From Candidatus Multivoradales bacterium (GTDB lineage: Bacteria > Acidobacteriota > Thermoanaerobaculia > Multivoradales > J023): a stretch of DNA of 64,000 bases. Shown here in pieces: positions 1 through 64,000 of this stretch. The notes beneath the pieces are model-generated. The model worked only from the letters and a program-made list of their open reading frames with translations. It was not told the origin of the DNA and did not search any database. The stretch spans positions 192,001-256,000 of the forward strand of contig CBDFLE010000006.1 of assembly GCA_965248925.1 (NCBI GenBank), written 5' to 3'. The position numbers and the translations under genes were made by a program. Numbering within the stretch: the stretch's first letter is position 1; each line of letters begins with the position of its first letter.

Positions 1-61
1 AGGCCGAGCTGCGCCGCACCTTGAGCCATTCGGCAGACAGCAACCGTGCAAGAGTCCTCAC
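1..61 (-). CDS. ABC transporter permease, N-terminus only (runs off the window edge)
   Basis: Manual translation from GTG at 61 gives MRTLARLLSAEWLKVRRSSA. The AEWLKxRR start is typical of lantibiotic/bacitracin-type ABC permeases. It overlaps the upstream TGA as GTGA. Confidence 0.6.
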   Translation of the reverse strand, partial: MRTLARLLSAEWLKVRRSSA

Positions 62-711
62 TCTGGAGCCTCCTCGGTAAGCTCGAGAAGCATCTTCCAG
101 CGACGGCCGAGAGGCACTCAGATGATGCACCTCGACCCCTCCGTCAACCATTTGCTGGCAGACCTCGCTCGCTGCCTGATGACCCTCGGCCTGAATCCGC
201 CAGCGGCCATCGGCCGCCAACTCCCATTGCCAGCCGGCGGCATCGAGTAGGCTGCCAACCCGCTCCGCTGGACTGGCGCCGAGCATTAGCGCGGGTCGAC
301 GGTCGGGCAACTCATCAGTGCGGCCGACAAAGCACAGCCGCCCGCTGCGAATCACCGCCAGCCGGTCGGTATTTTTTCGACCTCGGCCAACAGATGACTG
401 GAGAGAAGAACCGTCACTCTGCCATTGGCGGCCAGCGAGCCAATCAGATCGCGAATCTCGCGAATGGCGGCTGGATCGAGCCCGTGGGTGGGTGCGTCGA
501 GAATCAGCAGCTCGGGCTCGGCCAGCAGCGCCAAACCCAGACCCAGTCGCTGCCGCATACCCAACGAATACTCGCCTGCCCGGCGATGGGCGGCAGCGGT
601 CAGGCCCACAAGGTCGAGAACCGCGTCGACCCGCACTGGCGCCAGTCCCAACAGCCGCCGCTGGATCTCCAGGTTCTGGCTCTCGATGGCGTATTCGGCG
701 GGACGGCTCAC
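58..711 (-). pseudogene. Degenerate ABC transporter ATP-binding subunit (BcrA/LanF-like)
   Basis: Has signature YSLGMRQRLG, a degenerate Walker B (LLILDAPTHGLDP) and H-loop SSHLL, but no Walker A (internal deletion). After VEK the homology continues in another frame near 371 (TDRLAVIRSGRL...PSLEDA) and shifts again near 88 (LELTEEAPE-stop). Confidence 0.75.
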
Positions 712-1871
712 CCCGACGCCTCCAGAGTTATCGCTACCTGCGCTCGCGCCTGCAACCAGGCGCGGATCTTCTCAAGAGCCTGAGGCGCTAGAGTCAGATC
801 GATGTCGGCGTATTCGGCCGGTAAACCGGTCTCCGCTGGCTGTAAGAGGTGATTGAGACCCGGCAAAACAACCAGCTCGACATCGCTGAGCTCGGCCTCG
901 GCCAAGGCTGCTTCCACCGCCGAAAAATGCAAGTCGGGTAGCACCTGCAGATCAAGCCCACCCCAGATCGCCAACACAGGCTGGCTCAATCGGGCCAGGA
1001 AAGGACGCGGGTCGTGCTCCAATTGATCGCCCATGGCGGCTGACAACAGCACATCGATCTGCGCTTCGAGACGGCTCTCAGCCCCCACCCAAGCGCCGGC
1101 CGAAGCGCCGCCTAGCTGGGCTAAGCGCCGGCTCACCCGCCGCAGCTGCTGACGTTTGCTGTTCTCGTCGAGCACCGAGATTCGCAGCGCCAAAGCCTCC
1201 TCGAGCAAGCGCCGGCTTGCAGCCAGAGTTGGCTCATCGACACCCGCCACGCGACCGATCAATACATTCTGCTCCACCAGGGTCTGCTCGCCCGGCAAGC
1301 CAGGGGGCGACACCAAGACCACTCACGAAACCGCGGAGTCCTCGGCGGCGACCTGCGCCGCCACCAAGCTTCCCTGGCTGGCCCCGAGTAGACCGATCCG
1401 CTGTCCGTCTATCCGCGACAGATCTCGCAGCGCAGCGAGCGCCGCATGGGTATCGGCGGCTAAATCCGCCAGCGTCGCGGTCGAAGAATCCCCCTGCGAA
1501 TCTCCCACACCGCGGTCGTCGGTGCGCAGCACGGCAATACCCGCGCGGCTGAGGTAATCAGCCAGCACTAGATAGCGCCGATGGCCAGCCAGCGTACCGT
1601 CGCGATCCTGCGCGCCGGCACCGGAGATCAGCAGCACTGCTGGAAAGGGTCCCGGTCCCGGCGGCAAGGTCAACCTACCGGCCAGGCGCAGGTCACCACT
1701 AGCGAAGGTCAGCGGAACTGAGCTGTAGGGAAAAGGCGGACTCGGCTCTTGCGGTCGCGGCCAAACGCCGGGCATTGTGGGCTCCAACCACTGCGCTAGG
1801 CAGTAGATCAGCACCACCGCCCAAGGTAGCAGAGCGGCTTCTCTCGACAGGGATCGAGGATAGAGACTCAT
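708..1871 (-). pseudogene. Alpha/beta hydrolase (serine aminopeptidase S33-like) split by an in-frame TGA
   Basis: ORFs 1323-1871 and 708-1322 are in the same frame, separated only by TGA at 1323-1325. Motifs: GASQG nucleophile, GGLDLQV, PGLNHLLQ, RPQEPxPPFPY. Confidence 0.8.
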
Positions 1872-2323
1872 CTACTGCGACTTACGTCTCGCGCCAGCAA
1901 CCTGTCCAAGCTCACGGATCAAGCATCGGGGTCGGACGGGGTGCCTGGCACTTAGTCGACAGCAGCGCAAGACTCGACGACGAAGACAGGCTGAGGGCCG
2001 GAAACGAGGGTGACGAACAACCCTCCTTGGTCTTCTCCGATCGGGTCTAAAAATCCCCCGACGGCCCACCCTGCTCTTGATGCGGTGGTGTTGGGGCCGA
2101 GCGCGCTGTAAGGGAAAGAGAACGGATCCGCTTTCCAGCGCAAAGCTCCGAGCAAACCCCGGTCAAGCAGCACCTCCCAAGCCAGGCTGCCCTGCAAACT
2201 AGCTACTGAGCGAGCTCGCACCGGACGCGCTATACTTGATACGAGGGAAGGTCACTTTCGTAGCCTCCAGGCACCGTTGATCAGCCGTCGACCCGCGAGC
2301 CGCGCACTCTAGGATCCTTACTC

Positions 2324-3667
2324 ATGCGACAGACCCGAGCAACTGATCCGCAGAATGCGTACTGGGCCTTCGACCCATTCGCATTGGTCAAGCCAGGTGA
2401 ACCATGGTTCGAGGACCTCTCCGCGAGCCTCGCTGACCATCGTTATGGTCTAGGTGCCAGACTCTCGAAGCATCTGCAACCGGCGCCGAACGCACCCGAC
2501 TTCGTCCAGGTGGCCATTCTTGGACAGAGCGGTGTCGGCAAGACGACCCAAGTTCACGGGGCGATCGGGAAGATGCCCAAGGAAGAGATTTTCCCGGTGG
2601 TCATCGATGCCCTGACCGAACTCGATCCCGCCGACCTCGACTTCGCGGACATCCTCTTCACCCTGGCTCGCTCTGTCCTCGTCGAGCTTCAAGAACACGA
2701 GATCGATGTGCCGAGCGATGCGGCGGAGCTGTTGGAGACGTATTTCGCGGACGAGACTTACGTCAAGACAACTGGCCACAGTAAGTCTGCGGGACTCGAG
2801 ATCGCGGCAGAGGCCTCCGGCGGCGTCCTTTTTATCGGTCGGCTGCTAGGCCGCTTCCAGGCGAGCATGAAGGCGGAGAGCGACTACCGACGCGAGATCC
2901 GCAGGGTTGTGCAGCGCGATCCAAAAGAACTCATCCGGAGGGTCAACTTCCTTCTTGACGAGGCGACCAAGGCAGTCCGGAAGCGGCTCGGCAAGCAATG
3001 TCGCCTGCTGGTCGTGATCGACAATCTAGAAAAGTTCGAGCAGCGTGAGATCGTCGAACGGGCGGTGATCAGCCGCGCTAGTGAGCTGCGCGATTTGCGC
3101 TGTCACCTGGTGGCCTTCCTGCACCCGGCAGACCTCTATGCGCCGCGAACCATCTCGGCCAGTGCCGCGTTTCAGAAAGTGATCTGCGTGCCGGCGCTGC
3201 CGGTCCGCGAACGTGCCGATGCACCCGACACCATCGATCCGGCATGCATCAAGGCGGTGCGTGCTCTCCTGGAACGGCGGGTCGAGGTCGACGCGATCTT
3301 CGAAGACGGCGAGGCAGCGGTAACAGCTCTCCTCCAGCACTCGGGCGGCCATCTGCGAGACCTTCTCGCCATTGCCCGCGAGGCCTGTGAGCTGTTCACT
3401 GGTTCGAAGGTCGGGCTGGCGGAGATCGATGCTGCGGCCCGCAGCCTGAGCCGGATACACAATGCGAAGATCCGACCCGGCGATTGGCAGCGTCTGCACG
3501 CCATTGCCGAGACCAAAGATATCGTCAACGATCAGGTCGATGCCTACCTGCTGCTCCATCTGTTGGTCCTCGAGTACAACGGCGAAACTTGGTGGGATGT
3601 GCATCCGTTCGTCAGGCTTGATCGACGCTTCGACCCTGACTCGCCACCCAGCCAACTGGCGACATGA
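2324..3667 (+). CDS. P-loop NTPase (KAP/STAND-like AAA ATPase)
   Basis: Walker A GQSGVGKTT, Walker B LLVVIDNLEK, SGGHLRDL and C-terminal LEYNGETWWDVHP. Confidence 0.85.
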   Translation: MRQTRATDPQNAYWAFDPFALVKPGEPWFEDLSASLADHRYGLGARLSKHLQPAPNAPDFVQVAILGQSGVGKTTQVHGAIGKMPKEEIFPVVIDALTELDPADLDFADILFTLARSVLVELQEHEIDVPSDAAELLETYFADETYVKTTGHSKSAGLEIAAEASGGVLFIGRLLGRFQASMKAESDYRREIRRVVQRDPKELIRRVNFLLDEATKAVRKRLGKQCRLLVVIDNLEKFEQREIVERAVISRASELRDLRCHLVAFLHPADLYAPRTISASAAFQKVICVPALPVRERADAPDTIDPACIKAVRALLERRVEVDAIFEDGEAAVTALLQHSGGHLRDLLAIAREACELFTGSKVGLAEIDAAARSLSRIHNAKIRPGDWQRLHAIAETKDIVNDQVDAYLLLHLLVLEYNGETWWDVHPFVRLDRRFDPDSPPSQLAT

Positions 3668-5142
3668 CCACCAGCCCGTCCCCCCCACGGAGCGAGTACG
3701 AGCGGCTACTACGCTTTGTCGTCACCCCTGGAAGACGCTTCGGACTTCTCGCAGCATGTGTCAACGACTCACGCCGCGAGGCAGAGCTACGGCAAGCAGC
3801 GATAGCGGATGCAGAGAAAGCGGGGGTCGCCGTCGCCGAGCTTGACCTCCGCGATCTTGAACCAAGCACGGACGTGTTGGGTACCCTCGAACAGGCCCTT
3901 CGGAACACCGCGGCGCCGGTTCTCTTCATCCGTGAGGCCGATCGTCTGGCGCCATCCTCGGGGAGCAAACACTACGCCCAAGCGTTGAATTTCGCCCGCG
4001 ACCGCCTTCCCAAACTCCTGCCAGCCCGCATCGTGCTCTGGATGTCGGCGGAAGGACGAACTCGCCTCGCACAAGCGGCGCCTGACCTTGCCAACATCAT
4101 CCTCTCGACCCTTGTATTCCCCACCTCGACCGAGGGGCCACCCGAGCCGATGCTCCATCGGCTCGGCGAAGAGACAGCCTGGTATACCCGCCCTCTCGGG
4201 AGTGGCGATTCCACGGCGCTTGCTGAGCAGAGTCTGCTTGCGAGAGTGGTGGCCAATCCCGAGACCTCGGTCGATGCACGACTCGACGCCGGTCTCAGAA
4301 TCGCCGAGATAGATGCCGCAAGAGGCGAATTCACCAGGGCTGTTGAGAGAGCTGTGCAGATAGTCGAACTAGCGCAAGAGAACGATCGATCGAAGCAAAG
4401 GATCAGTGGGCTTTTTCTCCTTGCTGAAATAGCACACCGAACCGGCCGAACCTCGGAAGCGGTGAAGAACCAATCTGAAGCGCACCAAGAGATCGCGACA
4501 CTCCTCGAAGATGACCCGGAGTCTACGCCGCTCCAACGACTCTTGGCTGGGTCCCATTTAGAGATGGGTGACCTCTACAAAGACCTCGGACGGGGCGAGA
4601 AGGCCAGAATGGCTTTCATGAATGCTCTACAGATCGCCAAGCGCCTCGCCAACGCGGAACCCGATAGGGCTGACTTCCAACGCGACCTCTCCGTTTCTTT
4701 CGAGCGAGTAGGTGACATCTACGAAGACCTCGGACTGGGTGAGAAGGCCAGAGAGGCTTTCATAGATGCTCTACAGATCGCCAAACGCCTCGCCAACGCG
4801 GAGCCCGACAGAACTGACTTACAACGCGATCTCGCCATATCCCTTGAGAGAATGGCGGCGGTGAGTGAGGGCGCCGAGGCCGCTCGCTTCATCACCGAGG
4901 CCATCGCCCTTCGTCGGCGAGTGCTCGAACTCGCGCCAGATCAGGCGGTGCTGATTCGGGGACTCGGCATCGCCTTGTTCCAACATTACGAGCTGACCGA
5001 GCACCAGCCCTCACTCTCGGAAGCCGCCACTCTGCTGGTTGAACTGCGGCAACGTGACGCGTTGGAGGCCCGCTATCACGAGCTGGCCGACCAGCTCGCG
5101 CCGTACGCGGCCGCGGCAGCGACGGAGCAAGACAGGGACTGA
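3664..5142 (+). CDS. TPR-repeat protein with an N-terminal degenerate NTPase-like domain
   Basis: ATGA overlap with the ATPase. N-terminal ALNFARDRL...IVLW...APDL segment. Long TPR-like repeats (xPDRxDxQRDLxxS). Confidence 0.8.
   Translation: MTTSPSPPRSEYERLLRFVVTPGRRFGLLAACVNDSRREAELRQAAIADAEKAGVAVAELDLRDLEPSTDVLGTLEQALRNTAAPVLFIREADRLAPSSGSKHYAQALNFARDRLPKLLPARIVLWMSAEGRTRLAQAAPDLANIILSTLVFPTSTEGPPEPMLHRLGEETAWYTRPLGSGDSTALAEQSLLARVVANPETSVDARLDAGLRIAEIDAARGEFTRAVERAVQIVELAQENDRSKQRISGLFLLAEIAHRTGRTSEAVKNQSEAHQEIATLLEDDPESTPLQRLLAGSHLEMGDLYKDLGRGEKARMAFMNALQIAKRLANAEPDRADFQRDLSVSFERVGDIYEDLGLGEKAREAFIDALQIAKRLANAEPDRTDLQRDLAISLERMAAVSEGAEAARFITEAIALRRRVLELAPDQAVLIRGLGIALFQHYELTEHQPSLSEAATLLVELRQRDALEARYHELADQLAPYAAAAATEQDRD
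4567..4854 (+). repeat. Two tandem 144-bp (48-aa) coding repeats in the TPR gene
   Basis: Units start at 4567 and 4711 (GDLYKDLGRGEKARMAFMNALQIAKRLANAEPDRADFQRDL / GDIYEDLGLGEKAREAFIDALQIAKRLANAEPDRTDLQRDL) with high DNA identity. Confidence 0.9.
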
Positions 5143-5172
5143 GGTCGGCGAAATCGGCGCTCCGCGAACAGG

Positions 5173-6639
5173 CTAACCTCTACGCCCGGCAGCCGGCGGC
5201 CGCCAAGCCGGTGGCGTCAGCCGCCGCTTGCCATCGCTGGTGCGTTCGACGCCCGGCTCCAGATCTAGCCGGTCCCACAGCTGGCAGGTGACCTGCTTGT
5301 GCATCTGGTCGAGGCCCTCGCAGTAGTTGCTGTAGATGCAGCGCCGCACTTCTTCGCCATGGCCGAGGCGGAGCTTGCGAAACCAATCAGGATCGGCCAG
5401 CGACTGGCGGGCGGCCGCCACGATATCGGCCTCGCCACCGTCGAGGACTTGCGCCAGCTGGCTAAAGGTCGACAGGCCGCCGGCTAGCACCACCGGGGTT
5501 GCCAAAGCGGCCGCGACCAGCGCCCGCTTGATCCGCGCCACCGGTTCTCGGTTGCGGCCAAACGGTCCGCGGGCGTCGGAGATTGCAGTCGGCATGCACT
5601 CGTAACCACTGGGACCCGTGTAGGGATAGGCCGCTCGGCCTATCTTGGGCTTCTGGGCGTCTTCGAACTTGCCACCTCGCGACAGGCTGAGGAAGTCCAT
5701 CCCCGCCCGCGCCAGCTCGACGCCGAAGTAAATGGCGTCGTTCACCGTGCTACCACCGGCCACGCATTCCTCGCTCAGATAGCGGCAGCCGACGGCGAAA
5801 CCACCACCCACTTGCTGGCGAACCTGCCGGTAGACCGCGAGCGGCAAACGTAGGCGGCCTTCGCGGCTACCGCCATAGCCGTCGTCACGGGTGTTCAAGG
5901 CCGACAGGAAAGACGCCATGGTGTAGGCGTGGGCGAAATGTAGCTCGACACCATCGAAGCCGGCCCGTCGAGCCCGCTCAGCGGCGGCGGCGAAGAGCCC
6001 CGGCAGAACCTCCGGCAACTCCCGCACCTGCGGCAAGTGGAGGTCTGTCACCCGCTCGCGATAGCCGAAGTCGAGGGCCTCGAGTTCGCGCAGGTCGAGC
6101 ACTTGCTCAAGCTGCTCGCGGGGCAGTGCCAGTAGATGTTCGCGCAACGCCTGATCGCTGAGCTGCTCGCCAATTGCCTGGCGATGCCGGTCGGTGATCT
6201 GCAGATACTGGCGTAAGAACTTCTCCGGCTGGGGCCGGCGGCGAATACTCAGAAAGTCGATGAGCTGGATCAACAGGCGAGTGCGCCCGCCAGAGGCTCG
6301 GCGGACCGTCTCCACCAGCTGCTTCAAGCCGGGTAGAAAGCGATCGTGGCCGATGCGCAGCAAGGGGCCGCTGGGGACTTCGCGAATACCGGTAGCCTCG
6401 ACCACCAACACCCCCGGCTGGCCAGCGGCAAAGCGCTCGTACCAGGCCAAGACCTGCTCGCTGACCATGCCTTCCTCGGTCGCTCGCCAAGGCACCATCG
6501 CCGGCACCCAAGTGCGCTCGACGAGCTCGATCGGCCCGAGCTTGAAGGGTTGAAAAACGAGGCTTTCCTCAGCCTCCCGACGACTCGGCCAGCAGGCTTC
6601 CGGCAAGGGGTGTTTGATGCGCTCGGGAGGCTTCCACAT
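5173..6639 (-). CDS. NADH:flavin oxidoreductase (Old Yellow Enzyme family)
   Basis: PAMV, AGFDGVELHFAHAY, NTRDDGYGGS, ARQSLADPDW. C-terminal Cys cluster CIYSNYC...TC. Confidence 0.9.
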   Translation of the reverse strand: MWKPPERIKHPLPEACWPSRREAEESLVFQPFKLGPIELVERTWVPAMVPWRATEEGMVSEQVLAWYERFAAGQPGVLVVEATGIREVPSGPLLRIGHDRFLPGLKQLVETVRRASGGRTRLLIQLIDFLSIRRRPQPEKFLRQYLQITDRHRQAIGEQLSDQALREHLLALPREQLEQVLDLRELEALDFGYRERVTDLHLPQVRELPEVLPGLFAAAAERARRAGFDGVELHFAHAYTMASFLSALNTRDDGYGGSREGRLRLPLAVYRQVRQQVGGGFAVGCRYLSEECVAGGSTVNDAIYFGVELARAGMDFLSLSRGGKFEDAQKPKIGRAAYPYTGPSGYECMPTAISDARGPFGRNREPVARIKRALVAAALATPVVLAGGLSTFSQLAQVLDGGEADIVAAARQSLADPDWFRKLRLGHGEEVRRCIYSNYCEGLDQMHKQVTCQLWDRLDLEPGVERTSDGKRRLTPPAWRPPAAGRRG

Positions 6640-6679
6640 CGGCTGAATATAGCGCAGCCAGGAATCCCCGATGCCGGAC

Positions 6680-7069
6680 TCAGCCGGGCTCGGCGTTGGC
6701 CTTCAAGACACCCTGGAAGGATGAACGGTAAGACCAGGCGAGGTAGAGCTGGAGCACCAAGATCAACACCGCCAGCGGCATGCCAGAGGAATCGAGGGCG
6801 ACATGGAAGAAGAAGATGTTGATCACGATCGAAGCCAGCAAGGTCAAAGCCAGGGGCACGTAACGCCCGGCCAAGAGCATCAGACCACAGAGGATCTCAA
6901 CCACTTTCATCAGCGGAAATAGATAGCCACTCGCCGCCAGGCCGCCCATGAAGACAGCCGCGTTGCCGCTGAGCTCGGGCAGAGGAATGAAGTTCAAGAA
7001 CCCATTGAGGCCGAAGACGGTGAAGATCAGACCGAGGACAATGCGGGCACCGAGAACCAACTTGCTCAT
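6680..7069 (-). CDS. DoxX-family membrane protein
   Basis: ARIVLGLIFTVFGLNGF and four hydrophobic segments. ATG at 7069 with AAGGAG upstream. Confidence 0.8.
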   Translation of the reverse strand: MSKLVLGARIVLGLIFTVFGLNGFLNFIPLPELSGNAAVFMGGLAASGYLFPLMKVVEILCGLMLLAGRYVPLALTLLASIVINIFFFHVALDSSGMPLAVLILVLQLYLAWSYRSSFQGVLKANAEPG

Positions 7070-7194
7070 GAGTCGCTCCTTTGTTTCAGGACCCACCGAC
7101 GACGCAACCCGACCCACCCGAGGCGCGGCGCGGTCCGTGACAGAAATTGTTCGAATGCTGGGCTCATCCTACACCCTCCGGCAGGCTGCTCGGA

Positions 7195-8373
7195 TCAATC
7201 GCCTCCAACCTGGCGCATTAGCTGATTGGCAATCACCAGATGCTGGATCTCGCTGGTGCCTTCGTAGATCCGCAGGGCACGCACTGCCCGGTAAAGGCGA
7301 TCCACCGGATGGTTGGCCAGCACCCCCAGACCGCCGACTACCTGCACCGCGTCGTCAACAATACGCTGAGCCGCCTCGGTGGCGTAGAGCTTGGCCATCG
7401 CCGCTTCCAAGGTCACCCGCTCGGCCCCGCCATCGGCCTCGGCTGCGGCACGGTAGGTCAGCAGTCGAGCCGCCGCCAGTTCGGTGGCCATGCGCGCCAA
7501 TTTTTGCTGCACGAGCTGAAAATCGGCCAACGGGCGGCCGAATTGCCGCCGCTTGCCGGCATGCCGCAGCGCTTCTTCGAGCGCCCTCTCGGCCATGCCA
7601 CAGGCTGCCGCCGCCACCGTCGCCCGCAGTCGGTCGAGGGTGCGCATGCCGAGCTTGAAACCCTCGTTCTGCAGACCCAGCAGATTCTCGGCCGGCACCT
7701 GGCAAGCCGCAAAAGCCATCTCGCCCAGGGGATGCGGCGAGCTGGTGATCTGCGGACCGACGAAGCGCAGCCCCGGACGATCGGCCTCGACCACCAGGCA
7801 GGAGATACCCCGCGAGCCAGCCGCCGGATCGGTGCTGGCGAAAACGGTGTAAAAGTCGGCAATGCCGGCGTTGGAGATCAGGTGTTTGCCGCCATCGAGC
7901 ACCCATTCACCACCGTCACTGCGAGCACGGGTTGAGATGGCCGAAACATCCGAGCCGGCCGCCGCTTCAGTCATCGCAAAAGCGGCGATCAATTCGCCCC
8001 TGGCCACGCCAGGCAGCCAGCGCTGGCGTTGTTCGGCAGTGCCGGCCAAGGTGATCGGCATCGAACCCAGACACTGTAGAGCGAACAGATCATCCGCCAA
8101 CGGCGAGTACGAGGCCAAGGTCTCGCGAATCAGACAACAAGCACGAAAATCAGGCCCCGCGGCAACGCCACCATCGACTTCGGCCATGGCGTGGCGGATG
8201 AAACCACTGTCACCCAACAAGGCAACGATCCGCCGCGACTGCTGGCGTGCTTCGTTGTCGTCGGCAGGCTCCGGCAGAGGCACTAGCTGGCGGCGCGAGA
8301 AATCCTCTAGGGCCTCGACCAGCCGCAAGTGTCGGGGTTCCAAGAAAGCTCCCACGGTCTTGATATCCGGCAT
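7195..8373 (-). CDS. Acyl-CoA dehydrogenase
   Basis: FAMTEAAAGSD, RRQFGRPLADFQ, IYEGTSEIQ. Confidence 0.95.
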   Translation of the reverse strand: MPDIKTVGAFLEPRHLRLVEALEDFSRRQLVPLPEPADDNEARQQSRRIVALLGDSGFIRHAMAEVDGGVAAGPDFRACCLIRETLASYSPLADDLFALQCLGSMPITLAGTAEQRQRWLPGVARGELIAAFAMTEAAAGSDVSAISTRARSDGGEWVLDGGKHLISNAGIADFYTVFASTDPAAGSRGISCLVVEADRPGLRFVGPQITSSPHPLGEMAFAACQVPAENLLGLQNEGFKLGMRTLDRLRATVAAAACGMAERALEEALRHAGKRRQFGRPLADFQLVQQKLARMATELAAARLLTYRAAAEADGGAERVTLEAAMAKLYATEAAQRIVDDAVQVVGGLGVLANHPVDRLYRAVRALRIYEGTSEIQHLVIANQLMRQVGGD

Positions 8374-8470
8374 TTTTCCAGCTTATAGCACCGAGTCTGC
8401 CGCACGGGCGAACAAGCTACTAGGGTGTCGCGTAAGATCAACCATCGAGACTTTTAAAGGAGTACCCATC

Positions 8471-8797
8471 ATGAAATTGAAAAGCATCGGAGTTCTCTCG
8501 CTAGGCAAGATAATGGGCATCATCTACGGCGTCCTTGGCTTGATTGGGGGTTTGATCTGGGGTTTGGTCGCGATTATCGCCTCTACCTTCGGAGCCTTCG
8601 CCGCCGAGTCCGCTGGGCCTCTCTTCGGGATCTTGCTCGGCGTCGGCGCGGTCATCGGTCTACCCCTGCTGTATGGCTTCTTCGGCTTCCTCGGCGGCTT
8701 GCTGGTCGCCTGGATCTACAACCTCGTCGCCAGCCGCATCGGTGGCCTGGAATTGAATCTGGAACCGACCGTTCCCGCTACCGACGCCCTCTCCTAG
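8471..8797 (+). CDS. Small membrane protein (DUF3566-like)
   Basis: MKLKSIGVLSLGKI...YNLVASRIGGLEL. ATG at 8471 with AAGGAG upstream. The longer ORF-track extension is antisense to the acyl-CoA dehydrogenase. Confidence 0.8.
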   Translation: MKLKSIGVLSLGKIMGIIYGVLGLIGGLIWGLVAIIASTFGAFAAESAGPLFGILLGVGAVIGLPLLYGFFGFLGGLLVAWIYNLVASRIGGLELNLEPTVPATDALS

Positions 8798-8816
8798 CCC
8801 AGCGGTTGCGGGCTAG
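8794..8816. terminator. Hairpin between convergent genes
   Basis: CTAGCCC...GGGCTAG inverted repeat at the stop codon. No strong U-tract. Confidence 0.35.
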
Positions 8817-8894
8817 CAAAGCGAACGCTGGCAGCAGCTGAAATTTGGTCGCTTCGAGGGTTTCAGATGTTTGTGAATCTTTCGAGACGTCATT

Positions 8895-10274
8895 TTAGAG
8901 CGATGTCAGGCCACAGCACGGCGACTCGGCCAACACCTGCTCGAGGATCTCCAGGCCGCGAGCCAGGGATTCTCGATCGGTGGTTCCGAGACATAGGCGA
9001 ATGGCTGCCGGTGGTGGCGAGGGGGGCACGGAGAAGGTCTCAGCCGGCGCCACTGTCACCCCACGGCGACGCAATTCCAGAGCCAGCTCGGACGGCGGCC
9101 AAGAGGCCGGAAGTGGTAGCCACAGCAGGTGCCCTTGGTTAGCGGCGGACGCCGGATAGCTGCTTAGAATTTCGGCGGCCAAGCGGTGTCGCGCCCGCGC
9201 CTCGCGGCGCCGGCGGCGGATGGTGGCGGCGATCGTTCCGTCCTCCAACCAGAGACGAAACACTTCAGCGGTCAACGGCGAACCGCAGATCAAAGTGGCC
9301 TGAAGGGTGGCCGAGACCCGGTTGCGCCACGCTCTGGGCACCGCTAGGAAACCGACTCTCAGCCCAGCTGCGACCACTTTCGATAGGGAAGTCAGCAGCA
9401 TGGTGCGCTCGCTGGCCAGGGTCGCCAGCAGGGGCGGCGGATCGACCCTCAAGGCACGATGGATGGCATCTTCGACCAGGATCAGGTCATGACGCCGAGC
9501 GATTTCGACGATCGCCTGACGACGCTCGGCGGAAAGTGACACCTGGGTGGGATTCTGCAATGTAGGCATGCAGTAGAGAGCCCGCGGCGCATAGCGGCGG
9601 CAGAAGCTGTCCAACGCGTCGGGCAACAATCCCCCCCCATCCATCGGCACTCCCAACAGCCGTAGGCCCAGCATGTCGGCGACCGCCTTGATGCCAGGGA
9701 ATGTCACTGTGCCCGCCAAGATGGTGTCTCCCGAGCGGGCAACGCTAGCGATCGCCACGGCGATGGCGTGCTGTGCCCCGGCGGTCACCAGCAGGCCCTC
9801 GACGTCCGCTTCAAAGCCCAGGGTGCGCAGCCACTCGACGCCGGCAGCCCGATGGTCGGCGCGTCCCTCCGGCGACGGGTAGCGCAGTAAATCCTGGTGC
9901 CAAGAATCCGCCAACAAGCGGCTCAGCGCTGGGCCCAGCTGCGGGTCTTGGCAATAAGCCGGATAGTTGACCCCCAAATCGATCGCCCCGGCCGGCACCA
10001 GCGACGCCAACGAAGCACGACCTGACGCCACCGTACCAACAAAGGTCCCGCGCCGCCCCTCGCCACGAATCAGACCCCGACTCTCGGCCTCACCGTAGGC
10101 CCGAGTTACCGTACCGAGGGCCACCCCGAGGCGCTGGGCAAGCCAGCGCTGGGTCGGCAAGCGATCACCTGGCGACAGCCGACCTGCTTCGATATCACCC
10201 TCGAGCGCGCTGACGATGGTCTGGTAGAAAGGCTCGTCCTGAGGGTCAAAACTGGGCAACCACTCTTTTGTCAT
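8895..10274 (-). CDS. MocR/GntR-family PLP-dependent transcriptional regulator
   Basis: N-terminal wHTH (GDRLPTQRWLAQRLGVALGTVTRAY) plus aminotransferase domain (ITAGAQ-like VTAGAQHA, NPT, SLSK). Confidence 0.93.
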   Translation of the reverse strand: MTKEWLPSFDPQDEPFYQTIVSALEGDIEAGRLSPGDRLPTQRWLAQRLGVALGTVTRAYGEAESRGLIRGEGRRGTFVGTVASGRASLASLVPAGAIDLGVNYPAYCQDPQLGPALSRLLADSWHQDLLRYPSPEGRADHRAAGVEWLRTLGFEADVEGLLVTAGAQHAIAVAIASVARSGDTILAGTVTFPGIKAVADMLGLRLLGVPMDGGGLLPDALDSFCRRYAPRALYCMPTLQNPTQVSLSAERRQAIVEIARRHDLILVEDAIHRALRVDPPPLLATLASERTMLLTSLSKVVAAGLRVGFLAVPRAWRNRVSATLQATLICGSPLTAEVFRLWLEDGTIAATIRRRRREARARHRLAAEILSSYPASAANQGHLLWLPLPASWPPSELALELRRRGVTVAPAETFSVPPSPPPAAIRLCLGTTDRESLARGLEILEQVLAESPCCGLTSL

Positions 10275-10358
10275 AGTGACGAATGATGCTTTGAAACTAG
10301 TACAAAGTCAAATAGGCTGTTCACCACGGGTTCGCCAGACTTCGATCCCAAAGCCCTC

Positions 10359-11150
10359 ATGAACTCCAGAAAAACAATAGTCAGCCCTCCGCGCCCACCG
10401 CCAGAGTCTCGCCAGGCCGCTTCTTGGGCAGGTCTGCGGGCGGTGGTGCCGATCCTGCTCGGGGTCATTCCCTTCGGCATGATCAGCGGTGCTTCAGCGG
10501 TGGCCGCCGGCTTGTCCTTGGGCCAGGCGGTAGGAATGTCGGTGGTCGTGTTTGCTGGCGCGGCGCAGCTAGCGGCGGTGGAGCTACTCGCTCATGGAGC
10601 CTCACCGGTGGTGGTGGTACTTACCGCCTGGGTCATCAACCTCCGCTTCATGATGTACAGCGCCAGTTTGGCGCCTTGGGTACGCTCGCTGGTGGCGAGC
10701 AAGAAACTACTGCTCTCTTACTTGCTCACCGACCAAGCCTACGCCGTGTCGCTGGTGCGCTTCGAGCAACATCCCAAGCGTCCCAAACTAGCCTTTTATC
10801 TCGGCGCGGCCGCGACCTTGTGGGGGGTCTGGCAACTCAGCACCCTGGCCGGTGCGGCGCTTGGCAGCGGTCTACCAGCCACCCTGGAGCTCGAATTCGC
10901 CATCCCCCTGACCTTCATTGCACTGATGGTGCCGATGCTGAATGATCGGCCGCGGTTGCTGGCGGCACTCACCGCGGGTGTCGTCTCCCTGGCCGCTCAG
11001 GATCTGCCTTTCAACCTGGGTTTGATCATCGCGGCAGCCGGCGGCGTCGGCGTTGGCCTGCTGATCGAGACCGGCAAGAAGCCCCAGGTCGAGACCGCCG
11101 ATTCACCGTCAGCGACGCTCGAAACCTGCGCCGACTCTTGCCAGGAGTGA
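10359..11150 (+). CDS. azlC: AzlC-family branched-chain amino acid exporter
   Basis: MSVVVFAGAAQ, INLRFMMYS, LTDQAYA. Divergent from the MocR gene. Confidence 0.92.
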   Translation: MNSRKTIVSPPRPPPESRQAASWAGLRAVVPILLGVIPFGMISGASAVAAGLSLGQAVGMSVVVFAGAAQLAAVELLAHGASPVVVVLTAWVINLRFMMYSASLAPWVRSLVASKKLLLSYLLTDQAYAVSLVRFEQHPKRPKLAFYLGAAATLWGVWQLSTLAGAALGSGLPATLELEFAIPLTFIALMVPMLNDRPRLLAALTAGVVSLAAQDLPFNLGLIIAAAGGVGVGLLIETGKKPQVETADSPSATLETCADSCQE

Positions 11151-11154
11151 TGGG

Positions 11155-11478
11155 ATGCTGTCGACAACGAGCTTTTGGTTACTGGTTGGGGTCATCGGCG
11201 CCGGCACGCTGGCCCTGCGCGCGGTTTTCGTCTTCGCCTTCGCCGAACGCCAGCTGCCGCCCCGGGCGGAGCGGGGTTTGTACCTAGCGCCCGCGGCGAT
11301 TTTCTCGGCCATCGTTCTACCGGCCGTTTTCAGCACTACGACCAGAGTCAGCGGCCTCGACCCCCGCCTTCTGGCCGCCGGCATCGCAGTGCTGATCGCC
11401 TGGCGCAGCCGCAGCATGCTGGCGACCATCTCCGGCGGCATGGTGGCACTGTGGCTAGGGCGCTGGCTGCTGAGTTAG
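11155..11478 (+). CDS. azlD: AzlD-family small subunit
   Basis: Small hydrophobic ORF directly after azlC, with GTLALRA and AWRSRSMLATI. Confidence 0.85.
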   Translation: MLSTTSFWLLVGVIGAGTLALRAVFVFAFAERQLPPRAERGLYLAPAAIFSAIVLPAVFSTTTRVSGLDPRLLAAGIAVLIAWRSRSMLATISGGMVALWLGRWLLS

Positions 11479-11511
11479 CCGACCGCGGCAGTTGGCAGTA
11501 CCTACCCAGGA

Positions 11512-12312
11512 TCAGCTGAAGCGGGGCTTGCGCTTGTCGGCAAAGGCGGCGTGGCTCTCGCGAAAGTTAGGATCTTCCATGCACGCGGCCTGGATCTCGA
11601 CCTCGGCGGCCATCGCCGACTCGAGGTCCATCGAAGCCTCGCGCAGCACCAGTTTCTTGGTCACCTCGAGGCCGAAGGACGGGCCGCGGGCAAGGCGCTC
11701 GGCCCACTCGCCGGCCACCGTTGGCAACTGGGCCTTGGCCACCACCCGATTGTAGAGACCAATGCGGTAAGCCTCCTCGGCAGTGACGAATTCACCGGTC
11801 ATCAGCAGTTCCATCCCCCGTCCCAGGCCGACGATGCGCGGCAGCAGCCAGGAAGCCCCCATGTCGGCTCCGGAGAGACCGACCTTGGTGAAAATGAAAC
11901 CAATCTTGGCGTCGTCAGCGGCGATGCGCACGTCCGACGCCACCGCCATCACCGCGCCGGCTCCAGCCACCAGACCATTGAGCGCGGCGACGATCGGCCG
12001 GCGGCAGCGCAGCATGGAGAGAATCAGCGCTCCGGTCAGGCGGGTGAACTCCAGCAGACCCCGGTAGTCGCGGCCGAAAAGCTCGCCGATGATGTCGTGC
12101 ACGTCGCCACCGCTGCAAAAGGCCTTGCCCGCGCCGGTGAGCATGATCGCCCGCACGCCGGGCTCGGTATCGAGGGTCTCGAAGGCCCGCCGCAACTCGT
12201 CGTACACCTCGAATGTCAAGGCGTTGTAACGCTCGGGACGATTCAAGGTCAGGGTGGCGACACCGGTCGCTGGATCGTGCTGGTAGCGAAAGCTCTGCGG
12301 ATCAAGGGGCAT
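11512..12312 (-). CDS. Enoyl-CoA hydratase/isomerase
   Basis: LTLNRPERYNALT, FCSGGD, AGAG, GLSGADMGA. Start at ATG 12312. Confidence 0.93.
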   Translation of the reverse strand: MPLDPQSFRYQHDPATGVATLTLNRPERYNALTFEVYDELRRAFETLDTEPGVRAIMLTGAGKAFCSGGDVHDIIGELFGRDYRGLLEFTRLTGALILSMLRCRRPIVAALNGLVAGAGAVMAVASDVRIAADDAKIGFIFTKVGLSGADMGASWLLPRIVGLGRGMELLMTGEFVTAEEAYRIGLYNRVVAKAQLPTVAGEWAERLARGPSFGLEVTKKLVLREASMDLESAMAAEVEIQAACMEDPNFRESHAAFADKRKPRFS

Positions 12313-12328
12313 CGATTCTAAACTCCTT

Positions 12329-12763
12329 CTATTCCAACCCGCTGTCGGCGGCGGCTGGCGCCAGCACCGCCTGGGCTTGGATCTCGACCTTGGCCGCAGG
12401 GTCGAGCAGACCACTGACCTCGACCAACGCCATGGTCGGATAGTGACCGCCCATCAAATCTCGGTAGGCGGCGCCAACCTGCTTCAGAGCACCAAGGTAC
12501 TCGTTCTTGTCGGTGACGTAGAGGGTCAGCTGGGCGATCGCCGGCGGCCCGCCACCCGCCGCCTCAACCACCGCCAACACATTGGCCAGCGCCTGGCGGA
12601 ACTGCCGCGAAAAATCTTCGGAGACGATTAACTGCTCGCTATTCCAGGCGATCTGCCCGGCAACAAAGAGCAGTCGACCACCAGGCGGTGCCAGAATGCC
12701 GTTGGCATATCCCCGCGGCGCGCCCAACCGCGCCGGGTTGATGCTCTCTAGCTTGTAACTCAT
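12329..12763 (-). CDS. RidA/YjgF-family protein
   Basis: LFVAGQI, YPTMALVEV, KVEIQA. ATGA overlap with the SDR gene. Confidence 0.9.
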   Translation of the reverse strand: MSYKLESINPARLGAPRGYANGILAPPGGRLLFVAGQIAWNSEQLIVSEDFSRQFRQALANVLAVVEAAGGGPPAIAQLTLYVTDKNEYLGALKQVGAAYRDLMGGHYPTMALVEVSGLLDPAAKVEIQAQAVLAPAAADSGLE

Positions 12764-13545
12764 GACTGCAAGGCTCCTCCGTCGAGCACCACCGCTTGGC
12801 CATTGACCCCCCGCGCTCGCGGATCGCAAAGCGCCAGAACCTGATAAGCCACCTCCTCGGCCTCGATCAAACGCTGCTGCGGACTCGCCGCCTCCAGCCG
12901 ACGACGGGCATCATCCGCCTCGAGATCGGTCTTGCCGACGATGCGGGCAATGGTTTGATCGGTCATCTCGGTATCGACATAACCTGGGCAAACCGCGTTG
13001 ACCGTCACTCCGCGACTAGCGACTTCTGCCGACAAGGCACGGGTCAAACCGACGACGGCATGTTTGGAAGCAGTGTAAGCGGTGATGTAAGCCGCGCCAC
13101 TCTTGCCCGCCACCGAGGCGATGTTAACGATCCGCCCCCAACCCCTCTCCACCATCCCCGGCAAGAAAGCGCGGCAGCAGAGGAAGGTGCCGGTGGCGTT
13201 GGTCGCCATCACTTGGTTCCACATTTCGAGGGTGGTGCGATGCAGAGGAGCTGAGGGCGCGATGCCGGCATTGGCCACCAGGATGTCGACTCCACCGAGG
13301 CGCTCTTCGGCGATCGAGCGGAGCCGCTCCACGGCCTCTTCGCTGGTCACGTCGCAGACCACCGCATGGGCCTCGGCGCCGTCGTCGGTGAGTTCGGTGG
13401 CCAACCCTTCGATCGGCTCGGGGGTACGCCCGCTGAGCACCACTGCGGCCCCATTGGCGGCCAACAACCGCGCGGTAGCCGCGCCAATTCCGCGACCACC
13501 GCCAGTGATGACCGCACCCAAGCCGGTCAAGATTCCATTCGTCAT
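12760..13545 (-). CDS. Short-chain dehydrogenase/reductase
   Basis: TGGGRGIG, NAG, YTASK, PGYVDT. Confidence 0.93.
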   Translation of the reverse strand: MTNGILTGLGAVITGGGRGIGAATARLLAANGAAVVLSGRTPEPIEGLATELTDDGAEAHAVVCDVTSEEAVERLRSIAEERLGGVDILVANAGIAPSAPLHRTTLEMWNQVMATNATGTFLCCRAFLPGMVERGWGRIVNIASVAGKSGAAYITAYTASKHAVVGLTRALSAEVASRGVTVNAVCPGYVDTEMTDQTIARIVGKTDLEADDARRRLEAASPQQRLIEAEEVAYQVLALCDPRARGVNGQAVVLDGGALQS

Positions 13546-13648
13546 GAGGGCGACCTTAGAGACGGCGCCGGAAGCTGTCAAGCAGCCCCTGGCCAGCTGG
13601 CCCTATTGCCGCGATAGCAGAGAGATCGATAGTCTCGGCCAGTCGATC

Positions 13649-15940
13649 ATGATCCAATCTCCAAATACAACTGCTCGGCGGCGCTGGCGCGTGCTCGCTC
13701 AATGCCTTCTCATCAGTTTGCTAGCCGGCTGCTGGTCTCAGGCCGAAAAGCAGCCAATGGACCTCTTCGAGGCCTTTGCTCAGGCTGAGCAAGTGCCGCC
13801 GCCCGGCTTGTTCAAGCTCGGCAGCAAGTCTCGGCAGACCTGGCGAATGCCCCTGGCCACGCCTGATCTGCCGCGGCGGGAATGGGGCTTGGCCGCGGAA
13901 TATGGCTGGCGGCCACTGGGCGCTCAGATCACCCTCCGCCTCGGCCCGGCAACCGCGGGTAGTCAGCTGTTGTGGGTGGAGATCCAGCGGGTCAAGCCCG
14001 GTCCCGGCGAACCGCCGCTAGCTCCATTGAGCGTCCAACCAAGATGGAAGAACGCTGGCGACAGCCTCGGCCCGTTGCTTGAACCAAGGCAGCTGATCGC
14101 CGGTCGCAACCGGCTGTGGCTACCCCTGCCCCAGCCGCTGCCCGCCACCAGTTCGCTCGAGCTGCACTTCGATCCGCCGATCGATCAACCAGCCCAGGGC
14201 CTGCCCCTTGTTCTGGTCACCGGCCTCGCCTACCTGCCGACCGCTGACCACCCTCCGCGACTGGCCCGCGCCACCCTCAGCGTCCATCTTCCCACTCAAG
14301 AAGTGCGGATCCACCGCAGCGGTCGCTTTGTGATCGGCCTGAAACTGCCTCGCGAGGCCGATCCGAAGTATGCCGAACTGCATCTACAGCTAGCGCTCGG
14401 CGACCAGCCCCCGGCCGCCGGCAGTGTCCGCTGGACCCTCAGCGGGCTCGACGGTGAGCCCTTGGGCTTCAGCTTCGACGAACGACGGCGCCGACGCTTC
14501 AGCGAGCTACGCGGCGACTTCAGCACCGACTTTCCGCATCATCTGATTCTTCTGCTCGACGTTGACTTGGCTGCCGAGGCCGGCCCGCTGGTAATTCGCC
14601 AGCCACGGCTGCTAACCGCTGCCAGGCAGAACCGCAGCGAGCTCGCCGACCGGGACATCGCCGATCGTGACCTTGCCAACAGTGAACCGGCTAGCCATCC
14701 CGACATCATCCTCATCGTTCTCGACGCGGCCCGCGGCGACCGGGTTGGCGGCACTTACCCGAAGAGGGTGGCACCTCGGCTCGAGGCGCTGGCGGAGGAG
14801 GGACTGCTGTTCTCCCATGCCTATTCTGAATGCCCCTCGACCTTATGCTCGATCCCCAACCTGATCACCGGCCTGCCCTTGCTGGCCGAGGGAGCCGGCG
14901 GCAAGGCGGGGCGGCTCGCCGACTCGCACCAAACCCTGGCCGAGACCCTGCACCAACTCGGCTACCGCACCATCGGCCTGTCGGCCAATCCCTACAACTC
15001 GGTATCGCGCAACATGCACCAAGGATTCGACCACTTCGCTGCTCTGTGGGGCAAAAAGTCCACCGACCACGGACCCAACGGCATGGTGCGCCAGGCGCGG
15101 GCGGCGATCGAGGCCACTGCCGCCGAACAACCGCTCTTCTTGCAACTGCACTTCCTGCCGCCGCATGAGCCCTACGCCCCGCCACCACGCTTCGATCTAT
15201 TTCGCGACCCGGCCTACCGAGGACCGATCGAGGCCGGCGGCTCGTTATTCGCCTATCGCACCGGTCGGGCGAGCTTCAGCAGCGCCGACCTGGAGCAACT
15301 GGTGGCCCTCTACGATGGCAACTTCCTGACCGCCGACGACGCCGCCGGCCGGGTCTTCGACCTCGTGCGCGAGTATCGCCAGTGGGACAACACGGCGGTG
15401 GTGGTAACCGCTGATCACGGCGAGGCCTTTCTCGAACATGGCCAACAAGGTCACAACGCGGATCTTTTCGAGGAGATGCTGCACATTCCCTTGGTGATCA
15501 AACCACCAGCCCGAGTCAGCAGCGAGAGTTCTTGGCTGGACCAGCCGGTGAGCTTGGGCGATGTCGTGCCCACTCTGCTCGGCATGCTCGGCCGCTCGGC
15601 ACCAGCTCAGGCAACCGGTGTCGATCTGCTCACTGTGCCAGCCCACCCAAGGCTGTTGATCTTCCGCACCAGCCGCCCTCTGACACCGGCCTGGGCACTA
15701 CGCAACGGCCCCTTCAAAGCCATCGCCTGCCCCGGCCGAGACGAACGTTGGTTATTCAATTTGGACCAGGATCCGGCCGAGCACACCAATCTGGCGGCAA
15801 CCCGCGGCGAGTTGTGGAGCGTCATGACCGGCTGGTTGCGGCAACAGCGAGCCGCCCTAGCTAGCCAAGGTGCAGCTGAGTCGACGCTCTTTGACGACGA
15901 AGAGCGCCGCGTTTTGCGCGCCCTGGGCTACGCAGAGTGA
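13649..15940 (+). CDS. Sulfatase-fold (alkaline phosphatase superfamily) lipoprotein
   Basis: Lipobox LLAGC, IILIVLDAARGD, HFLPPHEPY, TADHGEAF. Start moved to ATG 13649 because the upstream part of the ORF is antisense to the SDR gene. Confidence 0.85.
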   Translation: MIQSPNTTARRRWRVLAQCLLISLLAGCWSQAEKQPMDLFEAFAQAEQVPPPGLFKLGSKSRQTWRMPLATPDLPRREWGLAAEYGWRPLGAQITLRLGPATAGSQLLWVEIQRVKPGPGEPPLAPLSVQPRWKNAGDSLGPLLEPRQLIAGRNRLWLPLPQPLPATSSLELHFDPPIDQPAQGLPLVLVTGLAYLPTADHPPRLARATLSVHLPTQEVRIHRSGRFVIGLKLPREADPKYAELHLQLALGDQPPAAGSVRWTLSGLDGEPLGFSFDERRRRRFSELRGDFSTDFPHHLILLLDVDLAAEAGPLVIRQPRLLTAARQNRSELADRDIADRDLANSEPASHPDIILIVLDAARGDRVGGTYPKRVAPRLEALAEEGLLFSHAYSECPSTLCSIPNLITGLPLLAEGAGGKAGRLADSHQTLAETLHQLGYRTIGLSANPYNSVSRNMHQGFDHFAALWGKKSTDHGPNGMVRQARAAIEATAAEQPLFLQLHFLPPHEPYAPPPRFDLFRDPAYRGPIEAGGSLFAYRTGRASFSSADLEQLVALYDGNFLTADDAAGRVFDLVREYRQWDNTAVVVTADHGEAFLEHGQQGHNADLFEEMLHIPLVIKPPARVSSESSWLDQPVSLGDVVPTLLGMLGRSAPAQATGVDLLTVPAHPRLLIFRTSRPLTPAWALRNGPFKAIACPGRDERWLFNLDQDPAEHTNLAATRGELWSVMTGWLRQQRAALASQGAAESTLFDDEERRVLRALGYAE

Positions 15941-16107
15941 AATCACGGCCAAGATTGGCTTAGGATCGGCACCGATGAGCGAACAACACTCACCCGCTCC
16001 GTACTTCCTCTGCCAACGCCGCGCAACTGCTGTCGGTGGCCGGGAGATGTGCGGGTCGGAGATCGCGAGATCGAGGCGATCCCCGCGCTACCACCCGACC
16101 CGGCCGA

Positions 16108-16851
16108 CTAAGCCAGAACAGCTTCGGCGAGAATCTGGCCGAGAACATCGATCGTCTCTCGCCCCTCGGCGACGCTGGCCGCGGCCGGATCACCAAAGTA
16201 AGCCTGTGGCCCGCCTGCTTCGGCAAAGCTGGTCTTGCCTTCGCGCAGGGCGGTCGACAGCGACTTCAGCACCGGCTCTAGGTGCCGACTGCGCTCGACC
16301 CGAACCAATTCAGGACGCGCCGCCAAGACCACCGAACCCTCGTAGCAGCCGGCATGACAAGCGCCGCTCTTGAATTCGTCGGTCAATCGCAGGGCCCACG
16401 GTTTGCGGGTGATATCGGGAAAGACCCAGCGCGGCCGGCCCGCCGCTTTGATTTCCTTGGCAGAGGCATAGAGCGAGCCCAGATGCGCCGGGTCGAGATG
16501 CGAGTTGGCGATCGCCAACGTGCCGACTCCGTGGCTCGCCAGAGCGGCGGCGAGGTCGACCAGCAGGGCGGTCACCGTCTCCGGCCTGACCGACAAGGTG
16601 CCAGGGAAATCGGCAGCGAAGGAAGCCGCCGTATAGTCGACCGGTGGCAGGAGGAGCACATCAAGCCCAGTGCCGGCCAGGCGCTGGGCGGCATTTTCGA
16701 CCATGGCGACTGATATCACCCGATCGGTAGATAGGGGCAAATGCGGGCCATGGGCTTCGACCGCCCCCACCGGCAGCAGGGCGATGGCGCGACCGAGGTC
16801 GAGCGCGTCGACCTCGGTCCAAGTCATGGCAGATAGGCGGTGGACCGGCAT
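16108..16851 (-). CDS. Creatininase/amidohydrolase family protein
   Basis: PVGAVEAHGPHLPLSTD, NSH, HAGCYEGS. Confidence 0.9.
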   Translation of the reverse strand: MPVHRLSAMTWTEVDALDLGRAIALLPVGAVEAHGPHLPLSTDRVISVAMVENAAQRLAGTGLDVLLLPPVDYTAASFAADFPGTLSVRPETVTALLVDLAAALASHGVGTLAIANSHLDPAHLGSLYASAKEIKAAGRPRWVFPDITRKPWALRLTDEFKSGACHAGCYEGSVVLAARPELVRVERSRHLEPVLKSLSTALREGKTSFAEAGGPQAYFGDPAAASVAEGRETIDVLGQILAEAVLA

Positions 16852-17041
16852 TGGGCCAGTGTAGCCCAACGTCACCGCGGGCAGCACAACGACCGGTGGC
16901 ACGGCGACTCCCACTGTGCCGCCGAGGTGGGCCTAGCGGCAAGAGAAGGCACTACCCCCTTTTCAGCCTTCGCCGGGTCTAGCCATCACAGAAGCACTCC
17001 GAATCTCCGGATGCCCTCTGCTTGCTGATCTGGAGCGAACC

Positions 17042-17251
17042 ATGAGCGAGAAATTCGACCCGGCGTTGTACAACGAAAAAAGAGATACCAAGCCCGATAC
17101 TCCCAAACTGGCGGGCCGCGGGGTGCGGATCCCCGCGGTGGCCGAGCAGGCACCCGGCTCGGCTGACGGCGCGGGCGCCGCCGAGCCAGCCAACACTGGC
17201 GATCAAGATAGAGACACGGTCAAACTCGCCGGCCGCCTAGAGGGGATCTGA
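17042..17251 (+). CDS. 69-aa hypothetical peptide with a duplicated DTxKLAGR motif
   Basis: GGAG upstream of the ATG. Fills an intergenic gap. Contains DTPKLAGR and DTVKLAGR. Confidence 0.55.
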   Translation: MSEKFDPALYNEKRDTKPDTPKLAGRGVRIPAVAEQAPGSADGAGAAEPANTGDQDRDTVKLAGRLEGI

Positions 17252-17326
17252 ACACAGCGCGAGTCGGCGGGCTCTAGCCAAGCCAACCAGCCGCACGCGC
17301 TCTGCTTGGGCGCTGAGAATCCGCCC

Positions 17327-18559
17327 TTAAAACGAGCAGAAATCGTCAAGAACGATCGCTTCAAGACCCACGCTGAAGCGCCCTTCAGCGGCGTGCAACG
17401 GCAGCACGATTCCTGGAGAGCTGGAGAATGGCGGGCTACAGATGCCACAGTTGGTCAGCGACCACAGGTCGATGACGCCAGCGGTGAGATCGCCCACCAG
17501 CGACTCATCGAGCCGCAAGCGACTCGCGAAAGCCAGCTGGTTAAAGAGCTCGTAGAAGCCGGTCGGGCTATCCCCCGCTTCGCCCCGCACGCGGTAGGCC
17601 CAATCGCTGGTGACGGCGCTTCCACCGCCGCCCAACGCTGCGGGTCTGCTACCGCAGACAACCGGCTCAACACCGCCCCAGGGAGCCTGCCACAGCAACA
17701 ACTCGGTGCCGCCGGTGAAAGCGCCGCCATTGAAAAAGCGGGTCAGATAACGACTCGCCAACGGCCGCCGCTGATCGCTGCGATCGACGCCGGGAACGAA
17801 TCCATAGAAGCTGGGCACTGAACCGACGCCGGCGACCTCCGGATCGGCCGGCAAATGGACCAGCGCCGCTCCCTGGGCGAAGTCCTGCCGCGGTTCGACA
17901 AGAAAGAAATCGCCAAACAACACGTTGTCATTCGACGCCAAGCCCCCACCCGCGGCCGCGAAGTAGCCGTCGTCGGAAGGAAAGCGAATCTCGTCCGAGC
18001 AGTCGTCAAGTACGTCGACGGTGAGAAATCCCACCACCGTCTGCTGCTGGCGCATGCTGGCCCAGCACTGGCCCGAGCCGAGGGGATATTCATCACCTCG
18101 ATGCTGCGCGCCGAGGGCAACCACGTCAACCACTGGCTGACTCAGAGGGTCGGCGCAACTGGCCGGTCGCGCTAACTCGCTAGCGGCCTGCGGCAGGCTG
18201 CCACTATGGAAAACGTCGCGCAAATTTATTGGCACCACGCCGTAGGAAGGCAGCAGCAGATCGAAACTCAGCGTCGGTATCCCCCAGTCGGTCCACAGCG
18301 TCACGCGGGCGAGCCGCGGCTCTGTCGCCGTGCTGCCGATCGAGACCAGCGTCGTCGGCCCCGCGGCGTCTTCGAGATCGACTTCGAAAAACGGTAGTAA
18401 GAGACTGGCCGATGGCTGCGGGCCGGTATTGCAGGTGGTGCCCAGCGGCGCCGCTCGAGCGCCCAGGCAGACAGCCAGGGCGCAGACGATGAGCAGGTTC
18501 AGCAAGAACAGGCGAGCCGCAGATGCGCGGCCCAGGAACAAGGGGTCGAAATCTAGCAT
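17327..18559 (-). CDS. Secreted Cys-containing hypothetical protein (family I recall from Acidobacteriota)
   Basis: Signal peptide, GGAGG RBS, TC...PSASLLLPFFEVDL, LWTDWGIPTL, NVLFGDFF. Confidence 0.75.
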   Translation of the reverse strand: MLDFDPLFLGRASAARLFLLNLLIVCALAVCLGARAAPLGTTCNTGPQPSASLLLPFFEVDLEDAAGPTTLVSIGSTATEPRLARVTLWTDWGIPTLSFDLLLPSYGVVPINLRDVFHSGSLPQAASELARPASCADPLSQPVVDVVALGAQHRGDEYPLGSGQCWASMRQQQTVVGFLTVDVLDDCSDEIRFPSDDGYFAAAGGGLASNDNVLFGDFFLVEPRQDFAQGAALVHLPADPEVAGVGSVPSFYGFVPGVDRSDQRRPLASRYLTRFFNGGAFTGGTELLLWQAPWGGVEPVVCGSRPAALGGGGSAVTSDWAYRVRGEAGDSPTGFYELFNQLAFASRLRLDESLVGDLTAGVIDLWSLTNCGICSPPFSSSPGIVLPLHAAEGRFSVGLEAIVLDDFCSF

Positions 18560-18629
18560 GTGTTACCTCCGTTGAAGAAGGTATTTATGCCACATCACCA
18601 TTTTAAAAGCAAACCAAACCTCGGTCGCA

Positions 18630-18667
18630 AGGAGCTTCTCGCTCCCAGAGCGAGGAGCATCCTTTTT
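18630..18667 (+). terminator. Intrinsic terminator-like hairpin oriented on the plus strand
   Basis: GCTTCTCGCTC/GAGCGAGGAGC stem followed by CCTTTTT. Confidence 0.5.
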
Positions 18668-18746
18668 CTCCAAGAGCGGGCGGCAAGCCTAGGCCCGCTA
18701 CTGGCCGCGGCGATGCCCTGAGCTTCCTTAGAACTCGGCCTGGTGC

Positions 18747-19880
18747 TCAACGCCACCGGCGAATTTCAAAGTAATAGCTCGCCAGCGGTTCTGCCCCAGG
18801 CTGGGACGATAGCTCGACGGTGTAGCGGCCCGCAGCCAGGCGGGAGGATGGCACCAGCAACACATGGCCCTCGGCACCATCATCGCGGCGCAGGCCATTC
18901 AGACTCCACAACCGCTCGCCGGCGGGGCCGTCAAGGGCGAGGATGGACTCCTCGGCAATGACCTCGTGGTCGGCGCGCAACACCAACACCAATTGGCCGC
19001 GGTAGTCGCTGCGCAGCTCGACAGTCGGCGGCGAGCTTTCACCATCGATCGAGGTCGGCTCTAATACCAGCAGCGGCCCCCCCTGGCGAAGCTCGAAAGC
19101 ACCGCGAGAGGCTAGAAGGTGATCGGCCGCCGTCAACCGAGTTTCGGCATCCTCAGCGCGGCCGACCAGCTGCAATCTTTCGGCATTGAGCTGCTCGACC
19201 TGTTGCGCGAGGCCAAAGCTGCCCCCTATTTGCTGCCGCAACTCCTGGAACGTGGCTAAAAAACCGCCAGCAAACGCCAGGCCCAAGAGCGTGGCAACAA
19301 TCGCCCACCAACTAATGGCGCGATCCGAGCCAGGACTGGAATCGCTGGAATTTGCCGAGACGAACAGAGAAGAGGCAGATTCTTCGGTGGCTTCCGCCCT
19401 GCCCTCTAGAGATAGTGGGACTGCTGCTACCACCGCCGTTCCGACGACTGGCTGGCGGGCCAGCTCCAGGGCGTTCACGCACAGCGGACAGCTGATCAGA
19501 TGATCGGTGATCAGCTCACGTTCGACCAGCCCCATGGAAATGTTGTCGGCAAAGTCGATCAGTTGATCGACTGGCGGGTGGAGAGCAGCACCACTCAGCG
19601 CCTGCTCCGCGCCCACTTCCTGTCTTCGCCAGCGGGCGATCGAACGACCGCGGACAATCCGCGCCACATAGGGCTCGAGGGCCTCTTCGCCCAGAAAACG
19701 GCCGCGCTGGAGTCTGTTGGCGAGTTCTGAGTGGGCTTCCGCCACGACTTCTGACCAATGCCCACCCAAGCAATCGCGAAACGGCGCCGCCCACTTCTCC
19801 ACCCAATCACCCACCTGCCGCTGGGCAGCGGCCTCGCCGCTGAGGTAACCAACGATCAGCCGCTCGGCAAGTTGAGCCAT
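18747..19880 (-). CDS. Chimeric membrane protein: ECF sigma region 2-like domain + zf-HC2 anti-sigma + TM + C-terminal domain
   Basis: N-terminus aligns by eye with the sigma factor at 35204-35860. HLISCPLC zinc motif. TM WWAIVATLLGLAFAGGFL. AAGGAGG RBS. Confidence 0.7.
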   Translation of the reverse strand: MAQLAERLIVGYLSGEAAAQRQVGDWVEKWAAPFRDCLGGHWSEVVAEAHSELANRLQRGRFLGEEALEPYVARIVRGRSIARWRRQEVGAEQALSGAALHPPVDQLIDFADNISMGLVERELITDHLISCPLCVNALELARQPVVGTAVVAAVPLSLEGRAEATEESASSLFVSANSSDSSPGSDRAISWWAIVATLLGLAFAGGFLATFQELRQQIGGSFGLAQQVEQLNAERLQLVGRAEDAETRLTAADHLLASRGAFELRQGGPLLVLEPTSIDGESSPPTVELRSDYRGQLVLVLRADHEVIAEESILALDGPAGERLWSLNGLRRDDGAEGHVLLVPSSRLAAGRYTVELSSQPGAEPLASYYFEIRRWR

Positions 19881-19959
19881 CGCTCCTCCTTCGCGCTACC
19901 GATCGTTGGCTTGCTTTGGCAACAGGTCGTCAACCGCCTCTCCTTCTCTCTGCTGTCGT

Positions 19960-22900
19960 TCACCGAGGCCCTTTGGCTTCAGCGCGAGCCCGGCGCTCCG
20001 CGTCCCGGCGTCCACGGTAGCTGGCGGCAAAGAGACGCCCTCCCACCGTCACCGGCTGCGGCTCGCCCAGGTTGCTCTTTTGCCGGTTGCCCGACAGCTG
20101 TTCGCGCAGGTCGTCTAGGCGTGCGCCCAACGCCCGCGCCGCGCCTTCCAACTCGCCGTCGTCTAGGGCCGCTCTAGCCATCGTCTGCTGGAGGGCCTTG
20201 AGCCGCTCTGTAGTTTCGTCGATAGCCGCGGTGGTGCCGGTGAAGATGCGTTGCAGCTCCCCCAGCTGGACCCGGAAAGCAGCCGCGGTGGCCTTATCCG
20301 AACCCGGCAATGAAGGCTCGCCGAGGGGCTTCAGGGTAAGACTGCGACGCTCACCAAGTTCGCTCAGCTGGCCCTCGACCCGCTGCGCCAAAGAGACCGA
20401 GTAAGTGCCGGGCGCGACCAGGAAACCGCCGCCGCCGGGGCCATCGTCGGGTCCGTCAGCACTCCACGCGGCAAGCGACGGGTACCGCAAATCCCAGGCC
20501 ACCCGATGGAAACCCTTGCCCACCGGCCCCTCAAGGCGCCGCACCGTCTGCCCGTTCGAGTCTCGCACCGTCAGCACGATCTGCGGCTCTTCTTCGCGAG
20601 CCTCACGGCGTAGCTCGTCCCAGCCCGGGTAAGGGGTGTTGCCACCCTCCTTGGCGATCTCGCCTTCGGCCTGACGCCGACGGTCGGCCCTGCTGTCGAA
20701 ACCGTCGCGCAGGTAGTAGGTGAAAACCGCGCCAAAAGGCGGGTTGGGCGCGGTGAAGAAGGCACTTCCTTGAGCGGCCTTCTCACCACCTCCAAGCGGC
20801 TGGCGCTCGACGTACCACCAGGGGCGCACCGCGAACAGCTCTGCTTCGCTGGCCAGCAGCTCTTCGGACAGGCCACGCAACGGGCTGTAGTCGTCGAAAA
20901 CGTAGAAACCGCGGCCAAACGAGGCCCCTACCAAATCGCTCTCCCGGCGCTGGATGGCCAAGTCGCGGAATGAGATCTGCGGCACCCCGCCAGTAAGTTT
21001 CAACCAATGAGCCCCCGCATCGACGGTGACGAAAATACCGTCTTCGGTGGCGGCGAATAACAGCTCGGGATCGACATGATCTTGCACCAGCCGCCACACC
21101 AGGTGGCGCTCGGGCAAGTCGCCGACGATCGACTGCCAACTGCGGCCACGGTCGGTGCTGCGCAGCAGGTAGGGCGCGAAATCACCCTGCTTGTGGTTGT
21201 CGAGAGCCACATAGACCGTGTCGGCGTCGAACAAATCGGCCTTGAGGTCATTGACGAAAGCCCGCTCGGGCACTCCGGGCAGAACCGCCGCCTGGCGCCA
21301 GCCGGTGCCACCGTCCGCGCTCACTTGGATCAAACCATCGTCGCTGCCGGCATAGAGTAAACCCTCGAATCGCGGCGACTCGGCCACGGAAGTGATGTTG
21401 CCGTAGTTGGACATCGCCCACAGATCCCACAGCGAGTCGTAGCTCCACACCCGACCCATGATCGGCTGCAGCAAGCGATCTTCAGCCCGCGACAGGTCCG
21501 CCGAAATCGGCTTCCACGAGTCGCCACGGTCGTCGCTGCGCCACAGCCGCTGGCTAGCAAAATAGAGTCGCGCCGGATTGTGGGGGCTGATCAAGACCGG
21601 CGAATCCCAATTCCAGCGCTCCGCCGGCCCGCCCTGCTCGGGCTGGGGCTGAATGTAAACTGTCTCGCCCGTCTTACGATCGTGACGCACCAAGTTTCCT
21701 TGCTGCCATTGGGCATAGACGATGTCTGCATTGGACGGGTCCACCGCTGGCTGGTGGCCGTCGCCGAACAGGGCGACAAACCAATCAGAGTTACGAATAC
21801 CGTGCGCGTTGGTGGTGCGCGACGGACCTCCCTGAGTGTTGTTGTCCTGAGTGCCGCCATAGATAGTGTAGAAGGGCGTCTTGCTATCGAGCGCCAATTT
21901 GTAGAACTGGGTCACCGGCAGGTTGTCGACAAAGCGCCAATGGGCGCCCTGATCCCAGGTCTCGTAGAGACCGCCATCGCTGCCCGACAGCAGGTAGTTC
22001 GGATCGTTGGCATCGAATGCCAGGGCATGGTTGTCGCTATGCTTGTGCTCCTCAGACATACGCACGAAGGTCTTGCCGCCATCATCGCTAACATGCATCC
22101 ACACGTCCATCTGGTAGATGCGGTCGAGTTGGTGTGGGCTGGCGAAAATCTCCTGGTAGTAGTGCGGACCGGTGCCACCGGAGAGGTAGTCGCTGCGCTT
22201 CTCCCAAGTCCCACCCGCGTCGGCCGAGCGCCAGAAGCCGCCCTCGCGGTGGGCTAGCTCGATGGTGGCGTAGACCACGTCCGGGTTCTGTGGCGAGATC
22301 GCCAGGCCGATACGCCCCTTATCCTCTGGCGGCAGCCCAGACTCCAACTGACGCCAGCTGGCGCCACCGTCGGTGGATTTGTGGATAGCACTCTCCGGCC
22401 CGCCGTTGACCAACACCCCGACACTGCGCTGGCGTTGGTGGGAGGAGGCGTAGAGCACGTCGGCATCGCGGGGATCGAAGATCACGTCGTTGACCCCGGT
22501 CCACTGACCGGCGGCGAGAATCTGCTGCCAGGTAGCACCGCCATCGGTGGTCTTGTATAGCCCCCGGTCGCCACCGCCGGACCACAAGGGCCCTTGGGCG
22601 GCGACATGGACCACCTGCGAATCGCCGGGATCAACCAGGATCTTGCCGATGTGCTCGCTTGAGCCAAGGCCCATGTTCTGCCAACTGGCGCCCCCATCGA
22701 GACTCTTGTAGACCCCATCGCCAAAGCCCACATGGCGCCCGCCGACATTCTCGCCGGTACCCACCCACACTACTTCCGGATGCCCCGGATCGATGGTCAA
22801 ACAGCCGATCGAGTAAGAGCCCTCGCGGTCGAAGATCGGCTGCCAGGTGGTACCGGCATTGGTGGTCTTCCACACTCCACCGGAGCCCACCGCCACCAGC

Positions 22901-23121
22901 CAGGTGCTTTGGTGGCGGGGATGGATGGCGATGTCGGCAATCCGCCCCGACATCAACGCCGGACCGATCGAGCGCAGCTCAAGGCCGCTCAGAGTCTCAG
23001 AACTGAGCCGCGAGTCCGCCGCTTCGGCAGCTTCCGCGACAGGTTTCTTCTTCGCTCCCGCCGGCAACACCAGCAGCAGGGCGAAAAGGCTCCATACAGT
23101 GACAAATCTCGGTGAACGCAT
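19960..23121 (-). CDS. Secreted VPS10/sortilin-like BNR (Asp-box) repeat protein
   Basis: Many S/T-x-D-G-G-x-x-W Asp-boxes, RSIGPALMSGRIAD and a signal peptide. ATG 23121 with GAGGAG. C-terminus looks truncated. Confidence 0.9.
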   Translation of the reverse strand: MRSPRFVTVWSLFALLLVLPAGAKKKPVAEAAEAADSRLSSETLSGLELRSIGPALMSGRIADIAIHPRHQSTWLVAVGSGGVWKTTNAGTTWQPIFDREGSYSIGCLTIDPGHPEVVWVGTGENVGGRHVGFGDGVYKSLDGGASWQNMGLGSSEHIGKILVDPGDSQVVHVAAQGPLWSGGGDRGLYKTTDGGATWQQILAAGQWTGVNDVIFDPRDADVLYASSHQRQRSVGVLVNGGPESAIHKSTDGGASWRQLESGLPPEDKGRIGLAISPQNPDVVYATIELAHREGGFWRSADAGGTWEKRSDYLSGGTGPHYYQEIFASPHQLDRIYQMDVWMHVSDDGGKTFVRMSEEHKHSDNHALAFDANDPNYLLSGSDGGLYETWDQGAHWRFVDNLPVTQFYKLALDSKTPFYTIYGGTQDNNTQGGPSRTTNAHGIRNSDWFVALFGDGHQPAVDPSNADIVYAQWQQGNLVRHDRKTGETVYIQPQPEQGGPAERWNWDSPVLISPHNPARLYFASQRLWRSDDRGDSWKPISADLSRAEDRLLQPIMGRVWSYDSLWDLWAMSNYGNITSVAESPRFEGLLYAGSDDGLIQVSADGGTGWRQAAVLPGVPERAFVNDLKADLFDADTVYVALDNHKQGDFAPYLLRSTDRGRSWQSIVGDLPERHLVWRLVQDHVDPELLFAATEDGIFVTVDAGAHWLKLTGGVPQISFRDLAIQRRESDLVGASFGRGFYVFDDYSPLRGLSEELLASEAELFAVRPWWYVERQPLGGGEKAAQGSAFFTAPNPPFGAVFTYYLRDGFDSRADRRRQAEGEIAKEGGNTPYPGWDELRREAREEEPQIVLTVRDSNGQTVRRLEGPVGKGFHRVAWDLRYPSLAAWSADGPDDGPGGGGFLVAPGTYSVSLAQRVEGQLSELGERRSLTLKPLGEPSLPGSDKATAAAFRVQLGELQRIFTGTTAAIDETTERLKALQQTMARAALDDGELEGAARALGARLDDLREQLSGNRQKSNLGEPQPVTVGGRLFAASYRGRRDAERRARAEAKGPR

Positions 23122-23224
23122 GCCTTGATCTCCTCGGTCGGCGGGAGGAGAAAAATAGCACGCCTGAGGCCACCCAACGCCATTGAGATAGCCAGCCCAG
23201 AGGGATGGTCGAGCTGGTGAATGG

Positions 23225-23335
23225 TACCTGCTTACCACCGCGCTCGGCACACTCCGTCTCGCCACCTTTGGCAACTCGCCGCAGTCGCTGAACGAAGCGG
23301 TTTTTCGCCTCTGTGGAGTTCACCACGTTGGGCAT
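23225..23335 (-). pseudogene. Phd/YefM-type antitoxin remnant
   Basis: AGGAG RBS, then MPNVVNSTEAKNRFVQRLRRVAKGGETECAERGGKQV, matching the Phd N-terminal pattern (EAKxxF...GE.....R.GK.V). Similarity is lost afterwards and no toxin follows. Confidence 0.6.
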
Positions 23336-23420
23336 GTCTGAACTCCTACGTTAGTGAATCTCCAGTAATCGATCGATCGACCGATCGATTGGCTGTTCGC
23401 AGCCTGGGCCAATCAATCCT

Positions 23421-25472
23421 CTACCCCGGCACCGCCGCCAGCCCGCGCCGGTGCAGCAGCGGCTCGATGGCCGGTTCGGCGCCGCGGAAGCCGCGGTAGA
23501 GGTCTTCGGGCTCGGCGGTGCCGCCGGTCTCCAACACATGACGGCGGAGGGCGGCGGCGAGATCGGGGTGGAACAGGTCGCCGCTGTCTTTGAAGGCGGC
23601 AAAGCCATCGGCATCGAGCACCGCGGCCCAGATGTAGCTGTAGTAGCCAGCGGCGTAGCCACCGGCAAATATGTGGGCAAAATACGGACTGTGGTAGCGA
23701 ATCGGAATCGGTGGGATCAGCCCAAGTTGGCGGATCAGCTGCTGTTCGATCGCCTCGACCCGCGGTTCGGTGTCGGGATCTTCGAGGGTGTGCCAGGCGA
23801 GATCGAGGTAGGACGCCGCCAGGTACTCGGCGGTGGCAAAACCCTGGTTGTGCAAACGAGCTTGCTCTAGCTTGTCGATCAAACGCTGGGGAATCGGCTC
23901 TCCGCTTTGCCAGTGGCGAGCATAGCGCCGCATCACCACTGGCTCGGTGGCCCAGTTTTCGATCAGCTGAGAGGGAAACTCGACGAAATCCCGCGGCACG
24001 CTGGTGCCCGAGAAAATCGTGTAGGTGCTCTGCGCCAGCAATCCGTGCAAGGCATGGCCAAACTCGTGGAACAGGGTCTCGACCTCACCCAGGCCGAGCA
24101 GCGCCGGCTCCGCGGCGGTGGGGGGCGGAAAGTTGCACACGTTGACCACAATCGGACGGATGTTGCGACCCTCGACGATCTGCTGATCGCGGTAGACATC
24201 CATCCAAGCGCCAACCTTCTTGCCCGACCGTTGATGGTAGTCGGTGAGCAACAGGCCGAGGTGAGAGCCGTCGCGATCCTTGACTTCCCAAGCGCGGACT
24301 TCGGGATCATAGACCGGCACTTCGGGACGCTCTTCGAAGCTCAAGCCAAAGAGCAGTCCGGCAACTTCGAAAGCCCCCCGGCGCACGTTGTCGAGAGCGA
24401 AGTAGGGCCGCAACTCCTGCTCGTCGAGCTGATATCTCCGCTGCCGCACCTGATTGGCATAGAAGCGCCAATCCCACGGTTGCAGTTCGAAATCACCGCC
24501 CTCGGCGTCGATCAGTGCTTGCAGTTCGGCAGCCTCGGCACGGGCGCGGCCGATCGCCGCCGGCCACAGACGGTCGAGCAACTGGCGGACGCCTTCCGGG
24601 GTCTTGGCCATGCTCTCCTCCAGCACATAATGAGCGTGACTCGGATAGCCCAGAAGATGGGCGCGGCGCACCCGCAGGAGGGCCATCCGCTCGGCCACCG
24701 GTCGATTGTTGTGCTCCCCCCCGGCGCAGCGCTCGAGGTAGGCACGAAAGATGCGCTCGCGCAAGTCGCGCCGCTGGCAACTGCGCAAGAAAGGGGCCAG
24801 GCTGGGACCATGTAGGGTAAACACCCATTTGCCAGCCTGGCCACGACGGGTCGCCTCCTCAGCCGCCGCCGCCCGCGCCGTTGGCGGCAACCCCTGGAGA
24901 TCCGCCGAGTCGTCGAGCACCAGCTCAAAATCGTTCATCTCCTCCAGCAAGTGGTTGGCGAAGCGCACCGCCAGCTCGGAAAGCTCCCGGTGAATATCCT
25001 CCAAGCGCCGCTTGTCAGCCGCGCCAAGACGCGCCCCAGAGCGCACCAAACGTTTGTGGGTCTCTACCAGCAAACGCCGCTGCTCGGCACCCAGGTCGAG
25101 TTCGTCGCGAACTGTCCACACCGCCTCGATGCGCTCGAACAACTTGCTATTCAAGCGAATAGCGTCGCCATGGGTGGCTAGCAGCGGCGCTACTTGGCGA
25201 GCGGTTTCGCGCAGCTGTGGCCGGCTGTCAGCGGATCTGAGGTTGGTGAAGACATCGTGAACCCGCGCCAGCTGTTCGCCGCAGCGCTCCAGCGCCTCGA
25301 TGGTGTTGGCAAAGGTCGGCGCTTCGCTATTGTTGATGATCGCCGCGACTTCAGCGCGTTCGGCGGCCATCGCCGCCTGGTAAGCGGGCAAGAAATGGCG
25401 GTCACGTAAGCGCTCGAAAGGAGGCACACCAAAAGGGGTCTCGAAGGGGACTAGCAGGGGATTGTCGCTCAC
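23421..25472 (-). CDS. dcp: M3-family metallopeptidase (peptidyl-dipeptidase Dcp-like)
   Basis: HEFGHALH, RDFVEFPSQ, GYAAGYYSYIWA. NPLL start at GTG 25472. Confidence 0.92.
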   Translation of the reverse strand: MSDNPLLVPFETPFGVPPFERLRDRHFLPAYQAAMAAERAEVAAIINNSEAPTFANTIEALERCGEQLARVHDVFTNLRSADSRPQLRETARQVAPLLATHGDAIRLNSKLFERIEAVWTVRDELDLGAEQRRLLVETHKRLVRSGARLGAADKRRLEDIHRELSELAVRFANHLLEEMNDFELVLDDSADLQGLPPTARAAAAEEATRRGQAGKWVFTLHGPSLAPFLRSCQRRDLRERIFRAYLERCAGGEHNNRPVAERMALLRVRRAHLLGYPSHAHYVLEESMAKTPEGVRQLLDRLWPAAIGRARAEAAELQALIDAEGGDFELQPWDWRFYANQVRQRRYQLDEQELRPYFALDNVRRGAFEVAGLLFGLSFEERPEVPVYDPEVRAWEVKDRDGSHLGLLLTDYHQRSGKKVGAWMDVYRDQQIVEGRNIRPIVVNVCNFPPPTAAEPALLGLGEVETLFHEFGHALHGLLAQSTYTIFSGTSVPRDFVEFPSQLIENWATEPVVMRRYARHWQSGEPIPQRLIDKLEQARLHNQGFATAEYLAASYLDLAWHTLEDPDTEPRVEAIEQQLIRQLGLIPPIPIRYHSPYFAHIFAGGYAAGYYSYIWAAVLDADGFAAFKDSGDLFHPDLAAALRRHVLETGGTAEPEDLYRGFRGAEPAIEPLLHRRGLAAVPG

Positions 25473-25663
25473 ACTGGACCTCGGCTGGCTGGGATTGGGC
25501 AGAACGAGTGGCACGGTCGGCAAGGATGCTCCGCAGAGCAGCTGCACAGCATAGCCGATCAGCCGGCAGGAACCAGCGCGGCGAGGGTACCGACCCGCGA
25601 TGGCCTGGTGTCAACACCCTGAGGCACCGCGGATCAGCTGAGAAGACTGCTGAGGATCGCCCG

Positions 25664-26350
25664 CTAGCTCTCCCAACCACCGAGCTCACCTTGCCCGCCG
25701 CCCTCCCCGGGCGAGCACACTCCACTGCACTGGACATAGTGAAAGACGCCGCAACCGGGCGCTCCTGGGTTGCTACAACCGCCCGACTTGCAGACCTCCC
25801 CAGGCTCGCAGTTCCAGCGCTCATAGCCTGGTGCGCAATCGCATTTCTGCTCGGCACCGACCTCGTCGTTGTGCCCCACCCGACCGATCGATTCCGCCAC
25901 TGAGTCGGCAAAGTGGCCAAGCTCGACAAAGCCGATTTGAAAGGCCTGCTGGCCGAAAACCGGCTGAGCTCGTCGCCCCAACGCTTCGGCACGGGCCAGC
26001 TGGGCCGGACGCCGTTCGGCATCGAACCGAGAGGCGAAGAAGCTCGGACTGGCGAGCGCCGTCGCTTCGTCGATCAGCGCCCGCTCGGCGGTCTTCAGCC
26101 ACTGCCGGCCGGCGGCAAAGTGCGCCAGATGAGTGCGCCACATGCGACTCTGCACCGCCCCCGGTAGGGCGTTGACCACCCGTCCCCGAACCGCCGCCGG
26201 GAAAGCGGCCAGCTCTTCGTAGGTCGTCGGCGGTGGACCCAGCTCAGCCACTGAGGCTGGCGAGGCACAGCTCAGAGCGTTGTCCTCTGCCAGCAGGAAT
26301 GGGGTCGACAGTAGCCAGCAGACCAGCACGCCATGGATCGATCTCTTCAT
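25664..26350 (-). CDS. Bacteriocin fulvocin C-related precursor
   Basis: Signal peptide, conserved-looking prodomain (LAAFPAAVRGRVVNALP...MWRTHL) and 8-Cys C-terminal core CDC...C...C...C...GCG...CSGVC. ATG 26350 with GAGGAG. Confidence 0.75.
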   Translation of the reverse strand: MKRSIHGVLVCWLLSTPFLLAEDNALSCASPASVAELGPPPTTYEELAAFPAAVRGRVVNALPGAVQSRMWRTHLAHFAAGRQWLKTAERALIDEATALASPSFFASRFDAERRPAQLARAEALGRRAQPVFGQQAFQIGFVELGHFADSVAESIGRVGHNDEVGAEQKCDCAPGYERWNCEPGEVCKSGGCSNPGAPGCGVFHYVQCSGVCSPGEGGGQGELGGWES

Positions 26351-26478
26351 CACTATCTCCTCGGATTGACCAGCAGCCGCGGGCCGATATCTCGACCCGG
26401 GCCAGGAACGATTTGACAAGGCACCGAGCTCGGCGGCGAGGCCGAGCCCGGCGAGGTGGCAAAGGCGCGACCGGCCGC

Positions 26479-27435
26479 CTACATGGCGGCGGTGGCGAGG
26501 CGCAGCTCGTTGATCGCCCGGTCGACGTCGCGTTCGGCCTCGGGAGAAGAGCTGAAGGTCTCTTCGTAGGCCCGGAGTACGTCTGGATCGACATCCAGTA
26601 AAGCCTGTAGCTCGGGCCACAGAGCCAGGGCCTGCCGCGCCCCGTCGATCATCTTCTCGGCCGCCGCCATCGCCTCGGCCTGCCGCTCATCAGAGAGGTT
26701 GGCGCCCTCCAACTTCAGCTGCCCCTGCCAATCGTGATCGGCAACCAGGCTAGCCAGCAGGTTCATCTTGCCGAGAACCCGATGGGCGATACCCGGCTGG
26801 CGACTCACCGGCGCCTCGACCAACAACGAGAGCTTGTTGCTGGTTTGCCCGTTGACGGTCAGCACCACCGCCACCTCGCGCGGCAGCGGCCCATCCAGGC
26901 GCGGCACCACGGTGGTCAGCAGAGTGTGGGAACCTAGCGGCGAGAGCACCGCCGGCTGGCCATCGAAGGTCAGCTCCATCTCGTCTTGGTACCAGCTGAA
27001 ATGGGCACCCACCACCGACACGATGCGGCCGACCGGTGCCGCGCTGAGGCGCTGTCCTCCAGGCACCAACTCGGCACTCTCGCGGTCACGATCGACCGGC
27101 CCACCGGCGACGATGGCGGTGATCAGTGGCGGATCGGCCGGCGGTGGATCGGTGAAGGCATCCCACAACCCGGCACCCAGAGAAAGGGCACCGTAGCCCA
27201 AGGCGAGGCCGCCGGTGATCGGATTCGGGGCCACGGCGGTGATGATTCCGTGATTCAGGGCGGCGACACCCGACCCCAGCGAGACCGCTCGGGCGGTTTC
27301 GCTGGCGAAGGCCGATCCCGGCAGCAGGAGTGCTAGAACGAGTAGCAGCGCTACGATCTGATTCGCCCTCCTGGTTCGACATTGACCCGGCCTCCGGGCC
27401 GGCTGTTTCTGCTTTGGGTTCTGGCTCCATTTCAT
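26479..27435 (-). CDS. Secreted protein with a Gly-rich hydrophobic N-domain and an IPT/TIG-like domain
   Basis: Signal peptide ending AFA. GRIVSVVGAHF...TFDG...VVP...VNGQTSN matches the IPT/TIG pattern. Confidence 0.65.
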   Translation of the reverse strand: MKWSQNPKQKQPARRPGQCRTRRANQIVALLLVLALLLPGSAFASETARAVSLGSGVAALNHGIITAVAPNPITGGLALGYGALSLGAGLWDAFTDPPPADPPLITAIVAGGPVDRDRESAELVPGGQRLSAAPVGRIVSVVGAHFSWYQDEMELTFDGQPAVLSPLGSHTLLTTVVPRLDGPLPREVAVVLTVNGQTSNKLSLLVEAPVSRQPGIAHRVLGKMNLLASLVADHDWQGQLKLEGANLSDERQAEAMAAAEKMIDGARQALALWPELQALLDVDPDVLRAYEETFSSSPEAERDVDRAINELRLATAAM

Positions 27436-27702
27436 GACTCGATCTCCATCGTTTTCGGCCACTCATGACCCTCGCGGATCAGTGCCCGGTTTGGTTTTCG
27501 TTCTATACGCGGAAAGCGCCCCGAAAATGGCTCATCGAGCAGCCATCAAGTCACCTGCTATTCACCGCCAGGCGATTTGGTTGAGAAAGTCGTCAACGAA
27601 TGCAGCTCGGAGAGAGTAGAGCTGAGTAGGAAGAGCCCGCTACGAGCCGGCTAGCAAGTCGAGAAACGACACGAAACGCAGGAATTCGAGAGTCCACCCC
27701 CA

Positions 27703-28332
27703 TTGGTCGCCAAAACCCAGCCCCTTCGCCTAGCCCTGGTCGAAGGCCAATCAGCGCAAGCCGAGCAGACCCGAGCACGCCTTACCCACCGTGCCCAGGC
27801 CGGCGACCGGCCAGCGTTCGAGCAGCTGCTCGAGCGCCACGAACGGCAGGTCGCCAACACCGCCTGGCGTCTTCTCGGCCATCGCGAAGACACCCAGGAC
27901 GCCGCCCAAGAGGTTTTCCTGAGGCTGTTTCGCCACCTCGACACCATCGACCCGAATCGTGACCTGGCACCTTGGCTCTACCGGGTCACGGTCAACGTCT
28001 GTCGCGACGTCGCCCGGCGACGGCGGCGGCAACCCACCGATTCACTGCCCGCACCGGGGGCGCCAGAGCCTCGCCAGATGGCTGATCCGGCAGCGGATCC
28101 GGCCAGGCGGACTGCGGCTAGCGAAGAGCTCCGCATCGTCGAGCAAGGCTTGGCGACCCTCAGCCACAAGGAACGCTCGGCATTGGTCCTGCGCGACCTC
28201 GAGGGTCTGTCGACCCGCCAGGTGGCCAACATCTTGAGCTCTTCCGAGACCACCGTCCGCTCGCAGATCTGCCGTGCCCGGCTGAATCTCAAGCAGTTTC
28301 GCGACCGCCGGCTGAAGAGGAGATTCCGATGA
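27703..28332 (+). CDS. ECF sigma-70 factor
   Basis: GDRPAFEQL, DAAQEVFLR, WLYRVTVNVCRD, region 4 LVLRDLEGLSTRQVA. Start uncertain. Confidence 0.92.
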   Translation: MVAKTQPLRLALVEGQSAQAEQTRARLTHRAQAGDRPAFEQLLERHERQVANTAWRLLGHREDTQDAAQEVFLRLFRHLDTIDPNRDLAPWLYRVTVNVCRDVARRRRRQPTDSLPAPGAPEPRQMADPAADPARRTAASEELRIVEQGLATLSHKERSALVLRDLEGLSTRQVANILSSSETTVRSQICRARLNLKQFRDRRLKRRFR

Positions 28333-29030
28333 GCTGTAAGAGCTACCACGACAACATCGCCCTGGCGGTCGAAGATGATCTCGACGCCGCCGCCGCCGGT
28401 CGGCTCGCACAACACCTCGAAGGCTGTGCTGACTGCCGCGCTCTGGCCGTCGAGCTGCGCGCCAGCCAGCGTGCGTTGCACAGCTGGGCTGAGCAAGGAA
28501 TCGACTCTGCCCTGCTGGTGGACATTCGGGCCGGCATCGCCCACCAACTCGACGGCTCGGCACCACCGCGCCGCACCCGATACCGCTGGCTGGCAGTCGC
28601 GGCAGTCCTGCTAGCGGCGCTGCTCACCCATCTCGTCCAGCGCCGGCCGGCACCACCCGCCGCTGCTCCAGCGGCCCGGGTGGCAGCCACAGCAGCGGTC
28701 GAGATCGAAACCCAGGAACCGCCGACGGTGCCAACCACGACATCGCCGCCGACCGTCAAGGCAACCGCCGATTCCATCCAGCAGCCACCTCTCGAGCCGC
28801 GGAAAGCCGCCCTAGCGACCCTGTCGAAGGAGCCTCCAGCAACACCCGAGCCGCAAAGGCATGCGCCGCCGCCAGTGATCGACCGACCGCAACCGAGCCA
28901 ACTCGCCGACCACACCCTCGAGCCAACGACCCTGCGCTGGATCCTCGACGATCCACCGACGGTGATCTACTGGCAGATCGACCCCTCCCCACCTGACCAG
29001 GAGAGTAAAGATGTCTCGTCCGAAGTTTGA
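28329..29030 (+). CDS. zf-HC2 anti-sigma factor
   Basis: HLEGCADC, one TM, Pro-rich tail. ATGA overlap with the sigma gene. Confidence 0.88.
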   Translation: MSCKSYHDNIALAVEDDLDAAAAGRLAQHLEGCADCRALAVELRASQRALHSWAEQGIDSALLVDIRAGIAHQLDGSAPPRRTRYRWLAVAAVLLAALLTHLVQRRPAPPAAAPAARVAATAAVEIETQEPPTVPTTTSPPTVKATADSIQQPPLEPRKAALATLSKEPPATPEPQRHAPPPVIDRPQPSQLADHTLEPTTLRWILDDPPTVIYWQIDPSPPDQESKDVSSEV

Positions 29031-29760
29031 AAGCCCGTTCTGTACTACCTTGTTACTAGCAGCGATCGCTTTGCTACTCGCCGCGCCACTGGCAGGCGAG
29101 GAGTCAGCCAACTCCGATCCGCCACGCACCGTCATCAAAGCCGTCCGGCACATCAATGTCGAAGATCTGGTCTCAACCCTCGAGCTGCTCGATATCACCT
29201 TCGCGATCAAGTCCGATCTCAACTCGGTGGTTCTACGAGGCCCCGATGGCGGCGACCTGCAGACCGCGCTGAAACTGATCGACGCACTCGACACCCCCAG
29301 TCCGACGATCAGCCTACGGGTCTTCATCCTCACTGGCTCGCGGCAGGCCAGCGAGCAAACCGAGCTGCCCGGCGAGCTCGAAGCGGTAACCCGCCAACTA
29401 CGCGACCTCTTTGGCTTCAAGAGCATCCGCTTGCTTGACACCGCGTTCCTGCAAGTCTTGGAGGGTCACCGCGGCTTCGTTGAAGGCGGCGTTCGCTTCG
29501 GCAGCGCCGCTGATCAACAGGGGCACTACGAACTGGTGTTCAGCAAAGCAAGGGTGTCGCCGCGGGAAGATGGCCCGGTGTTCATCCGGCTGGCTGGCCT
29601 CAAATTCAACCTCAACGGCAAAAACGGGCAAGGCGTCCGCCTGCAAACCGATGTCGAGGTACCGATGGGTCAGAAAGCGGTGATCGGCAAATCGACCCCG
29701 GGCGGCTCCAGCGACAGCCTGGTCCTGGTGGTCGAGGCCAGCGCCCCGAGCGGTCCCTAA
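29011..29760 (+). CDS. Exported protein with a secretin N-domain-like segment
   Basis: Signal peptide and NSVVLRGP...LIDALDTP (Secretin_N-like). Too short for a full secretin. Confidence 0.6.
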   Translation: MSRPKFESPFCTTLLLAAIALLLAAPLAGEESANSDPPRTVIKAVRHINVEDLVSTLELLDITFAIKSDLNSVVLRGPDGGDLQTALKLIDALDTPSPTISLRVFILTGSRQASEQTELPGELEAVTRQLRDLFGFKSIRLLDTAFLQVLEGHRGFVEGGVRFGSAADQQGHYELVFSKARVSPREDGPVFIRLAGLKFNLNGKNGQGVRLQTDVEVPMGQKAVIGKSTPGGSSDSLVLVVEASAPSGP

Positions 29761-29787
29761 ACGCGATCGACCCTGGGCTGAGTCGGC

Positions 29788-30621
29788 TCAATGGCCGAGC
29801 AGCTCATTGGCCTCGCCGTGTAGCAAGATGTCGTGGGCAAAGCCGTAGGTACCCGGCCCGCTGAGCTCTGCGGCGGCGCTGCGAAAGAGGGTCATTGCCG
29901 CCAGGGACACCAGGCCGCCAACGCTCAGCCGGGCAACCCCCAAAGCCTGCATCTCGGCCACCGGCGGCGCCGTCGCCTTGGCGAGAATATTCAGCGGTCC
30001 GCCGATCTCGCCCACCAGGGCACCGATGATCTCCGCATCAACGACCCCTGGAACGAAGACACAGTCGGCGCCCGCTTCGAGATAGGCGTTGCCCCGACGA
30101 ACCGTCTCGGCAAAGGACGCGGCATCGTGCGGGCGGCGCAAGTAGCAGTCGGTGCGGGCATTGATCAGCAGCGGAATGGCGCTCTTCTCGGCGGCCTGCC
30201 GGGCCGCCCGCAAGCGCTCTGCCGCGAGGGTCGCATCGAGCAGCAGCTCACCGGCTCGGCGACCGCTGTCCTCGAGATTGATCCCCACCGCGCCAGCGGC
30301 CAGGGTCTGGCGGACGGTTTCGGCGACGTCTTCTGGCAAGTCGCCGTAGCCGCCTTCGATATCGGCGCTCACCGGCACTGCGACAGCGCTAGCAATCCGC
30401 CGCACCATCGCCAGCATCTCGCGGCGGGAGATCTGCTCACCGTCAGCATAGCCCAGCAACCAGGCGATGCCGGCGCTGGAAGTCGCCACCGCCGGGAAGC
30501 CCGCCTGCTCGACGATTTTCGAGCTGCCAACATCGGCGGTGTTGAGCAAGACCAGAGTCTGCGGCCGGTGGTGGAGGCGCCGAAGCTGGGCTGCCTTGTC
30601 TGCTTGTGGGTTCGTTGCCAT
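29788..30621 (-). CDS. Isocitrate lyase/PEP mutase family protein
   Basis: ATSSAG, ADIEGGYG, GINLED, INARTD, AGADCVFVPG. Confidence 0.92.
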   Translation of the reverse strand: MATNPQADKAAQLRRLHHRPQTLVLLNTADVGSSKIVEQAGFPAVATSSAGIAWLLGYADGEQISRREMLAMVRRIASAVAVPVSADIEGGYGDLPEDVAETVRQTLAAGAVGINLEDSGRRAGELLLDATLAAERLRAARQAAEKSAIPLLINARTDCYLRRPHDAASFAETVRRGNAYLEAGADCVFVPGVVDAEIIGALVGEIGGPLNILAKATAPPVAEMQALGVARLSVGGLVSLAAMTLFRSAAAELSGPGTYGFAHDILLHGEANELLGH

Positions 30622-30634
30622 TGCCGTTCACTTC

Positions 30635-30666
30635 ATAGTCAGAGGGCGAAATAGTCAGAGGGCGAA
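30635..30666. repeat. Perfect 16-bp tandem duplication ATAGTCAGAGGGCGAA x2
   Basis: Read directly. Lies just upstream of the start at 30621. Confidence 0.9.
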
Positions 30667-30706
30667 AAGTCTATCCCGCACCGCGACCTCAGTGGTGGCT
30701 GCCGAA

Positions 30707-30739
30707 CAGTGGATCGACAGTGGATCGACAGCGGATCAA
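30707..30739. repeat. 11-bp tandem repeat CAGTGGATCGA x3 (third copy degenerate)
   Basis: Read directly. Confidence 0.9.
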
Positions 30740-30756
30740 GGCAGCGTGGCCGCGGC

Positions 30757-31527
30757 TCAGCCGTCAGTGGCCAAACGACGGAAGGTCAGGGGCAGTTTCT
30801 GGATTCCCTGCTGCCATTCGCCGACCACCTCCGAGCCGTCCGCAGACAAAGTACCGACAAAACTAGCGCTCAGAGAGGCAATCTCGAAGCGCAGGCTGCC
30901 GAGGAAAAACAACACCCGATCGGCGTTGATCGCCATCGACCCCTGATCGACGCTCTCCAGCGCCCCGCTGTAGGTGCCCTCTTGGTCGACGCTGACCCGC
31001 AACTCCAGCCGCAGAGCCGTGCTGCCCAGAAAAAGTGCTCCGCGCCAACCGCCGGCAGCACCCTCACCGGCGACGCCGGGGCCGATCCACTCAGCAACCG
31101 CTGGATCCACCGGTGCTGGCGCCTCGGCGGTTGTCGACTTCCGATCAAGCCGCAGGGCGCCTTCTTGCCCCGCTTGGCTGAAGGTACCGGCCATCACTGC
31201 GCCATCTTCACTGAGAGTGCCCGAGAAAGTCGGCTCCCCAGGAATCTTGGGGATCTTAAACGCCACCGTTCCTTCTTCGATCGACAGTTCCGAGAGTTCC
31301 AAATCGCTCAACCTCTGCTGCGGCACGTCGAAGTAGCCGCGCCACTCGCCGTCGGCATCTCGATCCAGATCGAGCACGATCTCGAGTTCGACACCGGATA
31401 TTCTCAGCAAGCCCTGCCAATGCCCTACCGGGACCACCGAATCGGCCGCCGCCGACCCGATCGCGGTCAGCGATAGCAGTAACAAGCCGCCGATCATCGA
31501 TTTGAGTGTGACTCTAGAAGCACTCAT
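30757..31527 (-). CDS. Secreted protein with two copies of a beta-rich domain
   Basis: Signal peptide. GHWQGLL...LEIVL...DVPQQ and GGWRGAL...LRLEL...ESVDQG...GEWQQG..LPLTF. AGGAG RBS. Confidence 0.75.
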   Translation of the reverse strand: MSASRVTLKSMIGGLLLLSLTAIGSAAADSVVPVGHWQGLLRISGVELEIVLDLDRDADGEWRGYFDVPQQRLSDLELSELSIEEGTVAFKIPKIPGEPTFSGTLSEDGAVMAGTFSQAGQEGALRLDRKSTTAEAPAPVDPAVAEWIGPGVAGEGAAGGWRGALFLGSTALRLELRVSVDQEGTYSGALESVDQGSMAINADRVLFFLGSLRFEIASLSASFVGTLSADGSEVVGEWQQGIQKLPLTFRRLATDG

Positions 31528-31574
31528 GTGGTCTCCTTGTAGTAGGCGGCTCAATCCAACGACTGACCCTCACT

Positions 31575-31616
31575 TGGCGATGTTCGAATGGCGATGTTCG
31601 AATGGCGATGTTCAAA
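31575..31616. repeat. 14-bp tandem repeat TGGCGATGTTCGAA x3 (third copy with one mismatch)
   Basis: Read directly. Lies in a divergent promoter region. Confidence 0.9.
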
Positions 31617-31700
31617 GTTGAATCGAGTCTACGACGGTTCGGTGGTGAATATTCAGGTTTGCAAACCTCGGCGGCCTTTTACCCGAGAAGGAAACACGCC

Positions 31701-33335
31701 TTGTCAGAGAATTCGACCCTCAACATCCAGCCCACCGCCGGCACCAGCAGCGCGGAACGTACCAACAAAGCTCGCCAGCTGCGGCTCAGCTTACTGCACC
31801 AGATCCTCGGCGATCGGTACCAGCTCAAGGCCTACCTTGGCCGCGGCGCCTTCGCCACCGTTTACCTAGCCCGCAATCGTCATTTGGAGCGTTTCGAGGC
31901 GATCAAGGTGCTGTCCGAGACTCTCGACGATCGGCGCCTAGCTCGCCGCTTCGTCGAGGAGGCCAAGGTGGTGGCCTCGCTGGACCACCCGAATATCGTC
32001 AAGGTCTACGACTACGGCGAGGTCGACGGCATCCTATGGTGCGCCATGCAGTACGTTGATGGGCCTACTCTGCGAGCCGAACTCAGGACTCGCGGCCAGA
32101 TAGAGCAGCAGCAGGCAATTCGCTTGGTGTTGCCCTTGCTCGAGGGTCTGGAACACAGCCACCGACACGGCATCGTCCATCGGGATGTCAAACCCAGCAA
32201 CATCCTGCTGAGCAGCGAGGGGCGCCCCTACTTGATGGACTTCGGCATCGCCAAGTCTACCCATGGCGGCTTGCGCACCATGACCGGTAACGTTCTGGGC
32301 ACCCCACACTACATCGCCCCGGAGCAGGTGGCAGGGGGTCAGATCGACGGCCGTGCCGACCTCTATGCGATCTCGGCGACCCTGTACGAACTGCTCAGCG
32401 GTCGGCCACCCTTTAGTGGCGAAACAGCGGTCCAGACGATGCTCAAACGCCTCAAGCAAGATCCTGAGCCGCTGGCGAGTCTCTTACCGCAGGTCGACCC
32501 CCGACTAGAGGCGGTGGTGCGCCGTGGGCTGGCCCGCGATGCTAGGAAACGCTTCGCCAGCGCCGCCGAGATGCACCACCACCTCGCCGCGCTGCAAAGT
32601 GCCAGCAGCGACAACATCTTGGTGCCCCGCGCCCGCGCTCCGCAACGCCGGAGCACCGAAATTAACAGTCTCTCGACCGCCAGTGAAGCGAGCCGCGCCC
32701 GGCGCAGTGAATCGAGCGACACGACCATGCGGTTGACGCTGGCCCCGGCAACCCGCCTTTGGCTGCTACTGCTGGCCAGCGCCTTGATCGTCCTGGCCTT
32801 GGCCGGTAGGTGGATCTGGCAGCAGCGGCCAGCAGAGACTCCCTTCGCCGACTCGGAAACACAGCTACCGAGACTAGCTGTCCAGGCCGGCGATTCCCGG
32901 TCGCCGCCAGCCGTCGGCCCACCGGCAACAACTCAACCACCAGCAGAGGCTCCGCCGCCGAGCAAACCCACCGCCATGGCGGAGCGCCCCTCAACCCGGG
33001 CTGCCACTCCCTCAACCACCGCTGCAAGCAGAGAAGCTAGCGCATCGGCAATCCCTCGCCGCGCCCTGCTGCCACCAAAGATCTTGCAATCCGTAGAGCC
33101 CAAGCTCGACCCGACCCAGGTCGAGCAATGTTCTGGGCAAGAAGTCATCATCACCGTGCGAGTAGGTGAGAACGGCCGTGCCGCAGGTGCCAGAGTTCTG
33201 CGTTCAGGACATCCGACCTGTGCCGAAGCTGCCCGCCGGGCAGCCGAAGCCTACTTTTTTCAACCCGCCAGCGATGCCGCCGGCCAGCCGGTAGCCAGTT
33301 CCATCACGATCTTCATCGGATTCGGAGGCCAATGA
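31701..33335 (+). CDS. Hanks-type Ser/Thr kinase with a TM and C-terminal TonB_C-like domain
   Basis: GRGAFATVY, AIK, HRDVKPSN, DFG, APE. Then TM, Pro-rich linker and VRVGENGR...FQPA...GQPV. TTG 31701 chosen for its AAGGA RBS. Confidence 0.9.
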   Translation: MSENSTLNIQPTAGTSSAERTNKARQLRLSLLHQILGDRYQLKAYLGRGAFATVYLARNRHLERFEAIKVLSETLDDRRLARRFVEEAKVVASLDHPNIVKVYDYGEVDGILWCAMQYVDGPTLRAELRTRGQIEQQQAIRLVLPLLEGLEHSHRHGIVHRDVKPSNILLSSEGRPYLMDFGIAKSTHGGLRTMTGNVLGTPHYIAPEQVAGGQIDGRADLYAISATLYELLSGRPPFSGETAVQTMLKRLKQDPEPLASLLPQVDPRLEAVVRRGLARDARKRFASAAEMHHHLAALQSASSDNILVPRARAPQRRSTEINSLSTASEASRARRSESSDTTMRLTLAPATRLWLLLLASALIVLALAGRWIWQQRPAETPFADSETQLPRLAVQAGDSRSPPAVGPPATTQPPAEAPPPSKPTAMAERPSTRAATPSTTAASREASASAIPRRALLPPKILQSVEPKLDPTQVEQCSGQEVIITVRVGENGRAAGARVLRSGHPTCAEAARRAAEAYFFQPASDAAGQPVASSITIFIGFGGQ

Positions 33336-34006
33336 TGCGTACAACAGCTTTCACCATGCTCATTTCGCTTGGACTAGGTGCCTGCGCCTCGGTGGGGCCG
33401 CCAGCGAAACTGATCAGCGTCGAAGTGGTGTCTGAACCCACCGGGGTCGAGGTCACCCTTCGTGGTCGATCAATCGGCCGCACACCCTTGGCATTTGAGG
33501 TAGCCGAACTGAGCGAGATCGTCGAGGTCTCCGCTGCCAACAGCCAGCCCCCCTTGATAGAGCGGCGGATCAAGATGCTGGCGGCCGACCGTGCCCGCAT
33601 CACCCTACGCCTGGGCGACCAACCCACCGCCCTCGCCCAACGCCTCGGCCTGACCCGGATTGTAACTTTCGACAACAACGGTCTAGCCACTTTCGACCTA
33701 GAAAGCGCCGAACTCAGAGAGTCCTTCCTACCCACCCTCGATCAGCAAGCAGACTTGCTTTCCGAGTTCTTCTCCGAGGTCGAGATCTACATCTGTGGCC
33801 ATACCGACACCAGCGGTAGTGACGACTACAACCGCGTGCTATCGCTCAACCGAGCCCGTGCCGTCTCGTCCTATTTGCTATCCCGAGGGGTAGAGGAAGA
33901 GCGCTTCAGAATCCAGGGATTCGGTCCCGACTATCCCCTCGCCCCCAACACCGACGCCGCCGGCCGAGCACTCAACCGCCGCACCGAGATCGTGCTGCCG
34001 GACTAG
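33332..34006 (+). CDS. PEGA-like + OmpA C-terminal domain lipoprotein
   Basis: Lipobox LGAC, SEPTGVEV...GRTP, GHTDTSG...NRVLSLNRA, NRRTEI. Confidence 0.9.
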   Translation: MMRTTAFTMLISLGLGACASVGPPAKLISVEVVSEPTGVEVTLRGRSIGRTPLAFEVAELSEIVEVSAANSQPPLIERRIKMLAADRARITLRLGDQPTALAQRLGLTRIVTFDNNGLATFDLESAELRESFLPTLDQQADLLSEFFSEVEIYICGHTDTSGSDDYNRVLSLNRARAVSSYLLSRGVEEERFRIQGFGPDYPLAPNTDAAGRALNRRTEIVLPD

Positions 34007-34213
34007 CGGGACGAGGGCTTTAGCGTCTGTAGTGGAAGTCTGCCACTTGCGGCAGCGAGCAATTCTTCGTCAGCTCAAGGCGCAAGGACGCAGGAATATC
34101 GGGGAACGCGGCAGGAAGCGCGACGACGCGAGGGGCGATGCATGGGTGGCAGAATACCGGAACCTCTTCCCTCGCGGACCCTCGGCCGCTCCAGCCGCTT
34201 GGCGGTTACCGCT

Positions 34214-35026
34214 TCAGTCGATAATCTCGATCTCGAAGCTGTTCTCGGGTCCAGCGCCAGCAACCTTCGGTACGGCGTAGATCGACACCGTGTAGCGGCC
34301 CACGGGAAGGTGCATCTGCAGCGGGTAGAAATCACCGCCCTGGATCTGCAACGGACCGCTGTGGAACACCCTGCCATCCTCGGCAAGGATCTCTACCGTG
34401 CATTGGGCACAAGCGTCGAGAGGGTTCGCCGGATAAATTTCAGCCACTACGCCGGGATTGAACTGCCACGGCCCACGACGACCGCCACCGCGCTCGGTGC
34501 CGAGATTCACCGCGACCCAATCTGGGGTCACGGTTTGCTGCGACCGCAACTCGCGAACTTGGCGTCCGCTCTCTAACCACAGCAGGGTCGGCAGCACCGC
34601 GGCTAGAACCGCCGCCGCGAGCCATCGCCAACCGCCGCTGCGGCGTCGCGCGGCGGGCGCGGCCAGCGGAGCGGCGACAGGGGTGGCGGGCGGTGACTTG
34701 GGACGTAGCAGATCGACCTCCTCTGCCAACAGCCGGCGGCTCATCCGCGCCAGCTCGAGTTCGGCGGCAATTTCGGGGTCTAGCTCGAGATGTAACTCGA
34801 CCAGCTCACGCTCCTGCTCTGAAATAGGCTCGTCGTGGGCCAGAGCAACCAGAGTCTCGGTGGTCGGGCGACGAGCAAAGAGACTAGCGACAAATGCGGT
34901 GTCAGCCAGATCGGTGCGGCTCTCGACAGACTCCTTGAGCTGCGCGAGAAGCTCATCGCGTTCGCTTTCGGTCAAGCTACCGTTCAGCAACCAGGGGCTG
35001 AGTTCGATGAGTTCTTGTCGATTCAC
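34214..35026 (-). CDS. Putative anti-sigma factor with two Cys-less ZAS-like repeats and a TM
   Basis: LSPWLLNGSLTESER and ERELVELHLELDPEIAAELE. TM WLAAAVLAAVL. Lies downstream of an ECF sigma gene. Confidence 0.7.
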   Translation of the reverse strand: MNRQELIELSPWLLNGSLTESERDELLAQLKESVESRTDLADTAFVASLFARRPTTETLVALAHDEPISEQERELVELHLELDPEIAAELELARMSRRLLAEEVDLLRPKSPPATPVAAPLAAPAARRRSGGWRWLAAAVLAAVLPTLLWLESGRQVRELRSQQTVTPDWVAVNLGTERGGGRRGPWQFNPGVVAEIYPANPLDACAQCTVEILAEDGRVFHSGPLQIQGGDFYPLQMHLPVGRYTVSIYAVPKVAGAGPENSFEIEIID

Positions 35027-35203
35027 GGGACACGCTCCATAACATTTGAGTCGTTCTTGTGTTCTCCCCTCAACTCTCTTAGGCGCCTGACACAGCAGAA
35101 AGTTACAGCCGAGGATGAAGAAACAAGGAAGAATTGTCTAAAGTCATGCATTGCCTTACGGATTTGAGCCAAAAATCTAGACTGAGGGATAAAGCCTGTT
35201 TCT

Positions 35204-35860
35204 TCAGTCCTCGCCGTCGTTCTCCTCACCGTCCTCCTTGGCAAGTCCGAGCAACTCGTCTCGCAGCTCTACGGCCCGCTGGCGGCACCGATTCACCTTC
35301 ACCCGCAGGGTGCCTGATTTAGCACCCAGCCGCTGACTCATCTCGGTGTAGCTCAGGCCGCCAGCAATCATCATCCACAGCTTCTTGCAGTTTTTGTCGA
35401 TCCGCCGCAGCACTTGGCGAATCAAATCGCGATCTTCGAATCGCGCGCGGTCGAAACGTAGATCCGCGATCTCTTCTTCGAGTCCGCTCAACCTGTCATC
35501 GAGTTCCAACCACTGCCAGCGGGATCTGGACCGCAGACGATCCATGCAGGTGCTGATCACCACCCGGCCAAGATAGGATCTGAGCCTGGAGTCACCGCGG
35601 AACCGCCCCCGCTTGAAGATCCGGGTCACTGTCATTAGCAATTCCTGGCACAGATCCTCCCACTCGTCGAAGAGGCGCGAGCGAAAGGGCCAAGCTGCCC
35701 GCTCGACCCATGCCTTAACCTCGGCGACAACTTGCGCGTCGCCATCCAGGAAACGCTGGATCAGCAACTGATCGTCTGGATGCAAAAATGCCCCTTCCCG
35801 GTCTTCACTACCGGCTCTTCCGCCGGCTCTCGGGCCAACCTCATCGCCCTCTGCCACCAC
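35204..35860 (-). CDS. ECF sigma-70 factor
   Basis: WEDLCQE...FRGDSRLRSYLGRVVISTCMDRLR and region 4 GLSYTEMSQRLGAKSGTLRVKVNRCR. Start uncertain. Confidence 0.85.
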   Translation of the reverse strand: MVAEGDEVGPRAGGRAGSEDREGAFLHPDDQLLIQRFLDGDAQVVAEVKAWVERAAWPFRSRLFDEWEDLCQELLMTVTRIFKRGRFRGDSRLRSYLGRVVISTCMDRLRSRSRWQWLELDDRLSGLEEEIADLRFDRARFEDRDLIRQVLRRIDKNCKKLWMMIAGGLSYTEMSQRLGAKSGTLRVKVNRCRQRAVELRDELLGLAKEDGEENDGED

Positions 35861-35882
35861 TCCTGACGGCGGCGATCTTACC

Positions 35883-37106
35883 CTAAGACAGAATTTCTCG
35901 GGATCCAGCCAGCGCCGCCGAGCCAGCGGCGGCGCCAGCGCGGTAAACCCTGCCATCGCCCCGCAGGCTGTAAGACTCGGTCGATGCGGGGACGAAGAAA
36001 GAATCTCCCTGGCAAAACGGCCGCGCAGACTCGCCGGCGGCGGCCAGCTCGCCCTGACCGGCGGTGACCAGCAGGATCTCACCGCCGCCCAACGTCTCCA
36101 CCGCGACTTCCTGCTCAGCGAGCTGCCAGTAATCGAGCACCAGCTGGCCGTCTGGACTGCACACCCGGTGCTGTTGCGGTCCGGCCTTTTGCGGCCGCAG
36201 CAGTTCCACCGGTTGGGGGGCAAAGCGCAAGATGTCGAGCAAGCCGTCCACATCGACATGCTTGGCGGTCAAACCGCCGCGTAGGACATTGTCGGAACTG
36301 CCCATCAGCTCCAAGCCGACACCCTCAAGATAGGCGTGCAAGATACCTGGCCCAGTGTAGACGGCACTGCCCGGCGAGAGTTCAAAGACATGCAGCAAGA
36401 GAGGAGAAATCAGACCTCGGTCGCCGGGATAAGCACGACCTAATCGCCCGATCCAGCTCCAGGCCGGGTCACCGTGCAAGCTGCTCGCCACCGCCAGCAA
36501 ATGCTCGAGCACCACCGCCGTGCGCTGCTCCGACAACTGCCACCAGGCGCGGTAGAAGCTCTCCAAAGCCAGCGCCGGATCACTGGCGTCGAGCAGCACC
36601 GCTTGGGGCAGCAAATCCACCAAGCCAGCCGCCGCCAACAGCTGACGAATCTGACGCGGCGAACGAAAGCCGCGCAGCACCCAAAATGGCTCCAGGGCCA
36701 GCAAGATCTCAGGTTTTGCGTGTGCATCGCGGTAGCTGCGATCCGCCGCGGCCAAGGCCAGGCCGGCGGCGTTGTCACGGTCAAAACCCCGTCGCGCCTG
36801 CTGGGCATTGGGATGGGCCTGAATCGACAGCGGTTCGGCAGCGGCCAGCACTTTAAACAAGAAGGGCAAACTTCCCGAGCTGCGGCCGATCATCGCCTGG
36901 GGAGCCGCGGCAATGACTTCGTCGAGACCGCGCCAATCAGCACCCTCTTCAACCGCTGAGGGCGCCTTCGGATGGTCGCCCAACCAAAGCTCGGCCTGCG
37001 GCTCAGCAGCCGGTTGGCGAGCCCCCAGCAACTTGGCGATGGCGATGCGTGAGCCCCAGGCATAGGGCTGAATCGGGTTGCGCAGTCGGCGGATCGAATG
37101 GGTCAT
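35883..37106 (-). CDS. manA: Mannose-6-phosphate isomerase, class I
   Basis: YAWGS, AELWLGDHP, LPFLFKVL, LSIQAHP, HAYLEG, SSDNVLRGGLT. Confidence 0.95.
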   Translation of the reverse strand: MTHSIRRLRNPIQPYAWGSRIAIAKLLGARQPAAEPQAELWLGDHPKAPSAVEEGADWRGLDEVIAAAPQAMIGRSSGSLPFLFKVLAAAEPLSIQAHPNAQQARRGFDRDNAAGLALAAADRSYRDAHAKPEILLALEPFWVLRGFRSPRQIRQLLAAAGLVDLLPQAVLLDASDPALALESFYRAWWQLSEQRTAVVLEHLLAVASSLHGDPAWSWIGRLGRAYPGDRGLISPLLLHVFELSPGSAVYTGPGILHAYLEGVGLELMGSSDNVLRGGLTAKHVDVDGLLDILRFAPQPVELLRPQKAGPQQHRVCSPDGQLVLDYWQLAEQEVAVETLGGGEILLVTAGQGELAAAGESARPFCQGDSFFVPASTESYSLRGDGRVYRAGAAAGSAALAGSREILS

Positions 37107-37119
37107 GCCGAAGGCTATC

Positions 37120-38874
37120 TCACCGCGGGAAAGTAACGGTGAAAACCGCCCCGCCACTCGGGCCATCGGCGTAGGTGATCTGCCCGCCGTGAGCCACCGC
37201 CAGGGCTCGTACCAGCACCAGACCCAAGCCAACCCCTTCCGGCCCGTCCGCCGCCACCCCGCGCACGAAAGGACGAAATAGCCGGCGGCGCAGCTGGCGG
37301 GAGATACCACGGCCGTTGTCGGCCACCGATAGGGCCACGGCCTTGGCGCTCGCGGTCAGTGACACCCGGATGCGGCGTCCTTTGATATCGCGGGTGTACT
37401 TCTCAGCATTGTCGAGCAGATTCTGGACGATATGGCTTACCGCATCGCGATCGAAAAGCACCGTCGGCAGGTCGTCGGGGGTCTCCAAGACCACTTCAGC
37501 GCCAGCATGCTGCAAAGCCGGTAGCTGACGAGCATAAGCCGAACGCACCGCTGCGCCGAGATCGCCCCGCTGCGGCCGCACCACCATCCCTTGTCGCTCC
37601 AGGCGGGTGAAGCCGAGTACATTGGTTACTACTCGGCCCAGGCGCTCGGCCTCGCTGGCCAAACGACGTGCATAGTCGCGGGATCGCGCCGGATCACCCA
37701 ACCCCTCGGCCAGCATTTCACTGTACAAACGCAGCCCCGCTAGCGGCGTGCGCAATTCGTGCGCGGCGTGGGCGGCGAAACGAGCACGGTCAGCCGCCAG
37801 GCGCTCGCTCTGGTAGACCATGGTCACCACCAACAGGCCGGCCACGGCCGCCGCCAGGCTACTGAACACAAAGAAACGAAGGAAGCGCGACCAAGCCTGG
37901 CGCGCGAGCCGCTCGGCGTCGACACGCGCGCTGCCAGCGTCGAGCCGCACCCCCCAAGGAGTGCCGGCAATAGCCGCCGTCACCCGGTGTTGCTCCTGCC
38001 CCTTGCGCAGCTCAGCGAGCGGAACTATCTCAGCCTCCTCGGCGTAGCTGAGTTCGGCTTGCAGGGTCGAGCGAGAGACCGCAAAGCCCTGGGTCCAATG
38101 GCCGACCGGAGTGTCGACCGCGCGCAGAGCGACCAAGGTCGGCTGGTCACCGATCAGCAGGCCGTGCCAGCGAAAGGGTCCCAGGGTCACAGCTACCTTG
38201 CCAGTAGCAACCGCCGTCACTGGCCGCTGCCGGCAGCCGTTCCCCGCCGGCGCGGTGGCTTGTTGGCGATACTTCAGATCGGCATAGAGCACATTGGCCA
38301 GCAAGTGCTGCTGCCAATCCTGCCGCGATAGCAGCAGCTCCTCGCCAATCGACTCACTGAGCGGCGTCGCCGCCAGATCGTCGAGCCCACCTTCAGCGGC
38401 GGCGAGGAAGGTCACCACCTCTTCCAAATCCATCATCAAGGCACATTGGGTGGCGTCGGTCGACGGCACCCCGAGTTCGGGGAAGTCATCGTTCAGAGTC
38501 GGCAGGCTCAGCCGACCCCTCTCGTCGACCTGGAAGTGGGCATCGACCAGCGGATGCAATGGCCCTTGGGCCAGGGGCGACACCGTCACCGCGTTTCCCT
38601 GGGCGGCGCCACGGGGGTCGTGGTAGAGGTTTTGGTAGTGGTAGAACGGTCGCCGAGTCTCGATCTCGCGCAGAACCTCGAGTCGCGCCGCCAACCGCTC
38701 AGCTTGCTGGATGGCCAGCTGCTGCATCTTGTTCTCGGCGGTCTTCAGCTCCAACTCGACCTGGCGCTCGACCTGGCGGCTGCCAAACGAATACCAGGCA
38801 CCGGTGGGCACAGTGACCGCGACCGTGGTCAGCAACGCCGCCACGGCGGTGCGGCCAAAGCCCCGCGGTATCAC
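37120..38874 (-). CDS. Sensor histidine kinase
   Basis: Two TMs, HELRTPL, NLLDNAEKY, DNGRG, GVGLGL. GTGA overlap with the regulator gene. Confidence 0.92.
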   Translation of the reverse strand: MIPRGFGRTAVAALLTTVAVTVPTGAWYSFGSRQVERQVELELKTAENKMQQLAIQQAERLAARLEVLREIETRRPFYHYQNLYHDPRGAAQGNAVTVSPLAQGPLHPLVDAHFQVDERGRLSLPTLNDDFPELGVPSTDATQCALMMDLEEVVTFLAAAEGGLDDLAATPLSESIGEELLLSRQDWQQHLLANVLYADLKYRQQATAPAGNGCRQRPVTAVATGKVAVTLGPFRWHGLLIGDQPTLVALRAVDTPVGHWTQGFAVSRSTLQAELSYAEEAEIVPLAELRKGQEQHRVTAAIAGTPWGVRLDAGSARVDAERLARQAWSRFLRFFVFSSLAAAVAGLLVVTMVYQSERLAADRARFAAHAAHELRTPLAGLRLYSEMLAEGLGDPARSRDYARRLASEAERLGRVVTNVLGFTRLERQGMVVRPQRGDLGAAVRSAYARQLPALQHAGAEVVLETPDDLPTVLFDRDAVSHIVQNLLDNAEKYTRDIKGRRIRVSLTASAKAVALSVADNGRGISRQLRRRLFRPFVRGVAADGPEGVGLGLVLVRALAVAHGGQITYADGPSGGAVFTVTFPR

Positions 38875-39554
38875 TTGCGCTCTCCCCAGGCGTAGCCCAC
38901 CCGCGGCACGGTCACGACAATCACTGGCTGGCTGGGGTCGACCTCGATTTTCTGCCGTAACTTGGCGATGGTCATATCGACGGTGCGGGTCTGCAAGGTA
39001 CCCAGCGTGCCCCAAACCTGCTCTAGTAATTCAGCCCGCGACACGCTGCGCTGGCGATGGCGAAAAAGCCAACGCAAGATGCCGACTTCGCGCGCGGTCA
39101 GGGGTGCCTTGACCCCGTTGCGCTCAACGGTGCAGCGGCCGAGGTCAATCGAGCACCCCTCCACCTCGATCATCTCGGGCTCGGCCGGGGCCGCCGCCGC
39201 CCGCCGCCCCAAGGCTTCGACCCGAGCCAGCAGCTCACGGGCGCCAAACGGTTTGGTCACATAGTCGTCGGCACCGCTCTGTAGGCCGCGAACTTTGTCT
39301 TCCTCGGCGCCACGGGCGGTGAGCATCATGATCGGCAACGCCGGCCGCGCTACCCGCAGGCGGCGACAGACCTCAATGCCGTCGAGCTTCGGCAGCATCA
39401 GGTCGAGCAGCACCAAGTCGTAGGCGGTCTCTCGCCCTTCCTGCACCGCCGCGACCCCATCGGCCACCGCCTCGACCTCGTGGCCGGCTCCGCCGAGCAG
39501 GTCCACCAAGCCCTCGCGCAACACTGGATCGTCTTCTACTAGTAGGATTTTCAT
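38871..39554 (-). CDS. OmpR-family response regulator
   Basis: LLVEDD, LLDLMLP, KPF, RTVDMTIAKLRQKIE. Confidence 0.95.
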   Translation of the reverse strand: MKILLVEDDPVLREGLVDLLGGAGHEVEAVADGVAAVQEGRETAYDLVLLDLMLPKLDGIEVCRRLRVARPALPIMMLTARGAEEDKVRGLQSGADDYVTKPFGARELLARVEALGRRAAAAPAEPEMIEVEGCSIDLGRCTVERNGVKAPLTAREVGILRWLFRHRQRSVSRAELLEQVWGTLGTLQTRTVDMTIAKLRQKIEVDPSQPVIVVTVPRVGYAWGERK

Positions 39555-39785
39555 TGCTGCTCTAGCTTAGGTCGCGACCTTCGGCGAGGCCGTAAATCGG
39601 TGGTAAAACAGCCGCTCGACCTCCGTCGCGGCGGCGGATAGAGATTCCCTGTCGACGCTGCCCGCGATCTCCGGTGTACTAGAATACCGCTTCCGGATTC
39701 ACCGATCGAGGCACCGCGACGGCAAACGCGGTGGCCAGGCGACATTCGCCGTCGCCAAAGATTTCCACGGGGGCACGCGAAACCC

Positions 39786-40556
39786 ATGCGCTCACTGCTG
39801 GTCTACTGGCTCTTAATGGCTTTGAAACTGGCGACCAAGCCGTTCTATCGCCAACGCTGGATCTGGGTCGGTGACCTGCCGGCCGAGCCTTGGGGCGACT
39901 ATCGGCTGGTGGCGATCCTCAATCACACCAGTCTTTATGAACCGCTGCTGGCCGGCGGGGTGCCGAATAAATTCTTGCGCCGCATGTCGCAGCACGGGGT
40001 CATACCAGTGGCTAGCATCACCACCTCGCGGCCAATCATCGGTCGCTTCTTCAAGATGTTGGCTTCGAACGTGGTGCCGATCAGCCGCGAACGTGACCGC
40101 ACTTGGGCCGATGTCTTGTCGTCGATCGACCCCGATTCGATGGTGATTATCCTGCCCGAAGGACGGATGAAACGCGCCGACGGGCTAGACAAACACGGCC
40201 GGCCACTCAATCTGCGCGGCGGTATCGTCGAATTGCTCGATGCCTTCGGCGAAGGCAAGCTGCTGCTGGCCTACAGCCACGGTCTGCACCACATCCAGGT
40301 CCCTGGGCAGCCGCTGCCGAAGATCTGGAAGACCATTAATCTGCGCCTGGAAGAGATTGATATCGCCGCCTATCGGCAAATGATCCTGGGCCGCTTGAGT
40401 GATCAGAAGCTCGGCCAGGGAGCTTATCGCCGGGCCATGCTGGCGGACCTCACCGTCCGCCGCGACCACTACTGCGATCCCGCCAACGACGATATCGAAC
40501 TACCGTCCTATTCGGCGCCTGAAGAGCGAATCGCCGGGTTGGCGTCGGCTGACTAG
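39786..40556 (+). CDS. Lysophospholipid acyltransferase family protein
   Basis: NHTSLYE (HX4D-like) and LPEGR. Confidence 0.8.
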   Translation: MRSLLVYWLLMALKLATKPFYRQRWIWVGDLPAEPWGDYRLVAILNHTSLYEPLLAGGVPNKFLRRMSQHGVIPVASITTSRPIIGRFFKMLASNVVPISRERDRTWADVLSSIDPDSMVIILPEGRMKRADGLDKHGRPLNLRGGIVELLDAFGEGKLLLAYSHGLHHIQVPGQPLPKIWKTINLRLEEIDIAAYRQMILGRLSDQKLGQGAYRRAMLADLTVRRDHYCDPANDDIELPSYSAPEERIAGLASAD

Positions 40557-40587
40557 TCTGTCTCGACGCTAGTTTCTCGCCAGTCCA

Positions 40588-42012
40588 CTATTCCTCAGCC
40601 AACGCTGCTTGATCTTCCGCCGAGCCTTGGGCCAGGTAGAGTTCGGCCAGCGCACGCACTTCTAACACTACCTGTTGGCGTAAGCGGCGCAGTTCGGCCA
40701 CCCAGCGGCGGCCGCTACTCAGCAGCAAGTACGCGCGAGCTTGGCGCAACAACAGACTGCGGCGCTCATGGAAACGTAACGCCGCCCAGGCCGCCAAGGG
40801 CATCGTCACCGCTACTAGCAGCACCGTCCAGAGGCCAGCGCGAAAGTACGCCCAACTACTGACTGCTCCCCAGACCAACGGATAGAAAAGCAACGAGCCC
40901 AACACTTTGTAAGTCGCCAGCTGGTCTTCCGTCTGGCCAAAATGTCGCGCCGCCCAGCGAATGCCAAAGAACGGGAAAATATTGACCACCGTGCCGAGCG
41001 CAGCCAACGGTAGGAAAATCAGTAGGGTGAAGAGGCTCACCAGCAGGAAACGCAGCACTCGCCGTGGCGGATAGGTTGACGCCACCTGCGAGTCCTGCAA
41101 TCGGTAGGTGTCGAGGCGCTCGTCGTAGCGACGCACCGCCTCAGTGACCTGGGCGAGACGTTCGGGATGCGATTCACTGAGCTGGCGATAGCCGGTCAAG
41201 AAGGCTCGGTCGAGTTCGAAACGATCCTCGAGCGGTGCTGATCGCGGCACCTCCGTAGCGCTGCCCGAGTAGAGCTCGGCGGCCCGTTCGAGCAATCGAC
41301 CTTCCTCCCAACTCTGGTAGTTGAGGGTGACCTCTCCCAGCGCCTGACGCACCCGCTCGGTGAGCCGGCGCACCGCTTCTCGCGGTTCGCGGCCATAGTG
41401 TTCGAGCTCAGCCGAGATCTGCAGTGGCTGCCCAACCCGCACCAATGCCCGCGAGCGAAAACGCCCCTTGTCATCGAAATTCAGACCCACCGGCACGATC
41501 TGCACCCCGAGTGGTCCAAAACGCTCCTCGGCCTCCAAGACGATCCGGCTGACCCCGGTCTTGAGTTCGATCACCGAGGGCTCATTGTGGCTACGACCCT
41601 CGGGAAAGAGGCCGATCGACCCACCCTCCGCCAAAGCCTCATGGCAACTGGCGAAAGTCTCGGAATTCTTCGACGTATCGACCCCATTATCCTGCCGCCG
41701 ATAGACTGGGATCGCCGACGCCAGTTCCAAAAAAGGCCGCACTACCGGATTTTTCCACAGCGTGCTCTTGGCCAGAAATCGCGGCTGGCCGGGCAGAAAA
41801 CCGAGCAGCAATGCAGGATCCACCAAGCCGTTGCGGTGGTTGCCGACGAACACCAAAGGCCCGCTGTGCGGCACCTGCTCGACACCTACCCGTTGCACTT
41901 GGCGGAAGAAACCGACCAAAAGCAGCTTGGCCAACGTCTCGATCAAGCGCCCGGCCCAGGTCGACGCGATGGCTGCCTTAGCTGCGCTCGTCTGCCCGTT
42001 GTTAGGGTTCAT
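40588..42012 (-). CDS. Glycerolipid acyltransferase with C-terminal TMs
   Basis: NHRNGLVD, FLAK, FPEG. Confidence 0.9.
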   Translation of the reverse strand: MNPNNGQTSAAKAAIASTWAGRLIETLAKLLLVGFFRQVQRVGVEQVPHSGPLVFVGNHRNGLVDPALLLGFLPGQPRFLAKSTLWKNPVVRPFLELASAIPVYRRQDNGVDTSKNSETFASCHEALAEGGSIGLFPEGRSHNEPSVIELKTGVSRIVLEAEERFGPLGVQIVPVGLNFDDKGRFRSRALVRVGQPLQISAELEHYGREPREAVRRLTERVRQALGEVTLNYQSWEEGRLLERAAELYSGSATEVPRSAPLEDRFELDRAFLTGYRQLSESHPERLAQVTEAVRRYDERLDTYRLQDSQVASTYPPRRVLRFLLVSLFTLLIFLPLAALGTVVNIFPFFGIRWAARHFGQTEDQLATYKVLGSLLFYPLVWGAVSSWAYFRAGLWTVLLVAVTMPLAAWAALRFHERRSLLLRQARAYLLLSSGRRWVAELRRLRQQVVLEVRALAELYLAQGSAEDQAALAEE

Positions 42013-42059
42013 AATGATCTTCCTAGCACGGTCTCGTCTTCCGCGGTGCGATAACCAGC

Positions 42060-45000
42060 TCAGCCACCCTCAGGCAATCGGCCGTAGCTACTCTCGCAGG
42101 CCCGATAACGTAGGTCCGCGGCGCTGCGGGACTCACCCAAAAAGCGTCGACGCTGCTCGGCAGTCAGGCAAGCGTTGGTCTGCTGACGCAACAGCTCGAT
42201 CAGCTGCGGCCAGTCCTTCGCCCACAGGGTCCACAACCGCACCGTATGATCGGCCGAGGCGGTGGCGATGGTCTGGCCATCACGGCTGAAGGTAGCGTCC
42301 CAGACTGGACCCCTGTGACCATCGAGATAAATTGGCTCTGCGGACGGGTCTTCTACCCGCCACACCCTGGCTAAACGATCTTGGGAAGCAGTCACCACTC
42401 GACTGCCGTCCGGACTGAGTGCGGCGCTCCACACCAGCGACTCGTGGCCGGAGAAACGGCCCAGCTCGACACCGTTGCCGACCCCGTCCCAAAGCCGCGC
42501 GGTGCGATCGGCCGAGGCACTGAGAATTTTCGAGTCGTCGTGTTGGAAGACCGCGGTCATCACCTGGTTGGAATGCTCACCCACAACCCTCGCGCCACCC
42601 GATCCATCAGTGTTACGCAGGCGCACGGTACGATCCTCGGAAGCCGACAGTATCTGCGCGTCGTCGCGGCTGAAAGCCACATCGCGGACCCAACTCTGGT
42701 GCTCATCGAAGGTCCGCACCAGCGAGCCGTCCCGCCGCCAGATGGCGATGGTGCCGTCGTAGGAAGCCGTGGCCAACAGCCTGCCGTCGTGGCTGAACTT
42801 GACGCTTAGCACCTTGTCCAGATGGCCCTCGAGGACTATCGGCTCGACACCGCCATCGGCCGGCCATATACGAGCCGTGGAATCGTCGGACGCGGTCACC
42901 ACCGAGCGGTCGTCGGGACTGAATTCGGCACTGCGAATGCGCTCCTCATGCCCTTCCAGGACGACTATCGATGTGAGGCTCTCGGTATCCCAAATCCGCG
43001 CCGTATTGTCGGCTGATCCGGAGACCATGTTCTGCCCGCTATGGCTGAATGCAACGCTCCAGACCTGGTCCGAGTGACCGGCTAGAACCCGCGGGTCAGT
43101 CGGCGGCGCGCTGCGCCAAACGCGAGCTGAATCGTCGTCGGAGGCGGTCGCGATCAAGCTGCCGTCAGGGCTGAAGATAGCTCTTTGCACCCAGCCCTCA
43201 TGACCCTCCAAGAAAACTGGCTCGCTGCGGCCATCGGCTTGCCACAAAGCCGCGCTGCCGTCGTGCGAGGCGGTCAAAATCCGGCGATCATCAGCACTGA
43301 AGGCGACGCCCCGCACCCAATCTTCGTGACCCTCGAGCACTACCGGCTCAGCGCCGCCATCGAGCTGCCAGACCCGCGCCGTATTGTCGGCACCGGCGGT
43401 CGCCAAGCGAGTGCCGTCGGCGGAGAAAGCAGCGGTCCAGACCCATCCCCGGTGGCCCTTGAGCTGCTTGCAGGGCCTCGCACCCTCGACCGCGCAAACC
43501 CACACCCGATAGTCCCGCGAGGTGGTCGCCAGATGGCTGCCGTCGGCGCTCCAGACGCCGTCGAGGACCCAGTCATCATGCCTTGAGACTATTCGTGACC
43601 CGCCGTCCGCGATGCTCCACAGGCGAGCGGTACCATCCCTTGAAACCGACAAGATTCGCTGCCCGTCGGGACTGAACCGAGCTTGCAGCACAGGGCCAGT
43701 ATGGCCCTCCAAGACCACCGGCCCATGGTCGCTCCCAAGGCTGTAGAGCAGCACTGTGCCGGCATGGGTAGCGGCGACCAGCTGGCTCCCATCGGGACTG
43801 AAACGGGCGCTGGAGACGGTGGCTCCAGCTGCACCGAGGACAACCGGATCAGTCCCTGATTCGAGTCCCCAGATCCGTACCGTGCCGTCCGCCGAAGCGC
43901 TGGCCAGACGCCTTCCGGCCGGGTCGAACTCGACCGTCAGAACATCCTTTGTATGGCCGCGGAAAACCCGTGGTTTGCCGATACCACTACTACGAAAAAC
44001 CCGGATTGTTGTGTCGTAAGAGGAGGTCGCGATAAGACTGCCGTCGGGACTGAAATCCAATCCCACCACTGGCCCGCGGTGGCCGTAGAGCACCGACCGC
44101 GGAATTGCCCAACCAGCCACCAACCGCGCCTCTCGGGCACCACCTGCGGGTTCTCTTCCGGGCCAGATCGCCGCACTCTCTAGCAGCAGCAGGGTGCGTG
44201 TGACCGGATCCAACAAATCGCTCGAAGCCTCGACAACCAAAGCCGCTCGGCGCTCGGTCGACAGGTGTTTCGAGCGCAAAGATTCGCGCCACGCCAGCAC
44301 CGCTAGCGCCAGGCAGATCAATGCCGCCACCGCCACGCCTTGCAGCATCAACCGTCGCCGCCGAACCTCCCTCGCTTGCTCACCCGCGCGCAAAGTAGTG
44401 CTGTCCTCGATGAACGAACGTTCTTGCTGCAGCTCCTGTGGCCGATCGTCCAGCCATTGCTCGGCTCGGGCCAGGGCGACACCGCGCAACAGGCCGCCGG
44501 GGTCGCGCTCGGTGCCAAGCCACTGCTGTTGAGCCGCTTGCAGGCGCTTACGCCAATGCAGGAACTCGCGATCTTCGTCGAGCCAACCGCGCAGCTTGCC
44601 CCACGAACGGAACAAGGCCTCGTGGGCGACCTCCAACAGCCGCTGCTCGCCTTCGCCGCGGACCACCAACAGTCGAGCCTTGACGAAGCGGTCGAGCACC
44701 GGCTGCAAGTCTTGGGGCAGGTCCCGCCAGCGCGCCGGCCGGCGGGCGAAGTTGCCTTCAGCATTGATTCTCGACATCGCCAGAAAAGCCCTGCTCAGCT
44801 GCTGTTCCCCCTCTGGCCCGAGCTCGGCGGCGGTGAGCACCGCATCGGCAACCCGCGCCACCGCACCGCTCATGCCACCCAAGCGCCGATAGTCCTCGAT
44901 TCGCAGCCGACCGTCGCCGCCAAAGCGCTCCCAGAGTTCGCGCAAAGCGAAGGCCAGCAGGGGCAGAGACTCCTCGCTGCGAGCATCCTCGACCACCGCC

Positions 45001-46310
45001 TCGACCAGGCCAGGCTCCAGCTCCAAGTCGGCCATCCTGGCCGGCTCGACGATGGTCTGCTTGACCCCGGCGGCAGACAACGGTCCGACCGACAGGGTCG
45101 CCGGCCGCAGATCCAACAGAATCGGAGTCTGTTGAAAAATGGTGTAAGAATCCGAGCGCAGAGTCACCAGGATCTGCACTGGAGAACCCGGCTGATCAGC
45201 CACTTGTCGCAGCAGCAGAAGGAAGCGCCCTGCCGGGCTCTCGGCATCGTGGCCAAGCAATTCTTCGAATTGGTCGACCAGCAGCAGCACCCGCGCCTCA
45301 GCCTGCTCTGTGCGCTCGATCAACACTTGCGCCAATTCGACCAGCGGATGGCCATTCGCCATTCGCGACTCGGCGGCAGACAGTGGCGAGGCCGCGGACC
45401 CATCGACCGCTTCACGGAGCAAGTGCAGATAGCGCAACGCCTCGCGGCTACCCACCTTGGCCAAAGCCCGTTCCAGGTCTAGCAGCGGCCCTTGCAGATC
45501 CTGCGTCGCCTGCTCAGCTGGCCCTTCAGCCGGCTCGTGGGAGGCGCCACCCTGCAAGCGCTGGTAAATCCGCTCCTTGGCACCAGCTTGGTCCAGCGCC
45601 TTGGCCAACACTCGGGCCAACTGCCAGAAAGGATCGTCACCGGGCCGCAACGCATCGAGCACCAGCCAATGTTGCCGGTCGCGGCGCAAGCGAGGCAGCA
45701 ACCCAGCGCGCACCAACGACGACTTCCCACTGCCTGAAGCACCGACCACCACCAGCCAACGCCCGTCGCCGAACTGACGCAGCTGTTGCAAGGTTTCGAG
45801 CCCTTTTTGGATCTCGGCATCGCGGCCAAAGAACACCGCCGCGTCGTCTTCTTGAAAGGCCAGAAGACCAGGATAGGGCGGCCGATCGCCCGGCCAGTCG
45901 AAGGCATTGGCCGGGTCGAGCCCGGCCACCACCAGACCCCGCCACAGCCGCCGCCAACCGCTCTCCCGATCGACGGTCAGATCGATCACCTGGCCAGAGG
46001 TCAGCACCGGATCGAGCTCGCAATCATCGATGCGCAGCGGAAACAGCGCCTTGCCCATCGACTTGGCATGGGTGATCTCAGCAAAGCACCAGCGCGACGC
46101 CATCGAGTGCCGGCTGCACAACACCAGCACAGCCCGGCAGGAGCGCAGTTGACGGTAGAGTTCCTGCTCCCAATCGTGACCGGCGGGAATCCCGTCCGCG
46201 GGATCGAAATCGAGGAACACCGAGCGATGCCCCTGCAACTCAAGCTGCCGGCGTACCTCGGTCGCCCACTCAGCGTCCTGACTGCTGTGACTGATGAAGA
46301 TCGAACTCAA
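42060..46310 (-). CDS. TIR + nSTAND1 NTPase + TM + about 15 WD40 repeats (NLR-like)
   Basis: TIR: IFISHS, SRWCFAEI. NTPase: PYPGLLAF, FFGR, GASGSGKSS, VDQFEEL, HEALFRSW. 15 WD40-like repeats counted. Confidence 0.92.
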   Translation of the reverse strand: MSSIFISHSSQDAEWATEVRRQLELQGHRSVFLDFDPADGIPAGHDWEQELYRQLRSCRAVLVLCSRHSMASRWCFAEITHAKSMGKALFPLRIDDCELDPVLTSGQVIDLTVDRESGWRRLWRGLVVAGLDPANAFDWPGDRPPYPGLLAFQEDDAAVFFGRDAEIQKGLETLQQLRQFGDGRWLVVVGASGSGKSSLVRAGLLPRLRRDRQHWLVLDALRPGDDPFWQLARVLAKALDQAGAKERIYQRLQGGASHEPAEGPAEQATQDLQGPLLDLERALAKVGSREALRYLHLLREAVDGSAASPLSAAESRMANGHPLVELAQVLIERTEQAEARVLLLVDQFEELLGHDAESPAGRFLLLLRQVADQPGSPVQILVTLRSDSYTIFQQTPILLDLRPATLSVGPLSAAGVKQTIVEPARMADLELEPGLVEAVVEDARSEESLPLLAFALRELWERFGGDGRLRIEDYRRLGGMSGAVARVADAVLTAAELGPEGEQQLSRAFLAMSRINAEGNFARRPARWRDLPQDLQPVLDRFVKARLLVVRGEGEQRLLEVAHEALFRSWGKLRGWLDEDREFLHWRKRLQAAQQQWLGTERDPGGLLRGVALARAEQWLDDRPQELQQERSFIEDSTTLRAGEQAREVRRRRLMLQGVAVAALICLALAVLAWRESLRSKHLSTERRAALVVEASSDLLDPVTRTLLLLESAAIWPGREPAGGAREARLVAGWAIPRSVLYGHRGPVVGLDFSPDGSLIATSSYDTTIRVFRSSGIGKPRVFRGHTKDVLTVEFDPAGRRLASASADGTVRIWGLESGTDPVVLGAAGATVSSARFSPDGSQLVAATHAGTVLLYSLGSDHGPVVLEGHTGPVLQARFSPDGQRILSVSRDGTARLWSIADGGSRIVSRHDDWVLDGVWSADGSHLATTSRDYRVWVCAVEGARPCKQLKGHRGWVWTAAFSADGTRLATAGADNTARVWQLDGGAEPVVLEGHEDWVRGVAFSADDRRILTASHDGSAALWQADGRSEPVFLEGHEGWVQRAIFSPDGSLIATASDDDSARVWRSAPPTDPRVLAGHSDQVWSVAFSHSGQNMVSGSADNTARIWDTESLTSIVVLEGHEERIRSAEFSPDDRSVVTASDDSTARIWPADGGVEPIVLEGHLDKVLSVKFSHDGRLLATASYDGTIAIWRRDGSLVRTFDEHQSWVRDVAFSRDDAQILSASEDRTVRLRNTDGSGGARVVGEHSNQVMTAVFQHDDSKILSASADRTARLWDGVGNGVELGRFSGHESLVWSAALSPDGSRVVTASQDRLARVWRVEDPSAEPIYLDGHRGPVWDATFSRDGQTIATASADHTVRLWTLWAKDWPQLIELLRQQTNACLTAEQRRRFLGESRSAADLRYRACESSYGRLPEGG

Positions 46311-46381
46311 ACTTGCCCCTCTCCTCCTAAATCACCGTCCACCTCTGATTTCGTTTCCAGATCGAGACCCCAACTCCGCGA

Positions 46382-47050
46382 CTAGCTCGTCTCGGACTCT
46401 AACTCCACCCTCCCGAGCAGCCCAGCCGCCGCCTCGCGAAACGGCCCCGCCCACTCGTGGCCGGCCGCAAAAACGCAGCTCTCGACATTCGCGCCGAGTT
46501 GCTTGAGCACCCCCAGATCGTGGCTCATCTTGGACTCGGTGTACCACTGATCGGCTGTGCCGCGGCCGATCAAGACCGGTGGCAAATAGGGGTGAGATCG
46601 AGCGACATCCGGTGGCACATCACCCGCCAGAACGATCAACCCCTGACTGACATGACGTCCCAAGGCCGCCGCCCTGTAAGCCATCGCCACTCCTTGCGAG
46701 AAACCGGCGAAAACCAGCTGCTCGCCAGCACCGTGCTCACTGCGCAGGAGGTCAATGACACTGGCGACGTAGCTCAGGTTGTCGCTGATCATCAGCTCGC
46801 GATTCTGGCTGGTCATCCAGCTCGCCACCACTTGCCGGCTGCGGCGGTCATAGAAGCGGTGCAGAGCACTGACCGCGATCACCTGCCAGCCCTTGGCTCC
46901 GGGGATCCGGCACAACTGTCCCAAGTGCTGCTCGGCACTCTCGCCATAGCCGTGAAAACCCACCAGTAGCGGCGGGCTCTCACCACACTCGCTGCCCCGT
47001 TCGATCAGGAAACGGCCATGGATGGAGGTCGCGATCGTTTGACTTTGCAA
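46382..47050 (-). CDS. Phospholipase/carboxylesterase (alpha/beta hydrolase)
   Basis: FHGYG, GFSQG, GTAD, GH. Confidence 0.85.
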   Translation of the reverse strand: MQSQTIATSIHGRFLIERGSECGESPPLLVGFHGYGESAEQHLGQLCRIPGAKGWQVIAVSALHRFYDRRSRQVVASWMTSQNRELMISDNLSYVASVIDLLRSEHGAGEQLVFAGFSQGVAMAYRAAALGRHVSQGLIVLAGDVPPDVARSHPYLPPVLIGRGTADQWYTESKMSHDLGVLKQLGANVESCVFAAGHEWAGPFREAAAGLLGRVELESETS

Positions 47051-47073
47051 GATGAATCCTCTCTGAAAGGCGC

Positions 47074-47916
47074 TCAGCTCTGGTCCAACCAGCCGCCGTA
47101 GAGTTCCGGTCGACGGTCGCGAAAAAACAGCTGTCGCGCATGGCTAGCCTGGCACTCAGCGAGGTCGACATCACACAGCAGCAGATCATCTTCGAGCTTG
47201 GCGGCCCGCGCCTGCACCCGGCCAGCGGGGTCGACCACAAACGATTCCCCGGCAAAGGCCAAGGCTCCCTCGATCCCGACTCTATTGCACAGCGCCACGA
47301 AATAGCCGTTTTGAAAAGCAGCGGTGCGAAGCTCGGCCTCATAGAGACCCTCAGGCCACTCGTCGAGGGTGCCAGCCTGCGGAATCGCCACCAAATCGGC
47401 CCCTGCCAGGGCCAGCGCCCGCATGTACTCAGGATAGTGACGGTCATAGCAGATCGCCACCCCAATCTTGCCCACCCGCGTGTCGTAGACCGGCGCCCCA
47501 CGGTCTCCGGGATGGTAGTAGTCCTGCTCGTGAAAACCCTCATAGTCGGTGATGTGTACCATCCGCGTAACACCGAGTAGCGAGCCGTCGGCGTCGAACA
47601 CTGGCGAGCTATCGAAGGTGCGGCCCCGCGAGTCGATCTCGAACAGGTTGAACACCGTCACCAGCTGATGTTGCTGGGCACGCTCAGCCACCCGCTCACA
47701 ACTCGGTCCAGGAATGGTCTCCGCCAGCTCCAGCGCCCCGGCCTCGCCACAGCTGGCGACTTTTTTGAATTGGGGAAAGAAGCGGTCGAGCACCAGCTCG
47801 GGGAAGATCATCAACTCAGCACCGGCCAGGGCGGCACGGTCCATGGCGTCGAGCACCCGCGAGAGGTTCTCGACTCGATCGTCCGACGAGCTGAGCTGGG
47901 CAAGGGCGAGTTTCAT
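47074..47916 (-). CDS. Carbon-nitrogen hydrolase (nitrilase superfamily)
   Basis: FPEL, ICYDRHYPE, NRVG. The usual RKxH motif reads RMVH. Confidence 0.9.
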   Translation of the reverse strand: MKLALAQLSSSDDRVENLSRVLDAMDRAALAGAELMIFPELVLDRFFPQFKKVASCGEAGALELAETIPGPSCERVAERAQQHQLVTVFNLFEIDSRGRTFDSSPVFDADGSLLGVTRMVHITDYEGFHEQDYYHPGDRGAPVYDTRVGKIGVAICYDRHYPEYMRALALAGADLVAIPQAGTLDEWPEGLYEAELRTAAFQNGYFVALCNRVGIEGALAFAGESFVVDPAGRVQARAAKLEDDLLLCDVDLAECQASHARQLFFRDRRPELYGGWLDQS

Positions 47917-47933
47917 GGTCTGCTGCTCTCCAA

Positions 47934-48734
47934 TCAACCTCGCAACGGCGCACACAGCTCCCGCACCCGCGCTTCGAGCGTGGCCGGTAGATCACCTTCC
48001 CCGGCGTGCTCTTCTACCAGCCGCACTAGCTCGCTGCCGACCACCACGCCGTCGGCTACTTTGGCGATCGCCGCGACTTGCTCGGCGGTGGAGATACCGA
48101 AGCCGACCACCAGGGGATGGGGCAAGCGGCGGCGCAGGCGTTTGATCTCACGCAGGGTTTCGCGCGGTAGCTCGGTGGGCTCGCCGGTGACGCCGAGACG
48201 AGGAATGTAGTAAACGAATCCGGAGGAACTCTTGGCCACCGTCACCGCGCGCTTCTTGCCACTGGTGGGGGCCAGCAGGAAGATCGTATCGAGCCCTTTG
48301 GCGCGCAGTGCCGGTACGTACTCCCTCTGACCCTCCTCCGGCGGCAGGTCGACGCACAGCACTCCATCGACGCCGGACGATGCGGCCTGCTCGGCGAACA
48401 ACTCGATGCCGCGGGCGTGGATCGGATTGAAGTAGGTGAAAAGGACGATCGGCACTTCGAGCTGGCGGCGCTGGCGGGCGACCAACTCGAGAATGCCCGA
48501 CAAGTGAGTTCCCGAGTCTAGTGCCCGCACCGCCGCCCGCTGATTGACCGGGCCGTCGGCGATCGGATCGGAGAAGGGCACTCCTAGTTCGATCAAATCG
48601 GCGCCGCCGCGGGCCAGGGCGGCAATCAACTCGCCGGTGGTCTCAAGATCGGGATCGCCAGCGACCAGAAAGGGGATGAAGGCCGCCCGCTTCTCCGCTT
48701 TGCAGCGAGCGAAGGTCTCACTGATGGCACCCAT
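47934..48734 (-). CDS. trpA: Tryptophan synthase alpha subunit
   Basis: IELGVPFSDPIADGPV, VGFGIS. Confidence 0.97.
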   Translation of the reverse strand: MGAISETFARCKAEKRAAFIPFLVAGDPDLETTGELIAALARGGADLIELGVPFSDPIADGPVNQRAAVRALDSGTHLSGILELVARQRRQLEVPIVLFTYFNPIHARGIELFAEQAASSGVDGVLCVDLPPEEGQREYVPALRAKGLDTIFLLAPTSGKKRAVTVAKSSSGFVYYIPRLGVTGEPTELPRETLREIKRLRRRLPHPLVVGFGISTAEQVAAIAKVADGVVVGSELVRLVEEHAGEGDLPATLEARVRELCAPLRG

Positions 48735-48735
48735 C

Positions 48736-50067
48736 TCAGTCGTCCTCCCGCTGCGCCTGCTCGGCACGGTCTTGTTCGGAACGGTGCTTCTCGACCCCGT
48801 GCCAAGCCTGGCTGGCGGGATGCGCCATGACTTTGGTGGCGCCTTCGCGCCGTGGTTTCTCCGCCTCTGGCCGGGCGTCGTAGGCCAGCACCGATTCGAC
48901 ATCTTTGTCGCCGCGACCCGAGAGATTGACCAACAGGATCTTCTTCGGCGACAGCCGCCCCGCCACCCGCGCGGCATAGGCCAAGGCGTGCGCTGACTCG
49001 AGGGCCGGCAGAATGCCTTCGGTCTTGGCCAGTAGATGGAAGGCGGCGATGGCCTCGGCGTCGGTGGCGCTGTCGTAGCTCACCCTCCCTTCCTGGTGCA
49101 GCTGAACGTGCTCGGGTCCGACCGCCGGATAATCGAGGCCGGCTGAGATCGAGTGGGTACCGGCGACCTGCCCTTCCTCGTCTTGCAGCAACATCGTCCG
49201 AGTGCCATGCAACACTCCCAAGCTGCCGCCGGCAAAACGCGCCGCGTGCTCGCCCAGAGCCTCCCCCGACCCACCAGCTTCTACGCCGACCAGTTTGACC
49301 TTGCTGTCGGCCAAGAAAGCGGTGAACAAGCCAATCGCGTTGCTACCACCCCCGACACAGGCGATCGCGCCGGTGGGCGAGACCGTGCCAGCCTGGCGCT
49401 TGAGCTGACGGCGGGCTTCGTCGCCGATCACCCGATGAAAATCACGCACCATACGTGGGAAGGGGTCGGGACCCAGCACCGAGCCGAGTACGTAGTGGGT
49501 GTCGCCAACGTTCTTCACCCAGTCGCGCATCGCTTCGTTGATGGCGTCCTTGAGCGTCCGGCTCCCCGAGTCCACCGCCTCTACGGTGGCGCCGAGCAGC
49601 TGCATGCGATCAACGTTGAGGCGCTGGCGAACGGTGTCTTCGACCCCCATGTAGATCACGCACTCGAGCCCCAGAAGGGCCGCCGCGGTAGCGGTGGCCA
49701 CCCCATGTTGGCCGGCTCCGGTCTCGGCGATCACCCGCGTCTTGCCCATTTCGCGGGCAAGCAAGGTCTGGCCGATGGCATTATTCAGCTTGTGCGCGCC
49801 AGTGTGCAGCAGGTCTTCGCGCTTCAACCAAATCTGCGCGCCGCCAAGGTGATCCGTGAGCCGCTCGGCAAAGTACAACGGCGTCGGTCGGCCAGCGTAG
49901 TGCAACAAGAGCTGGCGCAACTGCTTCTTGAAGGCCCGCTTGCGACTCAGCCGGTCGTAGGCCCGAGCCAGCTCGGCAACCGGTACCATCAGCGTTTCAG
50001 CCACGAAACGGCCACCGTAGGCGCCGAAATACCCAGCGGCATCAGGCCGGCGATTTGCTCTCGCCAT
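48736..50067 (-). CDS. trpB: Tryptophan synthase beta subunit
   Basis: [27 protein letters not shown]. Confidence 0.98.
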
Positions 50068-50695
50068 GTCGTATCTCCTCGAAGAGCCGGCGCAGCAGCT
50101 CAGGATCCTTCACTCCAGGAGCGGATTCCACTCCGGAAGCGACGTCGATTCCATAGGGGCGTGCGGCAGCGATCGCGGCCCGCACATTGTCAGGATTGAG
50201 ACCACCAGCGATCAGCACCCGCTTGCTGCCAGTGGCTGCGGCCACCGAAGCGAAGTTCCAAGTTTGGCCGCTGCCGCCATAGAGGGATGGATGGCGGCTG
50301 TCGACCACGAACCCCCAGACCTCGCGGTAGGGCTCGAACAGGGCGCCATCGAACTGCTCTTCGACCCGCAGCGCTTTGATTGCCCGGCGGCCGAAGGGGG
50401 CCAAATCCGCCGGTCCCTCGTCGCCATGAAATTGCAGTAGGTCGAGAGGGACCGCAGCGGCAATCCGCTTTACCTCGGCCACCCCAAGATTGACGAACAC
50501 GCCCACCAAGAGCGCCCGGCCCGCCACCGCTCGGGCGATACCTCGGGCTTGCTCCAGGTCGATCGAGCGGGGGCTTGGAGGGTGGAAGTTGAGACCCAAG
50601 AAGTCGGCGCCGAGATCGACCGCCAGCAGCGCTTCCTCGGGTCGGCGCAAACCGCAGATCTTAACCCGCAGTCGGTCGCGGCTCGGCCCGCTCAC
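50042..50695 (-). CDS. trpF: Phosphoribosylanthranilate isomerase
   Basis: [31 protein letters not shown] overlap with trpC. Confidence 0.95.
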
Positions 50696-51489
50696 TCGCC
50701 GATCAGCTCGCGCAACTTGGCCCCTGGATCCGGCGCCTTGAGCAGAGCCTCGCCGATCAAGAAGGCGTCGAAACCGACCCGACGCAGCATGTCCAATTCG
50801 CCGATGCCGTGGATACCGCTCTCGGCCACTTTCAAGGCACTGGTCGGGAGGCTCGATTGCAGGGCCATCGAGTGACCGATCTCGACTTTGAAGGTGCGCA
50901 AATCGCGGTTGTTGACCCCGACCAACTCCCACAATTGACCGTCGAGTTTGATCAGATCCGACAAACCGTGAGTTTCGATCAGCGGCACCAAACCATAAGC
51001 TCGAGCCAGCTCGGCATAGCTCTTCAGCTCTTGGCCACTGAAAAGCGCCGCCACCAGGAGAACGGCGGTGGCGCCAGCACGCTTGGCCCAATGCAGCTGG
51101 ATCGGATCGACGATGAAATCCTTGGCGATCGCCGGTAGTCCCGAGACCTCGTGGCAGGCCGCCAACAGTTCGTAGCTGCCGTGGAAGAAATCGGGTTCGA
51201 CCACCACCGACAACGCGGCAGCGCCATTCTTGGCATAAGTACGCGCCATCTCTAGCGGCTCGAACTGATCGACCAGCGAACCCAGGGAGGGAGAGCCCAT
51301 CTTGATTTCGGCGATCACCGCCCGGCCGCGTCGTTCGCGCAGCGCCGCCAGGAAGGCGTTGTTGGCATCGCTGAGCAGCTGGCTGCCGTCGCCAGTGGGC
51401 TGGCGTAGGCGCTCGACGGCACGCATCTTTTCTACCCGGCGACGCCGTTGGTCGGTGATCTGGATCAGAATGTCGGCGACCTGACTCAA
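50692..51489 (-). CDS. trpC: Indole-3-glycerol phosphate synthase
   Basis: IAEIKMGSPS, KDFIVDPIQ, GVNNRDL, ESGI. Confidence 0.95.
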   Translation of the reverse strand: MSQVADILIQITDQRRRRVEKMRAVERLRQPTGDGSQLLSDANNAFLAALRERRGRAVIAEIKMGSPSLGSLVDQFEPLEMARTYAKNGAAALSVVVEPDFFHGSYELLAACHEVSGLPAIAKDFIVDPIQLHWAKRAGATAVLLVAALFSGQELKSYAELARAYGLVPLIETHGLSDLIKLDGQLWELVGVNNRDLRTFKVEIGHSMALQSSLPTSALKVAESGIHGIGELDMLRRVGFDAFLIGEALLKAPDPGAKLRELIGE

Positions 51490-51543
51490 ACTGCTCTCCT
51501 TCCCGCCGAGAATTCGGTTGCCCCTGAGGATACCGGAAGCCTC

Positions 51544-52557
51544 TCAAACTGCGAAACCCCGTAAGGCGTCGAGCTTTGCCGATGCCGCGCCACTCTTGAG
51601 GGCGTGCCGAGCAGCAACCAGGCCGGCGTCAAGGTCGGCGGCCACCCCGGCCACCCACAGTGCCGCGCCGGCATTGAGCGCGGTGATATCGGCCAAAGGA
51701 CCCTTCTCACCGGCAAAGATGCGTCGCAGCAAGGCAGCGTTGTCCGTGGCGCTGCCTCCAAGTAGGTCTTGCGGGCGCGCCAACTCGATGCCCAACTCGG
51801 TGGGGTCCAGGTCCCAGACTTGGACTCCTCCGTCGCGCACTTCGGCCACTCGGGTGGGGCCGGTGATGGTGATCTCGTCGAGACCATCGCTGCCGTGCAC
51901 CACCAATGCATGCTCACTGCCCAGCGCAGCCAGCACCTGGCCCACTTTGTCCACCAGGCTGGCGGAATAGACTCCCAGCAGCTGCCGCCTAGCGCCCGCT
52001 GGATTAGTCAGCGGACCGAGCACATTGAAGATCGTACGCAAGCCCAGGGCTTGGCGCACCGGCATCACCTCTTTCATCGCCGGGTGCAGCCTAGGGGCGA
52101 AGAGGAAGGCGATGCCGATTTCGTCGAGGGCGCGGCCGGCGGTCTCGGGTACGGTCTCGATCGACACCCCTAGCGCCGCCAACACATCGGCCGAGCCCGA
52201 CTTGCTCGACACCGAACGATTGCCATGCTTGGCCACCGGCGCGCCAGCCGCCGCTGCCACCAGAGCGGCGGCGGTGGAGATGTTGAAGGTGCCCTTGCCG
52301 TCGCCACCGGTGCCACAGGTGTCGACCGCCTCGGGGCGGTGATGGGAAATGGCGATCACCCGACGGCGCATGGCGGTGGCGGCGCCAGCAATCTCGGCCG
52401 CGGTTTCACCTTTCATCCGCAGGGCGACCAGTAGAGCCGTCTTGTGGACTTCGGACAATTCGCCATCCATCAATCGGCCAAAGAGGGTCTCGACCTGATC
52501 GCTGGTCAGATCCTGGCCGTCGATCAAGCGTTCGAGGGCGGTGTGGGTGTCTATCAT
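51544..52557 (-). CDS. trpD: Anthranilate phosphoribosyltransferase
   Basis: DTCGTGGDG, NISTA, KHGNRSVSSKSGSAD. Confidence 0.97.
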   Translation of the reverse strand: MIDTHTALERLIDGQDLTSDQVETLFGRLMDGELSEVHKTALLVALRMKGETAAEIAGAATAMRRRVIAISHHRPEAVDTCGTGGDGKGTFNISTAAALVAAAAGAPVAKHGNRSVSSKSGSADVLAALGVSIETVPETAGRALDEIGIAFLFAPRLHPAMKEVMPVRQALGLRTIFNVLGPLTNPAGARRQLLGVYSASLVDKVGQVLAALGSEHALVVHGSDGLDEITITGPTRVAEVRDGGVQVWDLDPTELGIELARPQDLLGGSATDNAALLRRIFAGEKGPLADITALNAGAALWVAGVAADLDAGLVAARHALKSGAASAKLDALRGFAV

Positions 52558-53165
52558 CGGCAACCCTCTTTCGTAGGGGCGCGCGGCTGTGCGCCCTCTT
52601 CCCCACAGAGGTCCAGGAAGTTCCGCAGCAAAGTCGGTCCGTCCGGAGTCAGCACGGATTCGGGATGGAATTGCACCCCCCAATAGGGCAGCTGGCGGTG
52701 GCGCAGGGCCATCAAGGTCTCGTCTTCGCTCCACGCGATAGCCGCCAGCTCCTCAGGAACAGTGCGCGGATTGACCGTCAGGCTGTGGTAGCGGGTCGCC
52801 TGGAAAGGATTGGGCAAGCCAACAAACAGCGGGTCTTCGTCGAAGCGTATTCGCGAAGTCTTGCCATGCATCAGCTCAGCGGCGCCTTCGACCCGCGCGC
52901 CGCAGGAAGTGCCCAGGCATTGATGCCCCAAACAAACCCCGAGTACGGGCAACTCAGGTCGGGCGGCCAGCAAGTCGACACACACCCCAGCGTTCTCCGG
53001 CCGGCCGGGGCCAGGTGAGAGCACCACCCCGCGATCCTGGCGCGCCAGGATCTGCGCCACATCCAGAGCATCGTTGCGCACCACCTCGACCTCGGCACCC
53101 GCTTCGCCGAGCAGCTGCACCAGGTTGTAGGTGAAGGAGTCGTAGTTGTCGATCAGCAGAATCAT
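52554..53165 (-). CDS. trpG: Anthranilate synthase component II (glutamine amidotransferase)
   Basis: IDNYDSFTYN, GVCLGHQ, QFHPES. Confidence 0.95.
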   Translation of the reverse strand: MILLIDNYDSFTYNLVQLLGEAGAEVEVVRNDALDVAQILARQDRGVVLSPGPGRPENAGVCVDLLAARPELPVLGVCLGHQCLGTSCGARVEGAAELMHGKTSRIRFDEDPLFVGLPNPFQATRYHSLTVNPRTVPEELAAIAWSEDETLMALRHRQLPYWGVQFHPESVLTPDGPTLLRNFLDLCGEEGAQPRAPTKEGCR

Positions 53166-54625
53166 TCGACTTGCTCCAGCTGGCGCGCCAGCTCTACCGC
53201 GGCGAGCAGGGCCGCTGCCTTGTCCTCGGTCTCACGCTGCTCCAGGCGCGGATCACTGTCGGCGACGATGCCAGCGCCGGCGGTGACCGAGGTTTCGCCA
53301 TCCTTGAACACCAACGTGCGGATGGTGAGGCAGGTGTCGACGTCGCCCGAGAACGACATGTAGCCCACCGCCCCAGCGTAGGGACCCCGGGCCTCGGGCT
53401 CGAGTTGATCGATGATCTGCATGGCGCGAATTTTCGGGGCTCCCGACACCGTACCGGCGGGAAAAGTGGCCAGCAAGGCGTCCAGCGGCGAATGGTCCTT
53501 GGCGAGATCGGCAACCACACTGGAAACGATGTGCATGACGTGGCTGTAACGCTCGATCTCCATGAAGCTGGCCACCTCGACACTGCCGATGGCGGCGACC
53601 CGGCCCAAATCATTGCGGCCCAGATCGACCAGCATGACGTGCTCAGCACGCTCCTTGGGGTCGGCTAGCAGCTCTTCGGCCAACTGCCGATCGGCCGCCG
53701 CGTCGGCACCGCGCGGGCGAGTGCCGGCGATCGGCCGGTTTTCTATTCTGCTGCCAATCTTGCGCACCAGCATCTCTGGCGAAGCACCCACCAGAGTGGC
53801 CTCGGGCAATTCCAACATCACCATATAGGGACTCGGGTTGACCACCCGCAAGGCACGGTAGAGAGCCAGCGCTGGAGGTGAATTCTCCACCGTGAAACGC
53901 CGCGCTAGCACGACCTGGAAGATATCGCCAGCGGTGATGTAGCGCTTCGCCCGGCGCACCGCGGCACGGTAGGACTCGCCGTCGAGGCTGACCCGCGATG
54001 GCAGCAGGTCGGCAGTCTCGCGCTGGCGACAGTCACTAGCCGGCATGGTCACCGCGCGGGTGCTGGCTTCGGCGGTCAGCAGCTGCTCGACCCGGCCCAA
54101 ACGACGCTTGGCGGCACTAGCGCTGACCTCGCCTTCAATCTCGTTGGCCATCACCACCACCCGCTGCCGCGCATGGTCAACGGCCACCACCGTATCGAAA
54201 CGACCCAGCTCGACAATCGGCAGGCCGAAGGGATCCGGCGGCCGCTCGCCCAAGCGCTCGACCAAACGGATAGTGTCGTAGCCGAAGAAACCCACCCAGC
54301 CACCGGTGAAGGGGATCGCGCCGCGCGCCGCCCGCACCCGGCCGAGAATCTCCGCTAGCGCCTCCAGCGGCGGCCCTTCGAAGATCTCCCGCCGCTGCCG
54401 ATAGCGCTCCACCACCACCCGGTTCTCGTACACTCGACAGATCTCCATCGGACCAGCGCCGAGAAAACTAAAGCGCGACACCTGATCGCCCCCGCTCACA
54501 CTCTCGAACAAGAAGCGCACCTTGGAGATGCTCTCGAGCCGGCGGTAGACCGCCAACGGCGTCAAGCTGTCAGCCAGTAGCTCGCGAGCATGGACGGTTG
54601 CCTGGCGTGGCGGCCCCGAGTTCAT
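53162..54625 (-). CDS. trpE: Anthranilate synthase component I
   Basis: LFES, GDIFQVV, EHVMLVDLGRND, GTVSGAPK. Confidence 0.96.
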   Translation of the reverse strand: MNSGPPRQATVHARELLADSLTPLAVYRRLESISKVRFLFESVSGGDQVSRFSFLGAGPMEICRVYENRVVVERYRQRREIFEGPPLEALAEILGRVRAARGAIPFTGGWVGFFGYDTIRLVERLGERPPDPFGLPIVELGRFDTVVAVDHARQRVVVMANEIEGEVSASAAKRRLGRVEQLLTAEASTRAVTMPASDCRQRETADLLPSRVSLDGESYRAAVRRAKRYITAGDIFQVVLARRFTVENSPPALALYRALRVVNPSPYMVMLELPEATLVGASPEMLVRKIGSRIENRPIAGTRPRGADAAADRQLAEELLADPKERAEHVMLVDLGRNDLGRVAAIGSVEVASFMEIERYSHVMHIVSSVVADLAKDHSPLDALLATFPAGTVSGAPKIRAMQIIDQLEPEARGPYAGAVGYMSFSGDVDTCLTIRTLVFKDGETSVTAGAGIVADSDPRLEQRETEDKAAALLAAVELARQLEQVE

Positions 54626-55263
54626 TTCGCCACCTCTTCAGGCTGCGGCCCTGACCCTTGATGCCGAGCCCGTAACTTGGCCGCCACCCGTTGCGGATCA
54701 ACCTCCCGCGCGGCCAGTAAGACCAACAAGTGATAAAGCAGGTCGGCAGCCTCATCAGCCAGTTGATCCCCATCTTGGGCCAGCGCCGCGATCACCGTCT
54801 CGGTGGCTTCCTCACCCACCTTCTGTGCCACCCGTTCGATGCCCTGCGCCAGCAACCGTGCGGTGTAGCTTTGCTCAGCATCGGCACCACGGCGCTCGGC
54901 GATCACCCGTGCCAACCAGCCGAGTTCGAGCGTTGCCGGATTGGGCTCGAAACAACTGCGGGTGCCGCGATGGCAGGTCGGACCCGCGGGCCGCGCCCGC
55001 AGCAGCAGAGTGTCGTGATCGCAGTCGGCGCACACCTCGACCACTTCGAGAGTGTTGCCCGAGGTCTCCCCCTTCTGCCACAGGCACTGCCGCGAGCGGC
55101 TCCAGAACCAGGCCCGGCCGGTCGCCAGGGTACGCTCGACCGCTTCCTGGTCGGCCCAGGCCAGCATCAGCACAGCGCCGCTGGTCTCGTCTTGCACCAC
55201 GACTGGCAACAGCCCTCTTGAGTCGTAAGTCAGGGCTGAGGCATCGATCTGATTCGTCTTCAC
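54622..55263 (-). CDS. hisIE: Bifunctional PR-AMP cyclohydrolase / PR-ATP pyrophosphatase
   Basis: [31 protein letters not shown]. Confidence 0.96.
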
Positions 55264-56081
55264 GGGCTCACCTCTCGCACCGGAAATCCTTCGTCTCGCA
55301 GATGCCGTTTGACATCGCCAACGCTGTATTGATGCTGATGAAAAATCGACGCCGCCAGCACCGCCGCAGCACCGGCGCCGAGAGCAGCCGCCAGATGGGC
55401 CGGCCGGCCGGCGCCCCCCGAAGCGATCACCGGCACCGCCGTGCGACTGGAGATGGCGGCGAGCAGTTCGAGGTCGTAACCGTCCTGGGTGCCATCGCTG
55501 TCGATCGAGGTCAGCAAGATCTCACCCGCGCCTCGTTCGACCCCTGCGAGGGCCCAGGCGACGGCGTCGAGATCGCGGGCCTGGCGGCCACCGTGGGTGA
55601 CCACTTGCCAGCGCGGAGAACTGGCTGCGGCGGACTCGGCGGGCAAACGCCGGGCATCTACCGACAGCACCACGCATTGGGCACCGAAGCGCCGCGCCAG
55701 CTGGTCGAGCAACTCCGGCTGGTCGAGGGCAGCGGTGTTGATCGCCACCTTGTCGGCGCCGGCCCGCAGCAAGCGTTCAGCATCCGCGACCTGGCGCACG
55801 CCGCCGCCCACCGTCAGCGGTACGAACACTTGCTCGGCGGTACGAGCCACCCATTCGAGATCTGTATCGCGGCGTTCCGGCGCCGCGGTGATGTCGAGAA
55901 AGACAATCTCGTCGGCGCCTTGGCCGGCATAGCGCGCAGCCGCCTCGGCCGGATCGCCCTGGTCGACCAAATTCTGAAACCGCACCCCCTTGACCACCCG
56001 TCCGGCGCGGACATCGAGGCAGGGAATCACCCGAAAAGTGAGCCCGCTGCCGGCGATGCCCCGCGAGTCCAGGGCGCGCAT
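55260..56081 (-). CDS. hisF: IGP synthase cyclase subunit
   Basis: [26 protein letters not shown]. Confidence 0.97.
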
Positions 56082-56809
56082 CAGGCGTCCTCCGCCGCCG
56101 TCGCGGCGGCCATGGCCTCTGCCAATGAGAAAAGGCCTTCGTAGAGCGCCTTGCCGACAATCGCCCCGGTCACTCCGGCAGTGGTCGCCGCGGCCCGTAA
56201 ATCATCCAGGCTGGCGATGCCGCCGGACACCAGAGCCGGCAAGCCAGTGAGTTCGGCGACCCGGGTGGTAAGGGGCAGATTGGGACCTTCCAGCATGCCG
56301 TCGCAGTCGATATCGGTCACCAAGACCGCTGGGCAGGGCAGCCCCTGCAAGCGCTGGCAGAGTTCCTCCAGACTAACTCCAGCGGCCTCGCGCCAACCGG
56401 CCACACGGGGCTCGCCAGCGGCGGTCTCCACCGCTGGCACCAGCTGACCGGGATGGGCCGTGGCCAGCTGGCGAAAGAGGTCGAAATCGCGGGCCACCAT
56501 CGAACCCAGCACCACCCGTTCACAACCCGCCGCCAGGGCTCGTTCGACCGCCGGCTGATCCTTCAAACCGCCACCGAGTTCGATCCGTGGCTGGCCGCGG
56601 GAAACCAGCTCCTCGATCAACGCGAGCTGCTGCCGCTCACCGAAAGCGGCATCGAGGTCGATCACGTGCACCAGCTCGACACCTTCAGCGGCGTACTCGG
56701 ACAGCACCCACGAGGGATCGAGGCCATAGAGGGTCGTGTGGCGGTCATCACCATGCTCCAGACGCACCACCTGGCCGTGGCGCAGGTCGATTGCCGGAAT
56801 CAGCTGCAC
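56081..56809 (-). CDS. hisA: ProFAR isomerase
   Basis: IPAIDL, VVRL, TDI..DGML, SGG, GKALY. Confidence 0.93.
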
Positions 56810-57453
56810 CGAGCCTCCTCCCCAGGGTTGGCCAATTCTAAGAAGTTGGCCAACAGCCGCAGGCCCACCGCGCCGCTTTTCTCAGGATGAAACTGGGTGC
56901 CCAGCACTCGGCCACGAGCGGCAATGGCGGCGAAAGCGCTGCCGTGCTCGGTGCGCGCCAAGCAAAGCTCAGCGGGTACTTCGAAGGCCGCGAAACTGTG
57001 GACGAAGTAGACGTAGCTTCCTTCCTCCAGGCCGGCCATCAGTGGATGATCGGCAATCCCCAGCAAGCGATTCCAACCAATATGTGGCAGCGGCACGCCA
57101 GCCGGTAGCTGGCGCACCGTGCCGGGCAGCAAATCGAGGCCATCGGTGCGGCCGAATTCCTCGCCGGCGGTAAACAGCAGTTGATAGCCAACGCAGATGC
57201 CGAGCAGCCAGGCGCCCGCGGCAACCGCCTCCCGCAACGCCAGTTCGAGAGGGCCGCGCAGCGCCTCGCGGGGCGGCTTGAAGGCACCAACTCCGGGCAG
57301 GATCAAGCAGCGGGCAGCGCCGACGACCGCCGGCTCGGCTGAGATCCGCGGATCACTGCCGAGGTGCCGCAGCGCTCGCGCCACATTGCCCAGGTTGCCA
57401 ACCCCGGCATCGATCACCACCACTTGCGGGCGGTCTGTTGCCGACCGGTTCAT
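56800..57453 (-). CDS. hisH: IGP synthase glutamine amidotransferase
   Basis: LPGVGAF, GICVGYQ, PHIGWN, QFHPEKS. Confidence 0.96.
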   Translation of the reverse strand: MNRSATDRPQVVVIDAGVGNLGNVARALRHLGSDPRISAEPAVVGAARCLILPGVGAFKPPREALRGPLELALREAVAAGAWLLGICVGYQLLFTAGEEFGRTDGLDLLPGTVRQLPAGVPLPHIGWNRLLGIADHPLMAGLEEGSYVYFVHSFAAFEVPAELCLARTEHGSAFAAIAARGRVLGTQFHPEKSGAVGLRLLANFLELANPGEEARCS

Positions 57454-58091
57454 TCGCTCAGCGTCCCCTTGGTCGAAGGGACCTCAGCGGCCGTCACTTC
57501 CCCGCCAGCGGTGTTCACCCTCAAGGCCACCGCCTGGCGCAAGGCCAGGGCCACTGCCTTGAACGCCGCCTCAGCGGCATGGTGCGCATTGCGCGCGGTC
57601 AGCACATCGAGATGCAGGGTAAAGCGCCCACGGTCGGCGAAAGCGTGAAAGAAATCGGCGATCAGGGTGAGTGGAAATTCGCCGGTCACCCAGCTATGTT
57701 CGATCTCCGCCGGCACCTGATAGGCGAAAAAACCACGGCCGGAAAGATCCACCACCGCCCGTGCCAAAGCCTCGTCGAGGGGGGCGTAGGCATGGGCAAA
57801 ACGCACCACGCCCCGGCGCTCGCCGAGGGCTTGACGCAGAGCATCTCCGAGAGCGATACCCACATCCTCGACGGTGTGGTGCAGATCGACGTGGACATCC
57901 CCCGCGGCAGAAATATCCAACCCCAACCCACCGTGAGTGGCCAGAGCGTCGAGCATGTGGCCGAAAAAGCCGTTGGGCACTTGCAGCGACTTCTGTTCAG
58001 GGTGGTCGAGATCGAGGGTCAGTTGCACCGAAGTCTCGCCGGTGCGGCGATCGACCGAGGCACGGCGCGGATCGGCTGCTGCGTTGCTCAT
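57450..58091 (-). CDS. hisB: Imidazoleglycerol-phosphate dehydratase
   Basis: RRTGET, HHTVED, NAHHAAE, PSTKG. Confidence 0.96.
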   Translation of the reverse strand: MSNAAADPRRASVDRRTGETSVQLTLDLDHPEQKSLQVPNGFFGHMLDALATHGGLGLDISAAGDVHVDLHHTVEDVGIALGDALRQALGERRGVVRFAHAYAPLDEALARAVVDLSGRGFFAYQVPAEIEHSWVTGEFPLTLIADFFHAFADRGRFTLHLDVLTARNAHHAAEAAFKAVALALRQAVALRVNTAGGEVTAAEVPSTKGTLSE

Positions 58092-59182
58092 GACGGATCC
58101 TCCGAAGTCGCGGCAAGAATCTCCACCAGCGCAGCACGGGTATCGCGCAACGCCCGGCCATGGCCGACCGAGATTCGCCAGCAGTCACTCAAGCCCGGAT
58201 AGCCGCTGACATCGCGCACCCGAATGCCGCGACCTTCCAAGCCGGCGAGGGTCGCGGCCGCGCGCCGATCGCGGACCAACAAGAAATTAGCCTGGGACGG
58301 GAACACCTCCAGCCCCTGCTCGCTGAGCATTTCCACCCACTGCCGACGCCGGCCGAGGATCACCCGCACTCGCCGCTCGACAGCATCCTTGGCGGCTAGC
58401 GCTACCTCACCGGCCAAAGCGCTCGCTCGACCGACGTTGTAGGGCAGCTTGACCTTGATCAGCTCACTGACCAGGCGCGGATCCGCCAGCAGGTAGCCCA
58501 ACCGCTGCCCGCCCAAGGACCAGGCCTTGGAAAAAGTGCGAAAGATCACCAGGTGGGGATAGAGATCGAGCAGCGGGCGATAGTCGTGACGACAAAATTC
58601 AGCGTAGGCATTGTCGAGCAGTAGCGGCGCTTCCAACCGCTCGAGCAATGCCGCGATCCGGGCCGGCTCGGCGGCGTCGCCAGTCGGATTGTTGGGGCTG
58701 CACAAGATCACCGGCCGGCGAGGGTCGCGCTCGATCTCGGCCGCCAGCTCAGCCAGCGGCAGCCGCAGATCGGCCGCTGGGCCGACGAAGCGCGGCGTGG
58801 CGGCGGCGCGCAGCACGAACATGCGGTAGAGACTGAAGCTGGGCAGCGTCGCCAACACCTCTCCACCGGGCCTGGCCAGCGCCTCCAGCGCCACCCCGAG
58901 CAGCTCGTTCGAACCGTTGCCAACCAAGATACCGGCCGCCGGCCAATCGTTGTGGCGACCGAGAGCAACGCGCAGATCGTCGGCATGAAAATCCGGATAG
59001 TCGGCCCAGGCGGTGGCCAACCAACGCGCCGCGATCCGCCGTTTGATCCGCCCCGGCAGCTCCCAGGGCACTTCGTTCTGGTCCAGCTTGTGACGGCAGG
59101 GGGACAGATCGAGGTGGTATTCCTTCAGCTGGCGCAGTTCGTCGCGCACCAAGATAGCCGGGTCGAGTCGCGCACTGGCCAC
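58088..59182 (-). CDS. hisC: Histidinol-phosphate aminotransferase
   Basis: KLDQNE, GNGSNE, PNNPTG, RTFSK. Confidence 0.95.
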   Translation of the reverse strand: MASARLDPAILVRDELRQLKEYHLDLSPCRHKLDQNEVPWELPGRIKRRIAARWLATAWADYPDFHADDLRVALGRHNDWPAAGILVGNGSNELLGVALEALARPGGEVLATLPSFSLYRMFVLRAAATPRFVGPAADLRLPLAELAAEIERDPRRPVILCSPNNPTGDAAEPARIAALLERLEAPLLLDNAYAEFCRHDYRPLLDLYPHLVIFRTFSKAWSLGGQRLGYLLADPRLVSELIKVKLPYNVGRASALAGEVALAAKDAVERRVRVILGRRRQWVEMLSEQGLEVFPSQANFLLVRDRRAAATLAGLEGRGIRVRDVSGYPGLSDCWRISVGHGRALRDTRAALVEILAATSEDPS

Positions 59183-59184
59183 CC

Positions 59185-60504
59185 TCAGTCCTCCTCGGGC
59201 GCCACTCGCAGGCGCGCTGAGCGGGCGTGCGCCGGCAGCCCTTCAGCGTCGGCCAGCACCGCGGCGGCCTCGGCGGCGGCGGCGGCGGCGGTGGCCGTGA
59301 AGTGAATTTGGTGACCACGACGAACGAAGTCCTCCACCCCGAGGGCCGAGGCGAAACGCGCCGAACCCGCGGTGGGCAAGACATGGCTTGGGCCGGCGAG
59401 ATAGTCGCCAAAAACTTCCGGCGTCGTCGCCCCGACAAATACCGCCCCAGCCGCCACCACTCGCTCAGCAAGAGTCTCGGCCGCCGCTCCCACCAACTGT
59501 AGATGCTCGGGGGCCAAGCGCTCCACCAGAGCCTGTGCTGCTGCCATGTTGGCCACCACGAACGCGCGCCCGCCCGCCGCCAAGGCAGCGCGGGCAGTCT
59601 TGCGGGTCGGTAGGTCACGCAGCTGGCGCCGCAGCTGGCGATCGACCTGCGAAGCAAAGCGGCGCTGCTCGGTGATCAACACCGCCACCGCCTGCGGATC
59701 GTGCTCGGCCTGGGCCAGCAAGTCGGCGGCGACCCAAGCTGGATCGGCCCCCTGGCTGGCGACGATCACCACCTCGCTAGGACCTGCGAGGCCATCGATC
59801 GCCACGGTTGTCGACACCAGGTGTTTGGCGGCGGTCACCCAGGCATTGCCCGGTCCGACAATCTTGTCCACCCGCTGAATGGTCTCGGTGCCGTAAGCCA
59901 GGGCGGCCACCGCCTGCGCTCCACCCATCCCCCAAACCTCGGTGATGCCCAGCCGACCCAGGGCCCAGCGCAGCGCCGGGTTGGCGGCCAGGGCTTGGGG
60001 CGGGGTCGCCACGACGATCTCCTGCACCCCGGCGAGCCGCGCCGGAATGGCGGTCATCGCCACCGTCGACGGGTAGGCGGCGCGCCCACCCGGCACATAG
60101 AGGCCGACCCGGCGCAGCGGCAGGCGGCGCTCGATCAGCTCGACACCGTCGACTTCTAATTCGAATCCGGGGTGAACTTGTTGCTGGTGATAGCTCTCGA
60201 TCGCCGCCATGGCGCGCTCGAAAGCGGCGACGAAACCGGTCGGCAGAGCGCTATCTTCCCCCTCCCCACCACTCCCGACCGCGGGCACGAAGCGCAGCTC
60301 CTCAACCTGTTTGACACTGACGCCGTCGTACTTCCGCAGCGCTTTCAACAGAGCTTTATCGCCCCTTCGGCGCACCCTGTCCAGCAACCGAGCGGTGCGC
60401 TTGAGCACCACCGGGTCCAGCAGCCGGTCGGCGCGACGGACCAGGGCTTCGATCGCCGCTTGACCGCGCTTCGAAGTCGCCATGCGAATCTGTAGCTCAG
60501 CCAT
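59185..60504 (-). CDS. hisD: Histidinol dehydrogenase
   Basis: YVPGG, GPGN, AGPSE, QAEHD, PEHL, GPSHVLPT. Confidence 0.96.
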   Translation of the reverse strand: MAELQIRMATSKRGQAAIEALVRRADRLLDPVVLKRTARLLDRVRRRGDKALLKALRKYDGVSVKQVEELRFVPAVGSGGEGEDSALPTGFVAAFERAMAAIESYHQQQVHPGFELEVDGVELIERRLPLRRVGLYVPGGRAAYPSTVAMTAIPARLAGVQEIVVATPPQALAANPALRWALGRLGITEVWGMGGAQAVAALAYGTETIQRVDKIVGPGNAWVTAAKHLVSTTVAIDGLAGPSEVVIVASQGADPAWVAADLLAQAEHDPQAVAVLITEQRRFASQVDRQLRRQLRDLPTRKTARAALAAGGRAFVVANMAAAQALVERLAPEHLQLVGAAAETLAERVVAAGAVFVGATTPEVFGDYLAGPSHVLPTAGSARFASALGVEDFVRRGHQIHFTATAAAAAAEAAAVLADAEGLPAHARSARLRVAPEED

Positions 60505-61150
60505 CTTCCACCTCCCACTGCAGCTCGACCAGGCCGGCTGCTTCGAGCCGATCGAGCCAGCCATTGAGCACCTGACGATGCCTCTGATAGGCCGCCCGAC
60601 CGACCACCAAACAAGGCTGCACCCGACGGGCCACTTCGAGTTCCACCAGACCGTTCTCACGCAGCGTGCCGCCGGTCTGGACGATGTCAAGAGCCACTTC
60701 CGACAGATCCAAAATCGGCCCTAACTCGACCGAGCCGTAGAGCTTGAAAACCTCCGCCCCCCAAGGCTTGGAGCGCAGCCAGCGGCGGGCGGTGCGGGGG
60801 TATTTGCTGGCGAGCCGCAATTGCTGACCGGGCCGCGGCAAAGTGCCCGGACGGCCGATCAGTGACAGCCGACTGCCGCCCTCGGTGAGCCGCGCCGGCA
60901 CCAGCAGATCGCCGCCACCCACCTCCTCCAAGACATCACTGCCGACAATGCCGCAGTCGGCGATGCCGTGGCCAACATAGAGGGGCAGGTCCCAGTCCTT
61001 GAGCAACAGAACCTCGACCCCATCGCCGGGCAACCGCTGCTGCAACTTGCGCCCACTGGTGTCAAGCCCGGCGAAAGTCAGGCCGGCGGCGCGCAGCGCT
61101 TCCAGCGCCGGTCGCTGATTGCGCCCCTTGGGCAGCCCCCAGCGAATCAC
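60497..61150 (-). CDS. hisG: ATP phosphoribosyltransferase, short form
   Basis: GLPKGR, ASKYP, GSVELGP, DIVQTGGTLRENGL. GTGA overlap with hisZ. Confidence 0.93.
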   Translation of the reverse strand: MIRWGLPKGRNQRPALEALRAAGLTFAGLDTSGRKLQQRLPGDGVEVLLLKDWDLPLYVGHGIADCGIVGSDVLEEVGGGDLLVPARLTEGGSRLSLIGRPGTLPRPGQQLRLASKYPRTARRWLRSKPWGAEVFKLYGSVELGPILDLSEVALDIVQTGGTLRENGLVELEVARRVQPCLVVGRAAYQRHRQVLNGWLDRLEAAGLVELQWEVEDG

Positions 61151-62139
61151 CGCCCTTCCTCCTCTGCTCCGGACGGAGCCAACCGGCCCAGACTGAGAGA
61201 GAAGCCCGCGGCGGTGACCTCGGCCCCGAGGGTGTAGAATAGGCGATCGTAGCGCCCGCCAGCGCCTATTTCTTGCGACCCCTCGGCAGCATAGGCACGA
61301 AAGATCAGGCCATCGTAGTAGGCCCCCGGCCCGAGTTCGGGACGTAACCTCGGCTCGAGGATCTGGTCGGCGAACTCGGCCAAATCGACCCGCAGCTGCA
61401 ACCTCGGATGGCTCTCTCCAAGCCGCTCCACCAAGACCATTAGCCGCCGCAGCTGCGCTACTGCGATCTCGCCAAGGCACTCGACGTCGGCCGGCACACC
61501 CTCCCGAACCACTTGCAACAACCCTGGCGACATGTCACGCACCGCGGCGCGATCACGGCGTAAGACTGCCGCCGCCAGCCGTCCCACTTGCTCCACTCCA
61601 GACTCTGCCAGCGGCTGATCGAGGGCACCGGCAAAGCCCAGCACCACCAACGGCCGCCGTTGCTCATTGCTGAGCGGTGGGCAAGCCGCTTCTAGCAGGG
61701 CCAAGAAACTCTCAAGCGCAAGCTCTTCGCCAGCCGTACCCTCCATGCCAAGAACTTCGGCTCCCACCTGGTAGAGTTCCCGCTGGCGACCGGCGCGTTC
61801 CTCTTGGTAGCGCAGCACATCGCCGCGGTAGTAGAGCTTCAGCGGCAACTCCAAGAACTGCAACCGTGGCGCCAGCAAGCGGGCTAACATGGGGGTGAAA
61901 TCTCCCCGCAGCGCCAACACCTCCCCGTCGCGGTCCACCAAGCGGTAGAGCTGCTCACGACTAGCCGGACTGAGCAAGGCCTCGTAAGGCGCCAGGTAGT
62001 CCACCACCGGCAGCACAACCTCAGAAAAACCCTCGGCTTCGAGCCTTGCCACCAAACGCTGCTCCAAGGCACGACGACGGCGCGCACTACCCATCATCAA
62101 AGCTTCGACACCGGTCGGCAGAGAAGCAGAGATTCTCAT
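61147..62139 (-). CDS. hisZ: ATP phosphoribosyltransferase regulatory subunit
   Basis: HisRS-like fold: LALRGDFT, RELYQVGAE, YYDG, GGRYD. Adjacent to short hisG. Confidence 0.92.
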   Translation of the reverse strand: MRISASLPTGVEALMMGSARRRRALEQRLVARLEAEGFSEVVLPVVDYLAPYEALLSPASREQLYRLVDRDGEVLALRGDFTPMLARLLAPRLQFLELPLKLYYRGDVLRYQEERAGRQRELYQVGAEVLGMEGTAGEELALESFLALLEAACPPLSNEQRRPLVVLGFAGALDQPLAESGVEQVGRLAAAVLRRDRAAVRDMSPGLLQVVREGVPADVECLGEIAVAQLRRLMVLVERLGESHPRLQLRVDLAEFADQILEPRLRPELGPGAYYDGLIFRAYAAEGSQEIGAGGRYDRLFYTLGAEVTAAGFSLSLGRLAPSGAEEEGR

Positions 62140-63701
62140 TGCGCCTGCCCCTCCGGCAGGCGCAGCAAGCGGCGCGCAAGATCTTCGTCGAGGCTGTAGC
62201 GGGTCATCAGCAAGAATTGCGGTAGGGCCTGGGCGAACAGCGCCTCACGCCCCGGGACCACGGCTATACCTCGTGCTTCGAGGGCCTCGACCAAGGCAGT
62301 CTCATGTCGACCGTAGACCAAATCCACCACCGTTGCGTCGCTGGCCACGGCCGCTACGTCGAAGGGCAAAGGATCGTTCTCGCCATGGCCCAGTCCGGTC
62401 GCATGGATGATGATGTCGAAACCTGAAGGGTCGAAGGCGTCGAGGGCGACAAAGGGCAAAGCAAGTTCGGTCGAGGCTTTCTTGCCCCGCTCCTCACCGC
62501 GGTTGACCAGTGTGACTCGAGCCCCTTCGAGCTGAAGACCGTAGGCCGCGGCTCGGCCAGCGCCACCACAGCCGACAATCGCCGCCCGGACGCCTCGGAA
62601 AGCCACCCCCCAGCGCCGCAACGGCTCGACAACTCCCTCCGGATCCGTGGTCTCGGCCTCCCACACTTCGCCACTCTTGACCAAGGTGTTGGCGGCGCAG
62701 ATGTGCTGTGCCCGCGGACTCGAGGCACCAGAGACGGCCAGCGCAACTTCCTTGTAAGGGGCGGTCACCGACAGGCCACGCAGCGGAAACCCGAGATCTT
62801 CCAGGCTGCCCGACTCGACAACTTCGATCCAAAAATCACCGAACGACTCGATATGGAACGGCAGATAAAGATAAGGCAAGCCGAGTTCCCGATAAGCACC
62901 GTTGTGCAGCCGCGGCGACAACGAATGCAGCACCGGCCGGCCGGCAATGCCGTAAAGCCCTTCGATCGGCGGCAACTCGGGGAGGCCATAGTCGCGGCGC
63001 AAACGCGCTACCGACAGCTGACCCGGCGCGGCCGGGGTTTCGCTAGCGGATCCGTAGACCCAAGGGCTACCCAGCCGCGGCGCTAGCAGGCGGGTCCAGG
63101 TGGCGATCTCACCCACGCCAAAAGAAATCACATCCTCACGCCCCAGCGAACGCAGCAAGGCCAGCGCGCGGATGCCGTCGCCCGACCCGGCAGCGATCGG
63201 GATCACCTTGTAGTAGCGCGCCTCGGTCGAGGTCATGTGCTCGAAACGCTGACGCAACGCCGTCAAGTGAATCGCCGGACCGTGCCACGAGATCAACCGC
63301 TTGCTCGCCGGCACCTGCACTAGGAGTTCGGGAAAAAGATCCCGCTCAGCTTCCAGATCCACCAGGTCGTAGCCCTCGGCCGCTGCACTCAAGCGCTGCT
63401 GGCGCCGTGCCTTGCCCGCCTCGGATTTGCCACCCTCCGCCCGGCTGCGCAAAGTGTAGAGCAAGCGCCCAGAGAAATGCTGGCGCAGAAACTCGACCTC
63501 GAGATCGCCCACCAAGTCGCCTCGTACTTCGAGCACGTCAGCGAGCTGTGACAGCTCTTTCAGGTCGGCACCGTCACTGGCCGGTGGATGGGTCAGCGTA
63601 GCAACCAGCTCGGTGCGCTGTTGTGGGTCGCGAACGCTCCGACGGTCGTTTCTAGAGCCGTCGTTGCTGACGCTGTCGTCGTTGGATGTGCGATCAGACA
63701 C
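62136..63701 (-). CDS. aroDE: Fused type I 3-dehydroquinate dehydratase / shikimate dehydrogenase
   Basis: AroD: LEVRGD, TLRSRAEGG, APGQL. AroE: HSLSP.LHN, SVTAPYK, ANT, TD, GCGGAG. Preferred start is GTG 63701; the ORF-track ATG 63719 lies inside the terminator loop. Confidence 0.9.
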   Translation of the reverse strand: MSDRTSNDDSVSNDGSRNDRRSVRDPQQRTELVATLTHPPASDGADLKELSQLADVLEVRGDLVGDLEVEFLRQHFSGRLLYTLRSRAEGGKSEAGKARRQQRLSAAAEGYDLVDLEAERDLFPELLVQVPASKRLISWHGPAIHLTALRQRFEHMTSTEARYYKVIPIAAGSGDGIRALALLRSLGREDVISFGVGEIATWTRLLAPRLGSPWVYGSASETPAAPGQLSVARLRRDYGLPELPPIEGLYGIAGRPVLHSLSPRLHNGAYRELGLPYLYLPFHIESFGDFWIEVVESGSLEDLGFPLRGLSVTAPYKEVALAVSGASSPRAQHICAANTLVKSGEVWEAETTDPEGVVEPLRRWGVAFRGVRAAIVGCGGAGRAAAYGLQLEGARVTLVNRGEERGKKASTELALPFVALDAFDPSGFDIIIHATGLGHGENDPLPFDVAAVASDATVVDLVYGRHETALVEALEARGIAVVPGREALFAQALPQFLLMTRYSLDEDLARRLLRLPEGQAQ

Positions 63702-63702
63702 C

Positions 63703-63736
63703 AAAAAACCTCTTTCCATGGAATCCGGAAAGAGGT
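63703..63736 (-). terminator. Attenuator terminator hairpin
   Basis: mRNA ACCUCUUUCC-GGAUUCCAU-GGAAAGAGGU followed by UUUUU: a perfect 10-bp stem immediately before the first gene. Confidence 0.9.
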
Positions 63737-63768
63737 CTCAGGTGCGGCGTTTGCCCTCGTCCCGGATT
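63722..63768 (-). promoter_or_regulatory. Antiterminator stem
   Basis: mRNA AAUCCGGGACGAGG (63768-63755) pairs with CCUCUUUCCGGAUU (63735-63722) at 13 of 14 positions (one G-U). This consumes the 5' arm of the terminator. Confidence 0.8.
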
Positions 63769-63794
63769 ACGAACGGCCGGGACCCTCGCCCAGC

Positions 63795-63875
63795 CTAGGA
63801 TCCGTGATGCGCGTGATTCCACCAGCCACAGCACGCCGTGGTGTTCAGGGTCTGGAGGCTTCGCAGATTCGACAT
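63795..63875 (-). CDS. Attenuation leader peptide MSNLRSLQTLNTTACCGWWNHAHHGS
   Basis: Manual translation. GAGG RBS upstream. Tandem TGG TGG followed by CAC-GCG-CAT-CAC. Lies upstream of the terminator and the his/trp operon. Confidence 0.88.
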   Translation of the reverse strand: MSNLRSLQTLNTTACCGWWNHAHHGS

Positions 63876-63917
63876 CGTCGTTTCCTCGGGAGGCGAAAGG
63901 CGCCTCAAGAGGCGGTG

Positions 63918-63946
63918 ATTACAGCAGCTGGCCCAAGGGCTGTCAA
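63918..63946 (-). promoter_or_regulatory. sigma70-type promoter
   Basis: TTGACA (63946-63941), 17-nt spacer, TGTAAT (63923-63918), about 40 nt upstream of the leader ATG. Confidence 0.75.
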
Positions 63947-64000
63947 GTTCTCATGCCGGCACCAAAAAGGGCCGGAGCAACAACAGATGCAGAGGCTCGG

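What the first reader, a model, noticed from the sequence alone, without database searches (positions are those of the whole stretch)
63703..63946. Dual Trp+His leader-peptide attenuator in front of a merged aro-his-trp operon
Seen, in order on the minus strand: promoter TTGACA-N17-TGTAAT, GAGG RBS, a 26-aa ORF ending ...CCG-WW-N-HAHH-GS-stop, then nested alternative helices. These are B:C GGAUCCU(63803-63797)/AGGGUCC(63786-63780); C:D GUCCCGG(63783-63777)/CCGGGAC(63765-63759); D:E antiterminator (13/14 bp); and E:F, a 10-bp terminator plus U-run. Established: tandem Trp codons (trpL) and His runs (hisL) mediate ribosome-stalling attenuation. The enterobacterial his attenuator uses a similar relay of alternative helices. 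Multi-amino-acid leaders are known for thr and ilv. Inference: one leader integrates charging of tRNA-Trp and tRNA-His to control both pathways, which share PRPP. I do not recall a characterised Trp+His leader, but cannot verify novelty. Caveat: a stall at W18/W19 leaves segment B free, but H23/H24 abut B. His sensing may therefore rely on H21, use different pairings, or follow non-OR logic. The Cys-Cys pair before WW may or may not matter.
Basis: partly seen in the sequence, partly recalled or inferred. Interest (0 to 1): 0.92.

Follow-up and report, generated by a model that had tools for sequence, protein, structure and literature searches.

The report
Trp-plus-His leader-peptide attenuator, aro-his-trp operon
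A short upstream reading frame rich in tryptophan and histidine codons, followed by a conserved RNA switch, most likely lets this acidobacterium turn on one long operon for both amino acids when either runs short, and relatives reuse the same RNA switch with other codon sets for other operons.

Summary
The reported features are present on the minus strand: a promoter-like site, a 26-codon ORF ending ...GWWNHAHHGS, alternative helices, and a terminator with a U-run in front of a 16-gene aroDE-hisZGDCBHAFIE-trpEGD(CF)BA operon.

- **Codon content tracks the operon.** In relatives (Acidobacteriota by the titles of the closest records), 38 of 39 distinct leaders before merged his+trp operons carry at least 1 Trp and 2 His codons in the last 13 codons.
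- **One scaffold, other peptides.** The same RNA scaffold carries His-run leaders before his-only operons, mostly Trp-only leaders before trp operons, and Tyr/Phe leaders before DAHP synthase.
- **Both folds are supported.** Each of the two mutually exclusive folds shows compensatory changes.
- **One helix is revised.** The conserved first element starts right after the stop codon, within -1 to +2 nt in 43 of 46 leaders. Stalls at W18, W19, H21 and H23 leave it free, and a ribosome at the stop masks it.
- **The terminator's 3' arm holds the aroDE Shine-Dalgarno.**

No Rfam family matches, and seven literature searches found no description. I rate it a new variant of a known kind. No expression data exist.

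The parts
63941..63946 (-). -35-like hexamer TTGACA
   Evidence: Sequence read. The motif recurs with the -10 in 14 of 49 related upstream regions, against 0.1 expected.
63918..63926 (-). -10-like TGTAAT preceded by TGC (extended -10-like), 17 nt after the -35
   Evidence: The scanner did not flag it because position 2 is G.
63884..63887 (-). Shine-Dalgarno-like GAGG, 8 nt before the leader ATG
   Evidence: A crude test found an SD-like tetramer before an in-frame ATG in only 10 of 39 related leaders.
63795..63875 (-). Leader ORF of 26 codons plus TAG. Regulatory codons are W18-W19 (63824-63819), H21 (63815-63813) and H23-H24 (63809-63804).
   Evidence: W/H composition is conserved in 38 of 39 his+trp leaders.
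63789..63794 (-). Element 1 (GCUGGG). It pairs with element 2 and starts directly after the stop codon.
   Evidence: The stop-to-element-1 distance is -1 to +2 nt in 43 of 46 leaders.
63776..63783 (-). Element 2 (GUCCCGGC). It pairs with element 1 or with element 3.
63755..63766 (-). Element 3 (UCCGGGACGAGG). It pairs with element 2, or with element 4 to form the antiterminator.
63724..63736 (-). Element 4 (ACCUCUUUCCGGA), the 5' arm of the terminator and the 3' arm of the antiterminator
63703..63717 (-). Element 5 (GGAAAGAGGU), the 3' arm of the terminator, followed by a run of six U. It contains GAGG (63712-63709), 7 nt before the aroDE GTG start.
62136..63701 (-). First structural gene: fused 3-dehydroquinase / shikimate dehydrogenase (aroDE), GTG start at 63701-63699
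   Evidence: Pfam PF01487 and PF08501. The start is inferred from aligned relatives.
54622..62139 (-). hisZ, hisG, hisD, hisC, hisB, hisH, hisA, hisF and hisIE, abutting or overlapping
   Evidence: Pfam; ORF coordinates.
47934..54625 (-). trpE, trpG, trpD, trpC-F, trpB and trpA. The trpE start overlaps the hisIE stop.
   Evidence: Pfam; ORF coordinates.

Best explanation
This is a ribosome-dependent (leader-peptide) attenuator that controls one roughly 16-kb operon for shikimate steps, histidine and tryptophan. It senses the charging of both tRNA-Trp and tRNA-His.

Anatomy. After the leader's stop codon come five RNA elements that can pair in two exclusive ways. Pairing 1:2 with 3:4 leaves element 5 single-stranded. 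Pairing 2:3 with 4:5 forms an intrinsic terminator that also buries the Shine-Dalgarno of aroDE.

Inferred mechanism:
1. Element 1 begins right after the stop codon. A ribosome that translates smoothly to the last codons or the stop covers it.
2. Element 2 then pairs with element 3, the 4:5 terminator forms, and transcription stops near 63703.
3. A ribosome held at W18, W19, H21 or H23, for lack of charged tRNA, leaves element 1 free.
4. Helix 1:2 forms first, element 3 is left for element 4, the terminator cannot form, and the aroDE ribosome-binding site is open.
5. Either shortage alone should therefore open the operon (OR logic).

Shown here: the anatomy, its conservation and covariation, the geometry, and the match between leader codons and operon content.
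Inferred: stalling, timing, termination, and the response to starvation.
For: (1) The leader follows the his-trp block.
- A W/H-rich leader lies upstream of aroDE in 15 of 30 aroDE loci, own locus included.
- Where aroDE is separated from the his block, aroDE has no leader and a W+H leader sits before hisZ. This holds for G010, G017, G004, G001, G033 and G014.
- In G029 the leader lies between aroDE and hisZ.

(2) Codon content matches operon content, among distinct leaders found with the RNA model.
- his+trp operons: 38 of 39 have at least 1 W and at least 2 H in the last 13 codons.
- his-only operons: 9 of 10 have at least 4 H, and 8 of 10 have no W.
- trp operons without a his operon: 6 of 7 have at least 2 W, and 4 of 7 have no H.
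- DAHP synthase: 15 of 15 have at least 5 Tyr+Phe codons.
- W+H peptides differ in residue order between lineages: WWHGVHHHG, SWWAHGHGKG, RHWHVHHS, HHHGWWHHLS, LHWHHWTHN. Composition is kept, not sequence.
- Both His codons are used: CAT 76 and CAC 57.

(3) Both folds covary.
- Unfitted MAFFT alignment of 20 leaders, terminator state: 94.7% of cells paired, 8 of 18 pairs with double changes, slid controls at most 65.5%.
- Same alignment, antiterminator state: 88.5% paired, 7 of 17 pairs with double changes, slid controls at most 64.5%.
- Model-fitted alignments: 95.4% paired with 14 of 18 pairs changed on both sides (66 sequences), and 93.2% with 11 of 17 (46 sequences).
- L079 changes elements 1, 2 and 3 together.

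(4) Geometry.
- The stop-to-element-1 distance is -1 to +2 nt in 43 of 46 leaders.
- 217 of 228 W/H codons start at least 13 nt before element 1.
- The last W/H codon most often starts 15 nt before it (21 of 46).

(5) Masked folding of the window RNA, truncated after element 4.
- With the A site at codons 14-23, P(1:2) is 0.98-0.99 and P(3:4) is 0.96.
- P(3:4) falls to 0.01 at H24, 0.11 at S26 and 0.08 at the stop.

(6) Terminator and SD.
- At least 5 U in the 8 nt after element 5 in 58 of 71 family members.
- A long ORF starts within 45 nt in 24 of 39 his+trp cases, with a modal distance of 7 nt.
Against: - No transcript data. No RNA run holds the stretch, so termination and the response to starvation are untested.
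- The codon/operon match is imperfect.
  - G031 has aroDE-trp without his genes, yet its leader keeps 3 His codons and only 1 Trp. Its sister G171 has the merged operon.
  - L193 and L223, trp operons with a weak hisZ-like gene, carry 5 and 2 His codons.
  - One his-only leader (L207) has one Trp codon.
  - One his+trp leader (L092) has its only Trp 14 codons before the stop.
- Equilibrium folding is not decisive.
  - With the whole terminator present, the terminator is favoured at every ribosome position, P 0.68-0.83. The switch must therefore be kinetic.
  - The masked-fold switch pattern appears in only 25 of 46 leaders. Ten are all-terminator, 3 all-antiterminator and 8 other.
  - In the window, A site at G25 gives P(3:4) of 0.70. 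With a 16-nt footprint, the stop codon gives 0.75.
- No helix pairs the codon region with element 1: 0.63 observed against 0.77 for shuffled upstream RNA. [quoted passage not shown]
- H24 starts only 12 nt before element 1, so a stall there may mask it.
- An SD-like tetramer before an in-frame ATG was found in only 10 of 39 related leaders.
- Relatives are not independent, so the counts overstate the number of evolutionary events.
Confidence: 0.78

Rival explanations
1. It is an ordinary Trp-only attenuator. The His codons are a relic or chance and play no sensing role.
For: - G031 keeps His codons in the leader of an aroDE-trp operon that has lost its his genes. This shows His codons can persist without his genes.
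- H24 lies close to element 1.
Against: - His codons are kept in 38 of 39 his+trp leaders across lineages with different peptide orders.
- They are absent from 4 of 7 leaders of trp operons without his genes.
- His runs alone serve his-only operons on the same scaffold.
- H21 and H23 lie 21 and 15 nt before element 1, in the zone where a stall leaves it free.
Confidence: 0.06
2. It is a His-only attenuator, and the Trp codons are incidental.
For: One his-only leader (L207) carries a single Trp codon next to its His run, so a lone W can occur without a trp gene.
Against: - Tandem or clustered W occurs in nearly all his+trp leaders.
- It occurs in none of the other his-only leaders with an assigned peptide.
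- Trp-only leaders serve trp operons on the same scaffold.
Confidence: 0.03
3. Control is only translational. The 4:5 hairpin hides the aroDE Shine-Dalgarno, and there is no meaningful transcription termination.
For: - GAGG of the aroDE ribosome-binding site lies in the 3' arm.
- 8 of 39 his+trp relatives have at most 3 U in the 8 nt after the hairpin.
Against: - The window has a 10-11 bp G+C-rich stem followed directly by six U.
- 58 of 71 family members have at least 5 U in 8 nt.
- In the DAHP synthase members the hairpin is about 300 nt from the gene start, so there it cannot act on an SD.
Confidence: 0.08
4. The conserved RNA scaffold is a riboswitch or a protein-binding element, and the small ORF is irrelevant.
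For: - The element sequences are highly conserved.
- SD-like motifs before the leader ORF are infrequent, 10 of 39.
Against: - One scaffold fronts four kinds of operon, each with a peptide rich in its own end-product codons. A single ligand or protein cannot explain this.
- The stop codon abuts element 1 in 43 of 46 leaders.
- The conserved sequences are explained by each element needing two partners.
- No Rfam riboswitch or T-box matches.
Confidence: 0.04

Closest known systems
E. coli trp operon attenuator (trpL); details recalled, with kinetics from passages of PMC1183508
   Same: - A short leader ORF with tandem Trp codons a few codons before the stop.
- An antiterminator and a terminator that exclude each other.
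- A ribosome at the stop codon covers the segment that would start the antiterminator chain.
   Different: - No Rfam Trp-leader match.
- Five elements after the stop rather than four segments with the codons inside segment 1.
- No codon-region helix.
- His codons are also present.
- The operon also encodes his and aro genes.
- The terminator arm carries the next gene's SD.
Salmonella/E. coli his operon attenuator (hisL); recalled
   Same: - A relay of alternating helices, in which masking the first decides the last.
- His codons act as regulatory codons.
   Different: - The enterobacterial leader has seven consecutive His codons inside segment A, and A:B pairing. Here there are 3 scattered His codons plus 2 Trp codons, and no A:B equivalent.
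- No Rfam match.
Multivalent attenuators of thr and ilv operons (Thr+Ile; Leu/Val/Ile); recalled. ilvB leaders with Ile/Val/Leu codons in Actinobacteria were seen in passages of PMC1262725.
   Same: One leader peptide mixes regulatory codons for more than one amino acid.
   Different: In those cases the amino acids share one branched pathway. Here the two end products come from separate pathways that are joined only by operon fusion.
His leader peptide upstream of hisZ / hisS paralogues in bacilli (passages of PMC2965389)
   Same: A His-codon leader precedes hisZ, outside the Proteobacteria.
   Different: It is in a different phylum, has no Trp codons and no trp genes. [quoted passage not shown]
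Bacillus subtilis aromatic supraoperon with TRAP control; recalled
   Same: aro, trp and a his-family gene lie in one transcription unit.
   Different: Control there is by an RNA-binding protein, not by a translated leader. Only hisC is included, not the whole his pathway.

Membership tests
Ribosome-dependent (leader-peptide) transcription attenuators | Short ORF upstream of the operon with clustered codons for the operon's end product(s) | tested here: met
   The window has a 26-codon ORF with WW and three H. The composition is conserved in 38 of 39 his+trp leaders and switches with operon content.
Ribosome-dependent (leader-peptide) transcription attenuators | Intrinsic terminator between the leader ORF and the first structural gene | tested here: met
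   A 10-11 bp stem plus U6 at 63736-63703. At least 5 U in 8 nt in 58 of 71 family members. The consensus scanner missed it because the loop is 9 nt.
Ribosome-dependent (leader-peptide) transcription attenuators | Antiterminator that overlaps the terminator's 5' arm and excludes the terminator | tested here: met
   Helix 3:4 is 87-94% paired, with compensatory changes. The terminator state is 93-98% paired.
Ribosome-dependent (leader-peptide) transcription attenuators | Regulatory codons placed so that a stalled ribosome favours the antiterminator and a ribosome at the stop favours the terminator | tested here: met
   Geometry in 46 leaders and masked folding of the window RNA. The equilibrium pattern is reproduced in only 25 of 46 leaders.
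Ribosome-dependent (leader-peptide) transcription attenuators | Segment 1 in the coding region pairs with the next segment (1:2 of trp, A:B of his) | tested here: not met
   Element 1 pairs with upstream RNA no more than with shuffled upstream RNA: mean 0.63 against 0.77, and above control in 15 of 46.
Ribosome-dependent (leader-peptide) transcription attenuators | Read-through rises on starvation for the cognate amino acid | not testable with these tools
   No RNA run is listed for the stretch.
Rfam Trp leader / His leader families (names and accessions RF00513 and RF00514 are recalled) | Match to the family covariance model | tested here: not met
   cmscan of 62000-64000 at E up to 10 gave no hit in the leader. 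L161, L209, L213 and L228 at E up to 1 gave no hits.
T-box leaders | Match to the T-box covariance model | tested here: not met
   No match.
Multivalent attenuators (thr, ilv type) | Leader mixes codons of several amino acids made by the regulated operon | tested here: met
   Trp and His codons, with his and trp genes downstream.
Multivalent attenuators (thr, ilv type) | The amino acids share one biosynthetic pathway | tested here: not met
   The operon holds complete and separate his and trp gene sets. The shared PRPP precursor is textbook knowledge, not tested here.
SD-sequestering translational attenuators | The regulated hairpin contains the ribosome-binding site of the first gene | tested here: met
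   GAGG at 63712-63709 lies in the 3' arm, 7 nt before the GTG. The modal distance is 7 nt in relatives.

The most novel reading that the evidence does not exclude
This class of Acidobacteriota has its own undescribed family of modular leader-peptide attenuators.

- One five-element RNA scaffold is reused before the his, trp, merged his-trp and DAHP synthase operons.
- Only the last dozen codons of the leader are rewritten when operons fuse or split.
- The ribosome itself replaces the classical segment 1, so termination needs a ribosome parked at the stop codon.
- One hairpin acts as both a terminator and an SD mask.
- The Trp+His version is a natural two-input OR gate for two unrelated pathways.
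Probability: 0.55. Interest if true: 0.72.

Novelty: new variant of a known kind. Interest (0 to 1): 0.62.

Why it matters
- It would be a leader peptide that reads out two amino acids from separate pathways. It therefore shows how attenuation adapts when operons fuse.
- Relatives with split operons carry single-signal leaders on the same scaffold. That gives a natural series for studying how regulatory codons are gained and lost.
- It would assign a function to attenuators in Acidobacteriota. Passages of PMC2965389 say that predicted attenuators in this phylum had almost no assigned functions.
- The RNA model built here can annotate these leaders in genomes and metagenomes.
- The design differs from the textbook trp and his attenuators in having no segment 1 and in placing the SD inside the terminator arm. 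It offers a compact part for synthetic two-input control.

Tried and rejected
The complementarity is real, but segment B is made of non-conserved codons. The conserved helix is element 1:2.
- **A hidden segment-1 helix** between the coding region and element 1. Not supported.
- **Equilibrium folding with the terminator included.** It does not discriminate, since the terminator is favoured at all ribosome positions. I therefore used RNA truncated after element 4.
- **Automatic hairpin finders.** Two scripts failed on my own bugs. I replaced them with a seed of 20 leaders whose terminators were found.
- **P(2:3).** My index for helix 2:3 was off by one, so that column is wrong and I do not use it.
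- **Leaders before the separate trpE of G024 and before hisF-hisIE-trpE of G035.** None seen. The WW-containing ORF in L048 was not matched by the RNA model. Its coordinates appear to place it inside the hisIE-homologous stretch just upstream of trpE, so I dropped it.
- **Matches outside the class.** There were 2 weak matches among about 139 genomes. One is a plain terminator after a gene and the other is uncertain.
- **RNA evidence.** No RNA holder is listed for window:63300-64000, so I did not use read laying.
- **Literature.** Seven searches found no description of a Trp+His leader or of attenuators in this phylum. The library holds open-access papers only, and supplements were not consulted. 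The key comparative paper on proteobacterial attenuators (Vitreschak and colleagues, 2004; recalled) is not in it and was not read.
- **Rows dropped.**
  - From alignment A2, I left out 13 short reverse-strand matches to the palindromic terminator.
  - I also left out three doubtful full-length rows: L078:35-153:+, L003:1489-1614:- and L227.
  - Identical leaders from duplicate records were counted once.
  - Of genus g17 (21 genomes with a match), only three distinct leaders enter the tables: L072 and L073 in the his+trp row, and L167 in the row where trp was not seen.
  - The his-only leader L067 (HHHHHH) was not matched by the model and is not in the table.
- **First submission.** One search was returned because one schema field (a confidence value) was missing. 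I sent the same report again with the field filled in.
Full report
**What is in the window**

On the minus strand lie, in order:
- TTGACA (63946-63941), a 17-nt spacer, and TGTAAT (63923-63918, preceded by TGC).
- GAGG (63887-63884).
- An ATG at 63875 opening the frame MSNLRSLQTLNTTACCGWWNHAHHGS, with a TAG stop at 63797-63795.
- A G+C-rich region ending in the hairpin ACCUCUUUCC-(9 nt)-GGAAAGAGGU followed by six U (63736-63703).
- A GTG at 63701 that opens a fused 3-dehydroquinase/shikimate dehydrogenase gene.

Pfam names the following genes hisZ, hisG, hisD, hisC, hisB, hisH, hisA, hisF, hisIE, trpE, trpG, trpD, trpC-F, trpB and trpA. All are on the same strand and abut or overlap. trpE starts inside the hisIE stop. 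There is no room for a second control region between the his and trp parts.

The simple scanner called neither the promoter nor the terminator. Rfam has no match in the leader at E up to 10.

**Who the relatives are**

The window lies in an 8-Mb genome of 6 contigs. The closest records found with HisD are metagenome-assembled Acidobacteriota. Their titles say Thermoanaerobaculia, Holophagales or 'Multivoradales'. They show the same aroDE-his-trp gene order.

**The leader is conserved and follows the his-trp block**

- Of 30 aroDE loci (own included, one without upstream DNA), 15 have a small frame ending in a W/H-rich tail just upstream, for example ...SWWHGVHHGV and ...GWWWHGVHHFGS.
- The others lack it. 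The positions of hisD and trpE explain why.
- Where aroDE is separated from the his block (G010, G017, G004, G001, G033, G014), aroDE is leaderless and a W+H leader sits before hisZ.
- In G029 the leader lies between aroDE and hisZ.
- More W+H leaders precede aroDE-his-trp in other families of the order and in the named MAGs.

**A conserved five-element switch**

Reading the leaders side by side shows, directly after the stop codon:
- Element 1: GCCGGG (GCUGGG in the window, 63794-63789).
- Element 2: GUCCCGGC (63783-63776).
- Element 3: CCGGGACGAGG (63766-63755).
- Element 4: ACCUCYUUCCGG (63736-63724).
- Element 5: CCGGAARGAGG plus a U-run (63717-63703).

Elements 1:2 and 3:4 can pair together, or 2:3 and 4:5 can pair together.

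Pair counts on an unfitted MAFFT alignment of 20 leaders (A1):

| Fold | Cells paired | Pairs changed on both sides | Partners slid by 1-3 columns |
|---|---|---|---|
| 2:3 + 4:5 | 94.7% | 8 of 18 | at most 65.5% |
| 1:2 + 3:4 | 88.5% | 7 of 17 | at most 64.5% |

Covariance models of each fold gave fitted alignments. These lean towards the modelled structure.

| Fold | Sequences | Cells paired | Pairs changed on both sides |
|---|---|---|---|
| 2:3 + 4:5 | 66 | 95.4% | 14 of 18 |
| 1:2 + 3:4 | 46 | 93.2% | 11 of 17 |

One Trp-only leader (L079) changes elements 1, 2 and 3 together: GCCGAAGC, GCUUCGGC, CCGGAGC. In a more distant family, helix 2:3 is GCGCCCC/GGGGCGC.

**One scaffold, four kinds of leader**

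The terminator-state model finds one copy in the window's own genome. It finds matches in 62 of 151 genomes sampled from the class, and some genomes have two or three copies. In a sample of the phylum it finds 9 of 151. Seven of those are in the class, and the two outside are weak and doubtful.

I fetched the downstream DNA and mapped it with the window's proteins. This sorted the distinct leaders as follows:

| Downstream operon | Distinct leaders | Leader content in the last 13 codons |
|---|---|---|
| his+trp merged | 39 | 38 have at least 1 W and at least 2 H |
| his only | 10 | 9 have at least 4 H (mostly HHHHHH); 8 have no W |
| trp without a his operon | 7 | 6 have at least 2 W; 4 have no H |
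| DAHP synthase | 15 | all have at least 5 Tyr+Phe codons |

DAHP synthase was confirmed by Pfam on 4 of the 15 and by tblastn on all 15.

W+H leaders come in several unrelated residue orders. Inside a family whose other genera have separate His-only and Trp-only leaders, the one genus with a merged operon (L210) has HHHGWWHHLS.

Exceptions:
- G031 has lost the his genes from the operon but keeps three His codons. Its sister G171 has the merged operon.
- L193 and L223 carry His codons before trp operons that include a weak hisZ-like gene.
- L207 (his-only) has one W.
- The only W of L092 is 14 codons from the stop.
- Some split operons have no leader at all (G024 trpE, G035 hisF-trpE).

These genomes are related, so the counts are not independent events.

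**How it most likely works**

The stop codon abuts element 1, at -1 to +2 nt in 43 of 46 leaders. Of 228 W/H codons, 217 start at least 13 nt before element 1. The last one most often starts 15 nt before it (21 of 46). By recalled ribosome-footprint data, that is about the 3' edge of a ribosome whose A site holds that codon.

For the window RNA truncated after element 4, with everything up to A site +12 masked:
- Codons 14-23 in the A site give P(1:2) of 0.98-0.99 and P(3:4) of 0.96.
- H24 gives 0.01, S26 gives 0.11 and the stop gives 0.08.
- G25 gives 0.70.
- With a 16-nt mask the switch moves one codon earlier, and the stop codon gives 0.75.

So W18, W19, H21 and H23 lie in the read-through zone. 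H24 is borderline, and the stop codon is in the termination zone.

Limits of the model:
- With the full terminator present, it is favoured at every ribosome position. As I recall for classical attenuators, the choice must be kinetic.
- The equilibrium switch pattern is seen in only 25 of 46 leaders.
- I found no helix between the coding region and element 1.

The ribosome itself therefore plays the part of the classical segment 1. The untranslated RNA is predicted to read through in the window (P(3:4) of 0.96). Across the family this is ambiguous (15 of 46).

Passages of PMC1183508 give about 1 s for ribosome release at a stop codon and 50 nt/s for transcription. About 40-48 nt must be made after element 1 before 2:3 can form, which takes a comparable time. 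Basal read-through may therefore be appreciable. This is my inference.

**The hairpin does two jobs**

GAGG of the aroDE ribosome-binding site lies in the 3' arm, 7 nt before the GTG.
- Among his+trp relatives, a long ORF starts within 45 nt of the hairpin in 24 of 39, with a modal distance of 7 nt.
- At least 5 U in 8 nt follow the hairpin in 28 of 39. Eight have at most 3 U, and these may act on translation only.

**Promoter**

The TTGACA-N-TG(C/G)TGTAAT arrangement recurs 70-154 nt upstream of the model start in 14 of 49 related leaders, against 0.1 expected from shuffles. It also occurs before leaderless aroDE genes. The call is therefore plausible, and the unusual -10 seems typical of the lineage.

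**Comparison with what is known, and novelty**

It works like the trp and his attenuators, and like multivalent thr/ilv leaders in mixing codons (recalled). It is not a member of any Rfam family, lacks segment 1, and mixes end products of two separate pathways.

Seven full-text searches found no description. I also read passages of PMC4833913, PMC2965389, PMC1262725 and PMC1183508. PMC2965389 says that predicted attenuators of Acidobacteria had almost no assigned function. The library is open-access only, and supplements were closed.

I rate the finding a new variant of a known kind, with solid comparative support and no experimental support.

Noticed in passing
L192, L201, L202, L204-L206, L212, L214, L215, L218, L219, L225, L228-L230 (first 300 nt of each locus, oriented with the RNA match forward): The same RNA scaffold precedes a DAHP synthase gene (PF00793 + PF18152). 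Its leader peptides end in Tyr/Phe-rich tails such as ...YAYYYGYFT. This looks like a candidate Tyr/Phe attenuator of the first shikimate step. The gene start lies about 300 nt after the hairpin.
   Followed up: partly
L232 (G031) versus L231 (G171): These are two species of one genus. G171 has aroDE-his-trp with the leader ...WWRLHVHTHAA. G031 has aroDE-trp with no his genes in the operon, yet its leader ...RWRSHVHLHGA still carries three His codons. This looks like a recent excision with a lagging leader.
   Followed up: partly
L191 (G030:C1:387450-401700): A second copy of the W+H leader sits in front of an aroDE copy interrupted by stop codons, followed by hisZ fragments. It is a decayed duplicate of the operon head.
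   Followed up: no
L022 (G002), about 120-20 nt upstream of aroDE: This aroDE-trpE operon has no W/H leader. Instead it has a run of direct repeats of a TTCACGACA-like unit downstream of a TTGACA...TCTAAT promoter-like site. This may be a different, repeat-based control region.
   Followed up: no
window 63918-63946, and upstream regions of L006, L014, L015, L064, L065, L078, L079, L088, L096, L099, L182 and others: There is a recurrent promoter-like motif TTGACA-N15/16-TG(C/G)TGTAAT, with G rather than A at the second position of the -10 hexamer. It may be the lineage's housekeeping promoter form.
   Followed up: partly
window 63809-63824, and relatives in A1: In the window's family the tail is often W-W-H-G-V-H-H-H-G. 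The Gly and Val between the His codons are conserved, although no pairing partner for this stretch was found. This is unexplained.
   Followed up: no
window about 63900-63913, minus strand: A small hairpin (GCCUC-UUGA-GAGGC) is predicted near the expected 5' end of the leader transcript. Its conservation was not examined.
   Followed up: no
window 47074-47955, minus strand: A carbon-nitrogen hydrolase gene (PF00795) overlaps the end of trpA, so it may be the last gene of the operon.
   Followed up: no
L246 (G216:C96:22267-25385), around locus position 1500: This is a weak model match outside the class. It has a small frame ending ...GRGRCCRTTRRPASGG, followed by a strong terminator-like hairpin with a U-run before a long ORF. 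It could be a Cys-codon leader or chance.
   Followed up: no
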